Assembly: GCA_026128965.1 (NCBI GenBank)
Contig: JAHCIY010000002.1
Coordinates: forward strand, 2,000,468-2,064,467
Origin: Labilithrix sp.
Lineage (GTDB): Bacteria; Myxococcota_A; Polyangia; Polyangiales; Polyangiaceae
Direction of reading: 5' to 3'
DNA length: 64,000 nt
Part shown: positions 1 through 64,000 of the stretch, one piece after another
Position numbering within the stretch: position 1 is the stretch's first letter
Layout of the letters: every line of letters starts with the position of its first letter
Notes under the pieces: model-generated
The model's input: only the letters and a program-made list of their open reading frames with translations
The model's database searches: none
What the model was told of the DNA's origin: nothing
Made by a program: the position numbers and the translations under genes

Positions 1-478
1 GTGCGGAGGTTCTCGCCGTGCATCGGCACGCTGGCCCACACCCGCACGAGGTCGGGGCCGGCGACGGCCTCGACCGCGCCGTCCTTGCGCGTGACCCACG
101 GCACCGTCTTGCCGTAGTTGAAGCGCAGCGCGAGCTCCGAGCACATCGGGACCTCGCCTTCGATCCCGCTGACGATGCGGACGAGCCCCGGGCCGTCGCC
201 GCCGACGGGCATGAAGTCGGTGAGGAGGATCCGCCCCTCCGCGCAGGTGAGCTCCGTCTCGATCGTGAGCGTGCCGTCGCGGTACGAACGACGCGCCGCG
301 GTCGTCGGCGTCGCCGGCGCGATCTTCCAGAAGCCGTTGTCCTCGCTCCCGAGGAGCGCGGCGAAGCAGGCCTCCGAGTCGAAGCGCGGGATGCAGGCCC
401 AGTCGATCGATCCGTCGATGCCGACGAGGGCGGCCCCTCGGCAATCGCCGAGGAGGGCGTATTCCTCGATCCGTCGCA
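1..478 (-). CDS. glycoside hydrolase family 15 (glucoamylase/trehalase-like) protein; only the N-terminal part is in the window and the 3' end runs off the window start
   Basis: Minus-strand translation from the ATG complementary to 476-478 reads MRRIEEYALLGDCRGAALVGIDGSIDWACIPRFDSEACFAALLGSEDNGFWKIAP..., the characteristic N-terminus of GH15 enzymes. The ORF is open to the window edge, so it is absent from the ORF track. GC3 is strong. Confidence 0.7.
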
Positions 479-499
479 TGTGCGGTAGAGCCTAGCGCG

Positions 500-1618
500 C
501 TACCTCGCGTCCGCGCAGCAACGGAAGCCGGTCGAATAGTCGTGGTAGTCGTGCGCGTGCGCCTTCGTGCGGTACTTGCAGCCATCGCCGTTGATGCTCG
601 TGTCGAGGTAGTAGCCGCCCGCGAACGTGCCGTGCGCCGCCGAGGCCGGCGTGCGCACCCACTCGTGGAGGTTGCCCATCATGTCGAGCGCGCCGTACGT
701 GTTCGTGCAGTCCTCGTGCGCGCCCGTCTTCGCGAGCGCGCCGTCGACCTGCCCGAGGCGAGGATCGTTGAGCTGATGCCAGACGCTCGCCTCGACCGAC
801 GACGGCCGCGTGCTCGCCTTCGCCGCCGCCGGCGGCTTGCCTTTGGTCTTCGGCTTCGGCTTCGGTTTCGTCGTCGCCTTCTTCGTCGTCGGCTTCGACT
901 TCGACGTGGCCTTCTTCGCGATCGTCGCGGTCGGCTTGCCCTTCGTCTTCTTGTCCGCCTTCGCGCCCTTCTTGGCCGGCGCCGCCGCGACGCGCGCCGG
1001 ATGCGGTTGCGGCGGCGCGCTCGCGAGCGCCTTCAGCCCGAACACCGCGCCGACCGCGCTGCGGCCGCTGTCGTGGCAGGCGGTCGGCCGGCGCGCGTCG
1101 CCGTACGGGAACGTCGTCTTGTCCGGGCCCACGCACGCGGTCATCCACTCGACCTCGGTGCAGAGCCGCTTGTGCGACGCGGCGCACGCGTCCTCCGCTT
1201 GGACCTCGCTGATGTAGCCCTGCGGGTACACGTCGGGCACGCTCACCGCGCGCACGGTGTGGCCGTCGACCGGGAGCCAGTGCGGGTACGGCTTCTCGTT
1301 GCCGTCGGCGTCGACCTCGACGAGCGACGCCTCCCAGCGATCGACGCACACGCGCACGTCGTCGCTCTCGACGAGGACCATCTCGGCGGGGCAGGGGCCT
1401 TCGTCGTCGGTCCCGAGCGCGATCTCGCCGGAGGTCCCCGCGTCGTCGGCCTCGTCGTCGCCCTCGTCGTCGCCGTCGCCGCCGTCCGGCTCTTCGCCCG
1501 CGTCGATGTCCGCCGGCGCGGCGTTCGCGGCGACGGTGGCGGGCGCGCGGGCGGTGCTCGCGCACGCGATGAAGACCGCGGCCGCGAGGGCGACCGTCGT
1601 TCGCACCTGCCAAGACAT
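500..1618 (-). CDS. secreted FGE-sulfatase (formylglycine-generating-enzyme-like) domain protein with a Lys/Pro/Thr-rich linker
   Basis: N-terminal signal peptide MSWQVRTTVALAAAVFIACAS. The C-terminal domain carries the GNLHEWV and GFRC motifs typical of the SUMF1/FGE fold. Confidence 0.7.
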   Translation of the reverse strand: MSWQVRTTVALAAAVFIACASTARAPATVAANAAPADIDAGEEPDGGDGDDEGDDEADDAGTSGEIALGTDDEGPCPAEMVLVESDDVRVCVDRWEASLVEVDADGNEKPYPHWLPVDGHTVRAVSVPDVYPQGYISEVQAEDACAASHKRLCTEVEWMTACVGPDKTTFPYGDARRPTACHDSGRSAVGAVFGLKALASAPPQPHPARVAAAPAKKGAKADKKTKGKPTATIAKKATSKSKPTTKKATTKPKPKPKTKGKPPAAAKASTRPSSVEASVWHQLNDPRLGQVDGALAKTGAHEDCTNTYGALDMMGNLHEWVRTPASAAHGTFAGGYYLDTSINGDGCKYRTKAHAHDYHDYSTGFRCCADAR

Positions 1619-1647
1619 CGGCTCGTCTCTTAGCGTAAGGTGCTCGC

Positions 1648-3636
1648 GTGTCCAGGCTCTCGACGCAAGTCTTGCTCGTCCCGCTGTTGATCGCGCTCCC
1701 GCGGCTCGCCGCGGCGGACACCGCGCCGAGCGGGCTCGAAGCGATCTCGGATCACGCCGCGCGGCAGACCGCGGAGACGATCGCGTGCACCTCGCCCCCC
1801 GCGCGCCGCTACCTCCGTCACGCGCTCCGCGACATCGACGCGCGGCGATGGGGCACGGTGATGACGAGCCTCCAGGGCGACACCGTCGACCTCGTCGCGG
1901 ACGCGGTCTACGCGGGCGTGCCGCTCCGCGCGTACGTCGGCGAGCCCGCCGCGACGTGCAGCGCGAACGGGCGCGCCGCGGCCCGGAGCGCGCTCGACGA
2001 GGCGGAGGAGAGCGGGATCCCGACCGAGGTCGATCGCTGCCTCGCGCGTCCGTTCCCGCAGCGCCGGCACGATCCCGCCTGCTCCCTCGCCGCCGCCGTG
2101 CGCGGCGCGCTCGACGGAGATCCCTCCGCCGCCCGCACCCACGTCGCCGATCTGGTCGCGACGATCACGTTCGACGTCATCTACACGGGCAAGGACCTCC
2201 CCGCGGCCCAGGTCGACGCGCTCTACGAGCACGTCGCGTACGCGCTGCGGCAGGTGATGCTCACGCGCGAGAACGAGGACACGATCGAGGAGGACGTCGC
2301 GCGCGCGTTCGGCGACGTCGATCTCGACGCGGTGCGCGGCTGGCAGTGCGACGACGCGGCGAAGCCCGTCGCGGGCGACGACCTCGCGACCTTCTGCGCC
2401 GCGACGCGTGCAGACTACACGCCACCGGTCGCGAAGGTCGCCGACCAGCCGGTCGATCTCGAGACGCTCGCGCGCGCGGCGAGGGCGGCGCCGGCGCCGG
2501 ACCGCGACGCGAAGATCGCGGAGGCGCTCCTCGGCAAGCCGGACCCGAAGGCGGCGCCGGCGAAGATCGAGCTCGGCGATCGGACCTTCACCGCCGCGAA
2601 GCCCGCCGGCCTCGGCGACGCGATCGACGCCGCCGTCGACGTCGCGCGCCTGCGCGGCGATCTCGTGGTGCTCGTCCGCGATCAGCTCCTCGGGACCGAA
2701 GTCGCGCCGGAGCGCCTCCGCGATCTCGCCGTCGTCGCGCTCCGCCTCCGCCGCGTCGCGCACGTCCTCGACGACGCGATGGGCTCGAGCGACAGGAACG
2801 CCTACGTGCTCGGTCCGCTCGAGGTCCTGCCGACGCTCCTCCCGCGCTTCAGCGACGCGGCGGTCTCGGTGCGCGGGCCGGTGCTCCGCGCGACGTCGGG
2901 CGAGCTCCGCGCGACGGTGATCGCGGCGGAGGACGGTCACCTCCGCGAGCTCGCGACGAGCGTCGCGGCGCTGGTGGGTCCGCGCGATCGCACGAGCTGC
3001 ATCGCCCCCGCCGCGGCGGGCCTCCTCGACGCGTTCGCGGCGAACGTCCCCGAGGTCCGCTCGCACGAGGACGCGTGGGCCGGCCACGAGCAGATCCGCG
3101 GCGCCGCGCGCGAGGTCGCGACGTGCACGACCGCGACGCGCGCCGATCCGGTGCTCAAGCTGAGCATCCTGCCGAGCCCCGCCCTCCGCGCGTCGTGGAA
3201 CGGCGCCTACCGCAACGCGGTCGGACCGGACGGCTTCCGGCTCGTCCCGTCGCTCGACCTCCTCTCCGCGCGGATCCGCCTTACGCCGTCCTCGGCGAAG
3301 GTGCGCGCCGCCGCGATCGTCTCCGTGCTCGACCTCGCCGCGCCGCTCGCCGAGCTCGCGATGCGCGATCCCGATCTGAAGTACGACCGCCAGGCGACGT
3401 TGTGGCTCGACGCGATCCGCCCGCGCCTCGACGTCGCGTTCTCGGTCCCTTCGATCTCGAGCCACCTCTCGGTGGTCGGCGGCTTCGCGCTCCGCACCGT
3501 CGCGCCCTACCGCGGCGGCGGCGGCAAAGGCAACGACACCGCGACCTACCTCGCGGTCGGCACCCCCGGCGGCGCCGCAGCCGAGGCCTTCGCGTCATAC
3601 GTCGAGTACAGCCTCGGCGCGAAGTACGTTTTCTAG
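1648..3636 (+). CDS. hypothetical secreted protein
   Basis: 662-aa ORF with a signal peptide (LLVPLLIALPRLAAA). Its codon bias is coherent where the overlapping ORFs are Arg-rich shadows. No family was recognised. Confidence 0.55.
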   Translation: MSRLSTQVLLVPLLIALPRLAAADTAPSGLEAISDHAARQTAETIACTSPPARRYLRHALRDIDARRWGTVMTSLQGDTVDLVADAVYAGVPLRAYVGEPAATCSANGRAAARSALDEAEESGIPTEVDRCLARPFPQRRHDPACSLAAAVRGALDGDPSAARTHVADLVATITFDVIYTGKDLPAAQVDALYEHVAYALRQVMLTRENEDTIEEDVARAFGDVDLDAVRGWQCDDAAKPVAGDDLATFCAATRADYTPPVAKVADQPVDLETLARAARAAPAPDRDAKIAEALLGKPDPKAAPAKIELGDRTFTAAKPAGLGDAIDAAVDVARLRGDLVVLVRDQLLGTEVAPERLRDLAVVALRLRRVAHVLDDAMGSSDRNAYVLGPLEVLPTLLPRFSDAAVSVRGPVLRATSGELRATVIAAEDGHLRELATSVAALVGPRDRTSCIAPAAAGLLDAFAANVPEVRSHEDAWAGHEQIRGAAREVATCTTATRADPVLKLSILPSPALRASWNGAYRNAVGPDGFRLVPSLDLLSARIRLTPSSAKVRAAAIVSVLDLAAPLAELAMRDPDLKYDRQATLWLDAIRPRLDVAFSVPSISSHLSVVGGFALRTVAPYRGGGGKGNDTATYLAVGTPGGAAAEAFASYVEYSLGAKYVF

Positions 3637-3660
3637 TCGAGAGGGGCCAGCCCCTCTCGA
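3637..3660. terminator. perfect palindrome tcgagaggggccagcccctctcga between convergent genes (bidirectional terminator candidate)
   Basis: 10-bp stem with a 4-nt loop immediately after the stop at 3634-3636. It lies in the 120-bp gap before the convergent gene ending at 3758. Confidence 0.45.
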
Positions 3661-3757
3661 GCTCTCCCCGCCGGGGCCTCTCCGCGCGCGGGGCGCGCGC
3701 TCCGCCGCCCCGGGCCCCCGAGAGGGGACGCGCGGCGTCTTCAATGCCTGTTCGGGA

Positions 3758-5116
3758 TCAGTTGCCGCGCAGCATCGCGTGGCCTTGGAGGTAGCGGCGG
3801 AGCTCGGTCGTCGTGGTCTGCTTCTTCGTGTTCTTCGGGCGGCAGTCTTGCGCGCGCTGATCGGCGCGGCACGACTTGCTGACCCACACGCACGACTTCT
3901 TCTGCGGCGCGCCGCCGGCGTAGTCGCAGCGGAGCTTCTGGTCGCAGCCGGTGAAGCTGCACTCGTGCGAGTAGTCGTTCGCCCACCGCATCGGTGAGAA
4001 CGGCGCGTTCGAGGAGGCGGCGGCGAAGAGGTTCCGCTTGCACTCGTCGAACCACGACGCGTCGCCGTTGCCGTTGCAGAAGAAGTCCGCGAGGACCTCC
4101 TTCACGTCGGCGTCGGAGGAGCGGCGGTCGATCGGGCGCGTCGACGGGAAGCCGTAGAGGCTCTCCGCCATGCCGCGCGTGCACGCCGCGTCGCCCTCGA
4201 AGTTGCAGAAGAACTTGTAGAAGCCGAGGCCGTACTGGAAGCCCGTGTCCTCGCGGGACCACACCCCGCGGTACGGCGAGTCCTGCGGCTTCATGCGGAC
4301 GCACGCGCCCGCGCTGCACGTCGGCGTGAGGCCGGGGCCGAAGGAGGCGGTGTTGGCGCGCGCCTTCGTCGTGCCCGCGGGCGAGTAGCCGTCGTCGTTG
4401 AAGTACCAGCGCCCGTCGCTCATCAGCTCCTGGAAGTTCGAGCCGGTGAGGGCGGCGGAGACGGGGACCTTCCACAGCGCGGAGAGCTCCTGCGCGACGC
4501 CGGCGCCGCCGTTGCAGCCGTTGAGCGTGACGAACGGGTTGGTGTCGCGCGCGAAGTTGTCGGCGAGGATGGCGGCGTTGCCGGGCACGCTCGCGGAGAG
4601 GACGCGGTCTTCGGTGTCGACCTCGAGGAGCGCGCCGAAGGGCGAAGAGTGACCGAAGAACTCGAGGCTCGCGATGCGGGGGAAGCGATCGAGCGCCTTG
4701 ACGAGCTTCGTCGCCGAGAGCGTCTGCAGGTCGGCGAGCCGCACGCCGCTCCCGAACGGCTCGTTCGTGACGAGCGTGGAGCCGGTGCGCGCGACGTCGC
4801 GCTTCGCGTCCTTCGTGACGAAGAGGACGATCTGATCGTTCGGGTAGAGCTGCGTGTAGCGCCGCGCCTTCGTCGTCGCGGAGAAGAGCGGCAGCTCGCC
4901 GAGGTGATCGGAGTTCCCGATCAGGAGCACGCGCGTCGTCTTCGCGAGGTCGATCCGTCCGGTCCGATCGAACGTCGCGACGAGCTCGTCCTCCGCCGCC
5001 TCCGTCGTCGGGTCATCGGCGTCGTCCTCGCTCGGCGCCGCGCACGCGAAGAGGGAGCCCACGGCGAGGCCAGCAACGACGATCGAGCGAAAGAAAGACA
5101 TGCCAGGAAGTAGCAT
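3758..5116 (-). CDS. hypothetical lipoprotein
   Basis: Signal peptide plus lipobox (VAGLAVGSLFAC). Cys-rich C-terminal region. 452 aa. Confidence 0.6.
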   Translation of the reverse strand: MLLPGMSFFRSIVVAGLAVGSLFACAAPSEDDADDPTTEAAEDELVATFDRTGRIDLAKTTRVLLIGNSDHLGELPLFSATTKARRYTQLYPNDQIVLFVTKDAKRDVARTGSTLVTNEPFGSGVRLADLQTLSATKLVKALDRFPRIASLEFFGHSSPFGALLEVDTEDRVLSASVPGNAAILADNFARDTNPFVTLNGCNGGAGVAQELSALWKVPVSAALTGSNFQELMSDGRWYFNDDGYSPAGTTKARANTASFGPGLTPTCSAGACVRMKPQDSPYRGVWSREDTGFQYGLGFYKFFCNFEGDAACTRGMAESLYGFPSTRPIDRRSSDADVKEVLADFFCNGNGDASWFDECKRNLFAAASSNAPFSPMRWANDYSHECSFTGCDQKLRCDYAGGAPQKKSCVWVSKSCRADQRAQDCRPKNTKKQTTTTELRRYLQGHAMLRGN

Positions 5117-5261
5117 GTAGGAAATTGCCTACATCTGAAATCGCGCTGAAATGGGGGCATTCACGCCCGCCGCCCATCCCGCCGCCCCATCCTCCCGTCG
5201 CCCAATCCCCAGACGCTGTCGCCGCGCGCCCGCGATCCGGTGCCCACCCGCTCGCTCTGCG

Positions 5262-6401
5262 TTACTCGAGAGGCTGGGTGGTGCGTTCTTCGAGGGTGGC
5301 GAGGGCGGTCGTGCGGTCGATCTTCGCGGCGGTGCTGGAGGTGCCGTGGGCGAGGACGAGCGGGCGGGCGGCTTCGGGATCGAGCTTGGCCATCGCGAGG
5401 AGGGCGGCTCTTCCGAAGTCGCCGGTCGGCGAGCGCTCGTAGGTCAGCTTCGCGAACGCGAACGCCTTCGCCCTCTGTTCGCGCGCCACGTTCGTCGCCC
5501 AGCCGAGGTCGCCGAGGTAGTCGATCCAGCGATCGGTGAGCCCACCTTCCTCGAACCGCCGCGGGTAGGCCGCGAGCGCGGCGTCGATGACGTCGGGCGG
5601 GCACCAGTTGTGCGCGTCGCCGTCGGGGCGCCCGCGGACGAAGGCGTCGTCGTATTGCTTCCGCCCGCTCAGGATCTTCTCGACCGCGGCCTCGATGACG
5701 CTCGCGCGCGACGCGGTGAGGTCACGCGCCCAGTCGTGGCACTCCTCCACCGTCGGCGGCTTCGACGTGAGCGCGCTCGTCGCCGCGCGGCGCACCAGCT
5801 CGTCGGGCGATCGCTGCGCCTCGTCCGCCAACGAGCGGAGCGCGGCGTCGTTCGGGCGCGCGCGGAGGAGGCACGAGACGAGGCCGGCGCGGAGCTCCAC
5901 GCTCGGCGCGTCGCGCGCGAGCTTCGTGATGCGCTCGCCGAGCTGCGCCTTGTCGCGATCGACGCGGCAGAGGATGCCGGCGAGCTCCGGCGCCGCCGCG
6001 TCGTTCGGCGGGCGCATCCCTTCGCCGATCGCGACGAGCCGCTGCGCGAGCGCCGCGTCGTCGCGGAAGAAGTCGCGATGGCGCGCGGCGTGGTACGCGC
6101 CGAACGCCGCGACGCCGGGATCGGCGTCCTCGAAGAACGCGACGAGCGTGGGCGCGTCGGCCTTCGTGACCTTCAGCGCGCGGTACGCCCGCGCCGCGTC
6201 GCAGTCGTCGTCGTAGTCGCCGATCGCGGCGGTGCACTTCGCGCGGATCTCCTTCACCGCCGCGACGAGCCGCGGCGCGTTCGCCGGATCGTGGAGGCCG
6301 ACCGGCCGCGGCGCGGAGGCCTCCGGCGCCGGCGGCGCGCTCTTCCTGCACGCGACGCTCGCGAGGACGAGGGCGACGGCGACCGAAGCGACGACGCGCA
6401 T
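5262..6401 (-). CDS. hypothetical lipoprotein
   Basis: The real start is the internal M (MRVVASVAVALVLASVACRK) of the long 5262..8126 ORF. The upstream part of that ORF is Arg-rich shadow of the plus-strand frame. Confidence 0.55.
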   Translation of the reverse strand: MRVVASVAVALVLASVACRKSAPPAPEASAPRPVGLHDPANAPRLVAAVKEIRAKCTAAIGDYDDDCDAARAYRALKVTKADAPTLVAFFEDADPGVAAFGAYHAARHRDFFRDDAALAQRLVAIGEGMRPPNDAAAPELAGILCRVDRDKAQLGERITKLARDAPSVELRAGLVSCLLRARPNDAALRSLADEAQRSPDELVRRAATSALTSKPPTVEECHDWARDLTASRASVIEAAVEKILSGRKQYDDAFVRGRPDGDAHNWCPPDVIDAALAAYPRRFEEGGLTDRWIDYLGDLGWATNVAREQRAKAFAFAKLTYERSPTGDFGRAALLAMAKLDPEAARPLVLAHGTSSTAAKIDRTTALATLEERTTQPLE

Positions 6402-6418
6402 CGCTCCTTCGTAGCAGG

Positions 6419-8203
6419 TCAATCCGCGTCGCGGCGGCCTTCGTTCACCGTCACGTCCGAGCGCGCGGCCGGGATCGCGAGGAGCTCCTCGAGCGAGCGG
6501 TCCTCGTTCGCGCCGCGCGAGATCTCGAGGAGCACGCGCTTCGCGTCGGCCGGGCTCGTCGAGCCGAGCGTCCGGGCGATCTCGGCGTCGTGCGCCTCGA
6601 GCGTCGCGAGCGCGCGCGACGACGCGACGTCTCGCTCGCGCCAGGTCGTCGACGCGCGCGCCCGGGCGCGGAGCTCGTCGCGCTCGTCGGCGAGCAGCGC
6701 GGCGACGCCCTGGCGGACGCGGACGTCCGAGTGGTGGAGGAGCGGGAGGAGGCTCGGCGCGCTCTCGGCGTGACGCGACTGCGCGAACATGTGGAGGAGG
6801 GGGCGGTGCTCGCCGGCGGAGACGCGCGCGACGTTCACCTCCGCGCCGAGGAGGTGTGTCGGCACCACCGCGTAGACGACGAGCGTGAGCGCGAGCGCGT
6901 CGAGCTGGCGGCGGAGGAGCCAGAAGAACGTCTTCTGCCGGTAGAGCTTCCACGCGACGAGCACGACGCCCGAGACGACGACGGTGGTGCCGAGGACGCC
7001 GACGATGCGGAGGTCCGAGAGGCCGCTCCGCGCGACGTGCATCGCGATGCGACGGTAGCTGCCGGCCGCGAAGCCGATGCCCTGCGCCATCCACGCGTAC
7101 GCGAGGATCCGCGCCGTCTTCGCGCGCGCGTCGTACGCGAGCGGTCCCTTGAACATGACGCCGATGACGGCGGTGAGGAGGAGGAGCGCGACGGTGAGCC
7201 AGAACGCGCCCTGATGCGCGTACTCCTGCGTCGTCATGCCGGCGGGCGTCTTGCCGGTCCAGAGGTAGCCCGCGTCGAGGAGGTTCTCGACGGCGAAGAG
7301 GACGTTGAGGCCGGCGAGCGCGTTGCGCGCGACGAGGAGCGACGTCGGCGTGGCCTCGACGTCCGTCTTCGCCGCCTCGCCGCCCTTCGCGAGCCAGAGC
7401 TTCGGGCGGAAGAACGCGGTCGCGAGCGCGAGCGCTCCGAGCCAGAGGAAGACGCGGCCGAAGGAGGGGAGCGGGATCGCGCTCGCGATCGCCTCGGCGA
7501 CGGCGCTCACGCCGCTCGCGACGACGGGGTTCGCGAGCGAGAGCACGCCGAGGAACATGGCGATGAGCGCGGCCGGGATCGCGATCGGGAGGATCGAGAC
7601 CTCGCCGATGCGGGTCCGCGCGGTGAGGGCCTTCACGCCGCGGAGCGCCGCGCCGACGCGCGAGGGCAGCCCGATCGGACCGTTCAGCGCGGAGAGGAAC
7701 GCGTCGGGGACGAAGAGCTGGCGGCGGCGGAGCGCGAGCGCGATCACGCCGACGAGCGCGACGCCGGAGGCGACGACGCCGAAGGTCGGCTCGAACGCGC
7801 AGCGCAGCGCGACGACGGCGCCGAGGACCTCGAGGATCGCGAGGCGCGCGGTGAGCACGCGCGGCTTCGCGGCGACGAACATGGCGGCGAGCACCACCGC
7901 GAAGAGGACCGCCGCGCCGTAGCCGCCCGCGGCGAACCCGTCCTCGTGCCAGAGCGTGACGTCGACCGCGATCGCGATCGCGGCGAGCATCGCGAGCTCG
8001 ATCGGCCGGAACGCCCTCGGCTTCGCCGCCGCGCGGCGCGCCGCCTCGACCGACCAGCGCGGGGCGGCGCGGTAGGGCGGGCCATGGGGGTAGCTCGGCG
8101 CCGTCGCGTGCGCGCCGGGCGTCCACTCGGGTCCGGGAAACGGGTGCGCCTGCGGGCCGGCGCCCGGGCCGGGGAAGGGCGGAAAAGGACGAGTCGGCTG
8201 CAT
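6419..8203 (-). CDS. polytopic integral membrane protein with a Pro-rich N-terminus and a HEAT-like C-terminal tail
   Basis: Multiple hydrophobic helices (LAMLAAIAIAV, VLFAVVLAAMFVAA, WLTVALLLLTAVIGV, VVVSGVVLVAW). Co-oriented with the lipoprotein gene immediately downstream. Confidence 0.6.
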   Translation of the reverse strand: MQPTRPFPPFPGPGAGPQAHPFPGPEWTPGAHATAPSYPHGPPYRAAPRWSVEAARRAAAKPRAFRPIELAMLAAIAIAVDVTLWHEDGFAAGGYGAAVLFAVVLAAMFVAAKPRVLTARLAILEVLGAVVALRCAFEPTFGVVASGVALVGVIALALRRRQLFVPDAFLSALNGPIGLPSRVGAALRGVKALTARTRIGEVSILPIAIPAALIAMFLGVLSLANPVVASGVSAVAEAIASAIPLPSFGRVFLWLGALALATAFFRPKLWLAKGGEAAKTDVEATPTSLLVARNALAGLNVLFAVENLLDAGYLWTGKTPAGMTTQEYAHQGAFWLTVALLLLTAVIGVMFKGPLAYDARAKTARILAYAWMAQGIGFAAGSYRRIAMHVARSGLSDLRIVGVLGTTVVVSGVVLVAWKLYRQKTFFWLLRRQLDALALTLVVYAVVPTHLLGAEVNVARVSAGEHRPLLHMFAQSRHAESAPSLLPLLHHSDVRVRQGVAALLADERDELRARARASTTWRERDVASSRALATLEAHDAEIARTLGSTSPADAKRVLLEISRGANEDRSLEELLAIPAARSDVTVNEGRRDAD

Positions 8204-8329
8204 GGGACGTACGACGCGTGGGGGCGGTCCTTCATTGCCTCCACCACCGCTGGTAGGCGACCGTTCGCCCCGCTTCCGCGACCATCCAAATCGTTGATCG
8301 ATTCGGAGGGCTGTGATCTAAGGGGCCTC

Positions 8330-10738
8330 GTGCGTTTGGTCGATGACGTGACGGCTTCTCGTAGCGAGCCCGTCCCCGAGCCGCCGAAGAGCGAGACGCG
8401 ACCGGTCGCGGTCGCTCCGAACGGCGGCCCCGTGCCCTGCCTGCGGCTCTTCGCCGACGAGGTCGTCATCCATCGCACCGAGGGCCTCGGCTCGACGTTC
8501 GACAACGAGCTCGTGCCGCTGCTCGAGCTCTCGTTCGAGTACGAGGGCGTGAAGGTGCTCGCCGCGGACGAGGACGACGAGGTCATGATCGACCTCGACC
8601 GCTTCGTGCCGCGCTCGCAGGTCGACGAGGCCCGCGCGCGGCGCATGCTCGAGAGCTTCGGCGCGGTCCCGCTCGAGTGCCTCGACGACTACGCGTGCGA
8701 CGCGACGGCCGACTACGTCGTGCGCTGCGAGGGCAACGTCCACGACTTCTGCGGCTTCAGCGCGTACGTCGTCCCGCAGCTCCGCGGGATGGGATGGAAG
8801 GTCGACGTCGATCCGAAGTACCCGTTCAAGGTCGTGCAGGGCGAGCCCGCGTGGCAGGCCACCGTCACGTCGGGTCCTTCGCGCGAGGGCGACGCGGAGG
8901 GCGGCGAGAAGGAGGCCCTTCGCCCCGACTGGTTCGGCATCCAGCTCGGCGTCGTCGTCGACGGCAAGCGCGTGAACCTGCTCCCCGCGCTGCTGGAGCT
9001 CCTCGAGCGCTCGAACGGCAAGCCGCTCGCGGAGCTCGCCGCGACGACGTCGCGCAAGTGCCTCGCCCTCCCGGTCGGCGACGGCCTCTACCTCCCGATC
9101 CCGGCCGAGCGCGCGCGCGCGATCCTGCGCGTGCTCGCGGAGCTCTACGACGGCACGTCACCGAAGGGCGAGCTGCGCGTCCATCCGACGCGCGCGGGCG
9201 CGGTCCTCGCGCTCGACGAGATCTTCGCGAAGAACGGCGGCGAGATCAGCTTCGGCGGCGACGCGCGCGCGCTCGCGGTGGTGGAGGAGCAGAACGCGCC
9301 CGTCGTCCGCGTCGAGCAGCCGAAGGGCCTCCAGGCGACGCTCCGCGACTACCAGATCGACGGTGTCTCGTGGCTCCAGAACCTCCGCCAGCGCGAGGTC
9401 GGCGGCATCCTCGCCGACGACATGGGGCTCGGGAAGACGCTCCAGACGATCGCGCACGTGATGGTCGAGAAGGAGGGCGGGCGCCTCACGACGCCGGCGC
9501 TCATCATCGCGCCGACGTCGCTCGTGATGAACTGGCAGCGCGAGTTCCGGAAGTTCGCGCCCGAGCTCCGCGTCCTCGTCGTGCACGGCAGCGATCGCGC
9601 CTCCGCCTACGACGGCATCCGCGACGCCGACGTCGTCGTGACGAGCTACCCCATCGTCTGCCGCGACGAAGAGAAGTTCGCGGAGTGGGAGTTCCACCTC
9701 GTCATCCTCGACGAGGCGCAGACGATCAAGAACATGAAGAGCCGCGCCCACGTCGCGTGCCGCTCCATCGTCGCGACGCACCGCCTCGCGCTCTCCGGCA
9801 CCCCGGTCGAGAACCACCTCGGCGAGCTCTGGTCGCTCCTCGACTTCGTGAACCCGGGCCTCCTCGGCGACGAGCTGCACTTCAACCGCTTCTACCGCGT
9901 CCCGATCGAGCGCCTCCGCAACGAGGACCGCCTCGCCGCGCTCCGCGAACTCGTTGCACCTTACATCCTTCGCCGCAACAAGCGCGACGTCGCGAAGGAG
10001 CTCCCGAAGAAGACGGAGGTGATGCGTCCGGTCGAGCTCCACGGCCAGCAGCGCGAGCTCTACGAGTCGATCCGCGTCGCGGCGCACGCGGAGGTACGGA
10101 AGCTCATCAAGAAGAAGGGCCTCGCCGCCTCGACGATCCCGATCCTCGGCGCGCTCACGAAGCTCCGTCAGGTCTGCTGCGATCCGCGCCTCGTGCGCAT
10201 GACGAACGTCGCGCTCCCGAAGGAGTCCGCGAAGTACCGCATGTTCTTCGACCTGCTCGACAAGCAGCTCGCGGGCGGCCATCGCGTCCTCGTCTTCTCG
10301 CAGTTCACGAGCATGCTCGGTCTCCTCGAGCAGGGCCTCGTCGAGCGCAAGGTGAAGTACGCGATCCTCACCGGCTCCACGGCCGATCGCGCGGAGGCGG
10401 TCGACCAGTTCGAGAAGGGCGGCGCGAAGGTCTTCTTGATCTCGCTGAAGGCAGGCGGCACGGGCCTCACCCTGACGAGCGCCGACGTGGTCATCCATTA
10501 CGACCCGTGGTGGAACCCGGCCATCCAGGCGCAGGCGACGGACCGCGCCTACCGCATCGGCCAGAAGAAGCCGGTCATCAGCTACCAGCTCTTCGCCGCC
10601 GGCAGCGTCGAGGAGCGCATCCTCGGCCTCCAGCGCTCGAAGAAACACGTCGCCGACGCAATCCTAGGTCAGGGCCCCGCCGGCAACCCCCTCGGCGAAG
10701 CCGAGCTAGACATCCTCTTCGCTCCGCTCGGCGCGTAA
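8330..10738 (+). CDS. SNF2/RapA-family DEAD-like helicase
   Basis: Motifs DDMGLGKT, ILDEAQTIKN, SATPVENHLGELWSLLDF, a helicase C-domain and QAQATDRAYRIGQ. The GTG start at 8330 is chosen downstream of the divergent gene that starts at 8203. The upstream part of the 6590.. ORF is shadow. Confidence 0.8.
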   Translation: MRLVDDVTASRSEPVPEPPKSETRPVAVAPNGGPVPCLRLFADEVVIHRTEGLGSTFDNELVPLLELSFEYEGVKVLAADEDDEVMIDLDRFVPRSQVDEARARRMLESFGAVPLECLDDYACDATADYVVRCEGNVHDFCGFSAYVVPQLRGMGWKVDVDPKYPFKVVQGEPAWQATVTSGPSREGDAEGGEKEALRPDWFGIQLGVVVDGKRVNLLPALLELLERSNGKPLAELAATTSRKCLALPVGDGLYLPIPAERARAILRVLAELYDGTSPKGELRVHPTRAGAVLALDEIFAKNGGEISFGGDARALAVVEEQNAPVVRVEQPKGLQATLRDYQIDGVSWLQNLRQREVGGILADDMGLGKTLQTIAHVMVEKEGGRLTTPALIIAPTSLVMNWQREFRKFAPELRVLVVHGSDRASAYDGIRDADVVVTSYPIVCRDEEKFAEWEFHLVILDEAQTIKNMKSRAHVACRSIVATHRLALSGTPVENHLGELWSLLDFVNPGLLGDELHFNRFYRVPIERLRNEDRLAALRELVAPYILRRNKRDVAKELPKKTEVMRPVELHGQQRELYESIRVAAHAEVRKLIKKKGLAASTIPILGALTKLRQVCCDPRLVRMTNVALPKESAKYRMFFDLLDKQLAGGHRVLVFSQFTSMLGLLEQGLVERKVKYAILTGSTADRAEAVDQFEKGGAKVFLISLKAGGTGLTLTSADVVIHYDPWWNPAIQAQATDRAYRIGQKKPVISYQLFAAGSVEERILGLQRSKKHVADAILGQGPAGNPLGEAELDILFAPLGA

Positions 10739-10744
10739 CCGCAT

Positions 10745-11060
10745 CGCGCGCTCGTCGTGCGTCGGCGACGCGGTGCGGGCGCGGGTTGCGCTCGTCCTGC
10801 GTCGTCGTGCGTTGCGGTCCGGGCACGCGCGTCGCCCGCTCGCCCCTGCGTCGGCGATGCGGGGTCGCCCTGCGTTGTCGGCGCGGGTTGCGCGCTTCGC
10901 CTGCGTCGTCGCCGCAGGTTGCGCTCGCCTGCGTTGTCGGCGCGGGGCGGTGCGCGTGGGTTGCGCGCTCTGGGTTGGCAGTGCGGGCGCGCTTCGCTCT
11001 GCGTTGTCGGGGCGGTAGTGCGAGCGGGCGTCGTTGGGCGGCTTTGCCGAGCGTGTGGGC
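10745..11060. repeat. degenerate tandem repeats (units of about 30-60 bp; GGGTTGCGC...CTGCGTYGTCG) in the 3' intergenic region of the SNF2 gene
   Basis: The GGGTTGCGCKC...CTGCGT(C/T)GTCG motif recurs at least five times. Only Arg/Ala-rich shadow ORFs cross the tract. Confidence 0.5.
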
Positions 11061-11061
11061 G

Positions 11062-11652
11062 TTAGCGATAGATGATGGGCGCGCGAGCGGGGATTGCGGC
11101 GGCGGGGGATGGGGAGGCGTACGACGAAGGCGGCGGTTGCGCGGCGCTTGGTGTTGGGGATGACTGGCCCTGGTACGGAGTGGTGGGGTGGGGCGTGTAG
11201 GACGGGGCGTAGCCGTAGCGGGGGGCGCGGTAGCCGTAGCCGCCGCGCGGGAGGCCGTAGTACGGCTCGTGATGGGCGTGTGGTGGGAGCAGCGCGTCGG
11301 GGGCGTTCCAGGGGCCGCCACGCGAGGGCGTTTGTGTGAGCGGCGCGTCGCCGATGAAGCCGAGCGACTTGGTGCGGCGGATGGGCTGGCCCGGCGCCTC
11401 GTCCGGCAGGACGATCTGGGCCTCCGCGTCGTAGGTCGCGTCCTCGGGCACGGTGACCTTGCTGCCTGGCGGCGCGGTGATGTGGAGCCCGTCGTCCGAG
11501 CAGCCGCACCGCACCGTCCGCGAGGTCGCCCGCGACGGCGGCGCGATCCGGTTCACGGTCTCCGCCCGCACCACCTCGCCTGGATCAGCAGCCTCCTTGT
11601 CGGCACACCCGACCGCGAAAACCACGAGCGGGGCCAGCAGCAGAGCGCGCAT
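11062..11652 (-). CDS. hypothetical lipoprotein with a Tyr/Gly/Pro-rich C-terminus
   Basis: Signal plus lipobox (MRALLLAPLVVFAVGCAD). The ATG complementary to 11650-11652 is preferred over the ORF start at 11670. Confidence 0.5.
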   Translation of the reverse strand: MRALLLAPLVVFAVGCADKEAADPGEVVRAETVNRIAPPSRATSRTVRCGCSDDGLHITAPPGSKVTVPEDATYDAEAQIVLPDEAPGQPIRRTKSLGFIGDAPLTQTPSRGGPWNAPDALLPPHAHHEPYYGLPRGGYGYRAPRYGYAPSYTPHPTTPYQGQSSPTPSAAQPPPSSYASPSPAAAIPARAPIIYR

Positions 11653-12331
11653 CCCCGGCGCTCCGTGCAATCGCCCGGCCAGCGCGGAGCCCAGGCGCTT
11701 GCCGTGCGAACCATGCTACGCGTGAACGCCGGGACCGCCGCGCCGTCGCACCTCGCAACGCCGCCGCCGCCCCCGCGCCACGGTTTCGCGGACTTGCGGC
11801 GGCGTCGCGGGCGCATGGTGAGGACCTCCGCGAGCAAGACGACCTCGCAGCGCCCCACGTGAGGACGCCGAAGCGAAGCGACTCCGTCGTGCGGGCCCAA
11901 AAAAGAAAAACGCCATGCCAAGGACGTAGCGAGCTCGCCCGAGCCTCGTCGTCGAGCGCGGCGCAGCTGAGCGGAAGAGCGGGGCTCGTGTCAGCGGCAG
12001 GTGAAGCCGTCGGCCTTCGTGGCGCGGCGGGCGAGGATGGGCATCGCGGGGCGTGGATCGTTCGGGGCGCGGAAGAGGGTGCCGGGGCCTCGCTTCAAAC
12101 GTGTAAGGTACATGCGTGTAATGCGGGCATCGAGGGCGGTGAGGCGGACGAGGAACGCGGCGCCGCAGGCTTGCTGCGCGTCGTCCGGGGCGGCGGGCGG
12201 CGGTCGAGAACTGGCCGACGCAGACCTCGTTGTCCCAGAGCTCCACCTTCGACGAGCTGCCGCTCATGCGCTCGTGCCTCCGTGGAGGTGCAGTCGCCGT
12301 GCCTCCCGCCGCTCGCGCAGCGGTCCGCGCT

Positions 12332-13090
12332 TCAGAGCGCGTTGAGCTCGACGATCATGGGCTGGACGAGCGCCTTCATGTCCACGCCCGGATCGACCGT
12401 GAACACGTGAACGAGGACGCCGATCAGATTCGGGGCTCCGACGCAGGTGACGGAGACGGTGGTGCCGGGCCGCCCTCCGACGGCGCCGATCCGCACGCCG
12501 CCGTCGAACCATCCGCCCTGCGCCGCGGGGAAGAGGCCCTTCAGCTGCTCCGCCGCCGTCGCGAGGCACTTCGCCGCCGTGCTCGCGCGCGTGATGGAGG
12601 CGTCGTGGCTGCGGAGCTCCGGGTACGTCATCCCGTTCGGCGTCGACACCTCCACCGCCGTCTCGTTCTCGCCGAGGCTCTCGAGGCGCCGGCCGTCGAC
12701 CGACGCGTCGAGCGCGAACTCGATGCCCCACGCGCCGGTCACGAGGAGCGACCCGCCGTCGAACGGGCGGCACGTCGCGTACAGCGCCGCGCCGTCGCGC
12801 TTCGAGAAGAAGGTGTTCGGCTCGTTCGCCGCCGCCGCCGCCGAGTAGCGCCCGCCCATCTTGTCGAGCGCGGCCTTCGCGTCGTTCGCGCACTGCTGCT
12901 CGCTCACGCCCTTGCGCTCCGCGACGCGCAGGTCCCATCGATCCAGGAGCGGGAGCGCGGGCGGCGCGTCGCCGCTGTCCACGGGGCCCGCGTCACCGCC
13001 CGCATCGGCGGAGGTGGGCGGCTTGATCGACTCGCCGGGACGATCGTCGATGCAGGCCGCGAGCACGAGCATGAGAGGCGCGAAGCGCAT
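12332..13090 (-). CDS. hypothetical lipoprotein
   Basis: MRFAPLMLVLAACIDD signal plus lipobox. 252 aa with coherent codon bias. Confidence 0.55.
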   Translation of the reverse strand: MRFAPLMLVLAACIDDRPGESIKPPTSADAGGDAGPVDSGDAPPALPLLDRWDLRVAERKGVSEQQCANDAKAALDKMGGRYSAAAAANEPNTFFSKRDGAALYATCRPFDGGSLLVTGAWGIEFALDASVDGRRLESLGENETAVEVSTPNGMTYPELRSHDASITRASTAAKCLATAAEQLKGLFPAAQGGWFDGGVRIGAVGGRPGTTVSVTCVGAPNLIGVLVHVFTVDPGVDMKALVQPMIVELNAL

Positions 13091-13131
13091 GGCGAAGAGG
13101 GTAGCCGAAACATTCTCGGGGTGAGCGTGTC

Positions 13132-14985
13132 ATGATGAGAGGCCCGATGAAGATCGCCCTGATCTACCCGCCGCCGTGGAAGATCGCAGCCCCCGGCGAG
13201 CCGCGGTACGCGGCGGACGGGCCGCCGGAGGGCTACCGCGAGGGCGACCTCGACGCGGACTTCCACCAGACGCCGTACGGGCTCTTCGCGATCGGCGCCG
13301 AGGCGCTGCGCGCGGGGCACATGGTCAAGGTCGTCAACCTCTCGTCGTTCCCGTGGACGAAGGTCGAGGAGGTGGTCGCCGCGCTCGACGCCGACGTCTT
13401 CGGGATGTCGTGCTGGACCGCGAACCGCCGCGGCGTGCGGCTCGTCGCCGACCTCGTCAAGCAGAGGCACCCGCGCGCGACCGTCGTCGTCGGCGGCCCC
13501 CACGCCACGCCGCTCGGCCCCGAGCTGCTCTCGCACTTCGAGAGCGTCGACCTCGTGTGCACCGGCGAGAGCGACGTCACCTTCCTCGAGATCGTCCGCC
13601 GCCTCGAGCGCGGCGAGCCGCTCACGAAGATCGCCGGCACGGTGTACCGCGACGGCGGGGAGGTCGTGACCGCGCCGGAGCGCAAGAACGTCGCCGACCT
13701 CGACGCGCTCGCGTCGCCGCATCACTTCTTCGACACGCACATCTTGATGACGTCGCGCGGCTGCCCGTGGGCCTGCACCTTCTGCGGCGCGGAGACGTCG
13801 TGGGGTCGCGGCTTCCGCGCGAACTCGATCGACTACGTGCTCGACGCGATGGAGAGCGTCAGCAAGCGGCTGCCGGTGAAGATGATCCAGATCAAGGACG
13901 ACACCTTCACGACGAACAAGAAGCGAGTCCTTGCATTGTGCAAGAAGATGCAGGAGCGGAAGCTCGGCTTCTTCTGGAGCTGCGATACGCGCGTCGATCT
14001 CCTCTCCGACGAGCTCCTCCGCGAGATGCGGCTCGCGGGGTGCCAGCGCCTCTCGCTCGGCGTCGAGAGCGGCTCGCAGCGCATCCTCGACCTCATCGAC
14101 AAGAAGATCACGCCGAAGGAGATCCTCGCGTCGACGTTGCTCGCGAAAAAATACGGGATCAAGGTCCGCTACTACATGATGCTCGGCAACCGCGGCGAGA
14201 CGCGGGAGACGTTCGCGGAGACGCTCGCCTTCCTCGACGAGGCGGCGCCGCACGAGTACGTGTTCTCGTGCCTCTCGGTGTACCCCGGCACGCGCGACTT
14301 CCACGACGCGGAGAAGGCGGGCTGGCTCGATCGCGAGCAATATTTCAGCGGCGACTTCCAGGAGCTGAAGACGCCGTTCGACGCGTCCGACGAGGACGTC
14401 GCGTGGATGAACGAGTGGTTCTTCGCGAACAAGGGGCTCCGCGTCGGCTTCCGGGACGGCGTCGCCGAGTACCGCGCCATCCTCGAGCGCCTCGGCGACT
14501 ACCACGCCGCGCACATGGACCTCGGCGCCGCGCTCTACCACGAGGGCGATCTCGAAGGGGCGGAGCGCCACGTGCGGCGCGCGCTCGAGCTCGGCTATCC
14601 GTGCCCCGGCCTCGCGTACAACCACCTCGCGTGTTTCGCGAAGGCGCGCGGCGACCTCGACGCGATGATGGACCTCTTCACGACCGCGGCGAAGACCGAC
14701 CCGCAGCACTGGACCCTGATCCAGAACGTGAACCGCGCGCGCGCGTGGTTCAAGGAGAGCGGCCCCGCGCGCGGGTTGCCGCTCGAGCTCGACGTCCGCC
14801 ACGACTTCCAGCTCCTCGAGCGCACCGCGCAGCCCACCCTCCCGGGCCCGCTGCCGGAGGACTTCGCGGTGTGGAAGGAGACGCCGCTCAAGGGCGACGC
14901 CGCTCCGCGCTGGCTCAAGACGCCGGAGCAGGAGGGGAGCGGCAAGGGTATGGGCAAGAAGCGGCTCGACGTGGTGCGCGATTGA
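13132..14985 (+). CDS. B12-binding radical SAM protein with a C-terminal TPR-like region
   Basis: N-terminal cobalamin-binding-domain-like region followed by the CPWACTFC (CxxxCxxC) radical SAM motif. The C-terminus has TPR-like helices (ALYHEGDLEGAERHVRRALELG). Confidence 0.8.
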   Translation: MMRGPMKIALIYPPPWKIAAPGEPRYAADGPPEGYREGDLDADFHQTPYGLFAIGAEALRAGHMVKVVNLSSFPWTKVEEVVAALDADVFGMSCWTANRRGVRLVADLVKQRHPRATVVVGGPHATPLGPELLSHFESVDLVCTGESDVTFLEIVRRLERGEPLTKIAGTVYRDGGEVVTAPERKNVADLDALASPHHFFDTHILMTSRGCPWACTFCGAETSWGRGFRANSIDYVLDAMESVSKRLPVKMIQIKDDTFTTNKKRVLALCKKMQERKLGFFWSCDTRVDLLSDELLREMRLAGCQRLSLGVESGSQRILDLIDKKITPKEILASTLLAKKYGIKVRYYMMLGNRGETRETFAETLAFLDEAAPHEYVFSCLSVYPGTRDFHDAEKAGWLDREQYFSGDFQELKTPFDASDEDVAWMNEWFFANKGLRVGFRDGVAEYRAILERLGDYHAAHMDLGAALYHEGDLEGAERHVRRALELGYPCPGLAYNHLACFAKARGDLDAMMDLFTTAAKTDPQHWTLIQNVNRARAWFKESGPARGLPLELDVRHDFQLLERTAQPTLPGPLPEDFAVWKETPLKGDAAPRWLKTPEQEGSGKGMGKKRLDVVRD

Positions 14986-14991
14986 GCAGGC

Positions 14992-16587
14992 TCAGGGACC
15001 GCCGCTCTTCACGTCGCGGCCGAGCGCGTGGTCGAGGCGGATGCGGGCGAGGCGCGCGTCCACCTTCGCGTTGAGGTGCTCGAAGCGGGACTGCGCGAGC
15101 GCGGTCTCCGCGTCGATGAGCGTGGTCGAGGTGCCGCGGCCCGCGTTGAACAGCTCGCGCGCGACGCGGTAGGCCTCCTCCGCGCTCTCGAGCTGGCGCG
15201 TCGTGGTCGTCACCGCGACGTCGGCCTCGAGGACCTCCTGGTACGTCTGCGCGACCTCGATCTCGATGCCGTCGCGCACGGTCTGCTTCTGCGCGTCGAG
15301 CGCGTTCGCGCGGGCGATCGCGTCGCCCTCGGCGGGGCCGGCGGTGAGGACGTCGTTCGGCGACCAGGTGATCTGCGCGCCCGCGGTCCAGGTCGGGAAC
15401 CACTCGTCGCGCTGCGGGAAGCGGCGCTGGTTCGGGTTCGCGTACGTCACGTCGCCGAAGGCGGAGAGGGAAGGGTACTTGCCGCGATCGGCGACCTTCG
15501 CGAGGCGCCGCGCGGCCTCGGCGTTCTTGTCGAGGCTCTTCAGCTCGGGGCGCGCGCCGTGCGCTTCGCTCACGAGCATCTTGAGGTCCTGCGGCGCCGC
15601 CGGCACCGGGCTGTCGAGGCTCTCGCCGGGCACGAGCGTCTCGTCCTCCTTCGCGTGCGTCGCGACGCGGACCTGGCGCTCGGTGATGAGCGCGCCGTTC
15701 TTGCCGCGCTCGACCGCGAGCTCCGCGGCGGCGACCTGCGTCTCCGCGCGGAGGACGTCGGCCTTCGACGCGTTGCCGACCTTGAACTGGTTCTCCGCGT
15801 CCTTGAGGTGCGCCTTCGCGACCGCGAGCGACTGCTCCGCGACGACGGCGGCGCTGCGGGCGCGGAGCCACGTGTAATATGCAATCTTTCCGTCGGAGTA
15901 CGACTTCGCGCGCGCGGTCGCGACGTCGTGGCGGGCGGCCTCCTCCTGCTTCAGCGCGGCGGTGTAGCCCTCGTTGATCTTGAGGAAGTAGTCGCTGATC
16001 GGGACCGAGATGGTGGCCTGCGCGACCCAGTTGTCGAGGATCATCGGGAACCTGATCCCGTTGAACGACGGCGGCAAGAACCCGCTCAAGCGCGTGTATC
16101 GGCCGAGGAGGCCGACGCGCGGGACGAAGTTGTTCCGCTGGCCGTCCGCGCGCGCCTCCGCGGCCTGCGCGTTGTCCGCCGCGGCCTTCGCCTGGTAGCT
16201 CGTCGCGGCCGCGCGCTGCGCGACCTGATCGGCGGTGATGCCGCCGGCGACGGTCGTGCTGAGGTCGGGGACGCCGCTCGTCGCGCCTTGCTGGGTCACA
16301 GTGTCGCGCGGGGCTCCGGGCGCCATCGTCGGCGGCGGGGGCGAGTAGCCGGGCTGCGCCGGCGTCACGGTCGGCGCGGGGGCGGGCCCCGCGGTCGGCG
16401 GCGCGGGGGCGGGCGGCGGCGTGTACGTCGGGACCGGCGCCTGCGTCTGCGGGATCGTGTACGGCGTCGTTCCCGCGTTCTGGTTGTTCGGGTTCTGCTG
16501 CGCGGCGGCGGTCGCCGCGGTGAGCGAGCTGCCGAGGGCGAGCGCGCACGCCGCGTACGACGCGGGGCGCGTTCCAAAGCTACGCAT
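14992..16587 (-). CDS. TolC-like outer membrane efflux protein
   Basis: Signal peptide, Pro/Thr/Ala-rich linker, then two TolC-type repeat halves (alpha-helical coiled-coil plus beta-barrel segments). The ATG complementary to 16585-16587 is preceded by an AAAGGA ribosome-binding site. Confidence 0.75.
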   Translation of the reverse strand: MRSFGTRPASYAACALALGSSLTAATAAAQQNPNNQNAGTTPYTIPQTQAPVPTYTPPPAPAPPTAGPAPAPTVTPAQPGYSPPPPTMAPGAPRDTVTQQGATSGVPDLSTTVAGGITADQVAQRAAATSYQAKAAADNAQAAEARADGQRNNFVPRVGLLGRYTRLSGFLPPSFNGIRFPMILDNWVAQATISVPISDYFLKINEGYTAALKQEEAARHDVATARAKSYSDGKIAYYTWLRARSAAVVAEQSLAVAKAHLKDAENQFKVGNASKADVLRAETQVAAAELAVERGKNGALITERQVRVATHAKEDETLVPGESLDSPVPAAPQDLKMLVSEAHGARPELKSLDKNAEAARRLAKVADRGKYPSLSAFGDVTYANPNQRRFPQRDEWFPTWTAGAQITWSPNDVLTAGPAEGDAIARANALDAQKQTVRDGIEIEVAQTYQEVLEADVAVTTTTRQLESAEEAYRVARELFNAGRGTSTTLIDAETALAQSRFEHLNAKVDARLARIRLDHALGRDVKSGGP

Positions 16588-16705
16588 GGGAGTCCTTTCT
16601 CGCGGGCTCTTCGATGCCGTTCGAGGGTCGGTCGTCACGGCGGCGTTTCTACTTCGCTTCTTCACAAAAACCTGGACGAAAATGCGCGGCTTCTAGAAGG
16701 ATTCT

Positions 16706-17551
16706 GTGCACGCGATGGCATTCCAGCGGCCGGCGAGGGGCCAAACCTCGACGTATGGGACCCGCTGGGGACTGCGGCGTCTGCTGCTCTTGATGTCGGG
16801 GCCCGGCATCCCGTTGCTCTTCGCGCTGCTGCTCGGGTGTCCGCCGCCGTATCAGCCGAAGAAGCTGGAGATGGAATCGATCGGCACGACGAAGGACGTG
16901 CCGACCACGACCCTGGACGATCCCGGCGACGGCGGCGTCGTCGCGCCGAACAGCGGCACGCCGTCGCCGGGCAGCAGCGGAGGCGTCAACACGCTCTGCA
17001 GCGGCTCCGAGTTCGAGGACCTCGCCGACGCGCTTCGTTCCTGCGAGGTGCCGATGCCGAAGGCGTCCGAGGTCGGGTCGATGAGGGACAAGGTCGAGGT
17101 GAAGGTGACCGCGAGCACGTCGACGACGTCGCCGGGCGGTCGGATCGATCTCCAGATCACGCTGCGGAACAAGTCGTCGAGCGATCCGGTCACGGTCTAC
17201 TTCACCGGCGACCCGTACCCGCGGTTCGACGTCGAGGCGACGGACTCGCGGGGCCGGCGCGCCGATCTCCCCGACAAGCGCTGGCCCGGCTATCCGAAGG
17301 GCATGAAGCCCGAGGCCCGGGAGACGAAGGCGTCGCGCGTGACGCTCGACAAGAACGGCACCGCGAAGGTGAAGATCTCGTGGGACGCGGTGAGGACGAA
17401 GTGGGCGCCCGACAAGGCGAGGAGCTGGGAGGGTCGCGGCTACCCCCGCGTCCCGTCGGGGCCGCTCCCGAAGGGGAAGTACTCGCTGAAGCTCATCCTC
17501 CCGATCTTCGGGGACGTCGAGGTGCCGAAGGTCCCGGTCGAGGTCTCGTGA
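16706..17551 (+). CDS. hypothetical lipoprotein
   Basis: LLFALLLGCPPP lipobox. The start is ambiguous; an alternative ATG lies at 16793. Confidence 0.5.
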   Translation: MHAMAFQRPARGQTSTYGTRWGLRRLLLLMSGPGIPLLFALLLGCPPPYQPKKLEMESIGTTKDVPTTTLDDPGDGGVVAPNSGTPSPGSSGGVNTLCSGSEFEDLADALRSCEVPMPKASEVGSMRDKVEVKVTASTSTTSPGGRIDLQITLRNKSSSDPVTVYFTGDPYPRFDVEATDSRGRRADLPDKRWPGYPKGMKPEARETKASRVTLDKNGTAKVKISWDAVRTKWAPDKARSWEGRGYPRVPSGPLPKGKYSLKLILPIFGDVEVPKVPVEVS

Positions 17552-17707
17552 CGCTGGATCGTGCGTTACGCACAAGGTGGGTAAACCCACGTGCTGCCGG
17601 CCGACCGCTGGAAAATGAAACAACTTCGTTTTCGCGTGCTTACGTCGGGGACGTTGCGCAGTAGGCAGCTCACCTACATTGGCCTACTGGTTGCTCTCGG
17701 ACCGAAC

Positions 17708-19024
17708 ATGCTCCGTCGGTCCCTCTTCGCGTCGCTCTTCTTCGTCGGCTCTCTCTCGTTCGGCGCGGGCTGCTCCGGCAGCGAGGCGGGCGACACGCCC
17801 GAGAACAAGGACGACGACTTCGCGTCGGACCAGGCGACGCTCCTCGACTTCGAGTTCGACGGGGCGCTCACGACCGACTTCTCGTGGAACGACGAGACCA
17901 CGATCCAGTCGCAGCTCCTCTACACGGTGGGCCACCTGAACTGGGACAACTCGGTCGGCCGCCTCGACGCCCTCGAGCTGACGAACATCCAGAAGAAGAG
18001 CCTCGGTGGCGACAAGATCGAGATCTCCTACCACGCGAAGCTCCCGGTCGCGTGGGGCAGCAAGACGAACCTCCCGAAGACCTACGAGCTGAAGCTCCCG
18101 AAGGACGTGAGCCACGAAGGGCTCGAGGCGTTCGTCGACGCGCACAAGGACCGCTGCGTCGACCGCGGCGCGCACGACCTCGACGCCGGCAGCATGTGGT
18201 ACTACTACCGTCCGCAATCGGGCGGTTGCACGTTCCAGAGCGGCGAGCTCTCGACGCCGACGGCGAAGGTCACCGTCTCGAAGCTCAACACGAAGGACAA
18301 GTACCCCGAGTACCACGAGGTCTGGAAGGACGACCGCCTCGAGGTGGTGGCGATCTTCGGCAAGTACGAGGCGACGGGCGGCGCGTGGGACGCGGGCGTC
18401 CAGGCCTTCAACGGCTTCGCGCAGAAGATGAAGGAGACGCTCGGCCCGAACAAGCTGAAGACGACGCCGGCGAACGTGGGCGATCGACCGGCGCCGGAGA
18501 CGAAGGACATCACGTTCGAGGCGACGCTCCCCGACGGCAAGCAGGTGAAGGTCACCGCGCTGATGGTCGACGCGATCACGAGCGTGTGGGACGGCTTCGA
18601 CGAGCGCTACGAGGAGGTCGCCGGCAGCGCGGACGTCATCGCGTACAACGGCCACGCGGGCCTGGGCCAGAACGTCCGCGCGCTCGCGCGGATGGGCAAG
18701 TGGCAGAAGCAGAAGTACCAGATCTTCTTCATGAACGGCTGCGACACGTTCGCGTACGTCGACGGCTCCCTCGCGGAGACGCGCGCCGCGATCAACAGCG
18801 ACGACCCGAACGGCACGAAGTACATGGAGTTCGTGACGAACGCGATGCCGAGCTTCTTCCACTCGATGGCGGAGGCGAGCACGACCATCATCACGAGCCT
18901 CCTCGACTACCGTTCGCCGAAGACCTACGAGCAGATGTTCAAGGGCATCGACCGCGCCGAGGTCGTCCTCGTCACGGGCGAGGAGGACAACGTCTTCAAG
19001 CCAGGCATGAAGATCGGCCGCTGA
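17708..19024 (+). CDS. hypothetical lipoprotein
   Basis: MLRRSLFASLFFVGSLSFGAGCSG signal plus lipobox beginning at the ATG at 17708. The ORF track start at 17591 would add a 39-aa N-terminal extension. Confidence 0.55.
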   Translation: MLRRSLFASLFFVGSLSFGAGCSGSEAGDTPENKDDDFASDQATLLDFEFDGALTTDFSWNDETTIQSQLLYTVGHLNWDNSVGRLDALELTNIQKKSLGGDKIEISYHAKLPVAWGSKTNLPKTYELKLPKDVSHEGLEAFVDAHKDRCVDRGAHDLDAGSMWYYYRPQSGGCTFQSGELSTPTAKVTVSKLNTKDKYPEYHEVWKDDRLEVVAIFGKYEATGGAWDAGVQAFNGFAQKMKETLGPNKLKTTPANVGDRPAPETKDITFEATLPDGKQVKVTALMVDAITSVWDGFDERYEEVAGSADVIAYNGHAGLGQNVRALARMGKWQKQKYQIFFMNGCDTFAYVDGSLAETRAAINSDDPNGTKYMEFVTNAMPSFFHSMAEASTTIITSLLDYRSPKTYEQMFKGIDRAEVVLVTGEEDNVFKPGMKIGR

Positions 19025-19096
19025 CGCGCCGACGGCCGCACGCTCCGGAGGGAGCGGCGGCCGTTCGTACGTCAGGCCAAGGAAGCGAGGGCGCGC

Positions 19097-19465
19097 TCAC
19101 TTCTTCTTGTGGTGCTTGCCCTTACCGTGCCCGCCGGCGCGAAGCTCCTTCGAGATCTGCCGTACGGCCTTGGCCTCGTCTTTCGTGACGGTCCCATCCG
19201 CCGTCGCCTTGGCGACCTCGGCGTTGACCTTGGCGACCCCGGCATCGAACTTGGCGCGAAGCGCCTTCGCGTCGTCCGCCGACAGCTTCGACGCCCGCTT
19301 CTCCATCCGTTCCCGCGCCTTCGCCTGCCGCGCCGTCACCTTCTGCTGAAACGCCGCCGCCGGCATCGGAAAGCTCGCCCCACCTTTGTGCTCCCCCGCC
19401 ATCGCCGGCGCCGCCGCAAGGAGGGTAGAGATCGCAAGAACCGCAGCCGTGATCGTGGAACGCAT
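19097..19465 (-). CDS. small secreted Lys/Ala-rich periplasmic protein
   Basis: The internal start MTMRSTITAAVLAISTLLAAAPAMA gives a clean signal peptide. The mature part is helical and K/A-rich. Confidence 0.45.
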   Translation of the reverse strand: MRSTITAAVLAISTLLAAAPAMAGEHKGGASFPMPAAAFQQKVTARQAKARERMEKRASKLSADDAKALRAKFDAGVAKVNAEVAKATADGTVTKDEAKAVRQISKELRAGGHGKGKHHKKK

Positions 19466-19556
19466 CGTCATCCTGTTCTTTCTGTCGAGGAAGTGGGGGC
19501 CCGTCCTGTCAGGCCTGGGAAGATAGACGGCCCTCCCAATCGCTCGATAGGTCGGT

Positions 19557-20435
19557 TTACCGTTCTTTACGGGCCGCGAAGTGCTGCGCCGCGACGATTC
19601 GGAGCTGCTGTGTCGCACGGGCCCAATCGCGCACCGCGGGCTGCAGCTCCGGCGCTTCGGTTTGGTAGGTTACAACCTGAGCTGCGATGAGATCGAGGCG
19701 CTCTTCCACTGTGAGGGTGGGCGGAAGGGGGGCGACGCCGTGTTTGCCGCGCGCATCCATACGCCCAAGCGATACGGAGAGGCTGATACGACGCCCCTCG
19801 GCCCGAGGCGAGCAAGCGCCGCCCCAGTGAAGAACATTCGCGTTCCAGACGACGGTTGTGCCTGCCGTCACCGGCACGGCGCGCACGGAGGCCAGCGGCG
19901 CGTCCGTCGAGTCGAGGGCGTTCGGGTAGTGCGGATCTTCGTCGAGCGGGACCACATGCATACACGCGCGCTCTGCGGTGACGTCGGAGAGCGCCGTCCA
20001 CGCCGTGAGCAGCTCGGGCGCTTCGCGGTCGAGGAGGACCGAGCCGCCTCCGCGATGCGGCTTCCAACCACGCTCCCCCGGCGCGATCGACCAGGCCCAG
20101 GCGTCTTCGAGGAGCTCGTACGTATGGCCGAGAAGGAGGCTCACGGTACGTTCGATCTCGCGGGCATGGCGCCACACGTCGTCGAGCATGAAGACGAACA
20201 CCGGCGGCCACCGCGCGGCATGCAAAGTCTCCATCGCGCGGCACAGGCTACGCGCTCGCGCGCTCGTGAGCGCGCCGGCAATGACGGCATATCCCTCGGT
20301 TCTCAGCCACGTCAGCTCCTGCGTGTCCGCGGCCGGGCAGGCGTCGTCGGCTCCTGTTCCGTCCATCAGCTCCGTGAACGCCGCTGCGAGCTCACGGGGG
20401 GAGCGAAGAAGCTCGGGCGCGAGCGAACGCATCAT
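19557..20435 (-). CDS. PhyH-family Fe(II)/2-oxoglutarate-dependent oxygenase-like protein, divergent from the lasso precursor gene
   Basis: The core LTAWTALSDVTAERACMHVVPL matches the PhyH w.alDd.t.enG.l.v.pg motif. The C-terminal GTTVVWNANVLHWGG..SPRAEGRR matches the distal-His plus Arg 2OG-binding motif. In the first His motif, PHRGGG replaces the usual WHxD. Confidence 0.55.
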   Translation of the reverse strand: MMRSLAPELLRSPRELAAAFTELMDGTGADDACPAADTQELTWLRTEGYAVIAGALTSARARSLCRAMETLHAARWPPVFVFMLDDVWRHAREIERTVSLLLGHTYELLEDAWAWSIAPGERGWKPHRGGGSVLLDREAPELLTAWTALSDVTAERACMHVVPLDEDPHYPNALDSTDAPLASVRAVPVTAGTTVVWNANVLHWGGACSPRAEGRRISLSVSLGRMDARGKHGVAPLPPTLTVEERLDLIAAQVVTYQTEAPELQPAVRDWARATQQLRIVAAQHFAARKER

Positions 20436-20527
20436 CGGAAGATAGCGAGGCTGGTCGCCTGGTTGCTACCCAGTGGGCGTTGAGCTACAAGCTTGGTGAA
20501 TGAGATGCGAGCCGCTCGCATCTGGAG

Positions 20528-20722
20528 ATGGAGATGAGCGCCGAACCGAAGGCCCCGAGCGAGATCGAGACGCCATCCGCGGCGTCAGCGAGGGAGCGTC
20601 GTCCCTACCATCCTCCGAAGCTTCGTTGTCTGGGTTCTGTTCGAGACCTCACTTATGGAACCGGCGAGATGTTCCCCGACTTCTCGGGTGGTCCGGCTGG
20701 GGCCATGGCCGCGCCGATGTGA
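20528..20722 (+). CDS. lasso peptide precursor (A); predicted core GTGEMFPDFSGGPAGAMAAPM
   Basis: The leader ...PYHPPKLRCLGSVRDLTY places Y-17, P-14, L-12, G-8 and T-2 relative to core Gly1, which is the YxxPxLx3Gx5Tx RRE-recognition motif. The core has Gly1 and Asp8. Its stop is coupled (ATGTGA) to the start of the next gene. An alternative ATG at 20534 follows GGAG. Confidence 0.6.
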   Translation: MEMSAEPKAPSEIETPSAASARERRPYHPPKLRCLGSVRDLTYGTGEMFPDFSGGPAGAMAAPM

Positions 20723-22110
20723 CCGAGGCGCCGTACCTCGTCTTCTCCAGCCGCCTCTGTCGCAGCGAGCGCCTCACGGACGTCGTCCGCGGCGGTATGA
20801 TCCCGCCGAATCCGGACGTGTATGCGGCCTACGCGAGGTGGTCGCTTCTCGTCGACCATGAAGCGACGCCGTATCGCGGCGTCGTGTCGACGCTCGTCGA
20901 GTCGAACGGGGCGCCGTCGAATGCAGAGCCAGACGTTCCGGTGCCCGCCGATGAAGAAAGCGCGGCACGCGCGCTGCGCCAGAGCCTCGAGGCGGCGGTT
21001 CAGGCGTCGATGGGCGATGCGCGCCGGGTCGCGGTGTCCACCGGCGGCGGTCTCGACTCCGGCGTTCTCCTTGCGCTCGCCGTGCACGTCGCGCGGAGAG
21101 CGAAGAAGGAGGTCGTCGCCGTCGCGCTCGACTTCGGCGGCGCTGGCGATGATCGACCTTACCTCGCGGATCTCGAGCGCGAGCTCTCTTGCGAAGTCGT
21201 GCGCGTTCCGCCCGAGCGCGGTGCCGACCACGTTGCGTTGCTCGACGGCGTCGACGCAGCGCCCTTCTATTGCCCGACAGGGCCGATGGAAGCGGCCGTG
21301 ATGGAGCACGCCCGTGCCGCCGGCGCGGAGCGTGTGCTGACGGGAGCCGGCGGGGATCAGCTCTTCGACGGGCGCGCGACCGATCTGGCAAGCTTCCTCC
21401 GTCGCGGTCACGTCCTCGAGGGGATTCGGCGGGCGCAAACGCTTCGTGGCTTCGAGCAGCCACGCTCTCCGATCGTTACCTGGCTCGTGCGCCCGCTCCT
21501 CGCGAGCCTCCTTCCGCCTTCGATCCGAGCTCGCCGCGCGGGACGGTCGAGCGGTTTCGTCCCGGCGTGGGCAGGCCCCGCGCTCGAGGACCTGGAGGCG
21601 AGGCGGCGCCGTCAGACGACGGCCATGCTGGAGAAGTGCCTTCCCGATCTACGGCCATTCGAGGATCGGATCTTCGTCGCGCAACGTGTTCAGTTCGCGT
21701 GGCTTCGTCATCAACAGACGCTGACGAGCGGCATTCGTAGAGTCGACCCGTTCCTGCGCCCAGACCTCGTGCAACGGGTCCGCTCCCTCCCGCGCGAATG
21801 GCTCCTCCATGGCGGCATTCGACGAGGTCTCTTGCGCGCCGCCGTCCGCGATCTGATCCCGGCCTCGTTGGCTCGTCGTGAGGACAAGGCCTCCGTCGAG
21901 CCTGCGCTCGTCCGTTTCCTCCGCGCCATCGGAGGGCGCGCGGCGCTGCGACCATATGCGTCCGTCGACGTGCTCGCTTCGCTCGGTGTCGTCGACCGCG
22001 CTCGCTTCGCCGCGGCCTACGAGGCCTTCGTCGACCAACCCGCGCATCCGGCTGGATGGCTCGGCGCGTGGTGTGTCCTCGCGCTCGAGCGCTTCGCGAG
22101 GACCGCGTGA
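20719..22110 (+). CDS. asparagine-synthetase-like lasso cyclase (C)
   Basis: SGGLDS PP-loop (VSTGGGLDSGVLLALA) and a C-terminal asparagine-synthase-type domain. The GTG start overlaps the precursor stop. The N-terminal GATase-like region is short. Confidence 0.7.
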   Translation: MTEAPYLVFSSRLCRSERLTDVVRGGMIPPNPDVYAAYARWSLLVDHEATPYRGVVSTLVESNGAPSNAEPDVPVPADEESAARALRQSLEAAVQASMGDARRVAVSTGGGLDSGVLLALAVHVARRAKKEVVAVALDFGGAGDDRPYLADLERELSCEVVRVPPERGADHVALLDGVDAAPFYCPTGPMEAAVMEHARAAGAERVLTGAGGDQLFDGRATDLASFLRRGHVLEGIRRAQTLRGFEQPRSPIVTWLVRPLLASLLPPSIRARRAGRSSGFVPAWAGPALEDLEARRRRQTTAMLEKCLPDLRPFEDRIFVAQRVQFAWLRHQQTLTSGIRRVDPFLRPDLVQRVRSLPREWLLHGGIRRGLLRAAVRDLIPASLARREDKASVEPALVRFLRAIGGRAALRPYASVDVLASLGVVDRARFAAAYEAFVDQPAHPAGWLGAWCVLALERFARTA

Positions 22111-22910
22111 GCGTGCGGTGGTTGGCTCATCACGAAGTCGACGGAGCGCTCGCCTTCCGCATAGGAGCGACCGGATCCGACGGGCTCGTGGCCGAGTGGA
22201 TGGGGATCGGCCGACTCGTCTCCGATCGGGCGGGGTGCAACGCGCGCTTCGAACCCGAGCCGGGGGCTTCGCCGGAGCTGCTGGCGAAGGTCGAACGTGG
22301 CGGTGCCGCGATGCTGCTCCGTCATCTCTCCGGCGGCCTTGCGCTGCACGGCGCGTGCGTCGCGATCGGTCGACGCTCGGTCCTCCTGACCGGCCAGAGC
22401 GGAGCGGGCAAATCCACGCTCGCGGCCTGGCTCGTCGCGCGCACGTCCGACGCGGAGCTCGTGAGCGACGATCTCACGCCCCTCGAGCTCGACGAACGAG
22501 GGTGGGCTGCGCTTCCTCTGGAGCGCGATCATTGGCTCGACGCGGTCGCGGTTGAGGCGCTCGGGAGCGCGTCGATGGAGTCCGCGAACAAGCGGCCGTT
22601 TCCGGCGCCCCGTTCGGCGCGCGGGGCGACACACCTCGCCGCCATCGTCTCGCTCGAGTTCGCCGACGCCGACGCGCCGATCTTGTCGACCGTGAGCGGC
22701 GTCGAGGGACTCCACATCCTCTTGAAGCAATCGGTCCGCTTCGCGATCGACGAGCCTGAGCGACATCGTCGCGAGCTGGACGTGCTCGTCGCGCTCGCCT
22801 CGGACGTCGCCATCCTCCGTCTCTCGCGACGCCGGGACCTCTCGGCACTGAGTCACGCCGGCGAAAGGCTTGAGACGTGGCTGCGAACGGGTAGGGTCGA
22901 TCAGCCATGA
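22107..22910 (+). CDS. HPr kinase/phosphorylase-like protein (lasso peptide kinase candidate)
   Basis: GQSGAGKST P-loop followed by LVSDD, as in the HprK C-terminal domain. The GTG start overlaps the stop of the C gene. An alternative ATG lies at 22056. Confidence 0.7.
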   Translation: MSVRWLAHHEVDGALAFRIGATGSDGLVAEWMGIGRLVSDRAGCNARFEPEPGASPELLAKVERGGAAMLLRHLSGGLALHGACVAIGRRSVLLTGQSGAGKSTLAAWLVARTSDAELVSDDLTPLELDERGWAALPLERDHWLDAVAVEALGSASMESANKRPFPAPRSARGATHLAAIVSLEFADADAPILSTVSGVEGLHILLKQSVRFAIDEPERHRRELDVLVALASDVAILRLSRRRDLSALSHAGERLETWLRTGRVDQP

Positions 22911-23197
22911 ACGTGCCCGAGACCATCGACGCCGCGACCTCGGTAGAGGCATCGGACAACGTGTACGCGAGGCGTTTCGGCGACGAGCTGATCCTCCTTC
23001 ATTTCGGGCGTGGTGAGTACTACGGGCTCGACCCCGTCGGTGCGTGCATATGGGAACGCTGCGCTGCCGGTGAGACGCTTGGCGACATAGCGCGCGAGGT
23101 CGTGCGATCGTTCGACGTCGACTACCGGCAGGCGCTCGCGGACGTCGTGGCGCTCGTGGGCGAGCTGCGAACGGCAGGATTGGTCAAGGAGCGTTGA
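22907..23197 (+). CDS. PqqD-like RiPP recognition element protein (lasso B1)
   Basis: 96 aa with ELILLHFGRGEYYGLDPVGACIWE..GETLGDIA...VDYRQALADVVALVGELRTAGLV, which is typical of PqqD/RRE. ATGA overlap with the kinase stop. Confidence 0.75.
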   Translation: MNVPETIDAATSVEASDNVYARRFGDELILLHFGRGEYYGLDPVGACIWERCAAGETLGDIAREVVRSFDVDYRQALADVVALVGELRTAGLVKER

Positions 23198-23243
23198 TGC
23201 CACGGGATGTCGCGCTCGACATGGTTTCTGGTATATAGCTCTC

Positions 23244-24266
23244 ATGAAGTCCCTTCGCTTGATCATCGGGGCGTCCGTTGCGCTCTCCGCGAGCATGGCT
23301 CTGCTCGTCGCTTGCGGCGATGACGCAGGCCTCGTCCTCGACGTCGTAGACTCCGGTACCGACGGAACGGTAGCGGACGTGAACCGTCCAGACGCGGTGG
23401 GCGATGTCGACGTGCCCGACGTCGACGTGCCCGACGCCGACACGCCCGACGTCGACGTGCCCGACGCGGACGCGGGAGTGGACGACGGCGGGCCGACGTT
23501 CTTCGATGCGGCGACGTTCGATGCGGGTCCCGACGCCGGGTTCGTGCCTGACTCGGGGGGAGCCGCGGTCCAGCTCGGGGAGGTCTTCTGCAGTACCGTC
23601 GCGCGTTGCTGCTTCGGCGACGCCACCCTCCAGCAGGGAGCTCCGCTTCCGGGCGGCGGCACCTACAACCGCCAAAAGTGCCTGAACAACTACGCGAACA
23701 ACGGGTTCGAGCAAGCGAGCAACGGCTCGGCGGTGAATCCGAACCACGTCATCGTCAGTCAGACCAACAGCGCGGACTGCGCGCAAAAGCTCGAGGCGCT
23801 GACCTGCAACGTCGGGTTCGACGAGTTCAAGGCGGTCCGAGCTGCCTGCTATGGTGCGCTCCTCGGCACTCAAGGGCCGGAGCAATCGTGCTCCGTCAGC
23901 GCCGAGTGCCAAGCCGGTCTCTTCTGCAACAACCCGACGAACGGCAACGATACGGGTAAGTGCGAGCTCGTTCGCGCGACGGGCGCGAACTGCGGCGACT
24001 TCACGACCAACGCCAATACCTCTCAGCACGCCTGCTCGTATCGCTACAGCGGTGACCCGCCTCGCTACTGCGAGTGGTTTGACTTTACCGAGCTCAAGGC
24101 GCTCCCTCCCGCGGAGTGGAAGTGCAGGGACGCGAAGCCGAACGGCTCCGACTGCGTCTCTTCGGCCTGGTGCTCGGCCGGTATCTGCAACTTCGACACA
24201 GCGAAGTGCGAGACTCCGACGACGTACTTTACCACGGACGACTGCTCCCAATACCGGACGCCCTAG
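23244..24266 (+). CDS. Cys-rich lipoprotein with a DVDVPD-repeat linker
   Basis: Lipobox LLVACGDD, a VDVPDVDVPDADTPDVDVPDAD repeat and about 20 Cys in the C-terminal domain. It is inserted between lasso B1 and the nucleotidyltransferase gene. Confidence 0.55.
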   Translation: MKSLRLIIGASVALSASMALLVACGDDAGLVLDVVDSGTDGTVADVNRPDAVGDVDVPDVDVPDADTPDVDVPDADAGVDDGGPTFFDAATFDAGPDAGFVPDSGGAAVQLGEVFCSTVARCCFGDATLQQGAPLPGGGTYNRQKCLNNYANNGFEQASNGSAVNPNHVIVSQTNSADCAQKLEALTCNVGFDEFKAVRAACYGALLGTQGPEQSCSVSAECQAGLFCNNPTNGNDTGKCELVRATGANCGDFTTNANTSQHACSYRYSGDPPRYCEWFDFTELKALPPAEWKCRDAKPNGSDCVSSAWCSAGICNFDTAKCETPTTYFTTDDCSQYRTP

Positions 24267-24278
24267 ATCGCGCGGGTC

Positions 24279-25286
24279 ATGCGAGAGCCTCTGGCGCGAG
24301 CGGACGAGGCGCTCGTGAGAGTTCTGCGCGGCGACGTGCCGGCCTGGCTCGACGACGTCCACGCTCTCTTCGTCCGCGCGGAGGTGCATGGTCTTGCGGG
24401 GGTCGTGGACGCGAAGCTGCGAGGACGGCCCGAGCTCGACGAGTCGCTCCGCGACGTTCGGCTTCGCGAGCTGGCACGGGCGCTCGACCACGCAGCTCAT
24501 CTCGATCTCCTCCACCGTATCGATCACGCGTTGGTGAGCGCGGGCATCGGCGCGATCGCGCTGAAGGGCGCCCTCCTGGCCGAGAGGCTGTATGCCACGC
24601 CGTCGTCTCGGGTAACGAGTGACGTCGACCTCCTGGTCGCCGAAGCCGACACTCTTGCTGCGATCGAAGCGCTGTCCACGATCGGGTACTCGCACGACGA
24701 CAACGAGACCGAGCGGCGCTATCGGCGCGAGCATCACCACCTCCACCTCTCGCATGCGGCGTCGCTTCCGCTCGAGCTCCACTTCCACGCGTATCGTGGT
24801 TTTGGCTCGACGTTGCGGAGCGAGCCGCTTCTGCGCCGGAAGGAGCGTGTTCGCGATTTCGAGGCTATCGGCGTGCTGTCCGCCTCGGACGAGCTCGCTT
24901 ACCTTGCCGTGCACGCGGCCGCTCATCGGTTTGGGCGCATCGCCTGGCTCTACGAGCTCGCCCTCCTCGTTGGCCGAATGTCGGGCGAGGAGGTCGCCCT
25001 CGCAGCTCGTCACGCGGCCGATGCCGGGTATCGCCGGGTGGTCGGCTTCGCGGCGGATCTCCTCGTCGACGTGTTGGGAGTCGATCCTGCGCGCGTCGCG
25101 CCTCTGCGACGACTCGGGAGCTCACGAGGGCGTGTTGCTCGTGCCCTCGTGCGCGAACCCGCGCATCCGCGTATGCGCTCGCTGTCACGCTTCGTCTATT
25201 CGCTCGCGCTCTGCGACGATCCCGCCTCGACTGTGCGCTACGCGAGACGAGCGGTGCTCGGATACATCACCGCGCGTAGCGCATGA
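24279..25286 (+). CDS. PF14907-type (NTP_transf_5) nucleotidyltransferase-family protein
   Basis: GIGAIALKGALLAERLY....SDVDLLV motif and a C-terminal helical domain. This family is commonly linked to lasso/HPrK-type clusters. Confidence 0.65.
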   Translation: MREPLARADEALVRVLRGDVPAWLDDVHALFVRAEVHGLAGVVDAKLRGRPELDESLRDVRLRELARALDHAAHLDLLHRIDHALVSAGIGAIALKGALLAERLYATPSSRVTSDVDLLVAEADTLAAIEALSTIGYSHDDNETERRYRREHHHLHLSHAASLPLELHFHAYRGFGSTLRSEPLLRRKERVRDFEAIGVLSASDELAYLAVHAAAHRFGRIAWLYELALLVGRMSGEEVALAARHAADAGYRRVVGFAADLLVDVLGVDPARVAPLRRLGSSRGRVARALVREPAHPRMRSLSRFVYSLALCDDPASTVRYARRAVLGYITARSA

Positions 25287-26436
25287 CGAGCTCGCGCACC
25301 TGCCGCGCGAGCGAGGCGCGCGGGTGTTTCGGGAACGCTGCCGCCGTCCGCTCCTCGATGTCGTGGAGAGATGCGGTGCCATCCATCGCGGAGAGGACGA
25401 ACGACGCGAGCGCCGCGCGCGGGCCACGCTCGGGGGCGAAGGACGAGGACGCCTTGCGCAACGTCTCGATCCCGACAGGCATACCGAAGAAGCTGGCCTG
25501 ACGGAGCGCGATCTCCTTGCGGTCGACGTCGGTCGCGCTGACGTTCCAGGCCCATTGCACCGCTTGCTCGTCGACACGGAGCGTCACTTCGATCCGAGCA
25601 CCGCGCGCGACGCGGATCGGGCGGAGGAGCGGCAAGACGGTGCGTGGGTACGCCATCGTCGTTCCCGGGCGGTTCTCGTACTCGATGTCATCGTCGACGC
25701 GGGCCTTGAACCAGACGACGAGGCCGTGCATCTCGGCGTCGCGCGTGGCCTCGAGCGCCACCGTGCCCGCGATGACGCCTCCTTGCCATGACCCATAGTC
25801 GACCGCACCCCAGGACGTGGAGGTGGTCACGACGTCGCTCGCGGTCACCTGCAAGAGATCGCGTTCGGAGTGCCGGGTATTGAGGGTCGAGAAGAGCGCG
25901 GCCTCGCCGCGAAAGCCGAGGCGCTCGAAGCTCTGGGCCGTCAGCGAGAGACGATGCTGGAGCTCGAAGGACTCGAAACCGGCCACGAAGAACTCGTCGG
26001 CGACGGGGAACATCACGCCTCCGGGGCGCAGGAAGCGCGCGCGTGCGTCGCGTACGATCTCCGCGTGCTGGTCGTGCAACGCGAAGGCGCCGCGCAAGTC
26101 GGATACTACGACGTCGGCCTTCTCCGAGAGCTCGACGTCGAACGAGCTCGCGGCGTGAACGTGGATCTTCGACGCGAGCCCGTTCTCGGCCGCCAGGTCG
26201 CGAAGGAGATGGACTGCAGGATTGATCTCGATCGCATGAACGGCGCGCGCGCCGAGGCGCGCCGCGATTAGCGCCGCGATGCCTGTACCGGATCCGATGT
26301 CGACGACGACGGAGTCTGCGGTCACACGTCGCGACAGGGCGCGAGCGTAGGCGTCCATCCGGACACCGTCCCGCATCATCGCGGCATAGCTCAAGACCGA
26401 ATACATCGCTCGAGTAGACCAGAATGGTCCTAGCAT
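25267..26436 (-). CDS. class I SAM-dependent methyltransferase (PRMT-like fold)
   Basis: SAM-binding motif VVVDIGSGTGIAALIAARLGARAVHAIE, a post-I acidic residue and THW-like beta-barrel C-terminal region. An alternative start at M11 is possible. Confidence 0.7.
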   Translation of the reverse strand: MLGPFWSTRAMYSVLSYAAMMRDGVRMDAYARALSRRVTADSVVVDIGSGTGIAALIAARLGARAVHAIEINPAVHLLRDLAAENGLASKIHVHAASSFDVELSEKADVVVSDLRGAFALHDQHAEIVRDARARFLRPGGVMFPVADEFFVAGFESFELQHRLSLTAQSFERLGFRGEAALFSTLNTRHSERDLLQVTASDVVTTSTSWGAVDYGSWQGGVIAGTVALEATRDAEMHGLVVWFKARVDDDIEYENRPGTTMAYPRTVLPLLRPIRVARGARIEVTLRVDEQAVQWAWNVSATDVDRKEIALRQASFFGMPVGIETLRKASSSFAPERGPRAALASFVLSAMDGTASLHDIEERTAAAFPKHPRASLARQVRELVMRYAR

Positions 26437-26443
26437 CGCGAGG

Positions 26444-28048
26444 TTGTCTCCGGTGGACGTCGCTCACTCGCGGTTGAGTCTCCGGAACCTACTCGTTCTC
26501 GTTCGCAGTTGTACGACTGCGAGGACACGGCGTCTCCTTCTCCTGCTCTTACTCCTCTGCCTTGGCGCGCGCTTCGGCCTCGTCGGCGTCGCTGTCGCTG
26601 TCTCGGCGCAGCGCTACGACGTCGCCGGCATCGTCAGCGTCGCGGCCGTCGCGCTCGGCTTCGCCCAACGGATCGCCGTCTCGCACCTCCGCGTCGCGAT
26701 CGAGTGTGACGCGCTCGTGCACGTCGCTCGACGTCTTCTCGGGTCCGACCTATTCGAGACGTCCGAGTTCGCATTGCGGCTCGCGGTCGAGAACGGGATC
26801 TGGGACATCCAGGAGTTGCTCCTCATGGCGCCGAGCGCGATCGCCGATGCGATCGTGACGCTCGGTTTGCTGCCCGTCCTCGGGGCGGTCGTTCCACCGC
26901 GGTTACTCGCGCTGGCCGTCGTCGCGCTCGTCGTCGTGTTCGGTGCGAGCCTTGCGTTTCGGCGCACGGCCTTCCGTCTCCATGCCGAGACGATGGAGGC
27001 TCGCATGAAGGTCGCCGACACCTTCTCGCTTGCGGTCGAAGGACGGCTAGAGATGGTCGCGATGGGCGCGGAGGAGCGCTTCGAGGAACGGTTCGCTCGT
27101 GACATCGCCGAGTACGCCCGCCGGAACCGCCGCAGCGCATTCGGGACACTCACGATCGGTCGTGCACCGCTCGTCGCAGCGGCAATGCTGATCGCCCTCG
27201 TCATCTTGCTCGACGTCGGCACACGCGCTGCGCTGACGGAGGCGCTCGCGCGCTGGGCGCTGCTGCTCGGCGCTTCGTTGCCGTCGCTGCTCGGCGTTTC
27301 GCTCGGGGTTCAAGGGCTCCTTCGTGGGAGCGCGAAGGTCCAGCCGCTTGCGGAGGTGATGTCCAGCCGACTGCGCGAGCCAGGCGGGACGCAGACGCCG
27401 GTGCTCCCGGCCGCTGTGCGCGTCGACGCGCTGAGCTTTGCGTACGGCGGTGCGAGCGCTCCGCCGCTCCTTCGTGACCTCTCGTTCGAGTGGAGCCCGG
27501 GGCGCGTCCTCCTCCTCAGCGGTCCCAACGGATCGGGCAAGAGCACGGTCCTCCGTCTCCTGCTCGGACTGCGACGGCCGACGTCCGGTTCCATCCGCGT
27601 CGATGGCACCGATCTCGCGCGCCTCGATCTGCGCGCGCTCCGCGAGCAGGTCGTCTTCCTTCCGCAGCGGCCCTACCTCGGCGAGAGCCACGTCAGCGTT
27701 CGCGCCGCGCTCCTCTTCGGGCGCACGGCAAAGACGGATCGAGAGTGCGAGGTCGCGCTCGAGCGGGTCAAGCTCGACCTCGGCGCGCGTCCGCTCGATC
27801 GAAGGCTCACTGAGCTCTCGGGTGGGCAGAGGCAGCGTCTCGCGCTCGCGCGTGTGCTGCTTCAGGACGCGCAGGCGTTCTTGCTCGACGAGCCGGACGC
27901 AAACCTCGACCGGGCAGGTGTGCATCTCGTGATGGCGCTCGTTCGTGAGCTGGCGGAGGAAGGAAAGCTCGTCGCGATGGCGGCCCACTCGACCGAGCTC
28001 GCCGAGGTTGCCGACGAGATCGTTGCGGTCAAGGCGCCGGGCGGGTGA
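26444..28048 (+). CDS. ABC exporter with fused transmembrane and ATPase domains (lasso D-type)
   Basis: N-terminal TM helices. Walker A (LSGPNGSGKST), signature (LSGGQRQRLALARVL) and Walker B (FLLDEPDANLD). Confidence 0.75.
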   Translation: MSPVDVAHSRLSLRNLLVLVRSCTTARTRRLLLLLLLLCLGARFGLVGVAVAVSAQRYDVAGIVSVAAVALGFAQRIAVSHLRVAIECDALVHVARRLLGSDLFETSEFALRLAVENGIWDIQELLLMAPSAIADAIVTLGLLPVLGAVVPPRLLALAVVALVVVFGASLAFRRTAFRLHAETMEARMKVADTFSLAVEGRLEMVAMGAEERFEERFARDIAEYARRNRRSAFGTLTIGRAPLVAAAMLIALVILLDVGTRAALTEALARWALLLGASLPSLLGVSLGVQGLLRGSAKVQPLAEVMSSRLREPGGTQTPVLPAAVRVDALSFAYGGASAPPLLRDLSFEWSPGRVLLLSGPNGSGKSTVLRLLLGLRRPTSGSIRVDGTDLARLDLRALREQVVFLPQRPYLGESHVSVRAALLFGRTAKTDRECEVALERVKLDLGARPLDRRLTELSGGQRQRLALARVLLQDAQAFLLDEPDANLDRAGVHLVMALVRELAEEGKLVAMAAHSTELAEVADEIVAVKAPGG

Positions 28049-28226
28049 CAGCGCGGCGCGTGACGGCGATAACCGCTGGTCGTGTGACACCGTCGAACGG
28101 GGAGCGCGAGAGCGTGGCGAGGTTCAAGCCGGTCCGGGCATAGAAAGGAGCGAGTCGATCGCCGCATCGACGAGGATCGGACGTCTGGGGAATCCCTGCA
28201 AGGTGCTACGTTGGGCAGACCACGCG

Positions 28227-29096
28227 ATGGCGACGGCGCCGCTCCTCAGCGTTGGAATCCCGTTCCTCGACGAGGAGCGCCTGCTCGCGGCTGCGATCCG
28301 CAGCGTGCTCGCGCAGACGATGTCGGACTTCGAGTTGCTCGTCATCGACGACGGCTCGACGGATCGCTCGTTGGAGATCGCCCGCGGTTTCGCCGATCCT
28401 CGCATCATCGTGCGCTCCGATGGCCGGAGGAGGCACCTCGCGACTCGACTCAATGAGGTCACGCGGCACGCGCGCGGGCGCTACGTGGCCCGGATGGACG
28501 CTGACGACGTCGCGCATCCGCGACGTTTCGAGGAGCAGCTCCGGCTGCTCGAGCGCGACCCTGCGTGCGACGCAGTCGGGACCTGGGCTGGCATGATCGA
28601 CGAGCACGCGGAGCCTCTGGCGATAATCGAAGCGTCGGAGCACGGCCTCACTCCGCGGCGCGTTCTCGAGCATGGGGTCATGCCGCACCCAACGCTCCTC
28701 GCTCGCCGCGAGTGGTTTCTCGCCCATCCCTACGACGAGACGCTCACGCGGACGGAGGATCGAGAGCTCTGGTGCCGTACCGCGGCACGGACGCGTTTCG
28801 CGATCGTGCCGTCGCCGCTCTACGTTCTTCGTGTCCGACCGACCGAGCCGTCGTTCGTCTCCGACTACGTCGAGACACAGCGGCAGAACTGCGTGCTGTT
28901 TCGTCGGTACGGCCCGCAGATGATCGGGCGCACCGGCACCGCGCGCGCGTGGTTGAGCGCGCATGGCAAGTCTCTGGTGACGCGCGCGGCCGTCGCGCTC
29001 GGAGCCGGCGACCGTCTGGTTCGCCGCCGCGGGCGTGCACCGACGGCGCCGGAGCGCGCGCTCATCGACGAAGCGGTGGCGGCAGCGCGCGGGTGA
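28227..29096 (+). CDS. family 2 glycosyltransferase
   Basis: LSVGIPFLDEERLLAAAIRSVLAQTMSDFELLVIDDGSTD is the GT2 DxD-region signature. The ATG at 28227 is preferred over the ORF start at 27945. Confidence 0.7.
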   Translation: MATAPLLSVGIPFLDEERLLAAAIRSVLAQTMSDFELLVIDDGSTDRSLEIARGFADPRIIVRSDGRRRHLATRLNEVTRHARGRYVARMDADDVAHPRRFEEQLRLLERDPACDAVGTWAGMIDEHAEPLAIIEASEHGLTPRRVLEHGVMPHPTLLARREWFLAHPYDETLTRTEDRELWCRTAARTRFAIVPSPLYVLRVRPTEPSFVSDYVETQRQNCVLFRRYGPQMIGRTGTARAWLSAHGKSLVTRAAVALGAGDRLVRRRGRAPTAPERALIDEAVAAARG

Positions 29097-29102
29097 CGGG
29101 CG

Positions 29103-30611
29103 TCACGGCGTCTCCACCTTCGGGCACTCCTGGTCGAAGTGAGCCGGGTTCACCGTGACCTGCTCGGGCGCTCCGTAGGCCGCGACTAGCGCGAAGTGCT
29201 CGTAGCCGCATGGGGTCACGGTGAGCGGTTTTACGCCGTCTTTTCGGAGCTTGGTGCCGCGTTCGATCTGTTCGGTGCGGGCTTCGCTTGGGTGCATGCC
29301 TGGCGTCGTGCCGTCGGCGCGGAGGAGGGAGATGAGCCAGGCGATGGCGATGAAGCCGCCGAATGCCTTCTGTGCCTTTGGGATGGCTGGCTTCGTTTCG
29401 CCGTTCTTCGTCGTGCGGATCCATGGGGTCAGGACCACGTCGGCGAGGAAGAGCGCGAAGATCACGAAGCCCCCTAGCAGGGCGCGCTCTGCATGGTGTG
29501 CCGGGGCGCCGTCGCGGGCGTTGCCGATGGAGAGGAACGCTAGCTGCGCGAACGCCGCGAGGAGGGGGAGGCCCCAGCGGCGGCGGACCTGTCGATCGAC
29601 GAAGGCGAGCGGTGAGAGCACGAGGGCCGGGAGCGTGACCTCCGGGCGCACCGCGAAGAGGAGCTTCGGATAGAAGAACAGCGCCGACGCCCAGCTCGTC
29701 GCGCCGTCGCCGATCGCGCGCTTGTAGGTCGAGACGCGGCGGAAGAAATGGAGCGGGCCGTCGTGCGCGTGCGCGTTCCATGCCATCCACATGAGCGGGC
29801 CCGCCACGCAGAGGGCGACGGCGGCGACGATGAGACGCGGGCGCTTCGGCGAACGCCGGAGCGTGACGCCGACCCAGATCGCCGCGACCGCCGCCGCCGG
29901 CCACGCCTCGTAGCGCGAGAGACACGCCGCGAAGAGCGCGGCGCCGAAGCCGAGCGGCGCGGCCTCGCGAAGGGCGGTCTTCGCTGTCTTCTCGCGCGCG
30001 AGGTCCGTCGGCGAGGCGCCGTCGCGCGCGCGCGCGGCCACCGTCGCGAGCCCCAGCACGCCCGCAGCGGTGAGCGCCGCGGTGAAGGACTCGGGCACCG
30101 TCGTCGCGCCGGACCACAGCATCCACGGCGTCCCGAGCGCGAAGACGAGCGCGACGAACGCGCGCGGCCACGGGACGCCGGAGAGGCGCAGCGCGACGAA
30201 GGGGAGAGGCGCGGCGAGGCTCGAGAACAGGATCGAGAGGGCGCGCGCGGTGGCGAGGTCGCGGCCGAGGAGCTTCATCCCGAGGCCGAGGATCCAGAAC
30301 GGGAAGGGGAGCCAGCTCGTGCCGCTCGGGTCGAGACGCGCGTGATGGGCGAAGCCCTGCGCGATGACGACGCGCGAGAAGTCGTCGTCGGAGATGTGGT
30401 CGAACCCGAGGTTCCGCAGCCACGCGCACGCAAAGGCGTGAAGGAGCGCGATCGCACACGCCGCGAGGAGGAGCGAGCGCGTGCTCGCCGCCGGCGATTC
30501 GACGATGCGCTCGGGCCCCGGCTCGGCGATCGCGGCTCCCTCCGGTGCGGCCGCGGCTGCGTTCGGCCGACCGTCGTCGTGACGCGGCCGCGCCTTCTTC
30601 CGCGCCGCCAT
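29103..30611 (-). CDS. polytopic membrane protein, possibly a GT-C (ArnT/PMT-like) glycosyltransferase
   Basis: About 11 hydrophobic helices. A DDDF acidic motif sits in the first extracytoplasmic loop after TM1. Co-directional with, and immediately downstream of, secG. Confidence 0.45.
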   Translation of the reverse strand: MAARKKARPRHDDGRPNAAAAAPEGAAIAEPGPERIVESPAASTRSLLLAACAIALLHAFACAWLRNLGFDHISDDDFSRVVIAQGFAHHARLDPSGTSWLPFPFWILGLGMKLLGRDLATARALSILFSSLAAPLPFVALRLSGVPWPRAFVALVFALGTPWMLWSGATTVPESFTAALTAAGVLGLATVAARARDGASPTDLAREKTAKTALREAAPLGFGAALFAACLSRYEAWPAAAVAAIWVGVTLRRSPKRPRLIVAAVALCVAGPLMWMAWNAHAHDGPLHFFRRVSTYKRAIGDGATSWASALFFYPKLLFAVRPEVTLPALVLSPLAFVDRQVRRRWGLPLLAAFAQLAFLSIGNARDGAPAHHAERALLGGFVIFALFLADVVLTPWIRTTKNGETKPAIPKAQKAFGGFIAIAWLISLLRADGTTPGMHPSEARTEQIERGTKLRKDGVKPLTVTPCGYEHFALVAAYGAPEQVTVNPAHFDQECPKVETP

Positions 30612-30626
30612 CGCGTGAACGCGCGC

Positions 30627-31097
30627 TCAGGGCGTGGGCGCCGGCTCGGTCGGGGTCGGGGCCTGCTCGGGAGCGGGCGTGGGCTCGGGCGCCGGGGCCT
30701 GCTCGGGGGCGGGCGCCTGCTCGGGGGCGGGTGCGGGCGCCGGTTCGCCCGGGGGCGCGCTGCTCGGAGCGGCCGAGTCCGCCGGTGGGGCTTCCCTCTT
30801 CTTGAGCTCGCCCTTGTCCTTCTTGCGGCCGGCTTCCATGGCGACCTTTGCCTTGAGGGCGCGGTCGCCGGCGCTCGACATGTAGGCGAGAGAGACGCTC
30901 GTGAGCATGAAGATGGCCGCGGCGATGGCGGTCATGCGCGTGAGGATGTTGCCGGCGCCGCGGCCGCCGAAGACCTGCGTCGTCGCTCCGCCGAACGCTG
31001 CGCCCATGCCGCCGCCCTTGCCCTGCTGCAGGAGGACGACGCCGATGACGATCAGGCAGACGAAGACGTGGACGAAGCTGATGAAGGTCTGGAGCAT
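30627..31097 (-). CDS. secG: preprotein translocase subunit SecG with a Pro/Ala-rich C-terminal extension
   Basis: MLQTFISFVHVFVCLIVIGVVLLQQGKGGGMGAAFGG...NILTRMTAIAAAIFMLTSVSL. The C-terminus carries PAPEQA repeats. Confidence 0.85.
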   Translation of the reverse strand: MLQTFISFVHVFVCLIVIGVVLLQQGKGGGMGAAFGGATTQVFGGRGAGNILTRMTAIAAAIFMLTSVSLAYMSSAGDRALKAKVAMEAGRKKDKGELKKREAPPADSAAPSSAPPGEPAPAPAPEQAPAPEQAPAPEPTPAPEQAPTPTEPAPTP

Positions 31098-31112
31098 GGG
31101 TCTTCGGTGTGG

Positions 31113-31139
31113 CGCGGGGTGCAGGGGCAGAGCCCCGCG
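31113..31139. other. conserved hairpin motif GCGGGGTGCAGGGGCAGAGCCCCGCG between tpiA and secG (REP/attenuator-like)
   Basis: 6-bp GC stem. An almost identical motif recurs at 61111-61139. Confidence 0.4.
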
Positions 31140-31143
31140 TGAC

Positions 31144-31917
31144 TCAGGATGCCGCGGAGGGCTGCGCGGCCCGTGCGATAGCACTGAACGAGCCGGCGTC
31201 CAAGCTCGCTCCGCCGACGAGGGCGCCGTCGACGTTCGGACAGCCCAGGAGCGCGGCCGCGTTGTCCGCCTTCACCGAGCCGCCGTAGAGGATGCGCGTC
31301 TTCGTCGCGAGCTCCGGCGACTTCTTGGTCAGCCACTCGCGGATCGCGGCGTGGACCTCCTCCGCTTCCGCCGGGCCCGCCGTCTTGCCGGTGCCGATCG
31401 CCCAGACCGGCTCGTACGCGATCGCGACGGCCTCCTTCGCCTGCGCGATGACGTCCAGGAACGCGTCGACCTGCTGCTTCACCACGCGGAGCGTCTCGCC
31501 GCCCTCGCGCTGCTGCAACGTCTCGCCGACGCAGATGATGGGGAGGAGCCCGGCGCCGAGCGCGGCGGCGGCCTTCTCGGCGACGAACGCGTCGGTCTCG
31601 GCGAAATACTGGCGGCGCTCGCTATGGCCGACGATGACCCAGGTGCAGCCGCAGTCCTTGAGGAAGGGGGCGCTGACCTCGCCCGTGAAGGCGCCTTCGT
31701 TCTTGGGGTAGAGGTTCTGCGCCGCGAGCCCGACCTTGGAGTGCTCGAGCTCGCTCGCGACGGCGGCGAGGACGGTGAAGGGGGGCGCGATGACGACGTC
31801 GACCTTCGGCAGGTCCTTCGCGAACGCGATGACCTCCTGGGCGAGCTCGATGCCCGCCTGGGAGCCCTTGAACATCTTCCAGTTGCCCGCGATGAGCGGC
31901 CTGCGTGCGGCGTTCAT
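31144..31917 (-). CDS. tpiA: triosephosphate isomerase
   Basis: IAGNWKM, AYEPVWAIGTGKTA and CVGE motifs. 257 aa. Confidence 0.95.
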   Translation of the reverse strand: MNAARRPLIAGNWKMFKGSQAGIELAQEVIAFAKDLPKVDVVIAPPFTVLAAVASELEHSKVGLAAQNLYPKNEGAFTGEVSAPFLKDCGCTWVIVGHSERRQYFAETDAFVAEKAAAALGAGLLPIICVGETLQQREGGETLRVVKQQVDAFLDVIAQAKEAVAIAYEPVWAIGTGKTAGPAEAEEVHAAIREWLTKKSPELATKTRILYGGSVKADNAAALLGCPNVDGALVGGASLDAGSFSAIARAAQPSAAS

Positions 31918-33131
31918 TGAGCGTTCCGACGCAGAACCTCGATCCCGGGCAGCTTCTTCCCCTCGATCAGCTCGAGAGAGGCGCCGCCGCCGGTCGAGAT
32001 GTGCTTCATCTTCTTCGCCACGTCGCCGGGGGCTTCCTTCACCGCCGCCGCGCTGTCGCCGCCGCCGACGACCGTGAACGCGCTCGAGTCCGCCATCGCC
32101 TTCGCGATCGCGAACGTGCCCGCCGCGAACGGCGCCTTCTCGAAGAGGCCCATCGGTCCGTTCCAGAGCACCGTCTTCGCCTTCGCGACGAGGGCCGAGA
32201 ACGCCTCGATCGACTTCGGGCCGATGTCGAGCGCCATGTGGCCCTCCGGCACGGCGTCCGCGGAGACGGCGCGGCCCTCGGCGGCCTCGAGGCTCTGCGC
32301 CACGACGACGTCGGTGGGGAGCGCGACCTCGACCTTCTTCTCTTTGGCCTTCTCGAGGATCGTGCGCGCGAGGGCGAGCTTGTCCTCCTCGATCTTCGAC
32401 TTCTGGAGGTTCTTGCCCTGCGCGGCGAGGAAGGTGTTGGCCATCGCGCCGCCGATGACGAGCGCGTCCACCTTTTCGATGAGATTGTCGAGGACGGCGA
32501 TTTTGTCCGAAACCTTGGCTCCCCCGAGAATAGCGACGAACGGCTTGTCCGGCGCGGTGATGACCTTGCCGAGGGCCGCGATCTCCTTCTCGAGGAGGAA
32601 GCCGCAGCCGCGCTCGCGCATGCTCTTCGGGAGCGCGTGCACCGAGGCGTGGGCGCGATGGACCGCGCCGAACGCGTCGCAGACGTAGACGTCGGCGAGC
32701 TCGGCGAGCTTCGCCGCGAACGTCTCGTCGTCCTTCTCTTCCTCCGCGTGGAAGCGGAGGTTCTCGAGGAGGCAGACCTGGCCGCCGCGGAGGTCGTAGA
32801 CGACCTTCTTCGGCGCGTCGCCGATGCAGTCCTCCGGCATGTGCACCTCGACGCCGAGGAGCTCCGCGAGGCGCGCGCCGACCGGCTCGAGCGAGAGCTT
32901 CGGATCGGGCCCCTTCTTTGGGCGGCCGAGGTGGCTCGCGAGGATGACGCGCGCGCCGCGCTCGATCGCGTGCTTGATCGTGGGGAGCGCCTCCGTGATG
33001 CGCGCGTCGTCGGTGATGACCTGCTTGCCGTCCTTCTCTTCGAGCGGGACGTTGAAGTCACAGCGGATGAAGACGCGCTTGTTCTCGATCGGGAGCTCCC
33101 GGATCGGCGTGATGCGATCGAGCGTGGTCAT
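31914..33131 (-). CDS. pgk: phosphoglycerate kinase
   Basis: RCDFNVP, ASHLGRP and GGGDSAAAV motifs. 405 aa. Overlaps the tpiA start by 4 nt. Confidence 0.95.
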   Translation of the reverse strand: MTTLDRITPIRELPIENKRVFIRCDFNVPLEEKDGKQVITDDARITEALPTIKHAIERGARVILASHLGRPKKGPDPKLSLEPVGARLAELLGVEVHMPEDCIGDAPKKVVYDLRGGQVCLLENLRFHAEEEKDDETFAAKLAELADVYVCDAFGAVHRAHASVHALPKSMRERGCGFLLEKEIAALGKVITAPDKPFVAILGGAKVSDKIAVLDNLIEKVDALVIGGAMANTFLAAQGKNLQKSKIEEDKLALARTILEKAKEKKVEVALPTDVVVAQSLEAAEGRAVSADAVPEGHMALDIGPKSIEAFSALVAKAKTVLWNGPMGLFEKAPFAAGTFAIAKAMADSSAFTVVGGGDSAAAVKEAPGDVAKKMKHISTGGGASLELIEGKKLPGIEVLRRNAQ

Positions 33132-33146
33132 GGAGGTCCTCCTCGA

Positions 33147-34163
33147 TCAGAGCTTGCCGCCGACGAGCTGCGCGAGCTCGATCATGCGGTTCGAGAAGCC
33201 CCACTCGTTGTCGTACCAGGAGAAGACCTTCGCGAAGTTGTCGCCCATGACCTGGGTGACGGTCGCGTCGAAGATCGAGGAGCGCGGATCGCCGATGTAG
33301 TCGGACGAGACGAGCTGCTCCTCGGTGTAGCCGAGGATGCCCTTGAGCGGGCCGTCGGCCGCCGCCTTCATCGCCGCGTGGATGGCGTCCTTCGTGAGCG
33401 CTTTCTCGGTCTCGAAGGTGAGGTCGACGAGGGAGACGTCCATCGTCGGCACGCGCACCGCCTGGCCGTCGAACTTGCCCTTCAGCGCGGGGATGACCTC
33501 GCTGAGCGCCTTCGCCGCGCCGGTCGACGACGGGATCATGTTCTGCGCCGCCGCGCGCGCACGGCGGAGGTCGCCCTTGCGGTGCGGGATGTCGAGGACG
33601 GCCTGGTCGTTCGTGTACGAGTGGATCGTCGTCATGAGGCCGCGCTTGATCCCGAAGCTGTCGTTCAGGACCTTCGCGACCGGCGCGAGGCAGTTCGTGG
33701 TGCAGGAGCCGCACGAGATGACGGTGTGCTTCGTGCCGTCGTAGAGCTCCGTGTTCACGCCGAGGACGATCGTGGCGTCGTGGTTCTTCGCCGGCGCCGA
33801 GATGATGACCTTCTTCGCGCCCGCGGTGAGGTGCGCCTCGCACTTCTCCTTGTCGGTGAAGAGGCCGGTGCACTCGAGGACGACGTCGACGCCGAGCTCC
33901 TTCCACGGCAGCTTCGTCGGCTCCCTCTCGGCGAGGATCTTCGCCTTCTTCGCGCCGAAGGAGATGGTGCCTTCGCCGGCCTCCGCGCGATGCTCGGCGC
34001 GGCCGTGGACGGTGTCGTAGTTGTAGAGGTGCGCGAGGGTCTTCGCGTCCGTGAGGTCGTTGATCGCGACGACCTCGAGGTCCTTCACTCCGCGCTCGTT
34101 GAGCACGCGGACCATGCAACGACCAATACGACCGAACCCGTTAATCGCGATCTTCGTAGCCAT
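33147..34163 (-). CDS. gap: glyceraldehyde-3-phosphate dehydrogenase
   Basis: MATKIAINGFGRIGR and SCTTNCLAP. The ATG is complementary to 34161-34163. Confidence 0.95.
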   Translation of the reverse strand: MATKIAINGFGRIGRCMVRVLNERGVKDLEVVAINDLTDAKTLAHLYNYDTVHGRAEHRAEAGEGTISFGAKKAKILAEREPTKLPWKELGVDVVLECTGLFTDKEKCEAHLTAGAKKVIISAPAKNHDATIVLGVNTELYDGTKHTVISCGSCTTNCLAPVAKVLNDSFGIKRGLMTTIHSYTNDQAVLDIPHRKGDLRRARAAAQNMIPSSTGAAKALSEVIPALKGKFDGQAVRVPTMDVSLVDLTFETEKALTKDAIHAAMKAAADGPLKGILGYTEEQLVSSDYIGDPRSSIFDATVTQVMGDNFAKVFSWYDNEWGFSNRMIELAQLVGGKL

Positions 34164-34235
34164 GGCGGGCACGCTAGTCCCGGCGAGGGGGCGCGGCAAG
34201 GTCGGTCTGAGGCGCCTTTAAAGGCGCTATTTCGC

Positions 34236-35144
34236 CTACTGGCAGACCTTGTCGACGCACTTCGGCTCGGTCGGCGGGACGCACGGCGGGACGATCAAGG
34301 TGCAGCCCTGCTTCTTGTACTCCTGGCAGTTGCTGTCGTTCACCGTCTTCTTGATCATCTCGAGCTCGGTGGCGCCGGTCTTGTTCATCGCGCCGGTGCA
34401 CTGGTCGACGCAGTCGGCGTTGATCGCGACGGTCGTGCAGTCGGCGTCGCCGTTGCACGCCTTGTGGCGCGCGACCGCGTCGGTGAGCAGCTTGCCGACG
34501 TAGCTCTCGATCGCCTGGCAGGACACGGCCGGACAGATCTGCTCGCAGCCCGGGCCCATCGACGCGGGGGTGCCGTCGGCGCAGATGCGTTGGATGGCGG
34601 GGCAGGCGATCGGGATCTCGCCCGGGCAGGCGAACTCGCAATTCGGGCCGGTGCGGCCGACGAACGAGCCGTCGGGGCACTTCTTCGCGTCGTCGGTGCA
34701 CACGGTTTGACCGGGGCACCTGAACTCGCACTTGGGGCCGGAGCGGCCGACCGTGGTCCCGTCGGGACAGAGGAGCGCGTCCGCGTCGCAGACGACGGGG
34801 TCGCACGTCTTCACCGTGCACATGATGCCGCGCGCCGCGCACGTGCAGGAATTGCAGCCGTCGATCGAGGTGAAGTCGTCGCCGAGCTTGTAGGTCGGCA
34901 CCGGTGCGGTCGGAGACGATGCCCTCACCTGATCGTAGAGCGCCGTGTCGGCCCATGAGCACGTCGAGCCGTCGCCGGTCGGGGAGCCGTCCTTCTTCGT
35001 TTGCAGCTGCTGATCGGAGGTTTCGGTCTTTCCGACGGTAACGGCGCTTCCGCCGCAAGCGACGATAACGAGGGCGACGGACGAAGCGACGGCGGCGCGG
35101 CGCGTGGGGCTCACGAGGCTCATGGGGCTCATGGGGCGGTTCAT
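34236..35144 (-). CDS. Cys-rich repeat lipoprotein (paralog 1)
   Basis: Lipobox VIVACGG. Repeated CPDG(S/T)xVGRxGPxCEFxCPG modules. Confidence 0.6.
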   Translation of the reverse strand: MNRPMSPMSLVSPTRRAAVASSVALVIVACGGSAVTVGKTETSDQQLQTKKDGSPTGDGSTCSWADTALYDQVRASSPTAPVPTYKLGDDFTSIDGCNSCTCAARGIMCTVKTCDPVVCDADALLCPDGTTVGRSGPKCEFRCPGQTVCTDDAKKCPDGSFVGRTGPNCEFACPGEIPIACPAIQRICADGTPASMGPGCEQICPAVSCQAIESYVGKLLTDAVARHKACNGDADCTTVAINADCVDQCTGAMNKTGATELEMIKKTVNDSNCQEYKKQGCTLIVPPCVPPTEPKCVDKVCQ

Positions 35145-35159
35145 CCTCTTACTGCTTCG

Positions 35160-35897
35160 TCACTTCGGGCACACGAACTCGCATTTGGGTCCGGTGCGAC
35201 CCACGTAGGTCCCGTCCGGGCACTGTTTCGCGTCGTCGGTGCAGGGCACCGGGCGATCCTCCGGACAGATGAGCTCGCACTTCGGTCCGAGCTTCGCGTT
35301 GGACCCGTCCGCGCACGTCCGCGCGATGGCGGGGCACGCGATCGGCTCGTCGCCGGGGCAGGCGAACTCGCACTTGGGACCGGAGCGGCCGACGTACGAT
35401 CCGTCGGGGCATTTTTTTGCGTCGGCGGTGCAGATCGGTCCTTCGCCCGGGCAGGGCGCGAACTCGCACTTTGGTCCTTGGCGTCCGACGGAGCTGCCGT
35501 CCGGGCAGACCTTCGCGTCCATCGTGCAGCCGTGCTCGGGGGGCTGCGGCTGCTCGCACGCGCGAAGCGTGCACATGATCCCTTTGTCGGAGCACGTGCA
35601 GTCGTTGCAGCCGTCGATCGATTTGAACTCGTCGCCGAGCTTGTAGGTCGGCACGGGGGCATCGGGCGCGCTGGGCGCGACGAGGTCGTAGGTGGTGGTG
35701 TTGGCCCAGGAGCATGACGCGCCGTCGCCGGTGGCGGTCCCGTCTTTTCGGGTCTGGAGCTGCTGCTCGCCGTTCGTCCCGGGCGACGGAATGGACGCCT
35801 CGCTGCCGCCGCACGCGACGACCACGGACACGAGCGCAACGGAGGACAGGATGATCGAACGCATGGGCAAGCTCCTCGAAGCCGCGGCGCGACCCAA
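35160..35897 (-). CDS. Cys-rich repeat lipoprotein (paralog 2)
   Basis: Lipobox VVVACGG. Same CPDGSxVGRxGPKCEFxCPG modules. About 60% identical to the upstream paralog across the N-terminal half. Confidence 0.6.
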   Translation of the reverse strand: MGRAAASRSLPMRSIILSSVALVSVVVACGGSEASIPSPGTNGEQQLQTRKDGTATGDGASCSWANTTTYDLVAPSAPDAPVPTYKLGDEFKSIDGCNDCTCSDKGIMCTLRACEQPQPPEHGCTMDAKVCPDGSSVGRQGPKCEFAPCPGEGPICTADAKKCPDGSYVGRSGPKCEFACPGDEPIACPAIARTCADGSNAKLGPKCELICPEDRPVPCTDDAKQCPDGTYVGRTGPKCEFVCPK

Positions 35898-35949
35898 CGT
35901 CGTGCTCGCTGGTCCGTGGGTGGCCGCCGCGTCGCGGTTCCGTGAGAGA

Positions 35950-36300
35950 TTCTTTCGTTGTCGTGTCGTTTCACTCGTCGTGCTCCGTCGCGGACTGCCG
36001 AGCGGTGTTGGGGCGCGGCGCGACGAAGGGCGAGGGGCACGTGGTCGAGTGGTGTTGTGGCTCCGGGGCGGCGGTCGAGCATGCGCGTCGGACCTGCGCG
36101 ACGAAGGGGAGCGCGCGGCTGCATGTGGTCGAGTGGTGTGGGTTCAGGGCGCGTCGGACCGGTGCGACGAAGGGGCGAGGGACACGTGGTCGAGTGAGTG
36201 TGTTGTGGCTCAGGGCGCGGCGGTCGAGCACGCGCGGCGGACCTGCGCGACGAAGGGGGAGCGCGGGTTGGCTGCGACGAACGTGCTCGCGTTCGCGCGC
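35950..36300. repeat. tandem repeats of about 90 bp (about 3 copies) between the lipoprotein gene start and the anti-sigma gene end
   Basis: (A/C)TGTGGTCGAGTGGTGT..GGCTC(A/C)GGGCGCG..GTCGAGCA(T/C)GCGCG.CGGACCTGCGCGACGAAGGGG recurs at about 36040, 36125 and 36185. The units are not multiples of 3, so PFVAQVRRA peptide motifs appear in different frames. Confidence 0.5.
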
Positions 36301-36361
36301 GCCTCGGAGGCGCGGCCGCTGGCGCAGAGGGCGAGGACGCGCGCGGCCTCGCGTTCTTCGG

Positions 36362-37429
36362 TCAGCGCTCCGCGTGGGAAGCGGGTCGCGTGCTCGTCGA
36401 GGCGGCGAAGCGCGGTCGCGCCGTCGCCGGCCGCGAGCGCGGCATTCGCGGAACGCAGCAACGCGGCCTCTTCTGCGACGAGGTCGCGCGCCGGCCGCGC
36501 TGGTGCCGCGGCAGCTCGGCCGGTGGACGCGCTTGCACCCGCGCCGGCCGAGGCCGCGCTCGAACCTGCACCTGCACCTGCACCTGCGCCGGTGGCGCCG
36601 GCGCGGGCCGAGGCCGCGCTTGCGCCGCTCGAACCTGCACCTGCGCCGGTGGCGCCGGCGGAGGCCGCGTTTGCGCCGCTCGAACTGCTGCGCCTGCCGA
36701 GGCCGCACCTGCGCCGCTCGGGCCCGCGCCGCTCGGGCCCGCGCCACTCGAGCCTGCGCCGCTTGTGCCCGCACGCGGGCCGCCCGCGCTTGGGCCGCTC
36801 GCGGCGTTCGAGCCCGCGCTCCGGCCGTCGCCCGCGCTGTTTGAGCCTGCGCCAACGCCGTTCAGGCCTGCGCCGCTTGCATCCGCGTTTGGGCTTGCGC
36901 CTGCTGCGCTCTTCGCGTCGTCGTTTGAGGGCGCGCTTGGTGCGCTGCTGCCGCTGTCGTTCGAGGTCGGGTTTGCGATGTGCGAGCTCGAGCCGTTCGT
37001 GCCTGTTGCGCCACTTGCGCTGCCGTTCGCGCCTGCGGCCGCGCCGTTCGGTGCCGCGTTACCGCTGGCTCTCGCGGGCTGGGCTGCTGCGCCGCTCACG
37101 CCGGTGGTTGCCGCTGCTTGCGAGACGACGGGCGCTGGCGCTCGCTCTGCGGTCATCACCGCTGCGGTGGTCGCTGCTGCGCTGCCGACGAGGACGACCG
37201 CGACGACCGCCTTCGTTCCGACGAGTGAGCTCAGGAACGAGCCCGACGCCGTCGCGCCCGCGGTCGCCGTCTTCGTGACCGTCGCGGCCGTCGCGCCGGC
37301 GGCGGCGCCGACCGCGATCTTCGCCGCGACGCGCGCGCGGACGCGGGCGGCGTCGGCGGCGGTGGGGTCGTCGCCGCCCTCCGCGGCGTCGAGGAGCGCT
37401 CGCGCGTCGGGGCCGAGGCCGTCCGTCAT
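36362..37429 (-). CDS. anti-sigma factor candidate (membrane-anchored, low-complexity A/G/S/P-rich periplasmic region); the C-terminus is uncertain and possibly frameshifted
   Basis: The ATG overlaps the stop of the ECF sigma gene (ATGA). N-terminus MTDGLGPDARALLDAAEGG followed by one TM segment (GTKAVVAVVLVGSAAATTAAV). A downstream ORF in a different frame (36210..36461) looks like a displaced C-terminal segment. Confidence 0.45.
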   Translation of the reverse strand: MTDGLGPDARALLDAAEGGDDPTAADAARVRARVAAKIAVGAAAGATAATVTKTATAGATASGSFLSSLVGTKAVVAVVLVGSAAATTAAVMTAERAPAPVVSQAAATTGVSGAAAQPARASGNAAPNGAAAGANGSASGATGTNGSSSHIANPTSNDSGSSAPSAPSNDDAKSAAGASPNADASGAGLNGVGAGSNSAGDGRSAGSNAASGPSAGGPRAGTSGAGSSGAGPSGAGPSGAGAASAGAAVRAAQTRPPPAPPAQVQVRAAQARPRPAPAPPAQVQVQVQVRARPRPARVQARPPAELPRHQRGRRATSSQKRPRCCVPRMPRSRPATARPRFAASTSTRPASHAER

Positions 37430-38028
37430 CGACGCCCTCCACGGGAGGAAGAAGGAAGGGAAGGATGCGCCTCGCGCGCGCGATGGCGCGCGAGGGCGTC
37501 CTCGAACGAGAGGCGGGCTGCGCGGAGGCGGGCGTAGGCCGTGTTCACGTTGAGGCCGAGGGTGCTCGCGATGTCGGGCATCGTCATCTGTTCGAGCTGC
37601 GCCATCACGAAGACCTCGCGCTTGTCGTCGTCGAGCTCGTCGAGGAGCGCATGCAAGAGCGCGATCGCCTCCGCCCTCTCCATCGACTCGCTCGGGCCCG
37701 GCGTGGTCGCGCGGAGCGAGTCGGGATCGACGGAGCCGGCGGGGCTCTTGCGCGCGAGGCTGCGGCGATGGTCGCGCGCGACGCGGAGCGTGATGCCGAA
37801 GAGCCACGTGCGCAGCGACGAGCGCCCCTCGAACTCGTCGAGCCTCCGGTGCACGATCACGAAGACCTCCTGCACGACGTCGTCGAGCGAGCCGTCGCGA
37901 ACGCCGAGACGCTTCGCGCTGCGCCAGACGAAGGCGAAGTGGTCGCGATACACGTCGTCGAAGCACGGGACTGCCGAAAGCGCTGCTTCGGAGACCAAGA
38001 GCTTCGGGAGGTGAGTGGAAGCCGCCAC
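37426..38028 (-). CDS. ECF (group 4) RNA polymerase sigma factor
   Basis: Region 2 (DDVVQEVFVIVHRRLDEFEG) and region 4 (MTMPDIASTLGLNVNTAYARLRAAR). Confidence 0.85.
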   Translation of the reverse strand: MAASTHLPKLLVSEAALSAVPCFDDVYRDHFAFVWRSAKRLGVRDGSLDDVVQEVFVIVHRRLDEFEGRSSLRTWLFGITLRVARDHRRSLARKSPAGSVDPDSLRATTPGPSESMERAEAIALLHALLDELDDDKREVFVMAQLEQMTMPDIASTLGLNVNTAYARLRAARLSFEDALARHRAREAHPSLPSSSRGGRR

Positions 38029-38037
38029 GATGACCCG

Positions 38038-38979
38038 TTAAAGAAAAAGCACCTCGGCGCCGAAATAGGCGCCGGCGCCGACCGCGGCGGGCTCGTGGAC
38101 CGAGCCCGTACCTTCGACCACGAAGTTCGGGCGATAGAGCGGCACGAGCCCTTCGACCCGCGCCCGCAGCGCGAGCCAGCGCGAGACCTCGAAGCGCGCG
38201 AGCCCGCCGAACGCCACGTTGCCCCACGCCTTGCTCGGCGAGAGGTTCGTTTCGGCGCCGAAGCCCGCCGCCGAAGCGACGTCCACCCCGCCGCCCACGC
38301 ACGGCGACGCCTCGAAGCTCCAGAGCTGCACGAGCGCGAAGCAACCGCGCGCGCCGACCCCCACCACCGAGATGTCCGCGCCACGCCCCGTGCCCGGCAC
38401 GCTCCGCCGCTGCTCGAGGACGATCCGGCCCAGCGCCTCCACCCGGAAACGCCCCGGCATCCACGCCACGTGCATCGCCCCGCCGAAGCCAGGGCTCGGC
38501 AACACCCCGAGATCCCCATGCACCGCGACGCCCGCCGCGAACGCGTGCGGGCCGCCGGCCTCGCGCGGCGCGGGAGGCGCGGGAGGCGCCGGTGCGGGAG
38601 GCGGCGGCTGCTCGTCCGCGAGGGTCGCCGGCGGTACGAGCGCGAGCGCGAGGACGACCGCGGTCGCGTCCGCGACGCCGGCGCAGGTCGCGGCCTCGAT
38701 CTCGCGCTCACCGACGATCGCGCCGCGCCGCGTCTTGAGGAAGACGCGCCAGCTCGACGGCGTCTGCTGCTCGACGTGCGCGTCCGCCTCGAGCACGCCC
38801 GGCGCGAGCGTCGCATCGACGTTCCGTAGCGCCGCGGCCTTCACCTCCTCGCTCGATGGACACCCCGACGGCGCGAACCACGTGAGGCGCAGGTTGCCCT
38901 CGTCCGCGCGCGCACGCCCCGCGACGAGCATCGCGCCGACGAGCACGGCCGCGCACGGGACAAACCTCACCGGTGCCAC
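38038..38979 (-). CDS. secreted or outer-membrane protein, first gene of the sigma/anti-sigma operon
   Basis: Signal peptide, Pro-rich linker (PPPPAPAPPAPPAP), Gly/Ala-rich beta-strand-like C-terminus ending in F-L. Its stop lies 10 nt before the sigma gene start. Confidence 0.5.
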   Translation of the reverse strand: MAPVRFVPCAAVLVGAMLVAGRARADEGNLRLTWFAPSGCPSSEEVKAAALRNVDATLAPGVLEADAHVEQQTPSSWRVFLKTRRGAIVGEREIEAATCAGVADATAVVLALALVPPATLADEQPPPPAPAPPAPPAPREAGGPHAFAAGVAVHGDLGVLPSPGFGGAMHVAWMPGRFRVEALGRIVLEQRRSVPGTGRGADISVVGVGARGCFALVQLWSFEASPCVGGGVDVASAAGFGAETNLSPSKAWGNVAFGGLARFEVSRWLALRARVEGLVPLYRPNFVVEGTGSVHEPAAVGAGAYFGAEVLFL

Positions 38980-39088
38980 TCTATCAACGTGTGTGCCGCG
39001 CGAAATCAGTCGAAATCAGTAACGATTCCGCGGACGCTGTGTCAGCGGCCGCGGGGAGGCTGGCACACGTCGAGCCGCGGGCGTCATG

Positions 39089-39708
39089 TCATGCGCGGCC
39101 GCGGCTCTTGCCGGTCGTGATGCCGCCCGCGATGAGGTGCGCGAGGCGGAGCGGCTCCGGGATGTTGCCGTGGAGCGTCGTACGCGCGACGACGCGGCGG
39201 GCCTCGTCGATCGTGAGGCCCGCGCGCTGGATCCAGAGGCGCTGCGTCGTCGCGAGCCCGGTCGGCTCGCGCTTCAACGAGCGCCGCGACACGCCGAGCG
39301 GCTCGAGCGTCCCCGCGCGCTCGATGAGCCCCCACTTCCGCGCCGCCCCCGGCACCGCGGGTCGATCGTGCGGCGTGCGGCTGAAGAGCGCGCGCTTCAC
39401 CGCCGCCATGTCCGGCGGCCGCCGCACGACGACGAGGACCGGGATCTGGAGCGCGAGCGAGAGGCCGTGGATGTCGATGACGTTGAACCCACCGACCGCG
39501 ATGCCCTGGAACATCACCGCCTGGATGTGCTGCCCGAACTGGCTCGCGCGCACGAGCTCCACCACGCGGCGGGTCGAGTCGATCCCGTCGCGGCGGATGC
39601 GCCCGCTCACGATCCCGTCGACGCGCGTCGCCGAGCACACGACGCCCACGAGCAGGACGTCCCCGCGGTGATCGCGCGGGAACGGGCCGTCGTCGAAGCC
39701 GATGACGT

Positions 39709-39715
<7 letters not shown>
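39089..39715 (-). CDS. DUF99 (UPF0215, endonuclease-V-like fold) protein; the start codon is unresolved
   Basis: The translated region matches the DUF99 consensus as recalled: VIGFDDGPF...LLVGVV...DGIDST. No ATG/GTG/TTG is in frame near the expected N-terminus, and the region overlaps the ftsH 3' end. Confidence 0.45.
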
Positions 39716-41646
<1,931 letters not shown>

Positions 41647-41713
41647 GAGAACCTCGGTCTTCTTAGGCTACTACGTCCGATGCCCTCCATCGAGGGTCCG
41701 ATGCGTGAGCGCG

Positions 41714-42559
41714 TCATTTCGTCCGTCTCGGCTCGACCATGGCGACCAAACCGTCCGGTAGCCAGACCCGTGCCTCGGTCGACCTCGAGCGGACGAGCGC
41801 GGCGATCGCCGCCTGCGTCGCGCGCGGAAGACCCGCCGTCCAGCCCGCCTCCGCCCGCGCGGAGCCAGCCGCCGTCAGGTCGTCCGCGATCGCGGACAGG
41901 TGATGCACGACCGCGGGATCGAGCTCGCGGAGGAGCGGCAGCACCTCGTTTCGCACGCGCGTCCGCAGAAAGCGGGGATCCGCGTTCGACGGGTCGGTCG
42001 CGGACGGCACGCGATGCCGCTCGAGGTGGGTCACGACGTCGGAACGTAAGGCGCGCAGGAGCGGGCGCACCACCTCGATGTCCGATGCGCCGGCCGCGGG
42101 CGAACGAGGCGGCAGGACGGCGAGGCCTCGCGCCCCCGAGCCGCGGAGGACACGCATGAGCACCGTCTCGGCGCGATCCTCGGCGTGGTGGGCCGTGGCG
42201 ATCGTGGCGCCGTGCGCTCTCGCCGCGCCGGCGAGCGCGGTCCAGCGCGCCGCGCGTGCCCGGGCCTGCAGATTTCCGCCGCGCGGCACGTCGACCTTCG
42301 TGCGATCCCACGGCACGCCGTGGTCGCGCGCGAAGCGCTCCGCGAGATCGAGCTCAGCCGCAGCGTCGGGGCGGAGCCCGTGGTCGACGCCGTGCGCCAT
42401 GAGCCCGAGGCCGAACCGCGGCGCGAGGCGGACGAGGACGGAGAGGAGCGCCATCGAGTCGGGTCCGCCGCTCACGGCGACGAGCACCGTCGTCCCTCTC
42501 GCGAGCGCGCACTCGCCCTCGAGCGCGCGCCGCGCGATCGTGGCGAGCGACGGCGTCAC
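41714..42559 (-). CDS. tilS: tRNA(Ile)-lysidine synthetase (short form)
   Basis: PP-loop VAVSGGPDSMALL. The GTG start overlaps the rlmD stop (GTGA). 281 aa. Confidence 0.75.
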   Translation of the reverse strand: MTPSLATIARRALEGECALARGTTVLVAVSGGPDSMALLSVLVRLAPRFGLGLMAHGVDHGLRPDAAAELDLAERFARDHGVPWDRTKVDVPRGGNLQARARAARWTALAGAARAHGATIATAHHAEDRAETVLMRVLRGSGARGLAVLPPRSPAAGASDIEVVRPLLRALRSDVVTHLERHRVPSATDPSNADPRFLRTRVRNEVLPLLRELDPAVVHHLSAIADDLTAAGSARAEAGWTAGLPRATQAAIAALVRSRSTEARVWLPDGLVAMVEPRRTK

Positions 42560-43812
42560 GCCGAGCGCCTCTCGAGGAGCGCGACCGTCTCGACGTGGCT
42601 CGTGTGCGGGAACATCTCGAACGTCTCCGCCGTCACGAGCGACCAGCCCGCGGCGACGAGCAGCTTCACGTCGCGCGCGAGCGTGGGCGGGTCGCACGAG
42701 ACGTAGACGATCCGCGAGAGCTTGGTCTTCCCCGCCGCGATCGCGGCGCAAACGTCGCGCGCGCCCTCGCGCGGCGGATCGAGGACGAGGAGGCGCGTCG
42801 CCTTCGGGAGCACGAACGCGGCCGCGTCGCCGGCGACGACCTTCACCTTCGCGGAGAGACCTCGCGCCGCGAGGTTGTCGCGCGCCGCCGCGCAAGCGTC
42901 CTCGTTCGACTCGACCGCGACGAGCTCACGCCCGGGCGCGAGCATCACGGTGAGGTTCCCCGCGCCGGCGTAGAGCTCCACCGCCGGCGCAGCGTCGCCG
43001 GCCAGCTCCGCGACCCGGCGCGCGAGCTCGGCGTTCGCCTCGTCGTTCGCCTGCGCGAAGCCGCCCGGCGCGAGGCGGAGCGGCGCGCCGTCGGCTCCCG
43101 TCACGATCGGCGTCGGATCGCCGATCTTCGCCGGCACCTTCACCTCGCCGGCGTACACGCTCGCGCCGGCGATCTCGCCGTTCGCGACCGCGCGCTCGAG
43201 CCGCCCGAACGTCGCGGCGGCGAGCTCGCCGCGCCAGCGTAGCTCGATGACGGGCCGCCGCTCGGCGCCGAGCGCGAGGCTCGCTTCGCCGCGGCCGCGC
43301 GCGCCGGCGAGGAGCTCCGCCAGCGCCAGCCGCGCGCGATCGAGCGCCGGATCGAGCACGATGCAGGTCGCGACCGCGGCCGGCTCGTGGCTCTTCCGCG
43401 CGTACATGCCGGCGACGATCGCGCCGCGCTTCGTCGCCTCGACGTGGACGCGCGCGCGCGTGCGGTAGCCGATCGTCCGCGGCGCGGGGTGGCTCCCGAC
43501 CGCGACGCCGAGGAGCTTCTCGACGATGCTCGCGTGCTCGGCGCGCTGCGCATCGATTGTAAGATGCATCCAATCGCAGCCCCCGCATCGATCGACGAAG
43601 GCGCACGCCGGCGCGGCGCGCTCGGAGGAAGGGGCGAGGACCTGGAGGAGCACGCCGCGGGCCGGTCGCGAGCGCGGATCGATCTCCACGCGCACGTGCT
43701 CGCCGCGCGCGACGCCCGGCACGAACACGGCGCGCCGCTCGCCGCCGATCGCGACGTGCCCGACGCCCTCACCGCCGGGGGTGAGCTCCACGATCTCGAG
43801 GTCGGCCCTCAC
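42556..43812 (-). CDS. rlmD: 23S rRNA (uracil-C5)-methyltransferase RlmD/RumA family
   Basis: TRAM-like N-terminus, CAFVDRCGGC Fe-S Cys cluster, SAM-MTase motifs (ELYAGAGNL, LDPPREG) and the catalytic-Cys region VYVSCDPPT. The GTG start overlaps the upstream gene stop. Confidence 0.8.
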   Translation of the reverse strand: MRADLEIVELTPGGEGVGHVAIGGERRAVFVPGVARGEHVRVEIDPRSRPARGVLLQVLAPSSERAAPACAFVDRCGGCDWMHLTIDAQRAEHASIVEKLLGVAVGSHPAPRTIGYRTRARVHVEATKRGAIVAGMYARKSHEPAAVATCIVLDPALDRARLALAELLAGARGRGEASLALGAERRPVIELRWRGELAAATFGRLERAVANGEIAGASVYAGEVKVPAKIGDPTPIVTGADGAPLRLAPGGFAQANDEANAELARRVAELAGDAAPAVELYAGAGNLTVMLAPGRELVAVESNEDACAAARDNLAARGLSAKVKVVAGDAAAFVLPKATRLLVLDPPREGARDVCAAIAAGKTKLSRIVYVSCDPPTLARDVKLLVAAGWSLVTAETFEMFPHTSHVETVALLERRSA

Positions 43813-45497
43813 TGCGTGCACGCGAACACGGCGTAGCCGCCGGCGGGATCGTTGGAGCCGAGCTCCTTCGCCGTCGTCCACACCACCGCGACGCGGGTGG
43901 GGCTCGCCGCGACCGCGACGCTGCCGTCGCGCACGTTGTTGATGCCGGAGATGCGCGTCTGGCGCGAGAAGAGGACGTTGCGGAGCGGCGTCAGCGCCGT
44001 CGTCGCGTTGTCGAACACGTGGAGCGCGACCTGTCCTTGCTGCAGCGCCGCGACGTACGCGCGGTTGCCGACGATCGCGACGTCGGCGGCGGTGACCTTG
44101 GCCGCGCCCTCGATCGAGTAGCCGTTCGTGTCGGCCTCCTCTTCCTTTCCGAGATCGAAGGCGCGGTACGTGACCGAGCGGCCGGGGCCGGCGCCGTCGG
44201 TGACGACGAGGACGCGCTCGCCCGTCGTCGCGAGCGAGCCGAACGTCCCCGGGAACGTGACCGGTCGCGTCGTGCTCGTCGCCACCGTCTGCACGTCGGT
44301 GTCGCCCTTCAGCATCAAGAGGCGCACGGTCGTGTCGGACTGGCTCCCGATCGGGCCTTCGCCCGCGTCCGCGCCGGCGTCGCCCGGCGGCGGCGAGCCG
44401 GGATCGCCCGGTCCGACCGAGAGGAGGGCGAGGACCTTGTCCGTCGCCGAGACCCACGCGTCGGTGATGTTGTTGCCGCCGAAGGTGCCGCGCGGCTGCA
44501 CGATGCCCTCCTCGCGCTTGACGGTCGCGATCTTCCCGGCGCCGCCTTCGGTGAACACGATCACGTTGTTGCTCGCGCGCGCGGTGGAGGGGCGCGCGGG
44601 GCCGAGGCGGACGTCGGTGCCGTTCGGCGACGGCGAGTCGATGAACTGCGGGAGCGTCATCTTGCCCTTGTCGTCGACGGCGAGGGCGAGCATCTGGAGC
44701 GACGGGTTCGGCGGGTCGGCCGTGCAGGAGGCCTTCGAGAGGACCACCGTCCCCGCGCCCGATTCGTTCAAGGCGATGCCGATCCCGTCGCGCTCGACGT
44801 CGGCGGAGGCGGCGCAGCGTCCGGGCAGGTTCGGGCGCTCGGCCTTGAGCGCGCCTCCGGATGGGTCGAGCGGCTGGAGCACGAGGCGCGCGGTGCCGAT
44901 GCCCGGGTCGATCTCGCGATACACGAGGAGGAACCCGCCCGGCGACGCCGCGATCGCGGGCGGGCTCACCACCGTGCCGTCCTGCCCGCTCGAGTTCGCG
45001 AGCGGACCGGCGCCGAGCAGCTCGAGCGAGCAGCCGGCGCCGACGCTCGGATCGGCGCTGTCGTTCGCGGGCAGGCACCGCGCCGCCTCGCAGACGCTGC
45101 CCTTCGGGCACGCGGCCTTCGGCGTCCCGACCGGGCCGAGCATGATCGCGATGTTGTCCGCGTCGCCGACGTCGACCTCGGAGCAGCCCGCCGCGACGAC
45201 GGCGCACGACTCGTCGCGCGCCACGCCGGCGAACGCGTACTTCGCGTTCGGGACGCGCCCGAAGCCCGGCGCGGCTGGATCGTTCTTCTGGTACGCGAGC
45301 CGCGCGGTGTACCCCTCCGGCAGCCCGCCCTCGAGCATCGGCTGCAGCGTCGGGCACGATCCGTCCTTGAAGGCGCCGATCTCGATCCACTTGATCGCCA
45401 CGTTCGCCGGCACGTTGACCTCGAGGCCGAGCGGCGATCGCGAGCACGCGAGCCCCATGACGAGCATGAGGCCGAGGGCGCGAGCAGACGATTTCAT
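43809..45497 (-). CDS. hypothetical lipoprotein
   Basis: MKSSARALGLMLVMGLACSRS lipobox. 562 aa with beta-rich composition. Confidence 0.55.
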   Translation of the reverse strand: MKSSARALGLMLVMGLACSRSPLGLEVNVPANVAIKWIEIGAFKDGSCPTLQPMLEGGLPEGYTARLAYQKNDPAAPGFGRVPNAKYAFAGVARDESCAVVAAGCSEVDVGDADNIAIMLGPVGTPKAACPKGSVCEAARCLPANDSADPSVGAGCSLELLGAGPLANSSGQDGTVVSPPAIAASPGGFLLVYREIDPGIGTARLVLQPLDPSGGALKAERPNLPGRCAASADVERDGIGIALNESGAGTVVLSKASCTADPPNPSLQMLALAVDDKGKMTLPQFIDSPSPNGTDVRLGPARPSTARASNNVIVFTEGGAGKIATVKREEGIVQPRGTFGGNNITDAWVSATDKVLALLSVGPGDPGSPPPGDAGADAGEGPIGSQSDTTVRLLMLKGDTDVQTVATSTTRPVTFPGTFGSLATTGERVLVVTDGAGPGRSVTYRAFDLGKEEEADTNGYSIEGAAKVTAADVAIVGNRAYVAALQQGQVALHVFDNATTALTPLRNVLFSRQTRISGINNVRDGSVAVAASPTRVAVVWTTAKELGSNDPAGGYAVFACTQ

Positions 45498-45530
45498 GGC
45501 GCGAGCAAGAAAAGCGAAACGGGCCGAAGC

Positions 45531-48253
45531 CTACTTGTCCATCGGGATGCGCACGTCCTTGAGCTGCTCGGGGAGCACGTCGACGACCAAGGTCTTCTTT
45601 ACCCCGTTCGGGGCCGAGAGCTGAAGCGTGTGACGACCCGCGAGGACGGGACGGCTGAAGATGTGTCCGGGCCCGAGCGGCGTGCCGTTGTCGATGATCT
45701 GATCGCACTTCGCCGGCATACAAACGACGGTGAGGCTGCCCATCGCGCCCGGCCTCGGCGCGGGAGCGGCGGCCGGCCCGGAGCGGCTGCGGCGCGGGCG
45801 CCGGCGCGACGGGCTGCGGCGCGGGCGCGACCGGCGGCGGCGCGACCTGCTGCGGAGCGACCGCGACCGCGGTCGGCGCGGGCGCGCGACCGGCACCGGG
45901 GCCGGGGAACGACGCCGCCCGGCGGCGGCGCGATCCCGCCCGTCGGGGGGAGCACCGGCGCGGAGGGCTGCGGCGCGGTCGCGTTCTGGAACGCGTCCCG
46001 CGCGGCGGTGAACGGACCCGCGACCGATCCCGCGCTCGAGCCCACCGGCGCGGTGCTCTTCGCGACCGGCTGCGGGTTCGTCGTCGAGATGATCGCGATG
46101 ACGATGCCCGCGACGAGGAGCGCGACGGAGCACGACAGCGCGGCGACGACCCACATCGGCGGGCGGCGCTTGAAGCGCTGCGCCGTCATCGTGCGGTTGT
46201 CGTTGTGCTGGATGCGCTGCACCGTCGGCGCCATGCGCGGGCCCATCATACCGACCTGCGTGATGGGGACGAAGTCGCCTTGCGGACCGGTCGGCGCCTG
46301 CTGCTGCCGATAGATCGGCATCGCGTGCGTGTTGTAGTCGGCCTGCTGCTGCTGGTCGTACCCCGCCGGCGTCGTCATCCCGAGCGGGTTCGGGTTCGAG
46401 CCCGGGATCTGGTCGTACCCGCCGCTGTGCATCTCGCCGGGATACGACGGCGAGTGCGAGAACGACGGCTGCGAAGGCGAGGCGTGCGCGATCGGCCCCG
46501 TCATCGCCGCGATGCGCTGGGCGTTCGGGCGCGGCGGCGTGGGCACCGGCCCCGGCGGCATCGGCGCGTTCGGGTTGCGCCCCGCCGCCGGCGTCGGCGG
46601 CGGGTAGCCGGGACCGGCGTGGTTGGGCTCGCGCGAGTTGCCGACGATGGTCTGGTCCTGGTCCTCTTCGGCGAGCTCCTCGGCGTCGAGCACCTCGGCC
46701 GACGCGGCGCTGCGCGCAGGCGGCCGCCCTTGCTTCGGGCGATCGGCCTCCGAGATGTGCATCAACGTCGGCGGCTCGCTGAGCCCGCCGCGGTACTGAT
46801 CGCTCAGCGCGGAGCCCTGGATCGTGGGGCCGTCGCCGTCGGCCGGATGCGCGTCGTCGTCGAGGAGGCCCGCGCTGATCGGCGCGCCCGCGGCGGGGCG
46901 CGGCGCCGGCGGCGGGCGGCCGAACTTCGGCGGACCCGACGGCCCGCGCGGGGTGGTGAGCGAGTTCGCGGTCTCTTTGCCGTCGGCGGGGAGGATCTGC
47001 GGGCCCGGCGGAGGCATCTGTCCCCATCCGCCCGGCGGGGGCGCGCCTGCGGCGGGGGCCGGCGGCATGCCGGCGGCCGGTCTCGGCGGGCCGCCGGCGG
47101 CCGGCTTCGGCGGACCCGCGGGGCGCTCCTCCGAGTTCGTGTACTCGCCCGTCCCGAGCTTCGGCTTCGAGAGGAGCTGGTCGACGTTGATCGTCTGCGT
47201 GACCTCGGCCGCCCAGCGGAGGTGCGCCTCGCGCTTCTGGATGCGGTCCTGGAAGATCTGTTGCGTGTATGCTGCAACTTCATCGGACGCGATGAAGAGG
47301 CCGCGCCGCATGAGGAGCGACTGCAGCGCGCGCGAGAGCTCGCGCGCGGTCTTGAAGCGCTCGCCGCGGTTCTTCGCGAGCGCCTTCATCACGATCTTCT
47401 CGAGGTCGACGGGGTAGCCGCGGATGAGCGTCGACGGGCGCGGGACGTTGCACTCCTGCACCTTCGCGAGCGTGTCGAGATCGCTCTCCATGCGGAAGAG
47501 CCGCTGCCCGGTCGTGAGCTCCCACAAGACGACGCCGAGCGCGAAGATGTCGGTGCGGCGATCGATGGTCTCGCCGTGGACCTGCTCCGGGCTCATGTAC
47601 GCGAGCTTGCCCTTGAGCGTGCCCGCGCGCGTGTGGCTCATGCGTGAGCTGAACTTCGCGATGCCGAAGTCGACGACCTTGGTGACGCCGTCGTACGTGA
47701 CGAAGAGGTTGTGCGGGGTGACGTCGCGGTGGACGAGGCCGAGCTTCTCACCGTTCTTGCCGAGCAGCTCGTGCGCGGCGTGGAGGCCCTCCGCCGCATC
47801 GGCGATGACGCGGCACGCGATCTCCGGCGGCATCGCGGTGCCGAGCTCCTCGGTCCGCCGCATCACCTCGCGGAGCGGCTCGCCATGGAGGTACTCCATC
47901 GCGATCCAGTACGTGTCCTCGTGCTTGCCGAGGTCGAACACCGTCGCGACGTTCGGGTGCGAGATGCGCGCGGCGACGCGCGCTTCGTCGAGGAACATCT
48001 GGACGAAGGAGTCGTCCTCGACGAGGTGGGTGTGGATCTTCTTGATCGCGACCCACTTCTGGAAGCCGCCGGGGCCGTCCATGCGTGCAAGGTGCACGCT
48101 CGCCATACCGCCGATGCCGATCTCGTCGACGACGCGGTAGCGCCCGAGGAAATAGGTGCCGCCGCTCTTGATGTCGGACATCGACGGGTTGCCCGGCCCG
48201 AGGGGCTGCGACGCGATCTCCGGCGGCGGTCTATGCGCGCGATCCTGCGGCAA
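45531..48253 (-). CDS. Ser/Thr protein kinase with a Pro-rich linker, one TM segment and a C-terminal PEGA domain; the reading frame is disrupted at about 45760-45950
   Basis: Kinase motifs IGIGGMASV, AIKK, HRDVTPHNLF, DFG and SPEQ. TM segment MWVVAALSCSVALLVAGIVIAII. The PEGA domain (GSLTVVCMPAKCDQIIDNGTPLG...HTLQLSAPNGVKKTLVVDV) is encoded in a different frame ending at 45531. The probable start is the ATG at 48181 (MSDIKSGG). Confidence 0.7.
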
Positions 48254-48309
48254 TTCGAGGGCTCCTCAGGTGGGATTGGACGGACGGGACGGAGGAAAAG
48301 TGTAAGCGG

Positions 48310-49260
48310 TCAGCGATCGTTCGTGCGCGGAGAGTCGATGTCGAGGTTTGCGGGCGGGCGCGTCCCGAAGAAGACCGCGCTCCCGACGCCGGCGAGGACG
48401 ACCCCGCCGATGACGTAGGGCCACGGCGAGGACCAGAAGCCGCCGCCGCGACGGAGGTTCTGGTCGCCGCGCGGCGCCTGCGGGCCCTGCGCGGTGAAGC
48501 CCGAGCCCGTGCTCGCGGCCGGGCCGGTGGTGGACGAAGACGACGAAGAAGGACCGGTCGCGGGGCCGCCGCCCGTGCCGTACTCGGGAGGGACGCGGAC
48601 GCGCTCTTCGACTGACGCGATCCGGTTCTGGTGGTTGTCGAGCGCGTCGACGCGCACGACGATGCTCGCGCCCGGCAGCGTGACCTCGGGCCCGATCTCG
48701 AACTCCACGCTCTCGTCGGGCTTCGCGTCGAGCGAGATCTCCTTGCCGGTCGTCCCGTCCTTCGCGACGACGCCGATCTTCGCGACGATCGGCAGGTGTC
48801 CTTTGTCGAGCGTGGCCGTGACCTTGAACGGCTTTCCGGATGCGGTCTCCTTCACCGTCTTGATGCCGAGCTGGATGCTTCCGATCTTCGCGGTGTCCCG
48901 CTTCGCCTTCTCGGCGTAGGGCGCGGAGCGGCTCCGTCCTTCGGGCGGCAGCGTGAACGTCGCGTCGATGATCGACGCCGCCTTGAACGCCGCGATCGCC
49001 TGGTCCTTCTTGCCGAGCGCCGCGCGGATCGCGCCGAGCCGCACGTATCCCTCGAGCACCTCGGGCGGTGCGAGCCCACCTTTCTCGAGCGCCTCGCGAT
49101 AGAGCGGCTCCGCCGTCTCGAGCGAGCCGCGGTCCCACGCGGCCCGCGCCGCGCGCAGCGCAGGCCCACCCGCCGCGTTGTCCTCCGCGAACGCAGAGCT
49201 CGCCAGCGCCATGCAGAGCATGAACGACACGACGAACCGGGCGAGCGACGAAACGCGCAA
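48310..49260 (-). CDS. secreted TPR-like/TM-anchored hypothetical protein upstream of the kinase
   Basis: Signal peptide, TPR-like helices, Ser/Thr/Gly-rich linker and a C-terminal TM segment (YVIGGVVLAGVGSAVFF). Confidence 0.5.
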   Translation of the reverse strand: MRVSSLARFVVSFMLCMALASSAFAEDNAAGGPALRAARAAWDRGSLETAEPLYREALEKGGLAPPEVLEGYVRLGAIRAALGKKDQAIAAFKAASIIDATFTLPPEGRSRSAPYAEKAKRDTAKIGSIQLGIKTVKETASGKPFKVTATLDKGHLPIVAKIGVVAKDGTTGKEISLDAKPDESVEFEIGPEVTLPGASIVVRVDALDNHQNRIASVEERVRVPPEYGTGGGPATGPSSSSSSTTGPAASTGSGFTAQGPQAPRGDQNLRRGGGFWSSPWPYVIGGVVLAGVGSAVFFGTRPPANLDIDSPRTNDR

Positions 49261-49310
49261 TATCTAGAAACGCTATCGCGCCGTAGCAAGACCGCGCAAG
49301 GAGCGGGGTT

Positions 49311-49640
49311 AGTACTCAACTCAACTCAACGTCGGGGCTTCGCCCCGACACCCCACCCCAGACACGGCCCTCGCGCTGCGCGCTCGGGGCGCTTCGCGCC
49401 CGCTTGCGCGGCCGCTTCTGGGGCCCCGTTGGGGGCTCACATCGGGTGTTGCCCGACACGCACCCCCGACACTCACCCCCACAGGCCACAAGGACATGCC
49501 GCCTCCGGGTGGCCCCCGGGTGGCCCCCGGGGCCCCGCGACCGCGGCCGCTTAAGCGGTTGCGAAGCAACCCGAGCGCGCAGCGCGAGGGCCGTGGTCGC
49601 GGGGTGGGGGTGTCGGGGGCGAAGCCCCCGACGTTGAGTG
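49311..49640. repeat. inverted pair of an element of about 125 bp (head-to-head copies at about 49311-49440 and 49515-49640)
   Basis: The reverse complement of 49598-49640 (ggggtgggggtgtcgggggcgaagcccccgacgttgagt) matches 49311-49350. Internal segments (ggccctcgcgctgcgcgctcgg, gcggccgc) also match. A third copy lies at 62088-62210. Confidence 0.6.
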
Positions 49641-49660
49641 CCTTACTTACAGATCACCCT

Positions 49661-49895
49661 ATACCTCGCACGTCACCGGAATACCCCGCACGTCACCGGA
49701 ATACCCTCGCACGTCACCGGAATACCCCGCACGTCACCGGAATACCCCGCACGTCACCGGAATACCCGCACGTCACGGAAAATACCCCGCACGTCACGGA
49801 AATACCCCGCACGTCACGGAAATACCCCGCACGTCACGGGATACCGCACGCACCCGCACGTCACGGAACACCCCGCACCCGCACGTCACGGGAAC
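49661..49895. repeat. tandem array of about 11 units of a 20-bp repeat (consensus ATACCCCGCACGTCACCGGA)
   Basis: Five near-identical ...CACGTCACCGGA units are followed by three ...CACGTCACGGAA units and degenerate terminal units. The units are contiguous with no spacers. Confidence 0.85.
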
Positions 49896-50659
49896 GGCTG
49901 CGCTGGGCGGCCGCGTTCGAAGTAGAACGAGAACACGCCGCGGAGGTGGCCGCGGCAGGGTGGGGGAGGGCCTTCGCCGCCTGGTTGCGCGTCGCGGGGG
50001 TCGGCGAGGTAGATGTCGAAGCAGCCGGCGTTCAGGCGCTCGGCGGCGACCTCCTCCTCGAGGCGGCCGTTCGCGAGGCTCGTGAAGGCGATGAAGCTGC
50101 GGCCGCTGCCGAGGCCGCCGGGCGCCATCTTGTCCGGGGCGCAGCCCTGGGCCGGGTCGGCGCCCATCATCTCCTTCACCGTGCAGGTCCCGTCGCTCGG
50201 GAGCGTCACCTCGTCCACCGCGTTGAGCGTGACGGTCTGCGTCTTGCAGCTTCGCTGCAAATAAAGTGAAAACGCGACAATCGCGGGATCCGGGTCAGGC
50301 GTGACAGGCGTCCCCGCGGGCGTGACCTCGGCGGGGATGTCGACGCGGAGGGTCTCGCCATAGCGGCCCTCGAAGCCGCGGCCGTCGGGCCTGATCTTCT
50401 TGATGTCGTTCACCTGGATCGAGATGCCGTCGGAGAAGTTCTGGAAGTCCGAGCCGCGCTGGATGCGGAGCGTGAGGCTCGTCTCGCGGTACGGCACCGC
50501 GGCGAAGAAGTCCGGCTCGAGGTCGAACGAGCCGTTCCAGCACTCGGGGATGTTGAGCGTGCCCTGGATGCTGCCGGCGCCGTCGCCTTGCGAGCACGCG
50601 GGCGCGCTCGCGGCGAGCGCGGCGAGGACGACGGCGGCGCTGGCGAATCGCCGGAGCAC
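49886..50659 (-). CDS. hypothetical lipoprotein
   Basis: AALAASAPACSQG lipobox. 257 aa. Confidence 0.55.
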   Translation of the reverse strand: MLRRFASAAVVLAALAASAPACSQGDGAGSIQGTLNIPECWNGSFDLEPDFFAAVPYRETSLTLRIQRGSDFQNFSDGISIQVNDIKKIRPDGRGFEGRYGETLRVDIPAEVTPAGTPVTPDPDPAIVAFSLYLQRSCKTQTVTLNAVDEVTLPSDGTCTVKEMMGADPAQGCAPDKMAPGGLGSGRSFIAFTSLANGRLEEEVAAERLNAGCFDIYLADPRDAQPGGEGPPPPCRGHLRGVFSFYFERGRPAQPFP

Positions 50660-50668
50660 GAGCCCACG

Positions 50669-51730
50669 CTAGCAGATGCGCGCGCCGCCGAGGACGCGGT
50701 CGCCGTCGTAGAAGACGGCCACCTGGCCGCGCGACACCGCGCGCACCGGCTCGTGGAACGCGATCGCGTCGGCGGAGACGTGGCCGGACGCCCCTTCGTG
50801 CCGGTAGCGCACGCGGATCCGCGCCTCGCGCGGCAGCTCCACCCCCGGCGCGACGACGACGTCCTCGATCCGAGCGCTCGTCGCGGCGAGGTCGTCTTCG
50901 TCGCCGAGGTGCACCGTCGCGGTCGCAGGATCGATCGCGGTCACGAACGCCGGCCTGCCCAGCGCGACGCCGAGCCCCTTCCGCTGCCCGACCGTGAAGC
51001 GGTGCACGCCGTCGTGCATCCCGACGCGCCGGCCGTCGCGATCGACGATCGGCCCCGGCCGGAGCCGCGGCTTCGCCCGCTCTTCCACGAAGGTGGCGTA
51101 CGCGCCCGCGCCCGCGCCGACGAAGCAGAGCTCCTGGCTCTCGCCCTTCGTCGCGCCCGGGACCTTGCGCGCGAGCGCCTCCGCCCGCACCTCCGCCTTC
51201 GTGCTCTCGCCGAGCGGGAACACGAGCCGCTCGAGGTGAGGGAGCGTCGTCGCGTAGAGAAAGTAGCTCTGGTCCTTCGTGCCGTCGTGTCCCTCGCGGA
51301 TGAAGGGCACGCCGTCGTCGGTGCGCCCCATCCGCGCGTAGTGGCCGGTCGCGACGCGCGCGGCGCCGAGCCGATCCGCGAGCGCGACGAGCTCCGCGAT
51401 CTTCACCCCGCGGTTGCACGCGGCGCACGGGCTCGGCGTCTCGCCCGCGACGTACGCATCGACGAACGGCTCCACCACCGTGCGCGCGAAGAGCTCGCGG
51501 CGATCGAAGGTGTAGTGCGGGATGCCGAGCGCGTCGGCGGTGCGCCGCGCGTCGTACTGGTCCTCCGGCGCGCAGCAGCGCCCGTGCGATCCCGCGCCCG
51601 TCTCGGGGTAGTCCCAGAGGTGGAGCGTGACTCCGACGACCTCGTGCCCCGCGTCGACGAGGCGCGCGGCGGCGACGGCGGAGTCGACTCCGCCGCTCAT
51701 CGCCACGATCACGCGCTCCTTCGCCGCCAT
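50669..51730 (-). CDS. mnmA: tRNA-specific 2-thiouridylase MnmA
   Basis: RVIVAMSGGVDSAVAA PP-loop and catalytic Cys motifs (CAACNRGVK, ELCFVG). ATG at 51730. Confidence 0.9.
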   Translation of the reverse strand: MAAKERVIVAMSGGVDSAVAAARLVDAGHEVVGVTLHLWDYPETGAGSHGRCCAPEDQYDARRTADALGIPHYTFDRRELFARTVVEPFVDAYVAGETPSPCAACNRGVKIAELVALADRLGAARVATGHYARMGRTDDGVPFIREGHDGTKDQSYFLYATTLPHLERLVFPLGESTKAEVRAEALARKVPGATKGESQELCFVGAGAGAYATFVEERAKPRLRPGPIVDRDGRRVGMHDGVHRFTVGQRKGLGVALGRPAFVTAIDPATATVHLGDEDDLAATSARIEDVVVAPGVELPREARIRVRYRHEGASGHVSADAIAFHEPVRAVSRGQVAVFYDGDRVLGGARIC

Positions 51731-51770
51731 GGCGCGAGAACCTAATGGCGCGCGGCGCAAGAAGGAAGCG

Positions 51771-52102
51771 CTACTGCCCCTGCAGCACCGTCTTCACGCC
51801 GTTCGTGGCGCGGTCGACGAGCTTCGCCGAGAGGTCGACCGCCTCGCTGTAGCGGTAGACGCCGGCCTGGAGCGCGAGGAGCTCGACGTTGCCGAGCTCC
51901 TTGCCGCTCCCGACCGCCTTCTCGACGAGCTTCTCGCCGCGATCGCACTCGCGGCCGAGGCCGGCGAGGACCCGCGCGAACGGGGACGGCTCCGCCGGCG
52001 GCGCGGCGCGCTCCGCGTGCTCGGGTCGCTTGCCGTGGCCGTGGTGCGCGAGCTCGACGTCGAAGCCACCGTCCCGCAGCGCGCTCGCTCCGATGATCCG
52101 CA
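51771..52102 (-). CDS. small hypothetical protein downstream of the sigma factor (anti-sigma or regulator candidate)
   Basis: 110-aa ORF with good GC3 immediately 3' of the group-3 sigma gene. No recognisable motif. Confidence 0.35.
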
Positions 52103-52150
52103 TGGAGAGGGGGGTCGGCCTCGGCCCGCCCGCGGTTGCGCGCTTTTTCG

Positions 52151-52840
52151 CTACTCGATGCGGGCGCGCTTCATCGCCCGGGCCAGCCCCTCGATCGCGC
52201 GGGCGTGGAGGCGGCAGCCCCACGACTTCGACAGGCCGATCTCGCGCGCGGCCTCGTCGATCGTGATCTCGTCGAAGTAGATCCGCTTGAGGAGGGTCCG
52301 CTCCTGATCGGGCCGCTCCTCCATCGCCGCCTTCAGCTTCTCGATCATCTCGGCGTACGAGACGTTCGACTCGGGGCTGTGGTCCGCGTCCTTCGCGTGC
52401 TCGAGCGCCTCGCTGCGGCGCATCGCGAGGAAGCCGACCGCGGCCGCCATCGCGGCGGTGGCGAGCTGATCGCCGAGCGCCTTGTCCGCCGCTTCGGGCG
52501 AGCGCGGCGGCGCGGCCGCTTGCTCCTCGAGCGCCGCCTCGTGCACGCGGTCGGCGGCCTGGACGGCGCGGAGCTTGCGATAGACGCGCTTCGGCAGGCT
52601 CCCGGTCTGGCGCATCGCGTCCACCATCCCGCCGCGGATGCGGAGGGCGGCCCACTTCCTGAAGGGAATGCCGCGATCGGGATCGAACGAGCGCGCCGCG
52701 TGGAGGAGCGTCTCGCGGCCTTGCGAGACGAGGTCCTCGTACTGCATTTGCCCTCCGAACTGGCGGCGCATCCCACGCGCGATCGCGTCGACGACCGGCA
52801 TGCCCTCCTCGATGCGCGCGATGACGTCGGGCGTGTCCAT
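52151..52840 (-). CDS. group 3 sigma-70 family sigma factor (FliA/SigB-like)
   Basis: Region 2 (YEDLVSQGRETLLHAARSFDPDRGIPFRKWAALRIRGGMVD) and region 4 (ITIDEAAREIGLSKSWGCRLHARAI). The ATG at 52840 is preferred over the TTG at 52864. Confidence 0.8.
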   Translation of the reverse strand: MDTPDVIARIEEGMPVVDAIARGMRRQFGGQMQYEDLVSQGRETLLHAARSFDPDRGIPFRKWAALRIRGGMVDAMRQTGSLPKRVYRKLRAVQAADRVHEAALEEQAAAPPRSPEAADKALGDQLATAAMAAAVGFLAMRRSEALEHAKDADHSPESNVSYAEMIEKLKAAMEERPDQERTLLKRIYFDEITIDEAAREIGLSKSWGCRLHARAIEGLARAMKRARIE

Positions 52841-52946
52841 CTCGAACCCTGAGGTTATCCACAATCCCGGAAGACGACCGTGAGAGTCAAGGCACGTCGA
52901 GTCTTCCCATCGCTCGCGTGAATGGTATGGGTGCTCCTCCTCGTCG

Positions 52947-53627
52947 ATGAGCGATCATCAGAAGCCGAGCGACCGAGACGTGACGTCGGTGCGGATCGCC
53001 GCGAGCGAGCGCGCGAGCTCCATCGATCCGCGCGCGCATCAGGCGTGGCGGACGTGGCTCGCCGCGCTGGCGAAGGACGCCGACGCCGTGACCGCGGCCG
53101 CGCTCGCGTACGAGTCGCTCGACGCCGACGGCCGGAGCGCGTGGCTCGACGCGCTCGATCACGACGCGCCCGACGTCGAGGTGCCGAAGATCGCGCTCTA
53201 CGCGCCCCTGCTCGGGGTGGAGGAGGACGACGAGCGCCGCGCCCGCATCGTGCTCAACGTCGTCGGCGCGGCGCGGAAGAGCACGCCGCCGCGCGCGTGG
53301 GTGGGGCGGCGCGGCGAGGACCGCGTCTGCCTCGTCGTGACGCCGCTCTACCTCGATTTCGTCGAAATCCTCTGCTGCCGCTACGACCCCGACGTCGGCG
53401 TCCGCGACGCGTGGCACAAGTGGCTCGCGCACACGTCCGACGTCGCGAAGCACGGCGCCGAGGTCGGCGCACAAGAGGAGGCGCTGCTCCCCGAGGTCGT
53501 CGAGGAGCTCGCGCACGCGGTGGTGGCCGATCGCCGCGCGGGCCGGAACGCGCCGCCCTCCCTCGTCCGCTACATGGACCTCTTCGCGCCCGATCTCGCG
53601 CACCCCGCCCGCTCCGAAGACGAGTAA
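52947..53627 (+). CDS. hypothetical protein
   Basis: 226-aa ORF with coherent codon bias and acidic composition. Confidence 0.45.
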   Translation: MSDHQKPSDRDVTSVRIAASERASSIDPRAHQAWRTWLAALAKDADAVTAAALAYESLDADGRSAWLDALDHDAPDVEVPKIALYAPLLGVEEDDERRARIVLNVVGAARKSTPPRAWVGRRGEDRVCLVVTPLYLDFVEILCCRYDPDVGVRDAWHKWLAHTSDVAKHGAEVGAQEEALLPEVVEELAHAVVADRRAGRNAPPSLVRYMDLFAPDLAHPARSEDE

Positions 53628-53639
53628 GATCCGTCCGCG

Positions 53640-54290
53640 GTGATGGACCGGCCCGACCTCGACAAACGTTGCGGGAGCTGCGCCCGCTTCGTTCGCGTCA
53701 TCGAGACGATCGACGAGAACGGCGAGGTGAAGCGCAAGGGCGAGTGCCTGCTGATGGTGTGGCCGCCGCCGCTCTACGAGACGAACACGTGCTCGCAGTA
53801 CGTGAAGAAGGGGACCTTCACCGGCAAGCCGGTCCCCAAGCCGCGCGCGATCCGCAGCGGGTCGCCGCGGCCCGCCGCGCGGCCGGGCGAGCCGCGGGCG
53901 CCCACCCAGTTCACCCTTCCGGAGGAGCTACTCGACATGAACGCTGACGAGTTCCGTGAGATCTTGCGTGAGGTCATCCGAGACGAGCTCGGCGTCGGCG
54001 ATCCGCAGCTCGGCGCCCGATGGGAGGGCGGCGAGGTCATCCTGAAGCCGGGCAAAGAAGGCACCCAGGAGAAGCGGATCCCGATCGAGTCGCTCTTCAC
54101 GAAGATCGTGATGATCCGCGACAAGCTCCGCGTCCTCGAGCAGAAGATCAACGCGCACGGGAAGCTCTCGCCGGAGGAGAAGGTTCAGATGCAGGGCTAC
54201 GTGACGGGGTGTTACGGCTCGCTCACGACCTTCAACCTCCTCTTCGCGAACAAGGGCGACAACTTCGTGGGCCAGAAAGGCGACGACTGA
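53640..54290 (+). CDS. hypothetical conserved protein
   Basis: 216 aa. Four N-terminal Cys in CGSC...C..C..C spacing suggest a possible metal-binding site. Basic-linker and helical C-terminus. Confidence 0.5.
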   Translation: MMDRPDLDKRCGSCARFVRVIETIDENGEVKRKGECLLMVWPPPLYETNTCSQYVKKGTFTGKPVPKPRAIRSGSPRPAARPGEPRAPTQFTLPEELLDMNADEFREILREVIRDELGVGDPQLGARWEGGEVILKPGKEGTQEKRIPIESLFTKIVMIRDKLRVLEQKINAHGKLSPEEKVQMQGYVTGCYGSLTTFNLLFANKGDNFVGQKGDD

Positions 54291-54292
54291 CC

Positions 54293-54826
54293 TTGCGGCG
54301 GTCCGCGCTCGTCCTCGCGCTCTTTGCCGTGGCCTGCGGCCCGAAAGAAGGGGAGGGGCCGCCGGTCGGCGTGTCCACGAAATCGGGATCGTCCGAGATC
54401 GAACGGGTCGAGAAGGCGGCCGTCTTCGCGTTCGACCCGCTCGACGACGAGCGGCCGGTGAGCTCCGAGGCCTTCCGCGGAAAGCCGGCCGTGATCTGCT
54501 TCGTCACGACCGGCGACCTCAACAGCCAGGCCCAGGCGAGCTACCTCGTCCACATGGCCAAGAACGACGGCGACCGCGTGTCGTACGCGATGGTGGCGCT
54601 CCATCCACGGAAGGAGATCGTGCTGGTCGAGACCTACCGGCAGACGCTCGGGGTCGAGTTCCCGGTCGCGCTCGCCGACGCGGCGGCGACCTCGAGCGCG
54701 GGACCCTTCGGCGAGATCCCGGCCGTCCCGACGACGGTCATCCTCGATCGGCAGGGCCGGATGGTGTGGAAGCACACCGGCCTCGCGAAGCACGAGGAGA
54801 TCCGCGGTCACATGCACGGGCTTTGA
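54293..54826 (+). CDS. thioredoxin-fold (redoxin/TlpA-like) lipoprotein, single-Cys
   Basis: TTG start gives MRRSALVLALFAVACG lipobox. Redoxin-like core (KPAVICFVTTGDL...VILDRQGRMV) lacking CxxC. Confidence 0.55.
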   Translation: MRRSALVLALFAVACGPKEGEGPPVGVSTKSGSSEIERVEKAAVFAFDPLDDERPVSSEAFRGKPAVICFVTTGDLNSQAQASYLVHMAKNDGDRVSYAMVALHPRKEIVLVETYRQTLGVEFPVALADAAATSSAGPFGEIPAVPTTVILDRQGRMVWKHTGLAKHEEIRGHMHGL

Positions 54827-54850
54827 GGCATTGCCGCCTCGAGGCCTATC

Positions 54851-56770
54851 ATGACGACGATGTTGCGCTCCGCCGTCATCGCCGCCGCGCTCGCGATGGT
54901 CGGGTGCCACGGCGCGTCCGCGAAGTCGCCCGCGGCGGCGAGCGCGGGCAGCACGCCCGCGGCGACGTGCGATCGGCTCGCGGGGGACCTCGTCGCGTTC
55001 GGCGAGGTCCTCGAGACCGCGTCCGCGAACGCGAAGCTCCGCGTCGTCACCTACGCCGGGCTCCTCGAGCTGCTCCTCTCCTTCGAGTCCGCGAGCAAGG
55101 AGCTCGACGTCGAGCTCGCGTCGCTCGGCGAGACGGCGGGGATGGAGAAGACGCGCGCGTCGCTCGCGCGATCGATCCAGTTCGCGCGGTCGGAGCGGGA
55201 GGCGCTCGAGAAGCACGCGAAGGAGATCGCGCCGCTCGCGCGCGAGACGCAGCAAGCCTGGGTCGCGCTGCGCGCGGCGTGCGAGGGACCGCGGCGCGCG
55301 CCCGAGTGCAGCGGCGTGCGCGACGCGATCGGCAAGTACGACGGCGCGGACACGAGCGAGGCGCACGAGAAGGCGGTGGCCGCGCTCGGCGCGCTGAAGA
55401 TCACGACGCCGGCGCTCGTGAAGGCGCGCGACCGCGCGACGAAGGCGAGCAAGGCGGCCTCCGTCGCGATCGCGGCGCGGCGCGAGACGACCAACGCGAT
55501 GCCGCAGCGCTGGGCCGAGGTGCAGAAGGACCTCGCCTCGTCGGTCGACGGGCTCGTCGCGTCGTGCAAGGGTGAGCCGCATCCGTCGTCGCAGCTCGTC
55601 GCGGCGGCGAAGCCGGATCCGCGGAAGCTCACCGTGCTCGTGCACGTGCGCCCGCCGGCGGGGGTCGAGCGGCAGCTCCTCGCGCTCTCGGCGTCGGCGC
55701 GCGATCCCGGCGAGAAGGCCTTCTACCGCGCGCGGGCGGAGGGCGCGTTCGGGAGCGGCTTCTTCCTCGTCCAGAAGGGCGCGAAGAACAAGCCCGAGGT
55801 CCTCGTCGTCACGAACCGTCACGTCGTCGAGCTCGGCGACGTCGCGGCGCTCGAGCTCGCGGACGGCACGTCGCTCGGCCAGGCCGAGATCGTCTACGCG
55901 AACCCGGCCCACGACCTCGCGGTGCTGCGGCCGACCGGCAAGCTCACGGTGAAGGAGGGCTTCGCGTTCGCGGATCAGCCGGTGAAGGACCAGCAGACCG
56001 TCATCGCGACCGGCTTCCCCGGGATGATCGGGCGGCCCTCGTACCAGACGACGAAGGGCTACGTGTCGAACGAGAGCTTCCGCCTCGACGAAGGGATGCG
56101 CCCGCTCACGTACGTGCAGCACACCGCGCCGATCGATCCCGGCTCGAGCGGCGGCCCGCTCACGGACGAGGCGGGCCACATCGTCGGCGTGAACACGCTC
56201 AAGGTGAGCGGGCGCGAGAACGTCGGCCTCGCGGTGCCGTCGAAGTACGTGCTCTCCACGTTGCAGGTCGCGAGCTCGATCGAGGCGCACCACGCGAAGG
56301 GCGCGCGCCTCGCGTGCCTCGGCTTCGTCGCGGAGCTCGGCGCCGCGGAGCCGCGCATGCTCGTGCTCGAGCAGATGATCTCGAACCACCTCGTCGCGGG
56401 GGACGGCCTCGAGGCGGCGGCGGCGCTCAGCAGCGAGCCCGGCTTCGAGGAGCTCTGGAACGACGACAGCGTCCGCGCGATGCGCATCGCGACGCTGGTG
56501 AAGCTGCGCACGCTCATCATGGGCGGCGGCGGACCGTCGGTGCTCGAGACGTGCGACGACGCCGACACGAAGGCGGACACCGCGAAGTACCGCATCCGGA
56601 TGGGGAACTTCGAGACGCGCGAGCTCCTCTTGCGGTGGGAGCACGGCCGCTGGAAGATCGACGGCCTCGACGCGAAGGGCGCCGCCGCCGCGCGACCGGG
56701 CAGCAAGAAGCTCCCCGCCGCAGGGCCGGGCGGATCGCGTAAGGTGGCGCCTCCCAAGAAGCGCCCATGA
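54851..56770 (+). CDS. trypsin-like (S1/DegP-type) serine protease lipoprotein
   Basis: Lipobox AMVGCHG. Catalytic triad contexts TNRHVV, AHDLAVL and DPGSSGGPL. The N-terminal helical domain is about 270 aa. Confidence 0.75.
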   Translation: MTTMLRSAVIAAALAMVGCHGASAKSPAAASAGSTPAATCDRLAGDLVAFGEVLETASANAKLRVVTYAGLLELLLSFESASKELDVELASLGETAGMEKTRASLARSIQFARSEREALEKHAKEIAPLARETQQAWVALRAACEGPRRAPECSGVRDAIGKYDGADTSEAHEKAVAALGALKITTPALVKARDRATKASKAASVAIAARRETTNAMPQRWAEVQKDLASSVDGLVASCKGEPHPSSQLVAAAKPDPRKLTVLVHVRPPAGVERQLLALSASARDPGEKAFYRARAEGAFGSGFFLVQKGAKNKPEVLVVTNRHVVELGDVAALELADGTSLGQAEIVYANPAHDLAVLRPTGKLTVKEGFAFADQPVKDQQTVIATGFPGMIGRPSYQTTKGYVSNESFRLDEGMRPLTYVQHTAPIDPGSSGGPLTDEAGHIVGVNTLKVSGRENVGLAVPSKYVLSTLQVASSIEAHHAKGARLACLGFVAELGAAEPRMLVLEQMISNHLVAGDGLEAAAALSSEPGFEELWNDDSVRAMRIATLVKLRTLIMGGGGPSVLETCDDADTKADTAKYRIRMGNFETRELLLRWEHGRWKIDGLDAKGAAAARPGSKKLPAAGPGGSRKVAPPKKRP

Positions 56771-57984
56771 CCCCCGACGACGCTCCCGCCTCCCCGCCGC
56801 GCGACGAAGACCCCGCCGCGGCGCCGAAGGCGGAGGCGGAGCCGAAGGTGGTCCCCGTGCTCGGGCCGCGGCCGCGCGTGGCGGCGATCGACGTGCTGCG
56901 CGGGCTCGTGATGGTGATCATGTCGATCGACCACGCGTCCGAGATGTTCAACTCCGGGCGGCTCTTCACCGATTCCATCCGCTGGTACGAGCCGGGTCAG
57001 GAGCTGCCCGCCGCGCAGTTCTTCACGCGCTGGATCACCCATCTCTGCGCCCCCACGTTCGTCGCGCTCGCGGGGACGTCGCTCGCGATCTCGACCGAGT
57101 CGCGGCGCCTGCGCGGCAAGAGCGAGAAGGCGATCGATCTCCACATCCTCTCGCGCGGCTTCGCGATCCTCCTCTTCGAGGTCGTCTGGATGTCGCCGGT
57201 GATGCTCCGGCCGGGGCGCTTCCTCTTCCAGGTGCTCTACGCGATCGGCGGATCGCTCGTGTGCATGGTCGTGCTGCGGCGGCTCGGGGATCGGACGCTC
57301 CTCGTCGTCGGCCTCCTCCTCGCGTTCTGCAGCGAGATGATCGTCGGCTTCTTCGCCGGCGTCGGCGAGCTCGACTCGCTCGGGGTCGGGCTCTTCGCGG
57401 CGGGCGGGTTCTTCTTCGATCGCCGCCTCATCGTCGCGTACCCGATCGTCCCCTGGCTCTCGATGATGTGCATCGGCTGGGCGTTCGGGCGGCACATCGT
57501 CGTGTGGCGCGCCGCGGGCAAGGACGAGACGCGCCTCGCCACGCGCGCGCTCGCGATCGCCGGCGCGGTGAGCCTCGTGCTGTTCGCGCTCGTCCGCGGG
57601 AAGAACGCGTTCGGCAACATGCGCCTCCATCGCGAGGACGGCTCGCTCGTGCAGTGGCTGCACGTCAGCAAGTACCCGCCGAGCTTCACGTACGTGACGC
57701 TCGAGCTCGGCATCGCCGCGCTCCTGCTCGCCGCGTTCCTCTGGATCGGGCCGCGCCGCGTCCTCGAGCCGCTGCGGCTCCTCGGGCAGACCGCCCTCTT
57801 CTATTACCTGCTCCACATCCACGTGCTGAAGCTCGTCGCGGTGGTGACGGGGACGGAGGGCAAGCTCGGCATCGTCTCCGCCTACGTCGGCGGGCTCGCG
57901 ATCGCGGCGGCGCTCTACCTTCCGTGCCGGTGGTACCGCGGCTACAAGTCGGCGCACGCCGACGGCTGGACGCGCTTCGTCTGA
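56767..57984 (+). CDS. DUF1624/HGSNAT-like membrane acyltransferase-family protein
   Basis: IDVLRGLVMVIMSIDH signature plus about 9 further TM helices. Confidence 0.65.
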   Translation: MTPDDAPASPPRDEDPAAAPKAEAEPKVVPVLGPRPRVAAIDVLRGLVMVIMSIDHASEMFNSGRLFTDSIRWYEPGQELPAAQFFTRWITHLCAPTFVALAGTSLAISTESRRLRGKSEKAIDLHILSRGFAILLFEVVWMSPVMLRPGRFLFQVLYAIGGSLVCMVVLRRLGDRTLLVVGLLLAFCSEMIVGFFAGVGELDSLGVGLFAAGGFFFDRRLIVAYPIVPWLSMMCIGWAFGRHIVVWRAAGKDETRLATRALAIAGAVSLVLFALVRGKNAFGNMRLHREDGSLVQWLHVSKYPPSFTYVTLELGIAALLLAAFLWIGPRRVLEPLRLLGQTALFYYLLHIHVLKLVAVVTGTEGKLGIVSAYVGGLAIAAALYLPCRWYRGYKSAHADGWTRFV

Positions 57985-57985
57985 T

Positions 57986-59452
57986 TCAGACGAGCTGCTT
58001 CACGAGGTCGGGCTTCACGACCTTGCCGAGCGCGTTGCGCGGGAGCGCGTCGAAGAAGAGGACCTGCTTCGGGACCTTGTACGGCGCGAGGTGCTCCTTG
58101 ACGAACGCGCGCAGCGCCTCGGCCTCGCACGCGCGATGCGCCTGCACGCACGCGACGACGCGCTCGCCCCACGCCTCGTCCGGCACGCCGACGACCGCGA
58201 CGTCGTCGACGTCGGGGTGGCGGCGCAGCACCTCCTCGATCTCGAGCGCGGACAGCTTGTAGCCGCCGCTCTTGAGGATGTCGACGCTGGTACGCCCCAG
58301 GATCTTGAACGGTCGTCCCTCGAGGCTCGGCTCACGCATCACCGTGTCGCCGGTGCGAAACCACGGCGTCCCGCCGTCGCTCGCGGCGACGAACGCGCGC
58401 GCGGTCTCGGCTTCCTTCTGGTGATACCCGACGAACACGGACGGCCCGCGGATCCAGAGCTCGCCGGTGTCGGCGTCCTCGCCTTCGTCGTCGACGATGC
58501 GCGTCTCGACCGTCGGCAGCGGTTGCCCGACGTGGCCGGCGTGGCGCGGTCCGTCGAGCGGGTTCGTGATGCCGACGCCGATCTCGGTCATGCCGAAGCG
58601 CTCGAGCGGGATCTTCCCGTTCACCGCGCGCCACCGCTCCGCGAGCGTGACCGGGAGCGCCGCGCTGCCGCTCGTCGCGAGCCGCAGCTGACGCGCGTTG
58701 GCCGACCAGCGCGCGCGCGTCGCGTCGTCGGCGGCGTCGAAGGCGGCGAAGAGACGGTGGTACATCGAGGGCACGCCCATGAAGACGGTGGCGCGCGCCA
58801 TCTCGTTCCAGATCGCGACCGCGTCGAAGGAGCGAAGCATCCGCGCGGTAGCTCCGGCGCCGATCGCGGTGAGCAGCGCGATCGCGAGGCCGTGCATGTG
58901 ATGGAGCGGCAGCGAGTGGAGGAGCACGTCGCTCTCGCGAAACCCCCACGCCGCGCCGACGAGCTCCTGCTGGATCGCGAGGTTCGCGTGCGTGAGCACG
59001 GCGCCCTTCGGCTTGCCGGTCGTGCCGCTCGTGTAGAGCTGCAGCGCGGGCGCGCCCGCGGCGATCGGCGGCAGCGGCGCGGGCTCGTACGCGGCGAGCG
59101 CGCTCACGTCGCGGACGTCGAGCGGCGGCGCGAGCTTCGCGAGCGAGGCGGACGCGACGACGGTGCCGACGCCGGCGTCTTCGCAGTAGTAGCGGAGCTC
59201 GGCGGCGGGATGGATCGGGGTGAGGACGATGAGCGCGCGTCCGGCGAGGAGCGCGCCGTAGAAGGAGGCGAGGAAGTCGACGCCGGGCAGGGCGAGCACG
59301 GCGACGCGGTCTCCGCTCACGTCGCCGAGCGCCGCCGCCACGCCGCGCGCGCGCCGCACGAGCGAGGCGTACGAGTGCTCGCCGCTGTCGTCGATCACCG
59401 CCGTCCGCGCGTCCTCCCCGCGCGCGAGGAACCGCTCCAGAAGCAGACTCAC
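57986..59452 (-). CDS. acyl-CoA synthetase / AMP-dependent ligase
   Basis: YTSGTTGKPKG AMP-binding motif, GMTE and a C-terminal GKVVK motif. Confidence 0.85.
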   Translation of the reverse strand: MSLLLERFLARGEDARTAVIDDSGEHSYASLVRRARGVAAALGDVSGDRVAVLALPGVDFLASFYGALLAGRALIVLTPIHPAAELRYYCEDAGVGTVVASASLAKLAPPLDVRDVSALAAYEPAPLPPIAAGAPALQLYTSGTTGKPKGAVLTHANLAIQQELVGAAWGFRESDVLLHSLPLHHMHGLAIALLTAIGAGATARMLRSFDAVAIWNEMARATVFMGVPSMYHRLFAAFDAADDATRARWSANARQLRLATSGSAALPVTLAERWRAVNGKIPLERFGMTEIGVGITNPLDGPRHAGHVGQPLPTVETRIVDDEGEDADTGELWIRGPSVFVGYHQKEAETARAFVAASDGGTPWFRTGDTVMREPSLEGRPFKILGRTSVDILKSGGYKLSALEIEEVLRRHPDVDDVAVVGVPDEAWGERVVACVQAHRACEAEALRAFVKEHLAPYKVPKQVLFFDALPRNALGKVVKPDLVKQLV

Positions 59453-59515
59453 GCGCGCTTCTTACACGACCACGCGCGCCGCGCGAAGTACGCTTCTCGT
59501 CGTGGGGTGGGGGAG

Positions 59516-60766
59516 ATGAAAGGCAAACGAAAGAAGAAGCGTGGAGCGAGGGCTCCTTCGCGCCTCGCGCTGCTCGTGCCCGTCGTCGTCGTGGGGGCTG
59601 GGCTCGTCGTCCTTTGGTGCAACAGCCGCGGCGGCGGCGCGCCGAGCTCGACGGCGCTCGACGTGCCCAGCGCGGCGCCGAGCGTGTCGGCGGCGCCGGA
59701 GCCGAATCCGATCGACGTGGCGACGCCCGGCTTCGTGCAGATCGCGGCCGCGGGACGCCTCACCTGCGGCCGCACCGACGAGGGGACGGTGCTGTGCTGG
59801 GGCGACAGCGCCTTCACGACCAAGACGCGGTCGGCCGCTCGGCTCCCGGCGCCGCGGCGCGCGCAGCCGACGCTCGTCGCACGGCTCGAAGACGCGATCG
59901 ACCTCGACGTCACGCCGAGCCACGGATGTGCGGTGACGAAGACGGGCGCGGTCCGATGCTGGGTCGACATCACCGCCGCGAGCCTCGATCTCGGAGGAGC
60001 TCCCGAGGAGGCGGTCGCGCTCACCGCCGACGCCACCGGCGTCTCCGACGCCGTGAGCGTGCGCGGCGGCGGCGGCTCGAGCGCCTCGTTCTGCGTCGTT
60101 CATCGCGACGGGACGGGGAGCTGCATGACGGCGAGCGCGCCGGACGTTCCGGCGTCGCCGGAGAAGGTGAGCGGCCTCTCCGCCCTCACGACGATCGAGC
60201 CCGGCGGCGTTCACAAGTGCGCGCTGACGAAGGACGGACGCGTCGTCTGCTGGGGCGGCAACATGAGCGGCCAGACCGGCATGCTGACGCGCAGCGATCC
60301 CGCCGGCGCGCCGCCGCTCCTCGAGGGCGCGACGTCCCTCTCGGCGGGGTCCGCGTTCTCGTGCGCGGTCAAGGACGGGCGGCCATATTGTTGGGGCTCC
60401 AACGGTTCGCGGCAGGTGAGCGGCGCGCTCGTCCCGTCGGTCGAGGCGCCCGTCGTCGCGCGCGACATCGCGGGCGTTCGTCGCGTCGAGGCCGGCGTTT
60501 ACCACGCGTGCGCCGTGACCGACGCGGGGCGCGTTCGCTGCTGGGGTGACGATCGCTACCGGCAGTCGGCGAGCGAGCGCGACGTCCCCGGCATCGAAGA
60601 CGCGATCGACGTCGCGGTCGGCGAATGGCATTCGTGCGCGCTGCTGAAGTCGACGAAGGTCCTCTGTTGGGGCGAGAACCTCCGCGGCCAGCTCGGCGAC
60701 GGCACCGTCTCGAGCTTCACGCTCGCGCCCCGGCCCGTGATCGTCCCCGCGTCGAAGGACGAATGA
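59516..60766 (+). CDS. secreted RCC1-repeat (beta-propeller) protein
   Basis: The ATG at 59516 follows a GGGGAG ribosome-binding site. Signal/TM segment LALLVPVVVVGAGLVV. Repeated HxCA(V/L)..G.V.CWG blades. Confidence 0.7.
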   Translation: MKGKRKKKRGARAPSRLALLVPVVVVGAGLVVLWCNSRGGGAPSSTALDVPSAAPSVSAAPEPNPIDVATPGFVQIAAAGRLTCGRTDEGTVLCWGDSAFTTKTRSAARLPAPRRAQPTLVARLEDAIDLDVTPSHGCAVTKTGAVRCWVDITAASLDLGGAPEEAVALTADATGVSDAVSVRGGGGSSASFCVVHRDGTGSCMTASAPDVPASPEKVSGLSALTTIEPGGVHKCALTKDGRVVCWGGNMSGQTGMLTRSDPAGAPPLLEGATSLSAGSAFSCAVKDGRPYCWGSNGSRQVSGALVPSVEAPVVARDIAGVRRVEAGVYHACAVTDAGRVRCWGDDRYRQSASERDVPGIEDAIDVAVGEWHSCALLKSTKVLCWGENLRGQLGDGTVSSFTLAPRPVIVPASKDE

Positions 60767-61110
60767 CCTCCGCGCTCGGCGTGAGGTGAAAAAGAGGAGC
60801 CTGGCTCATGCCCTGGTGGATGGAGACCAGGATGGGGTGGTCGGTTTTGCCTTTTGCTCGGTGCCGACTGCAACGAAGAGGTGACGCGCTACGGAGTGCA
60901 ACGAACGAACCATCTCGGCTGGTGGTGGGCGAAAAACGAAAGACGAAAGGACACATGACGCAGGTACGGCCGATCCTTCGGCTAGCCGCCAGGCTCCCAA
61001 ATTTGTGTCTCCTCAAACGGGTACGCTCCCGCAGACTCGCGAACCCTCGGGTCGTTCATCGGCGAGCAGCGGAGGATGCGCGCGTCTTCGCGCGCGTCCT
61101 ACGGCTGCGA

Positions 61111-61139
61111 GCGGGGTGCAGGGGGCAGAGCCCCCTGCG
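61111..61139. other. second copy of the conserved hairpin motif GCGGGGTGCAGGGGGCAGAGCCCCCTGCG directly after a minus-strand stop codon
   Basis: Near-identical to 31113-31139. Positioned 2 nt 3' of the TAA of the 61141..61842 gene. Confidence 0.4.
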
Positions 61140-61140
61140 T

Positions 61141-61842
61141 TTAAGCCACGAGCTCGGTCTTGTTCGCGCGGTTGATCGCTTGTTTCACGCGCTGGAGGAA
61201 CTCCTGCACGCGGTCGATCTCGTTGTACATCTCGCGCGCGGGGAGGCCGTAGTCGGTGGTCTCGACGACGTCGAAGCCGACGAGCTCCATCTCCTCCGCC
61301 TTGAGGCCCTTCTCGCTGAAGGTCTCCTTCTTGCGCTCGACCTTGTTGACGGCGCGATGCTTCACGAAGTCGGGGCCCGTCTCGTAGACCGAGACGTTGT
61401 CCTGGCGGAGCGGGACCGCGCGTGCGGCCTGCTCCATCTTCGGGATGATGTCGCTCTTGAGGACGAGCAGCTCCGGCACCGTGTACGTGCGCGCGACGCC
61501 GTCGATGTCCTCGACCTCGGCGACGGCGCGCTGATTGGTGAGCGAGATGCGGAGCGCGAGCGCGCGGTCTTCGGCGACGATCTCCGCGAGCTTCGCGCGG
61601 CACTCGTCGACGGTGTAATGGCGCGTCGTCTTCTTCTCCGATCCCTCGAACGCGACGAAGGGCTCGCCTCCGTCGATCGCGAGGGTCCGGAACGAGCGCT
61701 TCACGCTTCCGGCGGCCTGGAGCCGGCCGACCCACGTCGCGAGGTCTGCGCCGAGCTTCTTGCGGCGATTGAAGGCATCGCCGAGGGTCATGGATGGAGC
61801 GGCGGGTGTGGGATCGACGGTATTCACGACGGGTGTCTCCAC
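61141..61842 (-). CDS. hypothetical protein
   Basis: 233-aa ORF with highly charged, protein-like composition and good GC3. Confidence 0.45.
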   Translation of the reverse strand: METPVVNTVDPTPAAPSMTLGDAFNRRKKLGADLATWVGRLQAAGSVKRSFRTLAIDGGEPFVAFEGSEKKTTRHYTVDECRAKLAEIVAEDRALALRISLTNQRAVAEVEDIDGVARTYTVPELLVLKSDIIPKMEQAARAVPLRQDNVSVYETGPDFVKHRAVNKVERKKETFSEKGLKAEEMELVGFDVVETTDYGLPAREMYNEIDRVQEFLQRVKQAINRANKTELVA

Positions 61843-62087
61843 GCGCCGAGGGGCGCGGCCGCAGCGCTCGGGGGGTGACCTGCGCGGTGGCGCGGGCTCG
61901 AGCAGAGGTGCTCGCCGAACGAGGGCCGCGTGAACCTAAGCACCCGCTTCGGGCTCACAACCCCTGTGAATGCAGATTCGCAGGGGCTGCGGAGGGGCGG
62001 GGTTTTCCGCGAGCCCCGCGCGGCACGCGACCTGCAGGTGTAAACTGCAAAGCGAGCGAGCCATGGACACCCAGCCGAGAGTTCTTT

Positions 62088-62210
62088 TGTCAACGTCGGG
62101 GGCTTTGCCCCCGACACCCCCACCCCGCGACCACGGCCCTCGCGCGGAGCGCGAGGGTTGCTTCGCAACCGCTGCAGCGGCCGCGGTCGCGGGGCCCCCT
62201 CTCGACCTTC
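62088..62210. repeat. third copy of the dispersed element of about 125 bp (same orientation as the 49311-49440 copy)
   Basis: caacgtcgggggctttgcccccgacacccccaccccgcgaccacggccctcgcgcggagcgcgagggttgcttcgcaaccgc...gcggccgcggtcgcggggcc is about 90% identical to the reverse complement of 49520-49640. It generates matching pseudo-peptides in ORFs 49496.. and 61824... Confidence 0.6.
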
Positions 62211-62332
62211 GCCTATCGGCACCGTTCCCGGCGGAGTCCCGTCGGGGGGCTGAGACGAGCGGGGTTGTGGCGGCTGCGGTCGCAGGGCCCGGCGGGCGGA
62301 CTGCGACGAGCGGTGCTTCTGCGCGTGCTGCT

Positions 62333-62644
62333 GTGCTCTTCTTTGTTGCTGGAGCGGTTGCGCTTCTTGGGGCGTGCGCGATCGATCCTACGGATGGGAT
62401 GGCGCGTTCGGGGCCGAGCGGTGGCATGGGGGTGGAGTGCAAGTGCCCGGGCACGACGGCGGACTGCAGTGGCGAGCAGGGGCAGTGCCAGAGCGGCCTC
62501 GATTGCCGCCGCACCGACAACAACCGCAACATTTGCACCATCGATTGCGGGAGCAACCCGCTCACCGGCGCGTGTCCCGCGAACTTCGTGTGCAAGGCGA
62601 TCGGCGTCCCGGGCACGCGCCTCGCGTGCCACAAGAGCCCGTGA
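62333..62644 (+). CDS. small Cys-rich secreted lipoprotein candidate
   Basis: The GTG start gives MLFFVAGAVALLGAC. The mature part has 10 Cys (CKCPG..C..C..C). The upstream part of the ORF track entry 61970.. is translation of the repeat element. Confidence 0.4.
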   Translation: MLFFVAGAVALLGACAIDPTDGMARSGPSGGMGVECKCPGTTADCSGEQGQCQSGLDCRRTDNNRNICTIDCGSNPLTGACPANFVCKAIGVPGTRLACHKSP

Positions 62645-62660
62645 GCTCGTAGCAGGGTTG

Positions 62661-63917
62661 TCAGTGCAGCTCGCCGACGAGCCAGGCCTGCGCGGGGACG
62701 AGCACCTCTTCGGGTGACGCGCCGCCGGTGCGGATGTGTCCGCGCCGATCGATCGTGAAGCCGTGGTCGCCCACGATGAAGAGGAGCGTGCGTGGAGCGA
62801 CGGTGGTGAGGTGGCGCGCGATCGCCTCCGCGACCGACTGCGCGATGCCGGGGAGCTCGTGCACGGCGTTCGCGCCGGCGGCTTCGAGAAGGGAGGGGAC
62901 GAGGTCGAGCTTGTAGACCTCGCGCGAGCCGACGCGCAGGCGGCGCACGGCTTCGGCGGCGCGGCCGCGCAGCGACTCGGAGGCTTCTTCGCCGGCGGGA
63001 GCGCGGAGCGCGTCCATGCCGCGGGCGAGGGTCTCGAGCTGTCGCATCGTCGTGGTGGGGAGGGCGCTCCAGAGCATCGTCTCGGCGCCGAGCGAGGCGA
63101 CGCCGGCGGTCTCGCGCGCGAGCGCGTCACGGACCATCGCGCCGACGTCCCAGCGGAGCGAGTCGACGAGGAGCACGTGGGCGGAGCGCGCGCCGACGAG
63201 GCGAGCCTGCTTGGAGGCGAGGTCGAAGGCGTCCATCACGAGGCGTGGTCGCCGGTTCGTGGCCCCGAACGTCGTGAACGCGTCGGTATACGACCGCTCG
63301 AACGAGCGTCGAAACTCGTCGAACGCCCGCAACGCACGCGGATCGTCGAGCCCCCCCGCGATCGCGTTCGCGAGCGGCACATAGCTCTCTGCAAAGAGCC
63401 GCTCGAACGCCGCGAGCGGCTGCGCCCCCCGCGCCGCGGCGAGCGCAAGCACCCAGCTCCGCCAAGCATCGTTCGCGACCGTAGCCTCCGGCACCCCCAC
63501 CGTCGCACTCCGCGCAGCCTTCCTCCGCCCCCGCCCCTCGCCACCACGCATAGCTTCACCCTCACGCGCGGTCGCAGCCTCACGCGTCATCACCACATCC
63601 CGCGCCGCTTCGGTCTCGCGCGCGGTCTTAGCGTCACGCGTGGTCACCGCGTCCCGCGTCGCTTCGGTCTCGCGCGCGGTCGTAGCGTTGCGTGCCGGGT
63701 CGGTCTCACAAGCGGTTGCAGCCTCATGCGTCTGTTCGGCGTCGTCGCGAGTAGGCGCAGCATCGCGGGTCTGTTCCGCCTCATGCCGGACCTCGACGTC
63801 GCGCATCTGTTCGACATCGCGAGTGGTCGCGACCTCACGAGTGGTCGCAGTGGTCGCACCGTCGCGAGTGGTCGCGACCTCACGAGTGGTCGCAGTGGTC
63901 GCACCGTCGCGAGCCAT
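62661..63917 (-). CDS. alkaline-phosphatase-superfamily (PglZ-like) domain protein with an N-terminal Thr/Arg/Glu/Ala-rich repeat region; the start is uncertain
   Basis: The C-terminal domain has VLLVDSLRWDVG and LLFIVGDHGFTIDRRG motifs, resembling the PglZ phosphatase-like fold. The N-terminus is encoded by imperfect tandem repeats that continue to the window end. Confidence 0.5.
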   Translation of the reverse strand: MARDGATTATTREVATTRDGATTATTREVATTRDVEQMRDVEVRHEAEQTRDAAPTRDDAEQTHEAATACETDPARNATTARETEATRDAVTTRDAKTARETEAARDVVMTREAATAREGEAMRGGEGRGRRKAARSATVGVPEATVANDAWRSWVLALAAARGAQPLAAFERLFAESYVPLANAIAGGLDDPRALRAFDEFRRSFERSYTDAFTTFGATNRRPRLVMDAFDLASKQARLVGARSAHVLLVDSLRWDVGAMVRDALARETAGVASLGAETMLWSALPTTTMRQLETLARGMDALRAPAGEEASESLRGRAAEAVRRLRVGSREVYKLDLVPSLLEAAGANAVHELPGIAQSVAEAIARHLTTVAPRTLLFIVGDHGFTIDRRGHIRTGGASPEEVLVPAQAWLVGELH

Positions 63918-64000
63918 CGCGGCCTCGTGAGCGGTCGCAGTGGTCGCAGCGTCGCGAGCCGCAGCGTTGCGAGCGGTTGCAGCATCGCGAGCGGTTGCAG
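63600..64000. repeat. imperfect tandem repeats of about 30-45 nt (gtggtcgc(a/g)..gtcgcgag.ggtcgc) underlying the low-complexity N-terminus
   Basis: Repeated units (gtggtcgcagtggtcgcaccgtcgcgagtggtcgcgacctcacga) are visible in the last 400 nt of the window. Confidence 0.5.

Follow-up and report, generated by a model that had tools for sequence, protein, structure and literature searches.

A PhyH-family Fe(II)/2OG enzyme with an HxG iron motif, a candidate radical halogenase, encoded beside a lasso-type peptide gene cluster of Labilithrix and other Polyangia

Radical Fe/2OG halogenases are valued for the selective functionalization of C(sp3)-H bonds. Those characterized in the literature examined act on small molecules or on carrier-tethered amino acids, and no Fe/2OG halogenase of a ribosomal peptide was found in the literature searched. 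A 64,000-nucleotide stretch of a Labilithrix sp. genome (the window; G+C content approximately 70%) encodes a PhyH-family enzyme next to a lasso-type precursor peptide, with an iron motif in which glycine takes the place of the carboxylate ligand. The question raised by this locus is whether such an enzyme would chlorinate the peptide, or would complete its iron site in some other way and oxidize the peptide without halide. As the initial annotation remarked, no Fe/2OG halogenase is known to have been described for lasso peptides. In the references of a 2026 review, lasso tailoring of these kinds is represented only by flavin-dependent tryptophan halogenases and the Fe/2OG hydroxylase CanE.

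An NCBI protein annotated as "phytanoyl-CoA dioxygenase family protein [Labilithrix sp.]", here P0001, has the same sequence as the enzyme (100% identity) and stems from a metagenome-assembled genome (MAG) of Labilithrix sp. Membership of the enzyme in the PhyH family, first proposed from the sequence by eye, is confirmed by a match to PF05721 over residues 120-207 that exceeds the Pfam gathering threshold (38.1 bits versus a cut-off of 22), and a confident AlphaFold2 model derived from 61 homologues (pLDDT 93.2, pTM 0.91) has the beta-sandwich expected of a double-stranded beta-helix. All of the strings on which the family assignment and the motif reading had been based (GWKPHRGGGS, SVLLDREAPE, LTAWTALSDVTAERACMHVVPL and NANVLHWGG...RAEGRR) are present in the translation.

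The proximal iron motif is H127-R128-G129, and Gly129 occupies the position of the carboxylate ligand. Single-sequence phmmer searches of the PDB gave marginal matches only, and a profile of 61 sequences was required to relate the protein to solved structures. This profile aligns "ppHRGv" with "sPHQDA" of PHYHD1, placing G129 on the ligand aspartate; phmmer aligns "kpHRG" with "lHRE" of EasH; and the same column in the remotest homologues reads H[FV]D or HRD. The initial annotation had read glycine at the second residue after the histidine, while allowing that its alignment by eye might be off by a few residues. The alignments to PHYHD1, EasH and the homologues agree on G129, so the earlier alignment was right, and no HMM alignment gives Asp or Glu at the ligand position, leaving the halogenase-like signature intact. 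Thus, the HxD/E...H facial triad is incomplete: H127 and H203 are in place, with glycine at the carboxylate position. Across the alignment of 61 homologues, G123, W124, H127, W146, W197, H203, W204, G205 and R216 are invariant, and conservation is 90% or higher at R128, G129 and S218; within a clade of 92 members, residue 129 is glycine in every sequence.

The 61-sequence profile aligns NANVLHWGG and gpRvS with the distal histidine and R-x-S motif (PRLS) of SnoN, and the segments of H203 and R216 also with the distal His and Arg of PHYHD1, so that the arginine expected to bind the C5-carboxylate of 2OG follows the distal histidine as R216-x-S218. The distal His/Arg motif that had been noticed at the outset is therefore genuine (H203 and R216 invariant, S218 98% conserved). 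Judging from these alignments, both histidines and the 2OG-binding residues W146, R216 and S218 have been kept, and the site therefore looks functional rather than decayed. Three further positions distinguish the clade. D111, on the strand preceding the His motif, is aspartate in 100% of HRG proteins and N, Q or H in the HxD outgroups, P0095 excepted. D167 is aspartate in 100% of the clade and V, L or M in the outgroups, again except P0095, and lies in a PLDxDPxYP loop that the profile aligns with VPGSH of SnoN, SnoK and PHYHD1. A199, four residues before the distal histidine (distal-His-4), is alanine in 99% of the clade and phenylalanine in four outgroups; N200 is invariant. The distal-His-4 position is thus small and apolar in this protein; in SyrB2 it is reportedly Ser231, which is said to line the chloride pocket.

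The neighboring genes (Table 1) bear out the physical link to lasso peptide genes that had been suspected, for the precursor, cyclase and PqqD genes are next door, and the divergent transcription likewise holds: the PhyH gene is separated by 92 bp from the precursor gene on the opposite strand. The precursor has the features by which lasso precursors are recognized, namely a leader that fits the motif YxxPxLx3Gx5Tx (YHPPKLRCLGSVRDLTY) and a core (GTGEMFPD...) that begins with Gly1, where Ala or Ser would also serve, and carries Asp8 within the range of positions 7-9 for an Asp or Glu, although the NCBIfam model lasso_leader_L3 matches it weakly (15.3 bits versus a cut-off of 19). Likewise, the combination of an Asn-synthase-like cyclase with a PqqD-type RRE is present. 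The cyclase also matches the NCBIfam models for macrolactam cyclases (NF033561, 2e-19) and lasso cyclases (NF033535, 2.9e-10), both under the cut-off, and its true start is probably near nucleotide 20797, past the stop codon of the precursor gene. The PqqD protein matches two lasso_PqqD models (6e-14 and 2e-10), the lasso-specific NCBIfam models scoring below their cut-offs. Orthologues of the ScmC-like protein bear the PF27840 ScmC domain. The small secreted protein encoded directly downstream of the PhyH gene has orthologues of 134-141 amino acids in loci L001 and L002, is 52-77% identical across loci, and belongs to no Pfam family. The glycosyltransferase, whose start codon is probably later than that of its open reading frame (ORF), co-occurs across loci with the PF14907 nucleotidyltransferase. 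Glycolysis genes lie past the glycosyltransferase gene.

Table 1. Genes and codons of interest in the Labilithrix sp. window (nucleotide positions in the window).
Feature	Position	Strand	Basis or remark
Gene for a small secreted protein, conserved, next downstream of the PhyH gene	19097..19471	-	ORF
PhyH-family Fe(II)/2OG enzyme gene	19557..20435	-	ORF, ATG start, 292 aa
Codons of distal His H203 (NANVLHWGG) through R216-x-S218 (2OG C5-carboxylate motif)	19782..19829	-	
Codon of D167, clade-specific invariant Asp in PLDxDPxYP	19935..19937	-	Replaces the family's usual PGSH loop
Codons of H127-R128-G129, proximal iron motif, Gly at the carboxylate position	20049..20057	-	Alignments
Codon of D111, clade-specific invariant Asp on the strand preceding the His motif	20103..20105	-	Candidate second-sphere or relocated carboxylate
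Asn-synthase-like macrolactam (lasso) cyclase	20500..22110	+	Pfam Asn_synthase 2.9e-23
Lasso-type precursor gene, 64 aa	20528..20722	+	Leader ...RRPYHPPKLRCLGSVRDLTY, core GTGEMFPDFSGGPAGAMAAPM at nt 20657-20719
HPr-kinase-related/ScmC-like P-loop protein	22056..22910	+	Hpr_kinase_C 9e-07 (below cut-off), HprK_rel_A 3e-06
PqqD-family leader-recognition protein (lasso B1)	22907..23197	+	Pfam PqqD 9e-18
Cys-rich predicted lipoprotein	23244..24266	+	No Pfam family; tblastn orthologues in most loci
PF14907 nucleotidyltransferase, in a subset of clusters	24279..25286	+	NTP_transf_5 1e-27
PrmA/PRMT-like SAM methyltransferase, in nearly all clusters	25267..26436	-	PrmA 1.7e-09, Methyltransf_25
ABC exporter, membrane and ATPase parts fused	26444..28048	+	ABC_tran 3.6e-32
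Family-2 glycosyltransferase, in a subset of clusters	27945..29096	+	Glycos_transf_2 2.8e-29

JGI and ENA contigs repeat this arrangement, as do most of the genome and metagenome loci whose flanking sequence is long enough. Most HRG genes are divergently oriented beside a lasso-type precursor gene accompanied by genes for the cyclase, PqqD protein, ScmC-like protein, methyltransferase and ABC exporter; the set that is constant across loci consists of the PhyH enzyme, precursor, cyclase, ScmC-like protein, PqqD protein and methyltransferase. Orthologous precursors adjoin the PhyH gene in more than 30 loci. Their leaders share the consensus RRxYxxPxLxxLGSVR[DE]LT[LFYW] and their cores, of 14-21 residues, have an acidic residue at position 8 or 9. 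In every core encoded beside an HRG gene the C-terminal residue is methionine, while the remaining core positions vary; this invariant end makes the C-terminal methionine the obvious conserved handle for one or other of the enzymes that tailor the peptide. No account of this cluster family, or of a PhyH enzyme in lasso clusters, was found in the literature searched. The cyclase, PqqD protein, HprK-like P-loop protein and PF14907 nucleotidyltransferase are held in common with paeninodin/pseudomycoidin-type clusters, the HprK-related "A" system and the SynChlorMet system (ScmC/ScmD). In contrast to paeninodin-type clusters, those of Polyangia add the PhyH enzyme, the PRMT-like methyltransferase and the Cys-rich lipoprotein, have no B2 peptidase gene nearby, and encode cores that end in Met; the terminal serine of the paeninodin core is reportedly phosphorylated. 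No transglutaminase-like B2 leader peptidase is encoded among the genes at 12.9-36 kb of the window or in loci L001 and L002, and this function may be encoded elsewhere or replaced.

Among 100 database homologues, the motif reads HRG in 93, HRD in three and H[FV]D in four, and all of the HRG proteins belong to Polyangia. HRG is likewise found in 20 of 20 genome loci, from Labilithrix, Polyangiaceae, Sorangium and other Polyangia MAGs, including the genome of the cultured strain L. luteola DSM 27648, which has the cluster at about 7.835-7.856 Mb of NZ_CP012333.1 with the core GGTMGKAEGFNSFMMM. On neighbor-joining trees the HxD outgroup is followed by HRD proteins (P0096, L026 and L049, then P0095 and L025) and these by a single HRG clade, inside which three further HRD sequences (P0015, L032 and L036) are nested. 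The change from aspartate to glycine maps to the base of this clade, which is specific to Polyangia; it is derived, the ancestral state being HxD, and has become fixed. The simplest history consistent with the trees would be one Asp-to-Gly change that was occasionally reversed after its fixation. Other gene arrangements surround the HRD variants, although the contigs of P0015, P0095 and P0096 are too short for firm conclusions about context. Because the basal HRD proteins L026 and L049 adjoin ScmC-like and methyltransferase-like genes, the association with ribosomally synthesized peptides may be older than the Asp-to-Gly change.

Conservation outside lasso contexts had been named beforehand as an observation that would count against a lasso-directed halogenase, and the outcome is divided: most HRG genes are lasso-linked, but one sub-clade of HRG proteins of about 270 residues occupies a conserved non-lasso locus (L019, L042, L044, L046/L052/L053, L047 and L051) with genes for an ECF sigma factor, a lipid A acyltransferase-like protein, a 137-residue protein, a ParB_N-like protein, the PhyH protein, a PilZ protein and a VWA protein. 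This sub-clade is nested among lasso-linked sequences on the neighbor-joining tree, and its PilZ/VWA context shows that HRG sites also occur away from lasso clusters.

Taken together, the conserved residues and the conserved neighborhood make it likely that the gene encodes a catalytically active Fe/2OG enzyme of the 2-His type with a link to the lasso-type cluster. Halogenation is the single most likely reading of its chemistry, and a tentative one. The enzyme would be catalytically active and would tailor the lasso-type peptide. Bidentate binding of 2OG to the 2-His iron would lead to Fe(IV)=O, which would take a hydrogen from an unactivated C-H bond of the peptide, the C-terminal methionine being the most obvious conserved target. 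The site vacated by the Asp-to-Gly change would take an exogenous anion, with the near-invariant Ala199 (Phe in outgroups) enlarging the site. If the anion is chloride, as in enzymes of the SyrB2/WelO5 type, its rebound onto the substrate radical would give a chlorinated peptide, possibly as a cryptic intermediate. It is possible, though doubtful, that this clade constitutes a family of Fe(II)/2OG radical halogenases, the first to act on a ribosomal lasso-type peptide, that it arose through a single Asp-to-Gly change independently of SyrB2, WelO5 and BesD, and that its members chlorinate an unactivated carbon, plausibly of the C-terminal methionine; in that case the hydroxylase counterparts would be the natural HRD paralogues.

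Several observations favor halide. Ala or Gly at the second residue after the proximal histidine, as in halogenases of the SyrB2/CmaB type, is found here as H-R-G, and a missing carboxylate marks every known Fe/2OG halogenase; in SyrB2 (H116/A118/H235), chloride sits where the carboxylate would be. The Asp-to-Gly and Phe-to-Ala replacements would enlarge exactly that pocket, and HRD variants are found in other gene arrangements, as expected if glycine versus aspartate alters the chemistry. Other observations point away from it. The match to the "chlorinating enzyme" family TIGR01762 reaches only 13.4 bits versus a cut-off of 226.3 and covers 28 residues, placing the protein outside that family; its structure resembles those of ordinary oxygenases at least as closely as those of SyrB2 and CurA Hal, and neither halogenase is among the matches listed for sub-profiles of residues 99-145 and 99-178, which thus gave no direct alignment of HxG with the HxA of a halogenase. 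There is no NRPS or carrier protein among the genes at 12.9-36 kb, the neighbors being RiPP genes, and hence no T-domain partner that would present a tethered substrate; nor is there a chloride-utilizing partner such as a cyclopropanase in that interval. The protein therefore differs from SyrB2, CmaB and CurA Hal in having no family-level similarity to them, in having glycine rather than alanine in the motif, in the absence of a carrier-protein partner, in its presumed substrate, a ribosomal peptide, and in having lost the carboxylate independently. When aspartate was exchanged for alanine or glycine in P4H or TauD, loss of the carboxylate alone never gave a halogenase. The invariant, clade-specific D111 and D167 could hold a water molecule or bind the iron, and one nested HRG sub-clade belongs to a housekeeping-looking locus. 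Thus, of the halogenase-like enzyme of a lasso peptide that had been envisaged at first, the glycine, the His/Arg motif and the lasso link stand, but halogenation does not follow from the HxG motif, which AspH and HygX, enzymes of HxG type, possess without halogenating.

AspH is the model for the strongest rival to halogenation, an unlikely but substantial one, according to which the enzyme would be a 2-His oxygenase with a tightly bound water at the vacated site, positioned by a second-sphere aspartate (D111 or D167), and would hydroxylate, desaturate or otherwise oxidize the lasso-type peptide without using halide. Human AspH binds iron with H679 and H725 only, holds water W1 at the carboxylate site by means of D721, and hydroxylates constrained peptides without halogenating them; a carboxylate-less 2-His iron site that acts on peptides can therefore be that of a hydroxylase. 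The 2-His part of such a site is matched here, and D111 and D167 are candidates for the water-holding aspartate, being fully conserved in this clade only. The toggling of residue 129 between Gly and Asp in P0015, L032 and L036 with everything else kept (D111 included) would suit two interchangeable completions of one hydroxylase site, and the sub-clade outside biosynthetic clusters is more easily reconciled with hydroxylation. Moreover, CanE of Streptomyces canus, the Fe/2OG tailoring enzyme known from a lasso cluster, is a hydroxylase, although the organisms and cluster types differ. The likeness to AspH is by analogy only: AspH lies outside the PhyH family and is absent from the sequence, profile and fold matches to solved structures, and the position of its D721 (distal-His-4) is 99% alanine here. 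Strict fixation of glycine after an HxD ancestry also points to altered chemistry and away from neutral drift.

The invariant end of the precursors suggests another, improbable, explanation, in which the alpha-carboxylate of the C-terminal methionine, or another carboxylate of the peptide, would bind iron at the vacated site, setting the C-terminal residue for oxidation such as oxidative decarboxylation, S-demethylation or beta/gamma-oxidation of methionine. Methionine ends the precursor beside every HRG gene in more than 30 loci while other core residues vary, and the Asp-to-Gly and Phe-to-Ala (distal-His-4) replacements would open a cavity at the ligand position; however, no Fe/2OG enzyme was found in which the substrate supplies a carboxylate in place of the protein's own. 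Oxidative decarboxylation of a RiPP C-terminus by a plant Fe/2OG enzyme has been reported, but with a normal triad, no unusual triad being found in the preprint that describes it. The paralogues in the PilZ/VWA context keep HRG with no such peptide nearby, and the conserved methionine could be accounted for just as well by the methyltransferase or the kinase-like protein.

Improbable too is a relocated carboxylate, with D111 or D167 directly on the iron of an otherwise conventional oxygenase of unusual geometry. The precedent is HygX, which shares H-X-G with this protein and carries a relocated glutamate four residues before the distal histidine (E-X3-H); the substrates of HygX and of the other orthosomycin oxidative cyclases AviO1, EvdO1 and EvdO2 are oligosaccharides, not peptides. 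D111 and D167 are invariant and evidently arose just before the Asp-to-Gly change, since the HRD sister P0095 has all three aspartates (D111, D129 and D167), but this very combination, shared by the HRD proteins P0015, L032 and L036, would over-coordinate the iron if D111 and D167 were ligands, and the retention of D111 and D167 beside D129 is a mild argument against either as a direct ligand. An E-X3-H arrangement of the HygX type was rejected, the corresponding residue being A199, 99% Ala in the clade.

Pseudo-enzymes commonly arise when a metal ligand is lost, and a PhyH-fold protein that has lost its iron chemistry and serves, for example, as a peptide-binding protein or scaffold is conceivable but very improbable, as invariance of both histidines, W146 and R216, with 98% conservation of S218, over some 100 sequences that are 30-50% identical is unexpected after loss of function. 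Scarcely credible is a misalignment that conceals a normal HxD/E triad and makes the glycine irrelevant, because three independent alignments set G129 on the ligand Asp/Glu, no other conserved His-x-Asp/Glu exists, and D136 (in SVLLDREAPE), which had been suggested as a substitute ligand, is acidic in just 82% of the clade and lies in a clade-specific, variable loop insertion.

The cluster family itself is distinctive, being confined to Polyangia and combining an invariant C-terminal methionine, the absence of B2, a PRMT-like methyltransferase and an HprK/ScmC-like protein. In its PhyH enzymes the ligand position switches naturally between Gly and Asp, with about 100 HRG proteins, several nested HRD proteins and HxD outgroups, and this HRG/HRD/HxD series offers a way to explore what, beyond an absent carboxylate, decides between transfer of chlorine and transfer of hydroxyl. 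The presence of the cluster in cultured Labilithrix luteola DSM 27648 makes the question directly testable. Should the enzyme prove to hydroxylate with its 2-His site, the AspH anomaly would have a bacterial counterpart of PhyH fold; if it is a peptide-directed, leader- or lasso-guided halogenase, it would represent both a new class of biocatalyst and a new RiPP modification.

Every core peptide encoded beside an HRG-type PhyH gene (a PhyH-family Fe(II)/2OG enzyme with Gly at the carboxylate-ligand position of its His-x-Asp motif) ends in Met, at more than 30 loci (window 20657-20719 and the precursors of L001-L040). Across these loci, core residue 1 is G, rarely A, S or L, an acid occupies core position 8 or 9, and the remainder, the terminal Met aside, is variable. 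No lasso family sharing an invariant C-terminal Met turned up in the literature searches. One Polyangiales MAG locus, L015, possesses two precursor genes, 9747(-) and 15426(+), with differing cores (ASKGNPLPDGGFTQAM and GGSSGIAEGAGTFVMAM), each with Met at its C-terminus.

The lasso-type cluster of the window (19097-29096) includes the cyclase together with the PqqD RRE. The Asn-synthase-like cyclase is short (approximately 440-460 aa, assuming a start after the precursor stop). The transglutaminase-like B2 leader peptidase is absent from window 12900-36000 around the cluster, and likewise at the homologous loci L001 and L002. Between PqqD and a nucleotidyltransferase, most clusters encode a Cys-rich predicted lipoprotein for which Pfam gives no family. 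The cluster methyltransferase resembles PrmA and PRMT5, which are protein arginine or ribosomal protein methyltransferases, and not the isoaspartyl or carboxyl O-methyltransferases known from lasso clusters. Arg and Lys are both absent from the window core peptide.

Genes around PhyH in the window
Feature	Position	Strand	Remarks
Cys-rich predicted lipoprotein, 340 aa	23244-24266	+	N-terminus LVACGDD, lipobox-like
Cluster methyltransferase	25267-26436	-	PrmA/PRMT5-like
Small secreted protein			conserved next to PhyH
PPC-domain protein	17591-19024		conserved next to PhyH
DUF4232-like protein	16706-17551		conserved next to PhyH
TolC-like OEP	14992-16665		conserved next to PhyH

Natural HRD variants, with Asp at the carboxylate-ligand position, fall in two places on the neighbour-joining trees. 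Three are nested among the HRG sequences (database protein P0015, L032 532-1287 and L036 17-742) and occupy other gene arrangements: P0015 stands after an HTH_8 gene fragment, L032 stands after an ABC ATPase gene, and the only visible neighbour of L036 is a response-regulator-like ORF downstream on the opposite strand, its upstream side lying beyond the sequence end. Three others are basal (L025, L026 and L049), and ScmC-like and methyltransferase-like genes adjoin L026 and L049. The clade-specific residues D111 and D167 are kept in all of these HRD variants except basal L026 and L049.

Paralogous HRG-type PhyH proteins of approximately 270 aa are encoded in a conserved non-RiPP operon (L019, L042, L044, L046/L052/L053, L047 and L051) comprising ECF sigma, three small genes, a lipid A acyltransferase-like gene, genes of 137 aa and 317 aa (the latter ParB_N-like), PhyH, PilZ and VWA. 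The two His motifs of the L019 protein are more closely spaced (54 versus 65-70 residues).

Synteny next to PhyH extends past the cluster (window 14992-19471; L001, L002, L005-L010, L022 and L037), with PFK also conserved in the surroundings at L001 and L002. This conservation suggests that the whole region was inherited vertically in the Labilithrix lineage.

Follow-up and report, generated by a model that had tools for sequence, protein, structure and literature searches.

A probable lasso peptide precursor gene in a Labilithrix gene cluster without a local B2 peptidase

The locus and its genes

Lasso peptides are knotted ribosomal natural products. In the 64 kb stretch of Labilithrix DNA that we analysed as a whole (the window), a small ORF lies directly upstream of the gene for an asparagine-synthetase-like cyclase, among the following genes:

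19557..20435, minus strand: PhyH-like Fe/2-oxoglutarate oxygenase, divergent and upstream of A (PF05721, E = 2.7e-9)
20528..20722, plus strand: putative precursor gene A, with leader 20528-20656, core 20657-20719 and stop codon TGA 20720-20722
20719..22110, plus strand: lasso cyclase C, asparagine-synthetase-like, 463 aa (PF00733, E = 1.3e-23)
22107..22910, plus strand: HPr-kinase-like peptide kinase K, 267 aa (Hpr_kinase_C, 29 bits, cut-off 33.3)
22907..23197, plus strand: B1, a PqqD-type RiPP recognition element, 96 aa (PF05402, E = 9.1e-18)
23244..24266, plus strand: lipoprotein X, an Asp/Thr/Gly-rich linker and a domain of about 230 aa with 20 invariant cysteines
24279..25286, plus strand: nucleotidyltransferase N of the NTP_transf_5 type (PF14907, E = 1e-27)
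25267..26436, minus strand: PrmA-like SAM-dependent methyltransferase, 389 aa (PrmA and Methyltransf_25 matches)
26444..28048, plus strand: ABC exporter D, permease and ATPase fused (ABC_tran, E = 3.6e-32; weak ABC_membrane match)
28227..29096, plus strand: GT2 glycosyltransferase, 289 aa from the ATG at 28227 (PF00535, E = 2.8e-29)

Translation of the small ORF gives the leader MEMSAEPKAPSEIETPSAASARERRPYHPPKLRCLGSVRDLTY of 43 residues (41 if the start is the ATG at 20534), followed by the core GTGEMFPDFSGGPAGAMAAPM of 21 residues and the stop. Counted back from Gly1, the leader ends in Y(-17)xxP(-14)xL(-12)xxxG(-8)xxxxxT(-2)Y, and the core has Gly1, Thr2, Met5, Phe6, Asp8, Phe9, Ser10, Met17 and Met21. 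A preliminary description of this DNA had named the five motif residues of the leader from Tyr-17 to Thr-2, and a Gly1/Asp8 core with Phe6, Phe9, Ser10 and Thr2; the translation agrees with both to the residue. The second ATG (20534) may be the true start, since a GGAG lies 6 nt before it and the homologues begin with "MS...", and the lasso reading is unaffected either way.

The genes A, C, K and B1 form an operon joined by overlaps of 4 nt. The cyclase starts with a GTG that overlaps the stop of A (GTGA), so that A is translationally coupled to the cyclase; the GTG of the kinase overlaps the cyclase stop in the same way (GTGA), and the ATG of B1 overlaps the kinase stop (ATGA). In the cyclase the PP-loop GGGxDS is invariant, and the NCBIfam models for macrolactam and lasso cyclases match it only below their cut-offs. 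The kinase aligns with HPrK/P structures across His...GxGKS...DD, and in 37 homologues the residues H156, K177, D196 and D197 (ORF numbering) as well as G-K-S are conserved to 95% or more. The NCBIfam lasso PqqD chaperone models score 52 and 41 bits on B1, below the cut-off.

The accessory genes make a combination that is new. In 17 related loci the PhyH-like gene, probably coding for a tailoring enzyme, adjoins the precursor gene, and in one other (L011) it is more distal. Its product has H-R-G in place of the usual HxD, with H-E-D in the same column of a paralogue, and His127, Gly129 and His203 would lie at the iron site; the HxG reading rests on that single paralogue alignment, since a profile search of the PDB aligned the C-terminal half alone. 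In N, a DxD and several histidines are conserved, and its Pfam family annotation is shared with PsmN and BsfN. The DxGxGTG motif of the methyltransferase is invariant. For the GT2 gene, the start was chosen from the lengths of the homologues (287-295 aa). A promoter scan gave no informative result.

A conserved leader and a hypervariable core

How widely does the small ORF occur? A word-indexed protein search with the 64-aa precursor returned no matches because its homologues have fewer than three 5-residue words in common with it. Related loci were reached via the cyclase instead, for which an alignment-based genome scan worked and a scan with the single sequence gave no matches. The nearest relatives of the window are seven Logan metagenome contigs (L001-L007) that have the same gene order and the small upstream ORF; the 35 further loci are all from Myxococcota MAGs. 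The related loci are uncultured Myxococcota genomes and unclassified metagenome contigs.

The preliminary description had noted that absence of the small ORF from homologous loci, or motif spacing that failed in a real alignment, would speak against it. A matching small ORF lies 5' of the cyclase in 40/40 related loci that have DNA there, and 37 of these 40 carry the strict leader pattern, with exactly the spacing seen in the window. Counted over sources, the strict pattern occurs in 38 of 44, always on the cyclase strand and just upstream of the cyclase. Val or Ile replaces Leu-12 in two loci (L012 and L022), which match the relaxed pattern. A distant one (L045) has Met at -6 and is the only one to have no acidic residue in the core.

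We compared the 38 distinct precursors with the strict pattern, that is, the one in the window and those of 37 related loci. The mean pairwise identity is 68% for the leader vs 22% for the core. Core position 1 is Gly in 35 and Ala in three. Asp or Glu is found at position 8 in 31/38, at position 9 in 5/38 and at both 7 and 9 in 1/38. Of the 38 precursors, 32 have Ser or Thr as the second or third core residue, the cores being Gly/Ser/Thr-rich in general, and the last core residue is Met in 21/38 and Ser in 3/38. By alignment, then, the leader motif YxxPxL...G...T is kept across the precursor family, with the leader-core junction placed at Tyr-1/Gly1, and an acidic core position 8 likewise characterises the family.

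Taken by itself, the motif is only weakly significant: translated in all six frames, the window contains a single match to the loose pattern [YFW]xxPxLx3Gx5Tx, and 0.2 matches are expected per mononucleotide shuffle. What makes it decisive is its position at the cyclase start, its recurrence in 40 loci, and conservation outside the search pattern, namely of Leu-9, Ser-7, Val-6, Arg-5, Gly+1 and the acidic residue at 8 or 9. The summed entropy at codon positions 1, 2 and 3 of the small ORFs is 11.8, 9.3 and 26.2 bits. Since the variation falls mostly at third codon positions, and since the leader is conserved, the core hypervariable and Asp/Glu present at position 8, we conclude that the frame of A is translated. 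On this comparative evidence, the small ORF is a real precursor gene that is under purifying selection in its frame.

The public record tells a different story. No gene is called between PhyH and the cyclase in the NCBI entry, where the cyclase has 494 aa from the TTG at 20626 and runs over the precursor, and where the kinase is shortened to 149 aa and thereby loses its P-loop. One could therefore suppose that the small ORF is no gene, that the cyclase starts upstream (at TTG 20626 or at ATG 20500) and that the motif has arisen by chance in a frame that overlaps it, as the chance expectation given above and the low GC3 of the small ORF might suggest. The preliminary description had itself raised the frame-1 ORF from 20500 as a possible true frame. 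Against this, the cyclase homologues (409-497 aa) align from the GTG at 20719 and the upstream extension has no counterpart among them; moreover, small ORF and cyclase do not overlap at all in two of the nearest relatives (L003 and L004), and the small ORF is kept in the 40 loci with variation at third positions. We regard the no-gene reading as extremely improbable and, as far as homologous sequences can tell, as already refuted; by the same comparison, the annotation that extends the cyclase across A is wrong. The public record thus misses a natural-product gene and mis-calls two of its neighbours, the cyclase and the kinase.

The precursor family occurs widely among uncultured Labilithrix and other Polyangiaceae, with a fixed chromosomal position and a hypervariable core. 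Such a pattern is typical of molecules under diversifying selection, for example the antagonistic peptides of predatory bacteria.

Proposed pathway and the missing leader peptidase

We consider it highly probable that the ORF at 20528-20722 encodes the precursor (A) in a lasso cluster conserved across Labilithrix and related members of the Polyangia (Myxococcota). The lasso reading in the preliminary description had been drawn from the B1 motif and the Gly1-Asp8 ring; it gains from the PF00733 cyclase that starts on the stop of the ORF, from the PqqD-type B1 in the operon and from the recurrence of Gly1 and acidic position 8 in the family. We take the gene for a genuine lasso precursor and the cluster for an uncharacterised, B2-less myxobacterial variant. 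The literature accessible to us yielded no myxobacterial lasso peptide.

From established lasso biochemistry the following pathway may be proposed. While the precursor is still linear and bound by B1, the kinase would phosphorylate a Ser/Thr of the ring (Thr2), much as BsfK phosphorylates Ser3, and the phosphate would be decorated with a sugar by the nucleotidyltransferase, the GT2 enzyme or both, in the manner of PsmN. The leader would be cleaved after Tyr-1. The cyclase would then adenylate the side chain of Asp8 and couple it to the amine of Gly1, which would give an 8-residue macrolactam with a threaded tail of 13 residues, and the ABC transporter would export the product. For the lasso form of the core the calculated [M+H]+ is 1980.83, and for the linear core 1998.84. 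The PhyH-like enzyme and the methyltransferase may act on the conserved C-terminal Met. Of the two kinase sites suggested beforehand, Thr2 is plausible, given the Ser/Thr at core position 2 or 3 in most of the family and the Ser3 target of the related BsfK (PMC10368454); Ser10, on the other hand, is not conserved. Since there are few bulky residues in the tail (Phe9, Met17 and Met21), a stable threaded fold is not assured.

Besides this small number of bulky residues and the lack of a local B2 described below, two observations speak against the lasso reading of the predicted product: the kinase scores below its Pfam cut-off, and the C-terminal Ser is absent.

The preliminary description did not remark on the lack of a local B2 protease. 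Pfam scans of the cluster and window ORFs contained no B2 (PF13471). We also built a clade-specific HMM from nine related myxobacterial B2 proteins and ran it, unfiltered and to E = 100, on all stop-to-stop ORFs of at least 50 aa, and neither the window nor the loci closest to it gave a match; an enzyme that defines the pathway is therefore missing locally. The same HMM does find B2 in more distant relatives (L008, L023-25, L027, L030, L033, L035 and L037). In three of them (L023, L024 and L030), B2 lies directly between B1 and X, which suggests that it was lost from this site. Our best guess is that the leader is cut by a B2 encoded elsewhere in the genome.

Several candidates for a local substitute were discarded. 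A conserved ORF of 121-128 aa beyond PhyH codes for a Lys/Ala-rich protein with a signal peptide and no similarity to B2. X, which follows B1 where B2 would stand, co-occurs with B2 in the three loci just named, is secreted and has no protease-like fold match. The C-terminal half of the methyltransferase, considered as a hidden protease, has no conserved Cys/His pair. As to a B2 elsewhere in the same genome, one B2 homologue (P0111), on a megabase contig, belongs to the cluster of another organism.

Could the precursor be real and the pathway, having no B2, still not lead to a threaded lasso of the canonical kind? The leader would be cut by a non-B2 protease or a novel cluster protein, and the product may then be branched-cyclic or otherwise different; or else the B2 of a second lasso cluster would cut it. 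The absence of B2 from the window and the closest loci while B1 and Thr-2 remain fits such readings, as does its apparent loss from between B1 and X. Two more points favour them: pseudomycoidin is made in E. coli when both B1 and B2 are absent, and stays unthreaded if its tailoring is lacking (PMC6993621), and some MAGs hold two clusters of this family (L015 with L036; L028 with L038). However, Thr-2 and the leader as a whole are strictly conserved, which argues for continued recognition by a B2-type enzyme, the methyltransferase has neither a protease-like domain nor a conserved Cys/His pair, and X, as a secreted lipoprotein, cannot act before the ATP-dependent cyclisation. Together, we hold these variants to be quite improbable.

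A related proposal, which we think rather unlikely though less so, is that the lasso peptide of this Labilithrix/Polyangia family is matured without any B2-type peptidase, by a non-homologous enzyme or an unassigned protein of the cluster. Novel tailoring might be added to this, with the conserved C-terminal Met modified by the Fe/2OG enzyme (HxG, halogenase-like) or the PrmA-like methyltransferase, and within the ring as phospho-glycosylation by K, N and GT2; X, with a novel fold, might be an extracytoplasmic partner, for example in immunity or as a receptor or chaperone.

Whichever way the leader of this genuine lasso precursor is removed, the conserved cluster, with B1, Thr-2 and the complete leader motif retained and B2 lost, offers a natural test of how leader removal is coupled to cyclisation. 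A further question that it touches is whether lasso clusters are overlooked by genome-mining tools for which B2 is mandatory.

Relation to known systems and origin of the cluster

The bsf cluster of Bradymonas sediminis FA350 contains A, B1, B2, C, D, K and N; its precursor has YxxPxL at -17 to -12 and Gly1-Asp8, BsfK phosphorylates Ser3 in a B1-dependent manner, and the mature lasso was never detected (PMC10368454). The likeness to the Labilithrix cluster, judged from the architecture and the published description and not from a sequence alignment, extends to the split B1, the HPr-kinase-like K, the NTP_transf_5-type N and the ABC exporter, and in the precursor to the same leader and ring positions with a hydroxyl residue near the ring start (Ser3 in bsf, Thr2 here). 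On the other hand, the bsf cluster includes a B2 and its precursor has Ile at -2, whereas Labilithrix has Thr at -2 and no B2 in the window. The PhyH-like enzyme, the PrmA-like methyltransferase, GT2 and the lipoprotein X are additional in Labilithrix.

With the paeninodin and pseudomycoidin clusters of Bacillota (kinases PadeK/ThcoK and PsmK) the Labilithrix kinase shares the His-Lys-Asp-Asp motif (PMC6993621, PMC9266682). PsmK and PsmN add phosphate and hexose to pseudomycoidin (PMC6993621); a nucleotidyltransferase-like N is common to both, PsmN being needed for the hexose on the phosphate. Tailoring takes place on the linear precursor in those systems, and we suppose the same for Labilithrix. 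Most kinase-type lasso clusters have a conserved Ser at the C-terminus (PMC9266682), and the paeninodin and pseudomycoidin kinases use this strictly conserved residue, whereas the Labilithrix core ends in Met. Those clusters encode B2 and have no PhyH, methyltransferase, GT2 or X, the reverse of what we see here. The presence of a kinase, a PsmN-like enzyme and a bona fide GT2 together bears on whether PsmN-type proteins are glycosyltransferases.

Canonical class II systems (e.g. fusilassin and the split-B clusters predicted by RODEO) agree with Labilithrix in the leader pattern YxxPxLx3Gx5Tx, in Gly1 and Asp/Glu at 7-9, in an Asn-synthetase-like cyclase with PP-loop, in a PqqD-type B1 and in an ABC exporter. 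They differ in that the Labilithrix cluster has no transglutaminase-like B2, its cyclase is short (463 aa), and none of the curated NCBIfam models for precursors or cyclases attains its cut-off on it.

The preliminary description had seen atypical, T-ending codons in the middle of the ORF against a GC3-rich background, and had taken them as a hint of horizontal origin. The codon usage itself is borne out: GC3 is 0.69 for A (0.63 for its leader) and 0.76-0.84 for the rest of the cluster, compared with 0.89-0.96 for the genes that flank it. Fifteen of the 64 sense codons of A end in T, 12 of them in the conserved motif region, which spans 20 codons (Arg-20 to Tyr-1). A recent horizontal acquisition would fit this contrast in GC3 and the lower GC content across about 17-29 kb. 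Yet we find it very unlikely, even more so than the B2-less readings above. The window contains no tRNA, and the Pfam-scanned ORFs have no match to integrase or transposase families. In relatives the cluster occupies the same place on the chromosome, and the hint is therefore not supported as a recent event: relatives with cyclases only 43-55% identical share the flanking genes, namely upstream that for the small secreted protein rich in Lys and Ala, and downstream those for a membrane protein and SecG, and the lowered GC3 is found in these relatives as well.

The small ORF upstream of the cyclase

The features of the cluster that the argument needs are the following.

Genes of the cluster in the window
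19557-20435, minus strand: PhyH-like oxygenase gene, divergent from the precursor
20528-20722, plus strand: small ORF, the precursor (A)
20719 (GTG start), plus strand: C, the cyclase, asparagine synthase family, 463 aa (PF00733, E 1.3e-23)
22107-22910, plus strand: K, HPr-kinase-like, 4-nt overlap, operon
22907-23197, plus strand: B1, PqqD family (PF05402, E 9e-18), 4-nt overlap
23244-24266, plus strand: X, 340 aa, lipoprotein signal peptide, many cysteines
24279-25286, plus strand: N, NTP_transf_5 nucleotidyltransferase
25267-26436, minus strand: PrmA-like methyltransferase, on the strand opposite to the operon
26444-28048, plus strand: D, ABC exporter
28227-29096, plus strand: GT2 glycosyltransferase

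The translation of 20528-20722 reads MEMSAEPKAPSEIETPSAASARERRPYHPPKLRCLGSVRDLTY and then GTGEMFPDFSGGPAGAMAAPM, followed by a stop. With the first Gly of GTGEM taken as residue 1, Tyr is at -17, Pro at -14, Leu at -12, Gly at -8 and Thr at -2, and the core carries Gly1, Thr2, Phe6, Asp8, Phe9 and Ser10 as well as Met at positions 5, 17 and 21. All statements of the preliminary description on these residues are therefore correct. Note that the motif by itself is unconvincing, since about 0.2 matches to the loose pattern [YFW]xxPxLx3Gx5Tx are expected per shuffled 64 kb window.

As a word-indexed protein search with the precursor gave no matches, related loci were reached through the cyclase. 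A protein collection contained 15 cyclase homologues, on unclassified Logan metagenome contigs. A further 35 loci came from an alignment-based scan in which each species was represented by one genome; all of them belong to Myxococcota MAGs, whose labels are Labilithrix, Polyangiaceae, Polyangiales, Myxococcales, Nannocystis and, in one case, simply "Proteobacteria bacterium". In contigs L001-L007 the order is small ORF, cyclase, kinase, PqqD, a protein of about 320 aa with no assigned function, NTP_transf_5, GT2, methyltransferase and ABC, often with PhyH divergent upstream; in the more distant L008, B2 follows PqqD instead.

A six-frame search with the strict motif succeeded in 38 of the 44 sources, with a single match in each except L032, which has two; every match lies immediately upstream of the cyclase and on its strand. 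The ORF is also present in L012 and L022, with Val or Ile at -12, and in L043, whose available sequence covers only a fragment of the cyclase. Leaving aside four loci without DNA upstream of the cyclase (L031, L033, L039, L041) and a duplicate of the window without the region (L044), we find the ORF in 40 of 40 related loci, so that homologous loci lacking it, a possibility raised earlier, were not encountered.

Among the 38 distinct strict-pattern sequences, conservation extends to residues outside the search pattern: Leu-9 and Arg-5 are present in all, Val-6 in 36 and Ser-7 in 35. The first core residue is Gly in 35 and Ala in the other three, and the core Asp or Glu is found at position 8 in 31, at position 9 in five, and at both 7 and 9 in one; in L022 the acidic residue is Glu7. 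Summed over the 18 motif codons, the nucleotide entropy is 11.8, 9.3 and 26.2 bits at codon positions 1, 2 and 3, and columns with invariant residues vary at the third base only. Judged from these alignments, the frame of the small ORF is under purifying selection. Within the closest subfamily, mean identity is 68% for the leader motif and 22% for the core; a conserved leader with a variable core is the usual RiPP signature.

Some precursors of related loci deserve a separate mention. L032, a contig labelled as a Nannocystis exedens MAG, has tandem precursor genes at 1588 and 1782 (plus strand) with the near-identical cores GRTGRGGDFASLRS and GATGRGGDFASLRGNRS. In L045 a precursor-like ORF (about 4880-4990, plus strand) lies 5' of a related cyclase and has the leader motif, with the core GSSGPQHATGLSGWRGRHH; this core contains no Asp or Glu, which makes a normal isopeptide ring impossible. 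The "precursor" of L008 (3791-4318, plus strand) is 175 aa long; it shares the leader motif and the Gly1...Asp8 start, and is extended by a follower of about 110 aa that weakly matches Peptidase_S74 (intramolecular chaperone).

The rival reading is that frame 1 is the translated one, with the cyclase extended over the small ORF. An NCBI protein of a Labilithrix sp. MAG (GCA_019637155.1, contig JAHBWE010000023.1) matches the window cyclase at 100% identity, and in that record the cyclase is annotated with 494 aa from TTG 20626, covering the 3' half of the small ORF (window 20626-22110). The same record does not call the precursor gene and gives the kinase as a 149-aa fragment without the P-loop/Walker A (window 22461-22910). 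The alignment of 12 cyclase homologues starts at GTG 20719, which the TGA of the small ORF overlaps (CCGATGTGACC); the closest homologue begins MTLPHLVFS, compared with (M)TEAPYLVFS in the window, and the upstream extension has no counterpart in any of the 12. Furthermore, small ORF and cyclase are separated by 50-100 nt in L003 and L004, and an overlap is therefore impossible there. We rejected the frame-1 reading. The public cyclase start is 31 codons too early, and this start, the shortened kinase and the missing precursor are annotation errors. That 20528-20722 is a translated lasso-type precursor gene is, in our view, very probable.

Gene content and the missing B2 peptidase

Apart from the missing B2 peptidase, the gene set is that of a kinase/nucleotidyltransferase-type lasso cluster with split B. 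The best NCBIfam matches of the cyclase are macrolactam and lasso cyclase models, all under the curated cut-offs; the matches below cut-off comprise three lasso or related macrolactam cyclase models and two lasso PqqD chaperone models, and no NCBIfam model matches the precursor. By its leader motif, core, cyclase, B1 and exporter the cluster works like a class II lasso system of this type, but B2, one of the components that define such systems, was not found locally. We consider a threaded lasso with a Gly1-Asp8 ring, made along the lines given here, to be the likely product.

The conserved residues of the enzymes were examined in homologue alignments. The PP-loop GGGxDS of the cyclase is invariant. 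The kinase aligns to HPrK/P crystal-structure sequences over lHG...GxSGxGKS...sDD, with His, Gly-Lys-Ser and Asp-Asp at least 95% conserved in 37 homologues, and thus keeps the His-Lys-Asp-Asp residues reported to be essential in lasso kinases (PMC9266682). N retains DxD and several His; in the pseudomycoidin pathway its homologue PsmN, whose DxD is essential, is needed for adding hexoses to the phosphate (PMC6993621). The methyltransferase retains its SAM motif, and homologue conservation revealed no Cys/His that would hint at a protease.

A Pfam scan found PF13471 (Transglut_core3) neither in any cluster ORF nor in 30 other ORFs of the window. In addition, all stop-to-stop ORFs of 50 aa or more were searched, unfiltered and up to E = 100, with an HMM derived from nine myxobacterial B2 sequences of related clusters. 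Only the nine source proteins were recovered (E ~1e-40); the window gave no match, and neither did any locus of the closest subfamily, eight of which were covered with 10 kb of DNA on either side. Relatives that have B2 carry it directly 3' of B1 and ahead of X, if X is there (L023, L024, L030), after GT2 (L045), or fused to the nucleotidyltransferase (L035). The simplest history is that B2 was lost or relocated from an ancestral A-C-K-B1-B2-X order. In L035 a single ORF (14841-16250, minus strand) joins an N-terminal B2 peptidase domain to an NTP_transf_5 domain, which suggests that the two enzymes work together physically.

In more than 20 loci without B2, selection still acts on the precursor, on B1 and on Thr-2, so the pathway is evidently used and some activity must remove the leader. 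We lean towards a B2 encoded elsewhere in the genome. Cleavage by a non-B2 protease is a less probable option, which might apply by analogy to pseudomycoidin, whose formation in E. coli and B. subtilis needs neither PsmB1 nor PsmB2 (PMC6993621); other routes of leader removal take the small remaining share.

Tailoring sites and accessory proteins

In the kinase-type lasso clusters of Bacillota and Sphingomonads, phosphorylation falls on a C-terminal Ser that is strictly conserved (PMC9266682). The present family does not share this feature: the core ends in Met in the window and in 21 of 38 members, and in Ser in three of 38. Among studied systems the bsf cluster of Bradymonas sediminis comes closest. 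It comprises A, B1, B2, C, D, K and N, with YxxPxL from -17 to -12 and a ring between Gly1 and Asp8, and its kinase phosphorylates Ser3 and requires B1 (PMC10368454). Because 32 of the 38 precursors have Ser or Thr at core position 2 or 3, Thr2 is a reasonable candidate for the phosphate acceptor by analogy with bsf. Of the two kinase sites proposed earlier, Thr2 is plausible, whereas Ser10 is not conserved.

All X homologues have a lipobox, and the family has 20 invariant cysteines downstream of an Asp/Thr/Gly-rich linker. It comprises 148 cluster representatives among 1.84 billion proteins, and every member that we located adjoins a cyclase of the same lasso family. A confident AlphaFold model gave no significant match to any solved structure. 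X is extracytoplasmic and therefore has no part in ATP-dependent steps; possible roles are immunity, binding or export partner.

In 20 of 21 cluster-linked homologues the PhyH-like enzyme has H-R-G (GW[PK]PHRG) in the column where a paralogue has H-E-D. Gly or Ala in place of the carboxylate ligand is a hallmark of Fe/2OG halogenases, which the enzyme resembles in this sequence motif; a PDB profile search aligned only its distal-His half. The precursor ends in Met in 17 of 18 loci with the PhyH gene and in about three of 15 whose upstream DNA is long enough to show that the gene is missing, an association that, the loci being phylogenetically related, is a lead and not a test.

A search of the accessible literature returned no paper on Labilithrix lasso peptides and none describing the precursor family in myxobacteria or Myxococcota. 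The novelty of the cluster is the lack of B2 together with X, the HxG PhyH-like enzyme, the PrmA-like methyltransferase and the GT2. Another lasso precursor is routine. The conserved loss of B2 merits experimental work, as do the tailoring genes, which are unexplored in this uncultured lineage of predators.

Base composition and flanking genes

The window has a G+C content of 70.6%. The GC3 is 0.69 for the small ORF and 0.63 for its leader, and 12 of its 15 T-ending codons fall within the 20-codon conserved motif stretch (Arg-20 to Tyr-1), so the atypical codon usage described for the middle of the ORF is real. The horizontal origin read from it is unsupported as a recent event. GC3 is 0.69-0.84 in the cluster genes, compared with 0.89-0.96 in the flanking genes, and this lowered value recurs in relatives that have the same neighbours around cyclases only 43-55% identical (upstream, a small secreted protein rich in Lys and Ala; downstream, SecG and a multi-pass membrane protein). 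No tRNA was found in the window, and no window ORF scanned against Pfam matched integrase or transposase families. The deviating composition has long belonged to the cluster and does not point to recent transfer.

The upstream neighbour (19097-19465, minus strand) is a highly conserved helical protein of about 120 aa, found immediately upstream of the cluster region in some 20 related loci and useful as a synteny marker. The downstream membrane protein (29103-30611, minus strand; 502 aa) is convergent with the GT2 gene and also borders the cluster in L004; neither Pfam nor the PDB gave a match for it, and its early "SDDDF" loop motif is, in our own reading, reminiscent of GT-C glycosyltransferases. 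Elsewhere in the window we see a B12-binding radical SAM protein with TPR repeats (13132-14985, plus strand), which adjoins an outer-membrane efflux protein, and two adjacent proteins with Pacifastin-inhibitor-like Cys-rich modules (34236-35897, minus strand).

Follow-up and report, generated by a model that had tools for sequence, protein, structure and literature searches.

The analysed DNA is a 64,000-nt stretch of Labilithrix sp., the whole of which is called the window (64 kb) here. Its minus strand carries mnmA, a predicted lipoprotein gene, a gene for a TPR-repeat protein and a Ser/Thr protein kinase gene, and an ECF sigma factor gene is also present among the neighbors of the array described below. 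No Pfam match was obtained for the lipoprotein (257 aa), and a Labilithrix sp. MAG encodes a protein with 100% identity to it. The spacer between the lipoprotein and TPR genes is 625 bp long, and the tandem array occupies only its gene-proximal 230 bp. The features, in gene direction and followed by a distant repeat copy, are:

50669-51760, minus strand: mnmA
49886-50659, minus strand: predicted lipoprotein gene, 257 aa, signal peptide with an ...APAC lipobox
49889-49865 (25 nt), 49864-49838 (27), 49837-49818 (20), 49817-49798 (20), minus strand: array units 1-4
49797-49777 (21), 49776-49758 (19), 49757-49738 (20), 49737-49718 (20), minus strand: array units 5-8
49717-49697 (21), 49696-49677 (20), 49676-49661 (16, truncated), minus strand: array units 9-11
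49641-49660, minus strand: unique 20-bp linker between the array and the inverted-repeat element, AGGGTGATCTGTAAGTAAGG...
49316-49645, no strand: inverted-repeat element of ~320 bp, separating the array from the promoter
49294-49299, minus strand: -35-like hexamer TTGCGC, conserved across relatives
49270-49275, minus strand: -10-like hexamer TAGCGT, part of the conserved GATAGCGTTT
48310-49260, minus strand: TPR-repeat protein gene, 316 aa, conserved downstream neighbor of the lipoprotein gene
45599-48253, minus strand: Ser/Thr protein kinase gene with a Pkinase domain, following the TPR gene
62090-62198, minus strand: solo copy of a 110-bp repeat, 94% identical to the element arm at 49529-49637, without a tandem array

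Parsing of the minus strand resolves 49661-49891 into eleven head-to-tail units with the consensus GTGACGTGCGGGGTATT(T)CC(G). An array of eleven units of about 20 bp had been proposed by a previous sequence-only reading, and its coordinates, unit sequences and count are all correct. The decamer GTGACGTGCG (minus strand) is found in exactly 11 consecutive copies, all in the array; the remainder of the 64-kb window has none. The 11-mer CCGCACGTCAC (written in reverse, CACTGCACGCC) occurs nine times in the window, each time within the array, vs. 0.08 occurrences expected from shuffles. Tandem Repeats Finder describes 49661-49845 as a repeat of period 20 with 9.2 copies, 92% matches and a score of 282, the maximum of the window, and adds a degenerate continuation of period 25 at 49826-49891. 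Two other tandem repeats of the window, at 36083-36202 (period 66, 1.9 copies, score 152) and 36539-36685 (period 57, 2.6 copies, score 170), have periods that are multiples of three and may therefore be coding.

Two types of units are visible, as had been described: ...CACCGGAATA in five or six units and ...CACGGAAATA in four. The two gene-proximal units are degenerate, each containing one additional GTGCG-type pentamer. In gene direction, these two units are followed by four TATTTCC units and then by five or six TATTCCG units; such blocks of identical units point to a recent stepwise expansion of the array. Several variants differ solely in the length of a homopolymer (CCCC/CCC, AAA/AAAA) and could be sequencing errors, as the source is a MAG. 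The units are contiguous, without unique spacers, so the array is not a CRISPR, in line with the sequence-only reading. Eleven head-to-tail units, a period of 19-27 (mode 20) and 92% matches are the features of a VNTR or minisatellite, and the sequence evidence fits the earlier idea of a minisatellite prone to contraction and expansion. The term palindrome-like, which had been applied to the core, is generous: the self-complementary part is limited to ACGT, and CACGTCAC reads better as two CAC-type pentamers (CGCAC/GTCAC) than as a palindrome.

The array was thought to run from the lipoprotein stop codon toward the TPR start. It does begin at the stop, yet the TGA (49886-49888) is not beside the array: together with the last codons of the gene, it is part of unit 1. 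At the other end, the array stops at 49661, 400 bp before the TPR start at 49260, and the rest of the 625-bp spacer belongs to another element. Since the array begins inside the upstream stop codon, it would belong to the 3' trailer of the lipoprotein gene, and no promoter is adjacent to it.

The neighboring element has two arms, formed by opposed copies of a GC-rich repeat of ~110 bp (about 49324-49430 and 49529-49639), and a center of ~100 bp with short repeats of 11 and 13 bp. The arms are 89% complementary across 53 nt, and the complementarity continues further. The element folds as one long hairpin, and the fold of the whole spacer has a z-score of -11.3 vs. shuffles. Short tandem repeats are present in or beside it: ACTCA (3.4 copies) at 49314-49330, GCCCCCGGGTG (2.8 copies) at 49501-49531 and CCCGACACGCACC (2.2 copies) at 49452-49480. 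The 110-bp repeat starts with (A)CTCAACGTCGGGGGC-NNN-GCCCCCGAC ACCCCCACCCC and ends with GCGGCCGC; it has no Rfam match. Three copies were seen in the 64 kb. The solo copy at 62090-62198 indicates, by its 94% identity, that the inverted-repeat element was built from a dispersed ~110-bp repeat and, as it is not accompanied by an array, that repeat and array occur independently of each other. The 110-bp repeat resembles REP/BIME or MITE sequences and may be a family of that kind in this lineage.

Relatives were gathered by orthologue look-ups and by a metagenome scan with a lipoprotein profile, resulting in about 70 orthologous loci. The order mnmA-lipoprotein-TPR-kinase is kept in these loci, the TPR gene following the lipoprotein gene wherever the contig sequence suffices. 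A second assembly of the same MAG (L031, GCA_019637155.1) is identical across 6774 bp, the array included; the two assemblies may derive from the same reads. The other nearest orthologues share 76-82% protein identity, and no strain-level relative of the source was found, the nearest orthologue being 82% identical in protein (L038, the closest orthologous contig). The 20-bp array is present in none of the ~70 loci, and none of them has more than two near-matches to the core. No match was obtained either when metagenome contigs were scanned with a pattern specific to the unit. The orthologous spacers, as estimated, are mostly 65-170 bp long, with a few of 210-410 bp, and the 625 bp of the window are the longest.

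The promoter of the TPR and kinase genes can be predicted from the same loci. GATAGCRT is located a few bases ahead of the TPR start in 28 orthologous loci, and in about 26 of these 28, cTTGCG is found 17-18 nt upstream of TAGCGT. The sequence between and around the two blocks is not conserved among the 28 loci. The resulting motif, cTTGCGc-N17/18-(ccGA)TAGCGTTT, about 9 nt before the TPR start (L032-L098), is a predicted sigma-70-type -35/-10 pair preserved by selection. A plain sigma-70 consensus scan of 48900-50300 returned no promoter, so the prediction draws on cross-species conservation. The TTG start codon of the TPR gene (49260-49258) follows the -10 hexamer after 9 nt; with such a short gap, the TPR/kinase mRNA would probably be leaderless, across this group as well.

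The array had also been assigned to the promoter region of the kinase operon, and here the previous interpretation has to be corrected. The conserved promoter (49270-49299) lies 361 bp past the near end of the array. Seen from its -35 hexamer, the array covers the stretch 361-592 bp upstream, with the 320-bp hairpin element in between. The repeat neither overlaps nor splits the -35/-10 pair (49299-49270), nor is it situated in a 5' coding region, as would be expected for phase variation. The sequence-only reading had itself named loss from close relatives and a 3' location away from any promoter as arguments against its proposal, and these largely apply here, the nearest relatives being only 77-82% identical in the flanking protein. 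In the closest relatives, the lipoprotein stop is only ~30 bp from the -35 hexamer, which implies that the segment amplified in Labilithrix was once promoter-proximal. This distance is typical of an activator site or UP element, making a regulatory role conceivable.

The content of the unit indicates where it comes from. The lipoprotein gene ends with ...CAGCCGTTCCCGTGA|CGTGCGGG and runs directly into the array as CAGCCGTTCCCGTGACGTGCGGG. Every unit contains TT(T)CC(G)GTGACGTGCGGGGTA, a copy of the last codons (TTCC(C/G)GTGA), the stop and ~11 bases of the 3' flank. All orthologues end in ...CAGCCNTTCCCN-stop (Q P F P stop); the gene ending CAGCCNTTCCCNTGA, conserved in all of them, is thus ancestral. 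The presence in the unit of the gene end TTCCCGTGA and its 3' flank, in an array absent from the ~70 orthologous loci, indicates that the array arose in place via tandem duplication. Furthermore, one similar stretch is seen past the stop codon in each of the closest relatives without the array, namely, L032 (TGAtctgcgtcGATGTGCGTGGTACCCGTccttgcg / GATGTGCGTGGTACCCGT), L039 (...GGTGCGCGGTACCCGTccttgc / GGTGCGCGGTACCCGT) and L060 (CCGTGACGTGTGTGCG). These stretches are possible single-copy progenitors of the unit.

Smaller duplications are seen at the same place in other relatives. Duplications of 8-11 bp extend over the same stop codon in L039/L040 (CCCTGATGTAG, 2.4 copies), L061 (CGTGAGCG, two copies) and L032, and, judged from these comparisons, the stop-codon site is prone to small duplications. 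In L045, the orthologous spacer contains a perfect heptamer array, (CTGAGGA)x7.6, at about 2443-2495, and its complement AGTCCTC (2.3 copies) just past the lipoprotein stop; these repeats arose there independently. The 110-bp repeat is found directly past the lipoprotein stop in L038 (1289-1375), and a related hairpin or repeat copy occupies the same place in L041 (2573-2607), both being Labilithrix-like contigs. In L038, an IS4/Tn5-family transposase gene (1446-2870) is found where the TPR gene would be expected, immediately past the lipoprotein gene and the 110-bp repeat copy. The insertion of both the repeat and the IS in L038 marks the spacer as an insertion hot spot. The lipoprotein-TPR spacer is evidently a tolerant hot spot, in which the array was born and to which it was not imported; a comparison with plasmid and phage records revealed no similarity to the array.

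Taken together, the array is likely to be a lineage-specific minisatellite of the VNTR type that grew in place from the end of the lipoprotein gene and is presumably neutral. A segment of ~20 bp, reaching from the last codons across the TGA to ~11 bases into the 3' flank, would have been tandemly duplicated repeatedly by replication slippage or unequal recombination. The product would be part of the mnmA-lipoprotein transcript, forming its 3' trailer, and would have no sequence-specific function; its maximal effect would be 230 bp of extra spacer upstream of the long hairpin element. This hairpin element was probably a separate insertion, immediately ahead of the TPR/kinase promoter. The copy number of the array would be expected to vary between strains.

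The core of the unit is not restricted to this genome. A scan of 185,579 species genomes (596 Gb) for two cores 19-22 bp apart identified 30 loci (L001-L030), nearly all of them tandem arrays with the same core and unrelated linkers, although the two-core design itself selects tandem arrays. In viral contigs, the two-core pattern had no matches. The hosts are Streptomyces and other actinobacteria, as well as Polyangiaceae, Planctomycetota, Burkholderiaceae and Treponema MAGs; examples are Streptomyces heilongjiangensis (L014, 12 units), Dactylosporangium (L002, 18 units) and a Polyangiaceae MAG (L006). The periods are 10, 11 or 19-23. A flank preference was observed at one position only, a C after the core (+1) in 21 of the 30 arrays, which is marginal, and this C is forced by the 10-11-bp period in five of the 30. 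The arrays lie inside or between genes, with inconsistent orientation and position. Many are composed of CAC-type pentamers and are hence cryptically simple sequence. As a rough count, Tandem Repeats Finder lists ~10 rows of period 19-22 per 64 kb in the window; scaled to the high-GC part of the 596 Gb, this rate would yield tens of matches for any GC-rich 11-mer. According to this rough estimate, the shared core is probably due to chance or cryptic simplicity. It is very unlikely that CCGCACGTCACC(G) serves, in tandem arrays across distant phyla, as the site of a widespread direct-repeat-binding regulator or of a repeat-generating enzyme, with the Labilithrix array as one case that tunes the neighboring kinase operon.

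Could the array nevertheless act on transcription? It offers eleven nearly identical sites that share a conserved 10-bp core and are spaced by 20 bp, close to two helical turns; these could be phased transcription factor sites modulating the TPR/kinase promoter or the upstream genes. The position of the amplified segment near the -35 hexamer in relatives and the core-sharing arrays in other phyla are compatible with this. A candidate binder would be an OmpR-type response regulator recognizing GTCAC-type direct repeats, as the direct repeats of the array may resemble OmpR-family sites. However, a conserved or recurrent site is missing: the post-stop sequences of the relatives are unrelated, unlike the -35/-10 pair, and the ~70 loci that keep the promoter motif have no array. 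Exact copies of the core within the 64-kb window are confined to this array, and copies with up to two mismatches outside of it are not enriched (17 vs. 18.5 expected). The array now stands behind the 320-bp hairpin element, hundreds of bp from the -35 hexamer, and the copied gene end already accounts for the content of the unit. Also, the other 30 arrays have no consistent gene position or orientation, and their flank preference is marginal. A sigma-54 promoter with an enhancer array was considered and rejected, since the conserved TTGC is not accompanied by a GG at -24 spacing and TAGCGT fits a sigma-70-type -10; an enhancer-type array thus has no target. An ECF-type promoter within the unit (GGAA...CGTC) was likewise discarded, the spacing being 9 or 29 nt vs. 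16-17. Transcription factor sites are therefore unlikely, and the iteron-like array of such sites, put forward by the sequence-only reading, is not supported, all the more as no replication or partition gene that could point to an iteron initiator or origin is present near the array. An action at the RNA level, in the 3' UTR of the lipoprotein gene, would take the form of weak terminator hairpins, a protein-binding decoy or a ribosome-retaining chain of mini-ORFs. One unit does score as a weak terminator-like site, and the plus strand has one GGA per unit. The 20-bp unit also forms a mini-ORF of seven codons, GTG ACG TGC GGG GTA TT(T/C) C(C/G)G TGA, the stop of which overlaps the GTG of the next unit (GTGA), in a chain beginning at the lipoprotein stop. 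However, such a chain arises automatically when a region containing a stop codon is duplicated at a period of 20 bp, and it is interrupted by the 19- and 21-bp units. The array RNA is not more stable than shuffles on either strand (z = -0.17 for the minus and +1.34 for the plus strand), and Rfam gave no match at E <= 1 over 48800-50400. A CsrA-type GGA decoy RNA on the plus strand was dismissed for lack of both a fold and an Rfam match. As the array is, moreover, conserved in no relative, a role as RNA is very improbable.

Two further explanations concern the provenance of the array. The array and the inverted-repeat element are 20 bp apart and both missing from most relatives, and the same site took up the 110-bp repeat and the transposase gene (L038) or a related hairpin (L041); the two could thus be one composite mobile or REP/BIME-like insertion that arrived together. 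This is contradicted by the occurrence of the 110-bp repeat without the array, both at 62090-62198 and in L038, by a unit derived from the 3' end of a resident gene, which is not expected in an imported element, and by the lack of a match in plasmid or phage collections. A joint arrival therefore has very little probability. The copy number or the unit variants could also be an assembly or sequencing artefact, considering that the source is a MAG, that the 230-bp array exceeds a typical short read and that the variants are mostly changes in homopolymer length. Two public assemblies, perhaps not independent, are identical at the locus, and a block structure of two unit types, with degenerate units next to the gene, is what real arrays typically show. 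The repeat is anchored in a unique gene end, so that the repeat itself is real, and we consider an artefact in its details highly unlikely.

For a minisatellite grown in place, the closest precedent, by analogy, is the ETR-F/VNTR3239 locus of M. tuberculosis. In the M. tuberculosis complex, the rnc-fpg1 spacer contains a VNTR of 279-358 bp, compared with 1-54 bp in other mycobacteria (PMC2734929). In both cases, head-to-tail repeats fill a spacer between co-oriented syntenic genes, and the spacer measures hundreds of bp in one lineage and is very short in relatives. The copy-number polymorphism of ETR-F/VNTR3239 is documented and its units are longer and more complex, whereas the Labilithrix array is known from assemblies and its unit includes the stop codon of the upstream gene. 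Tandem repeats of Borgs, which are perfect, rich in A and spread throughout the replicon, can begin within gene ends (PMC9879509). These are also recent, lineage-specific intergenic arrays, 20-nt units included, with a first unit that partly overlaps the end of a gene and with partial repeats on the flanks; the Labilithrix array, in contrast, is imperfect (92%), GC-rich and isolated within the window.

Other known repeats share fewer characteristics with the locus. Plasmid iterons and partition-site arrays also consist of several direct repeats of ~20 bp with a conserved core, and the Labilithrix unit falls within their range of 17-22 bp. However, neither a rep or par gene nor an AT-rich origin is present at the locus, which also lacks similarity to plasmids and phages; its synteny is chromosomally conserved, and its unit is derived from a resident gene end. 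MIRUs, reportedly described by Supply et al. in 1997 as units of 40-100 bp dispersed at about 41 loci, are likewise tandem units between co-oriented genes, with small ORFs overlapping the flanking stop and start codons; the Labilithrix unit, with 20 bp, is below this size and is confined to one place within the 64-kb window. The 320-bp element, and not the array, resembles REP/BIME/REPIN sequences: a dispersed GC-rich palindromic unit located after stop codons, an inverted pair and a long hairpin. Its 110-bp unit is much longer than classical REPs, with the three copies seen in 64 kb.

The significance of the array beyond this genome is little, and a regulatory question would arise only with binding to the repeat or a copy-number-dependent effect on expression. 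The locus is nonetheless a clean example of the birth of a bacterial minisatellite, with a stop-codon seed and mini-duplications at the same site in relatives. The array would be suitable as a typing marker if Labilithrix strains become available. The spacer itself is a hot spot in which repeats, a hairpin element and an IS have been acquired independently in different lineages.
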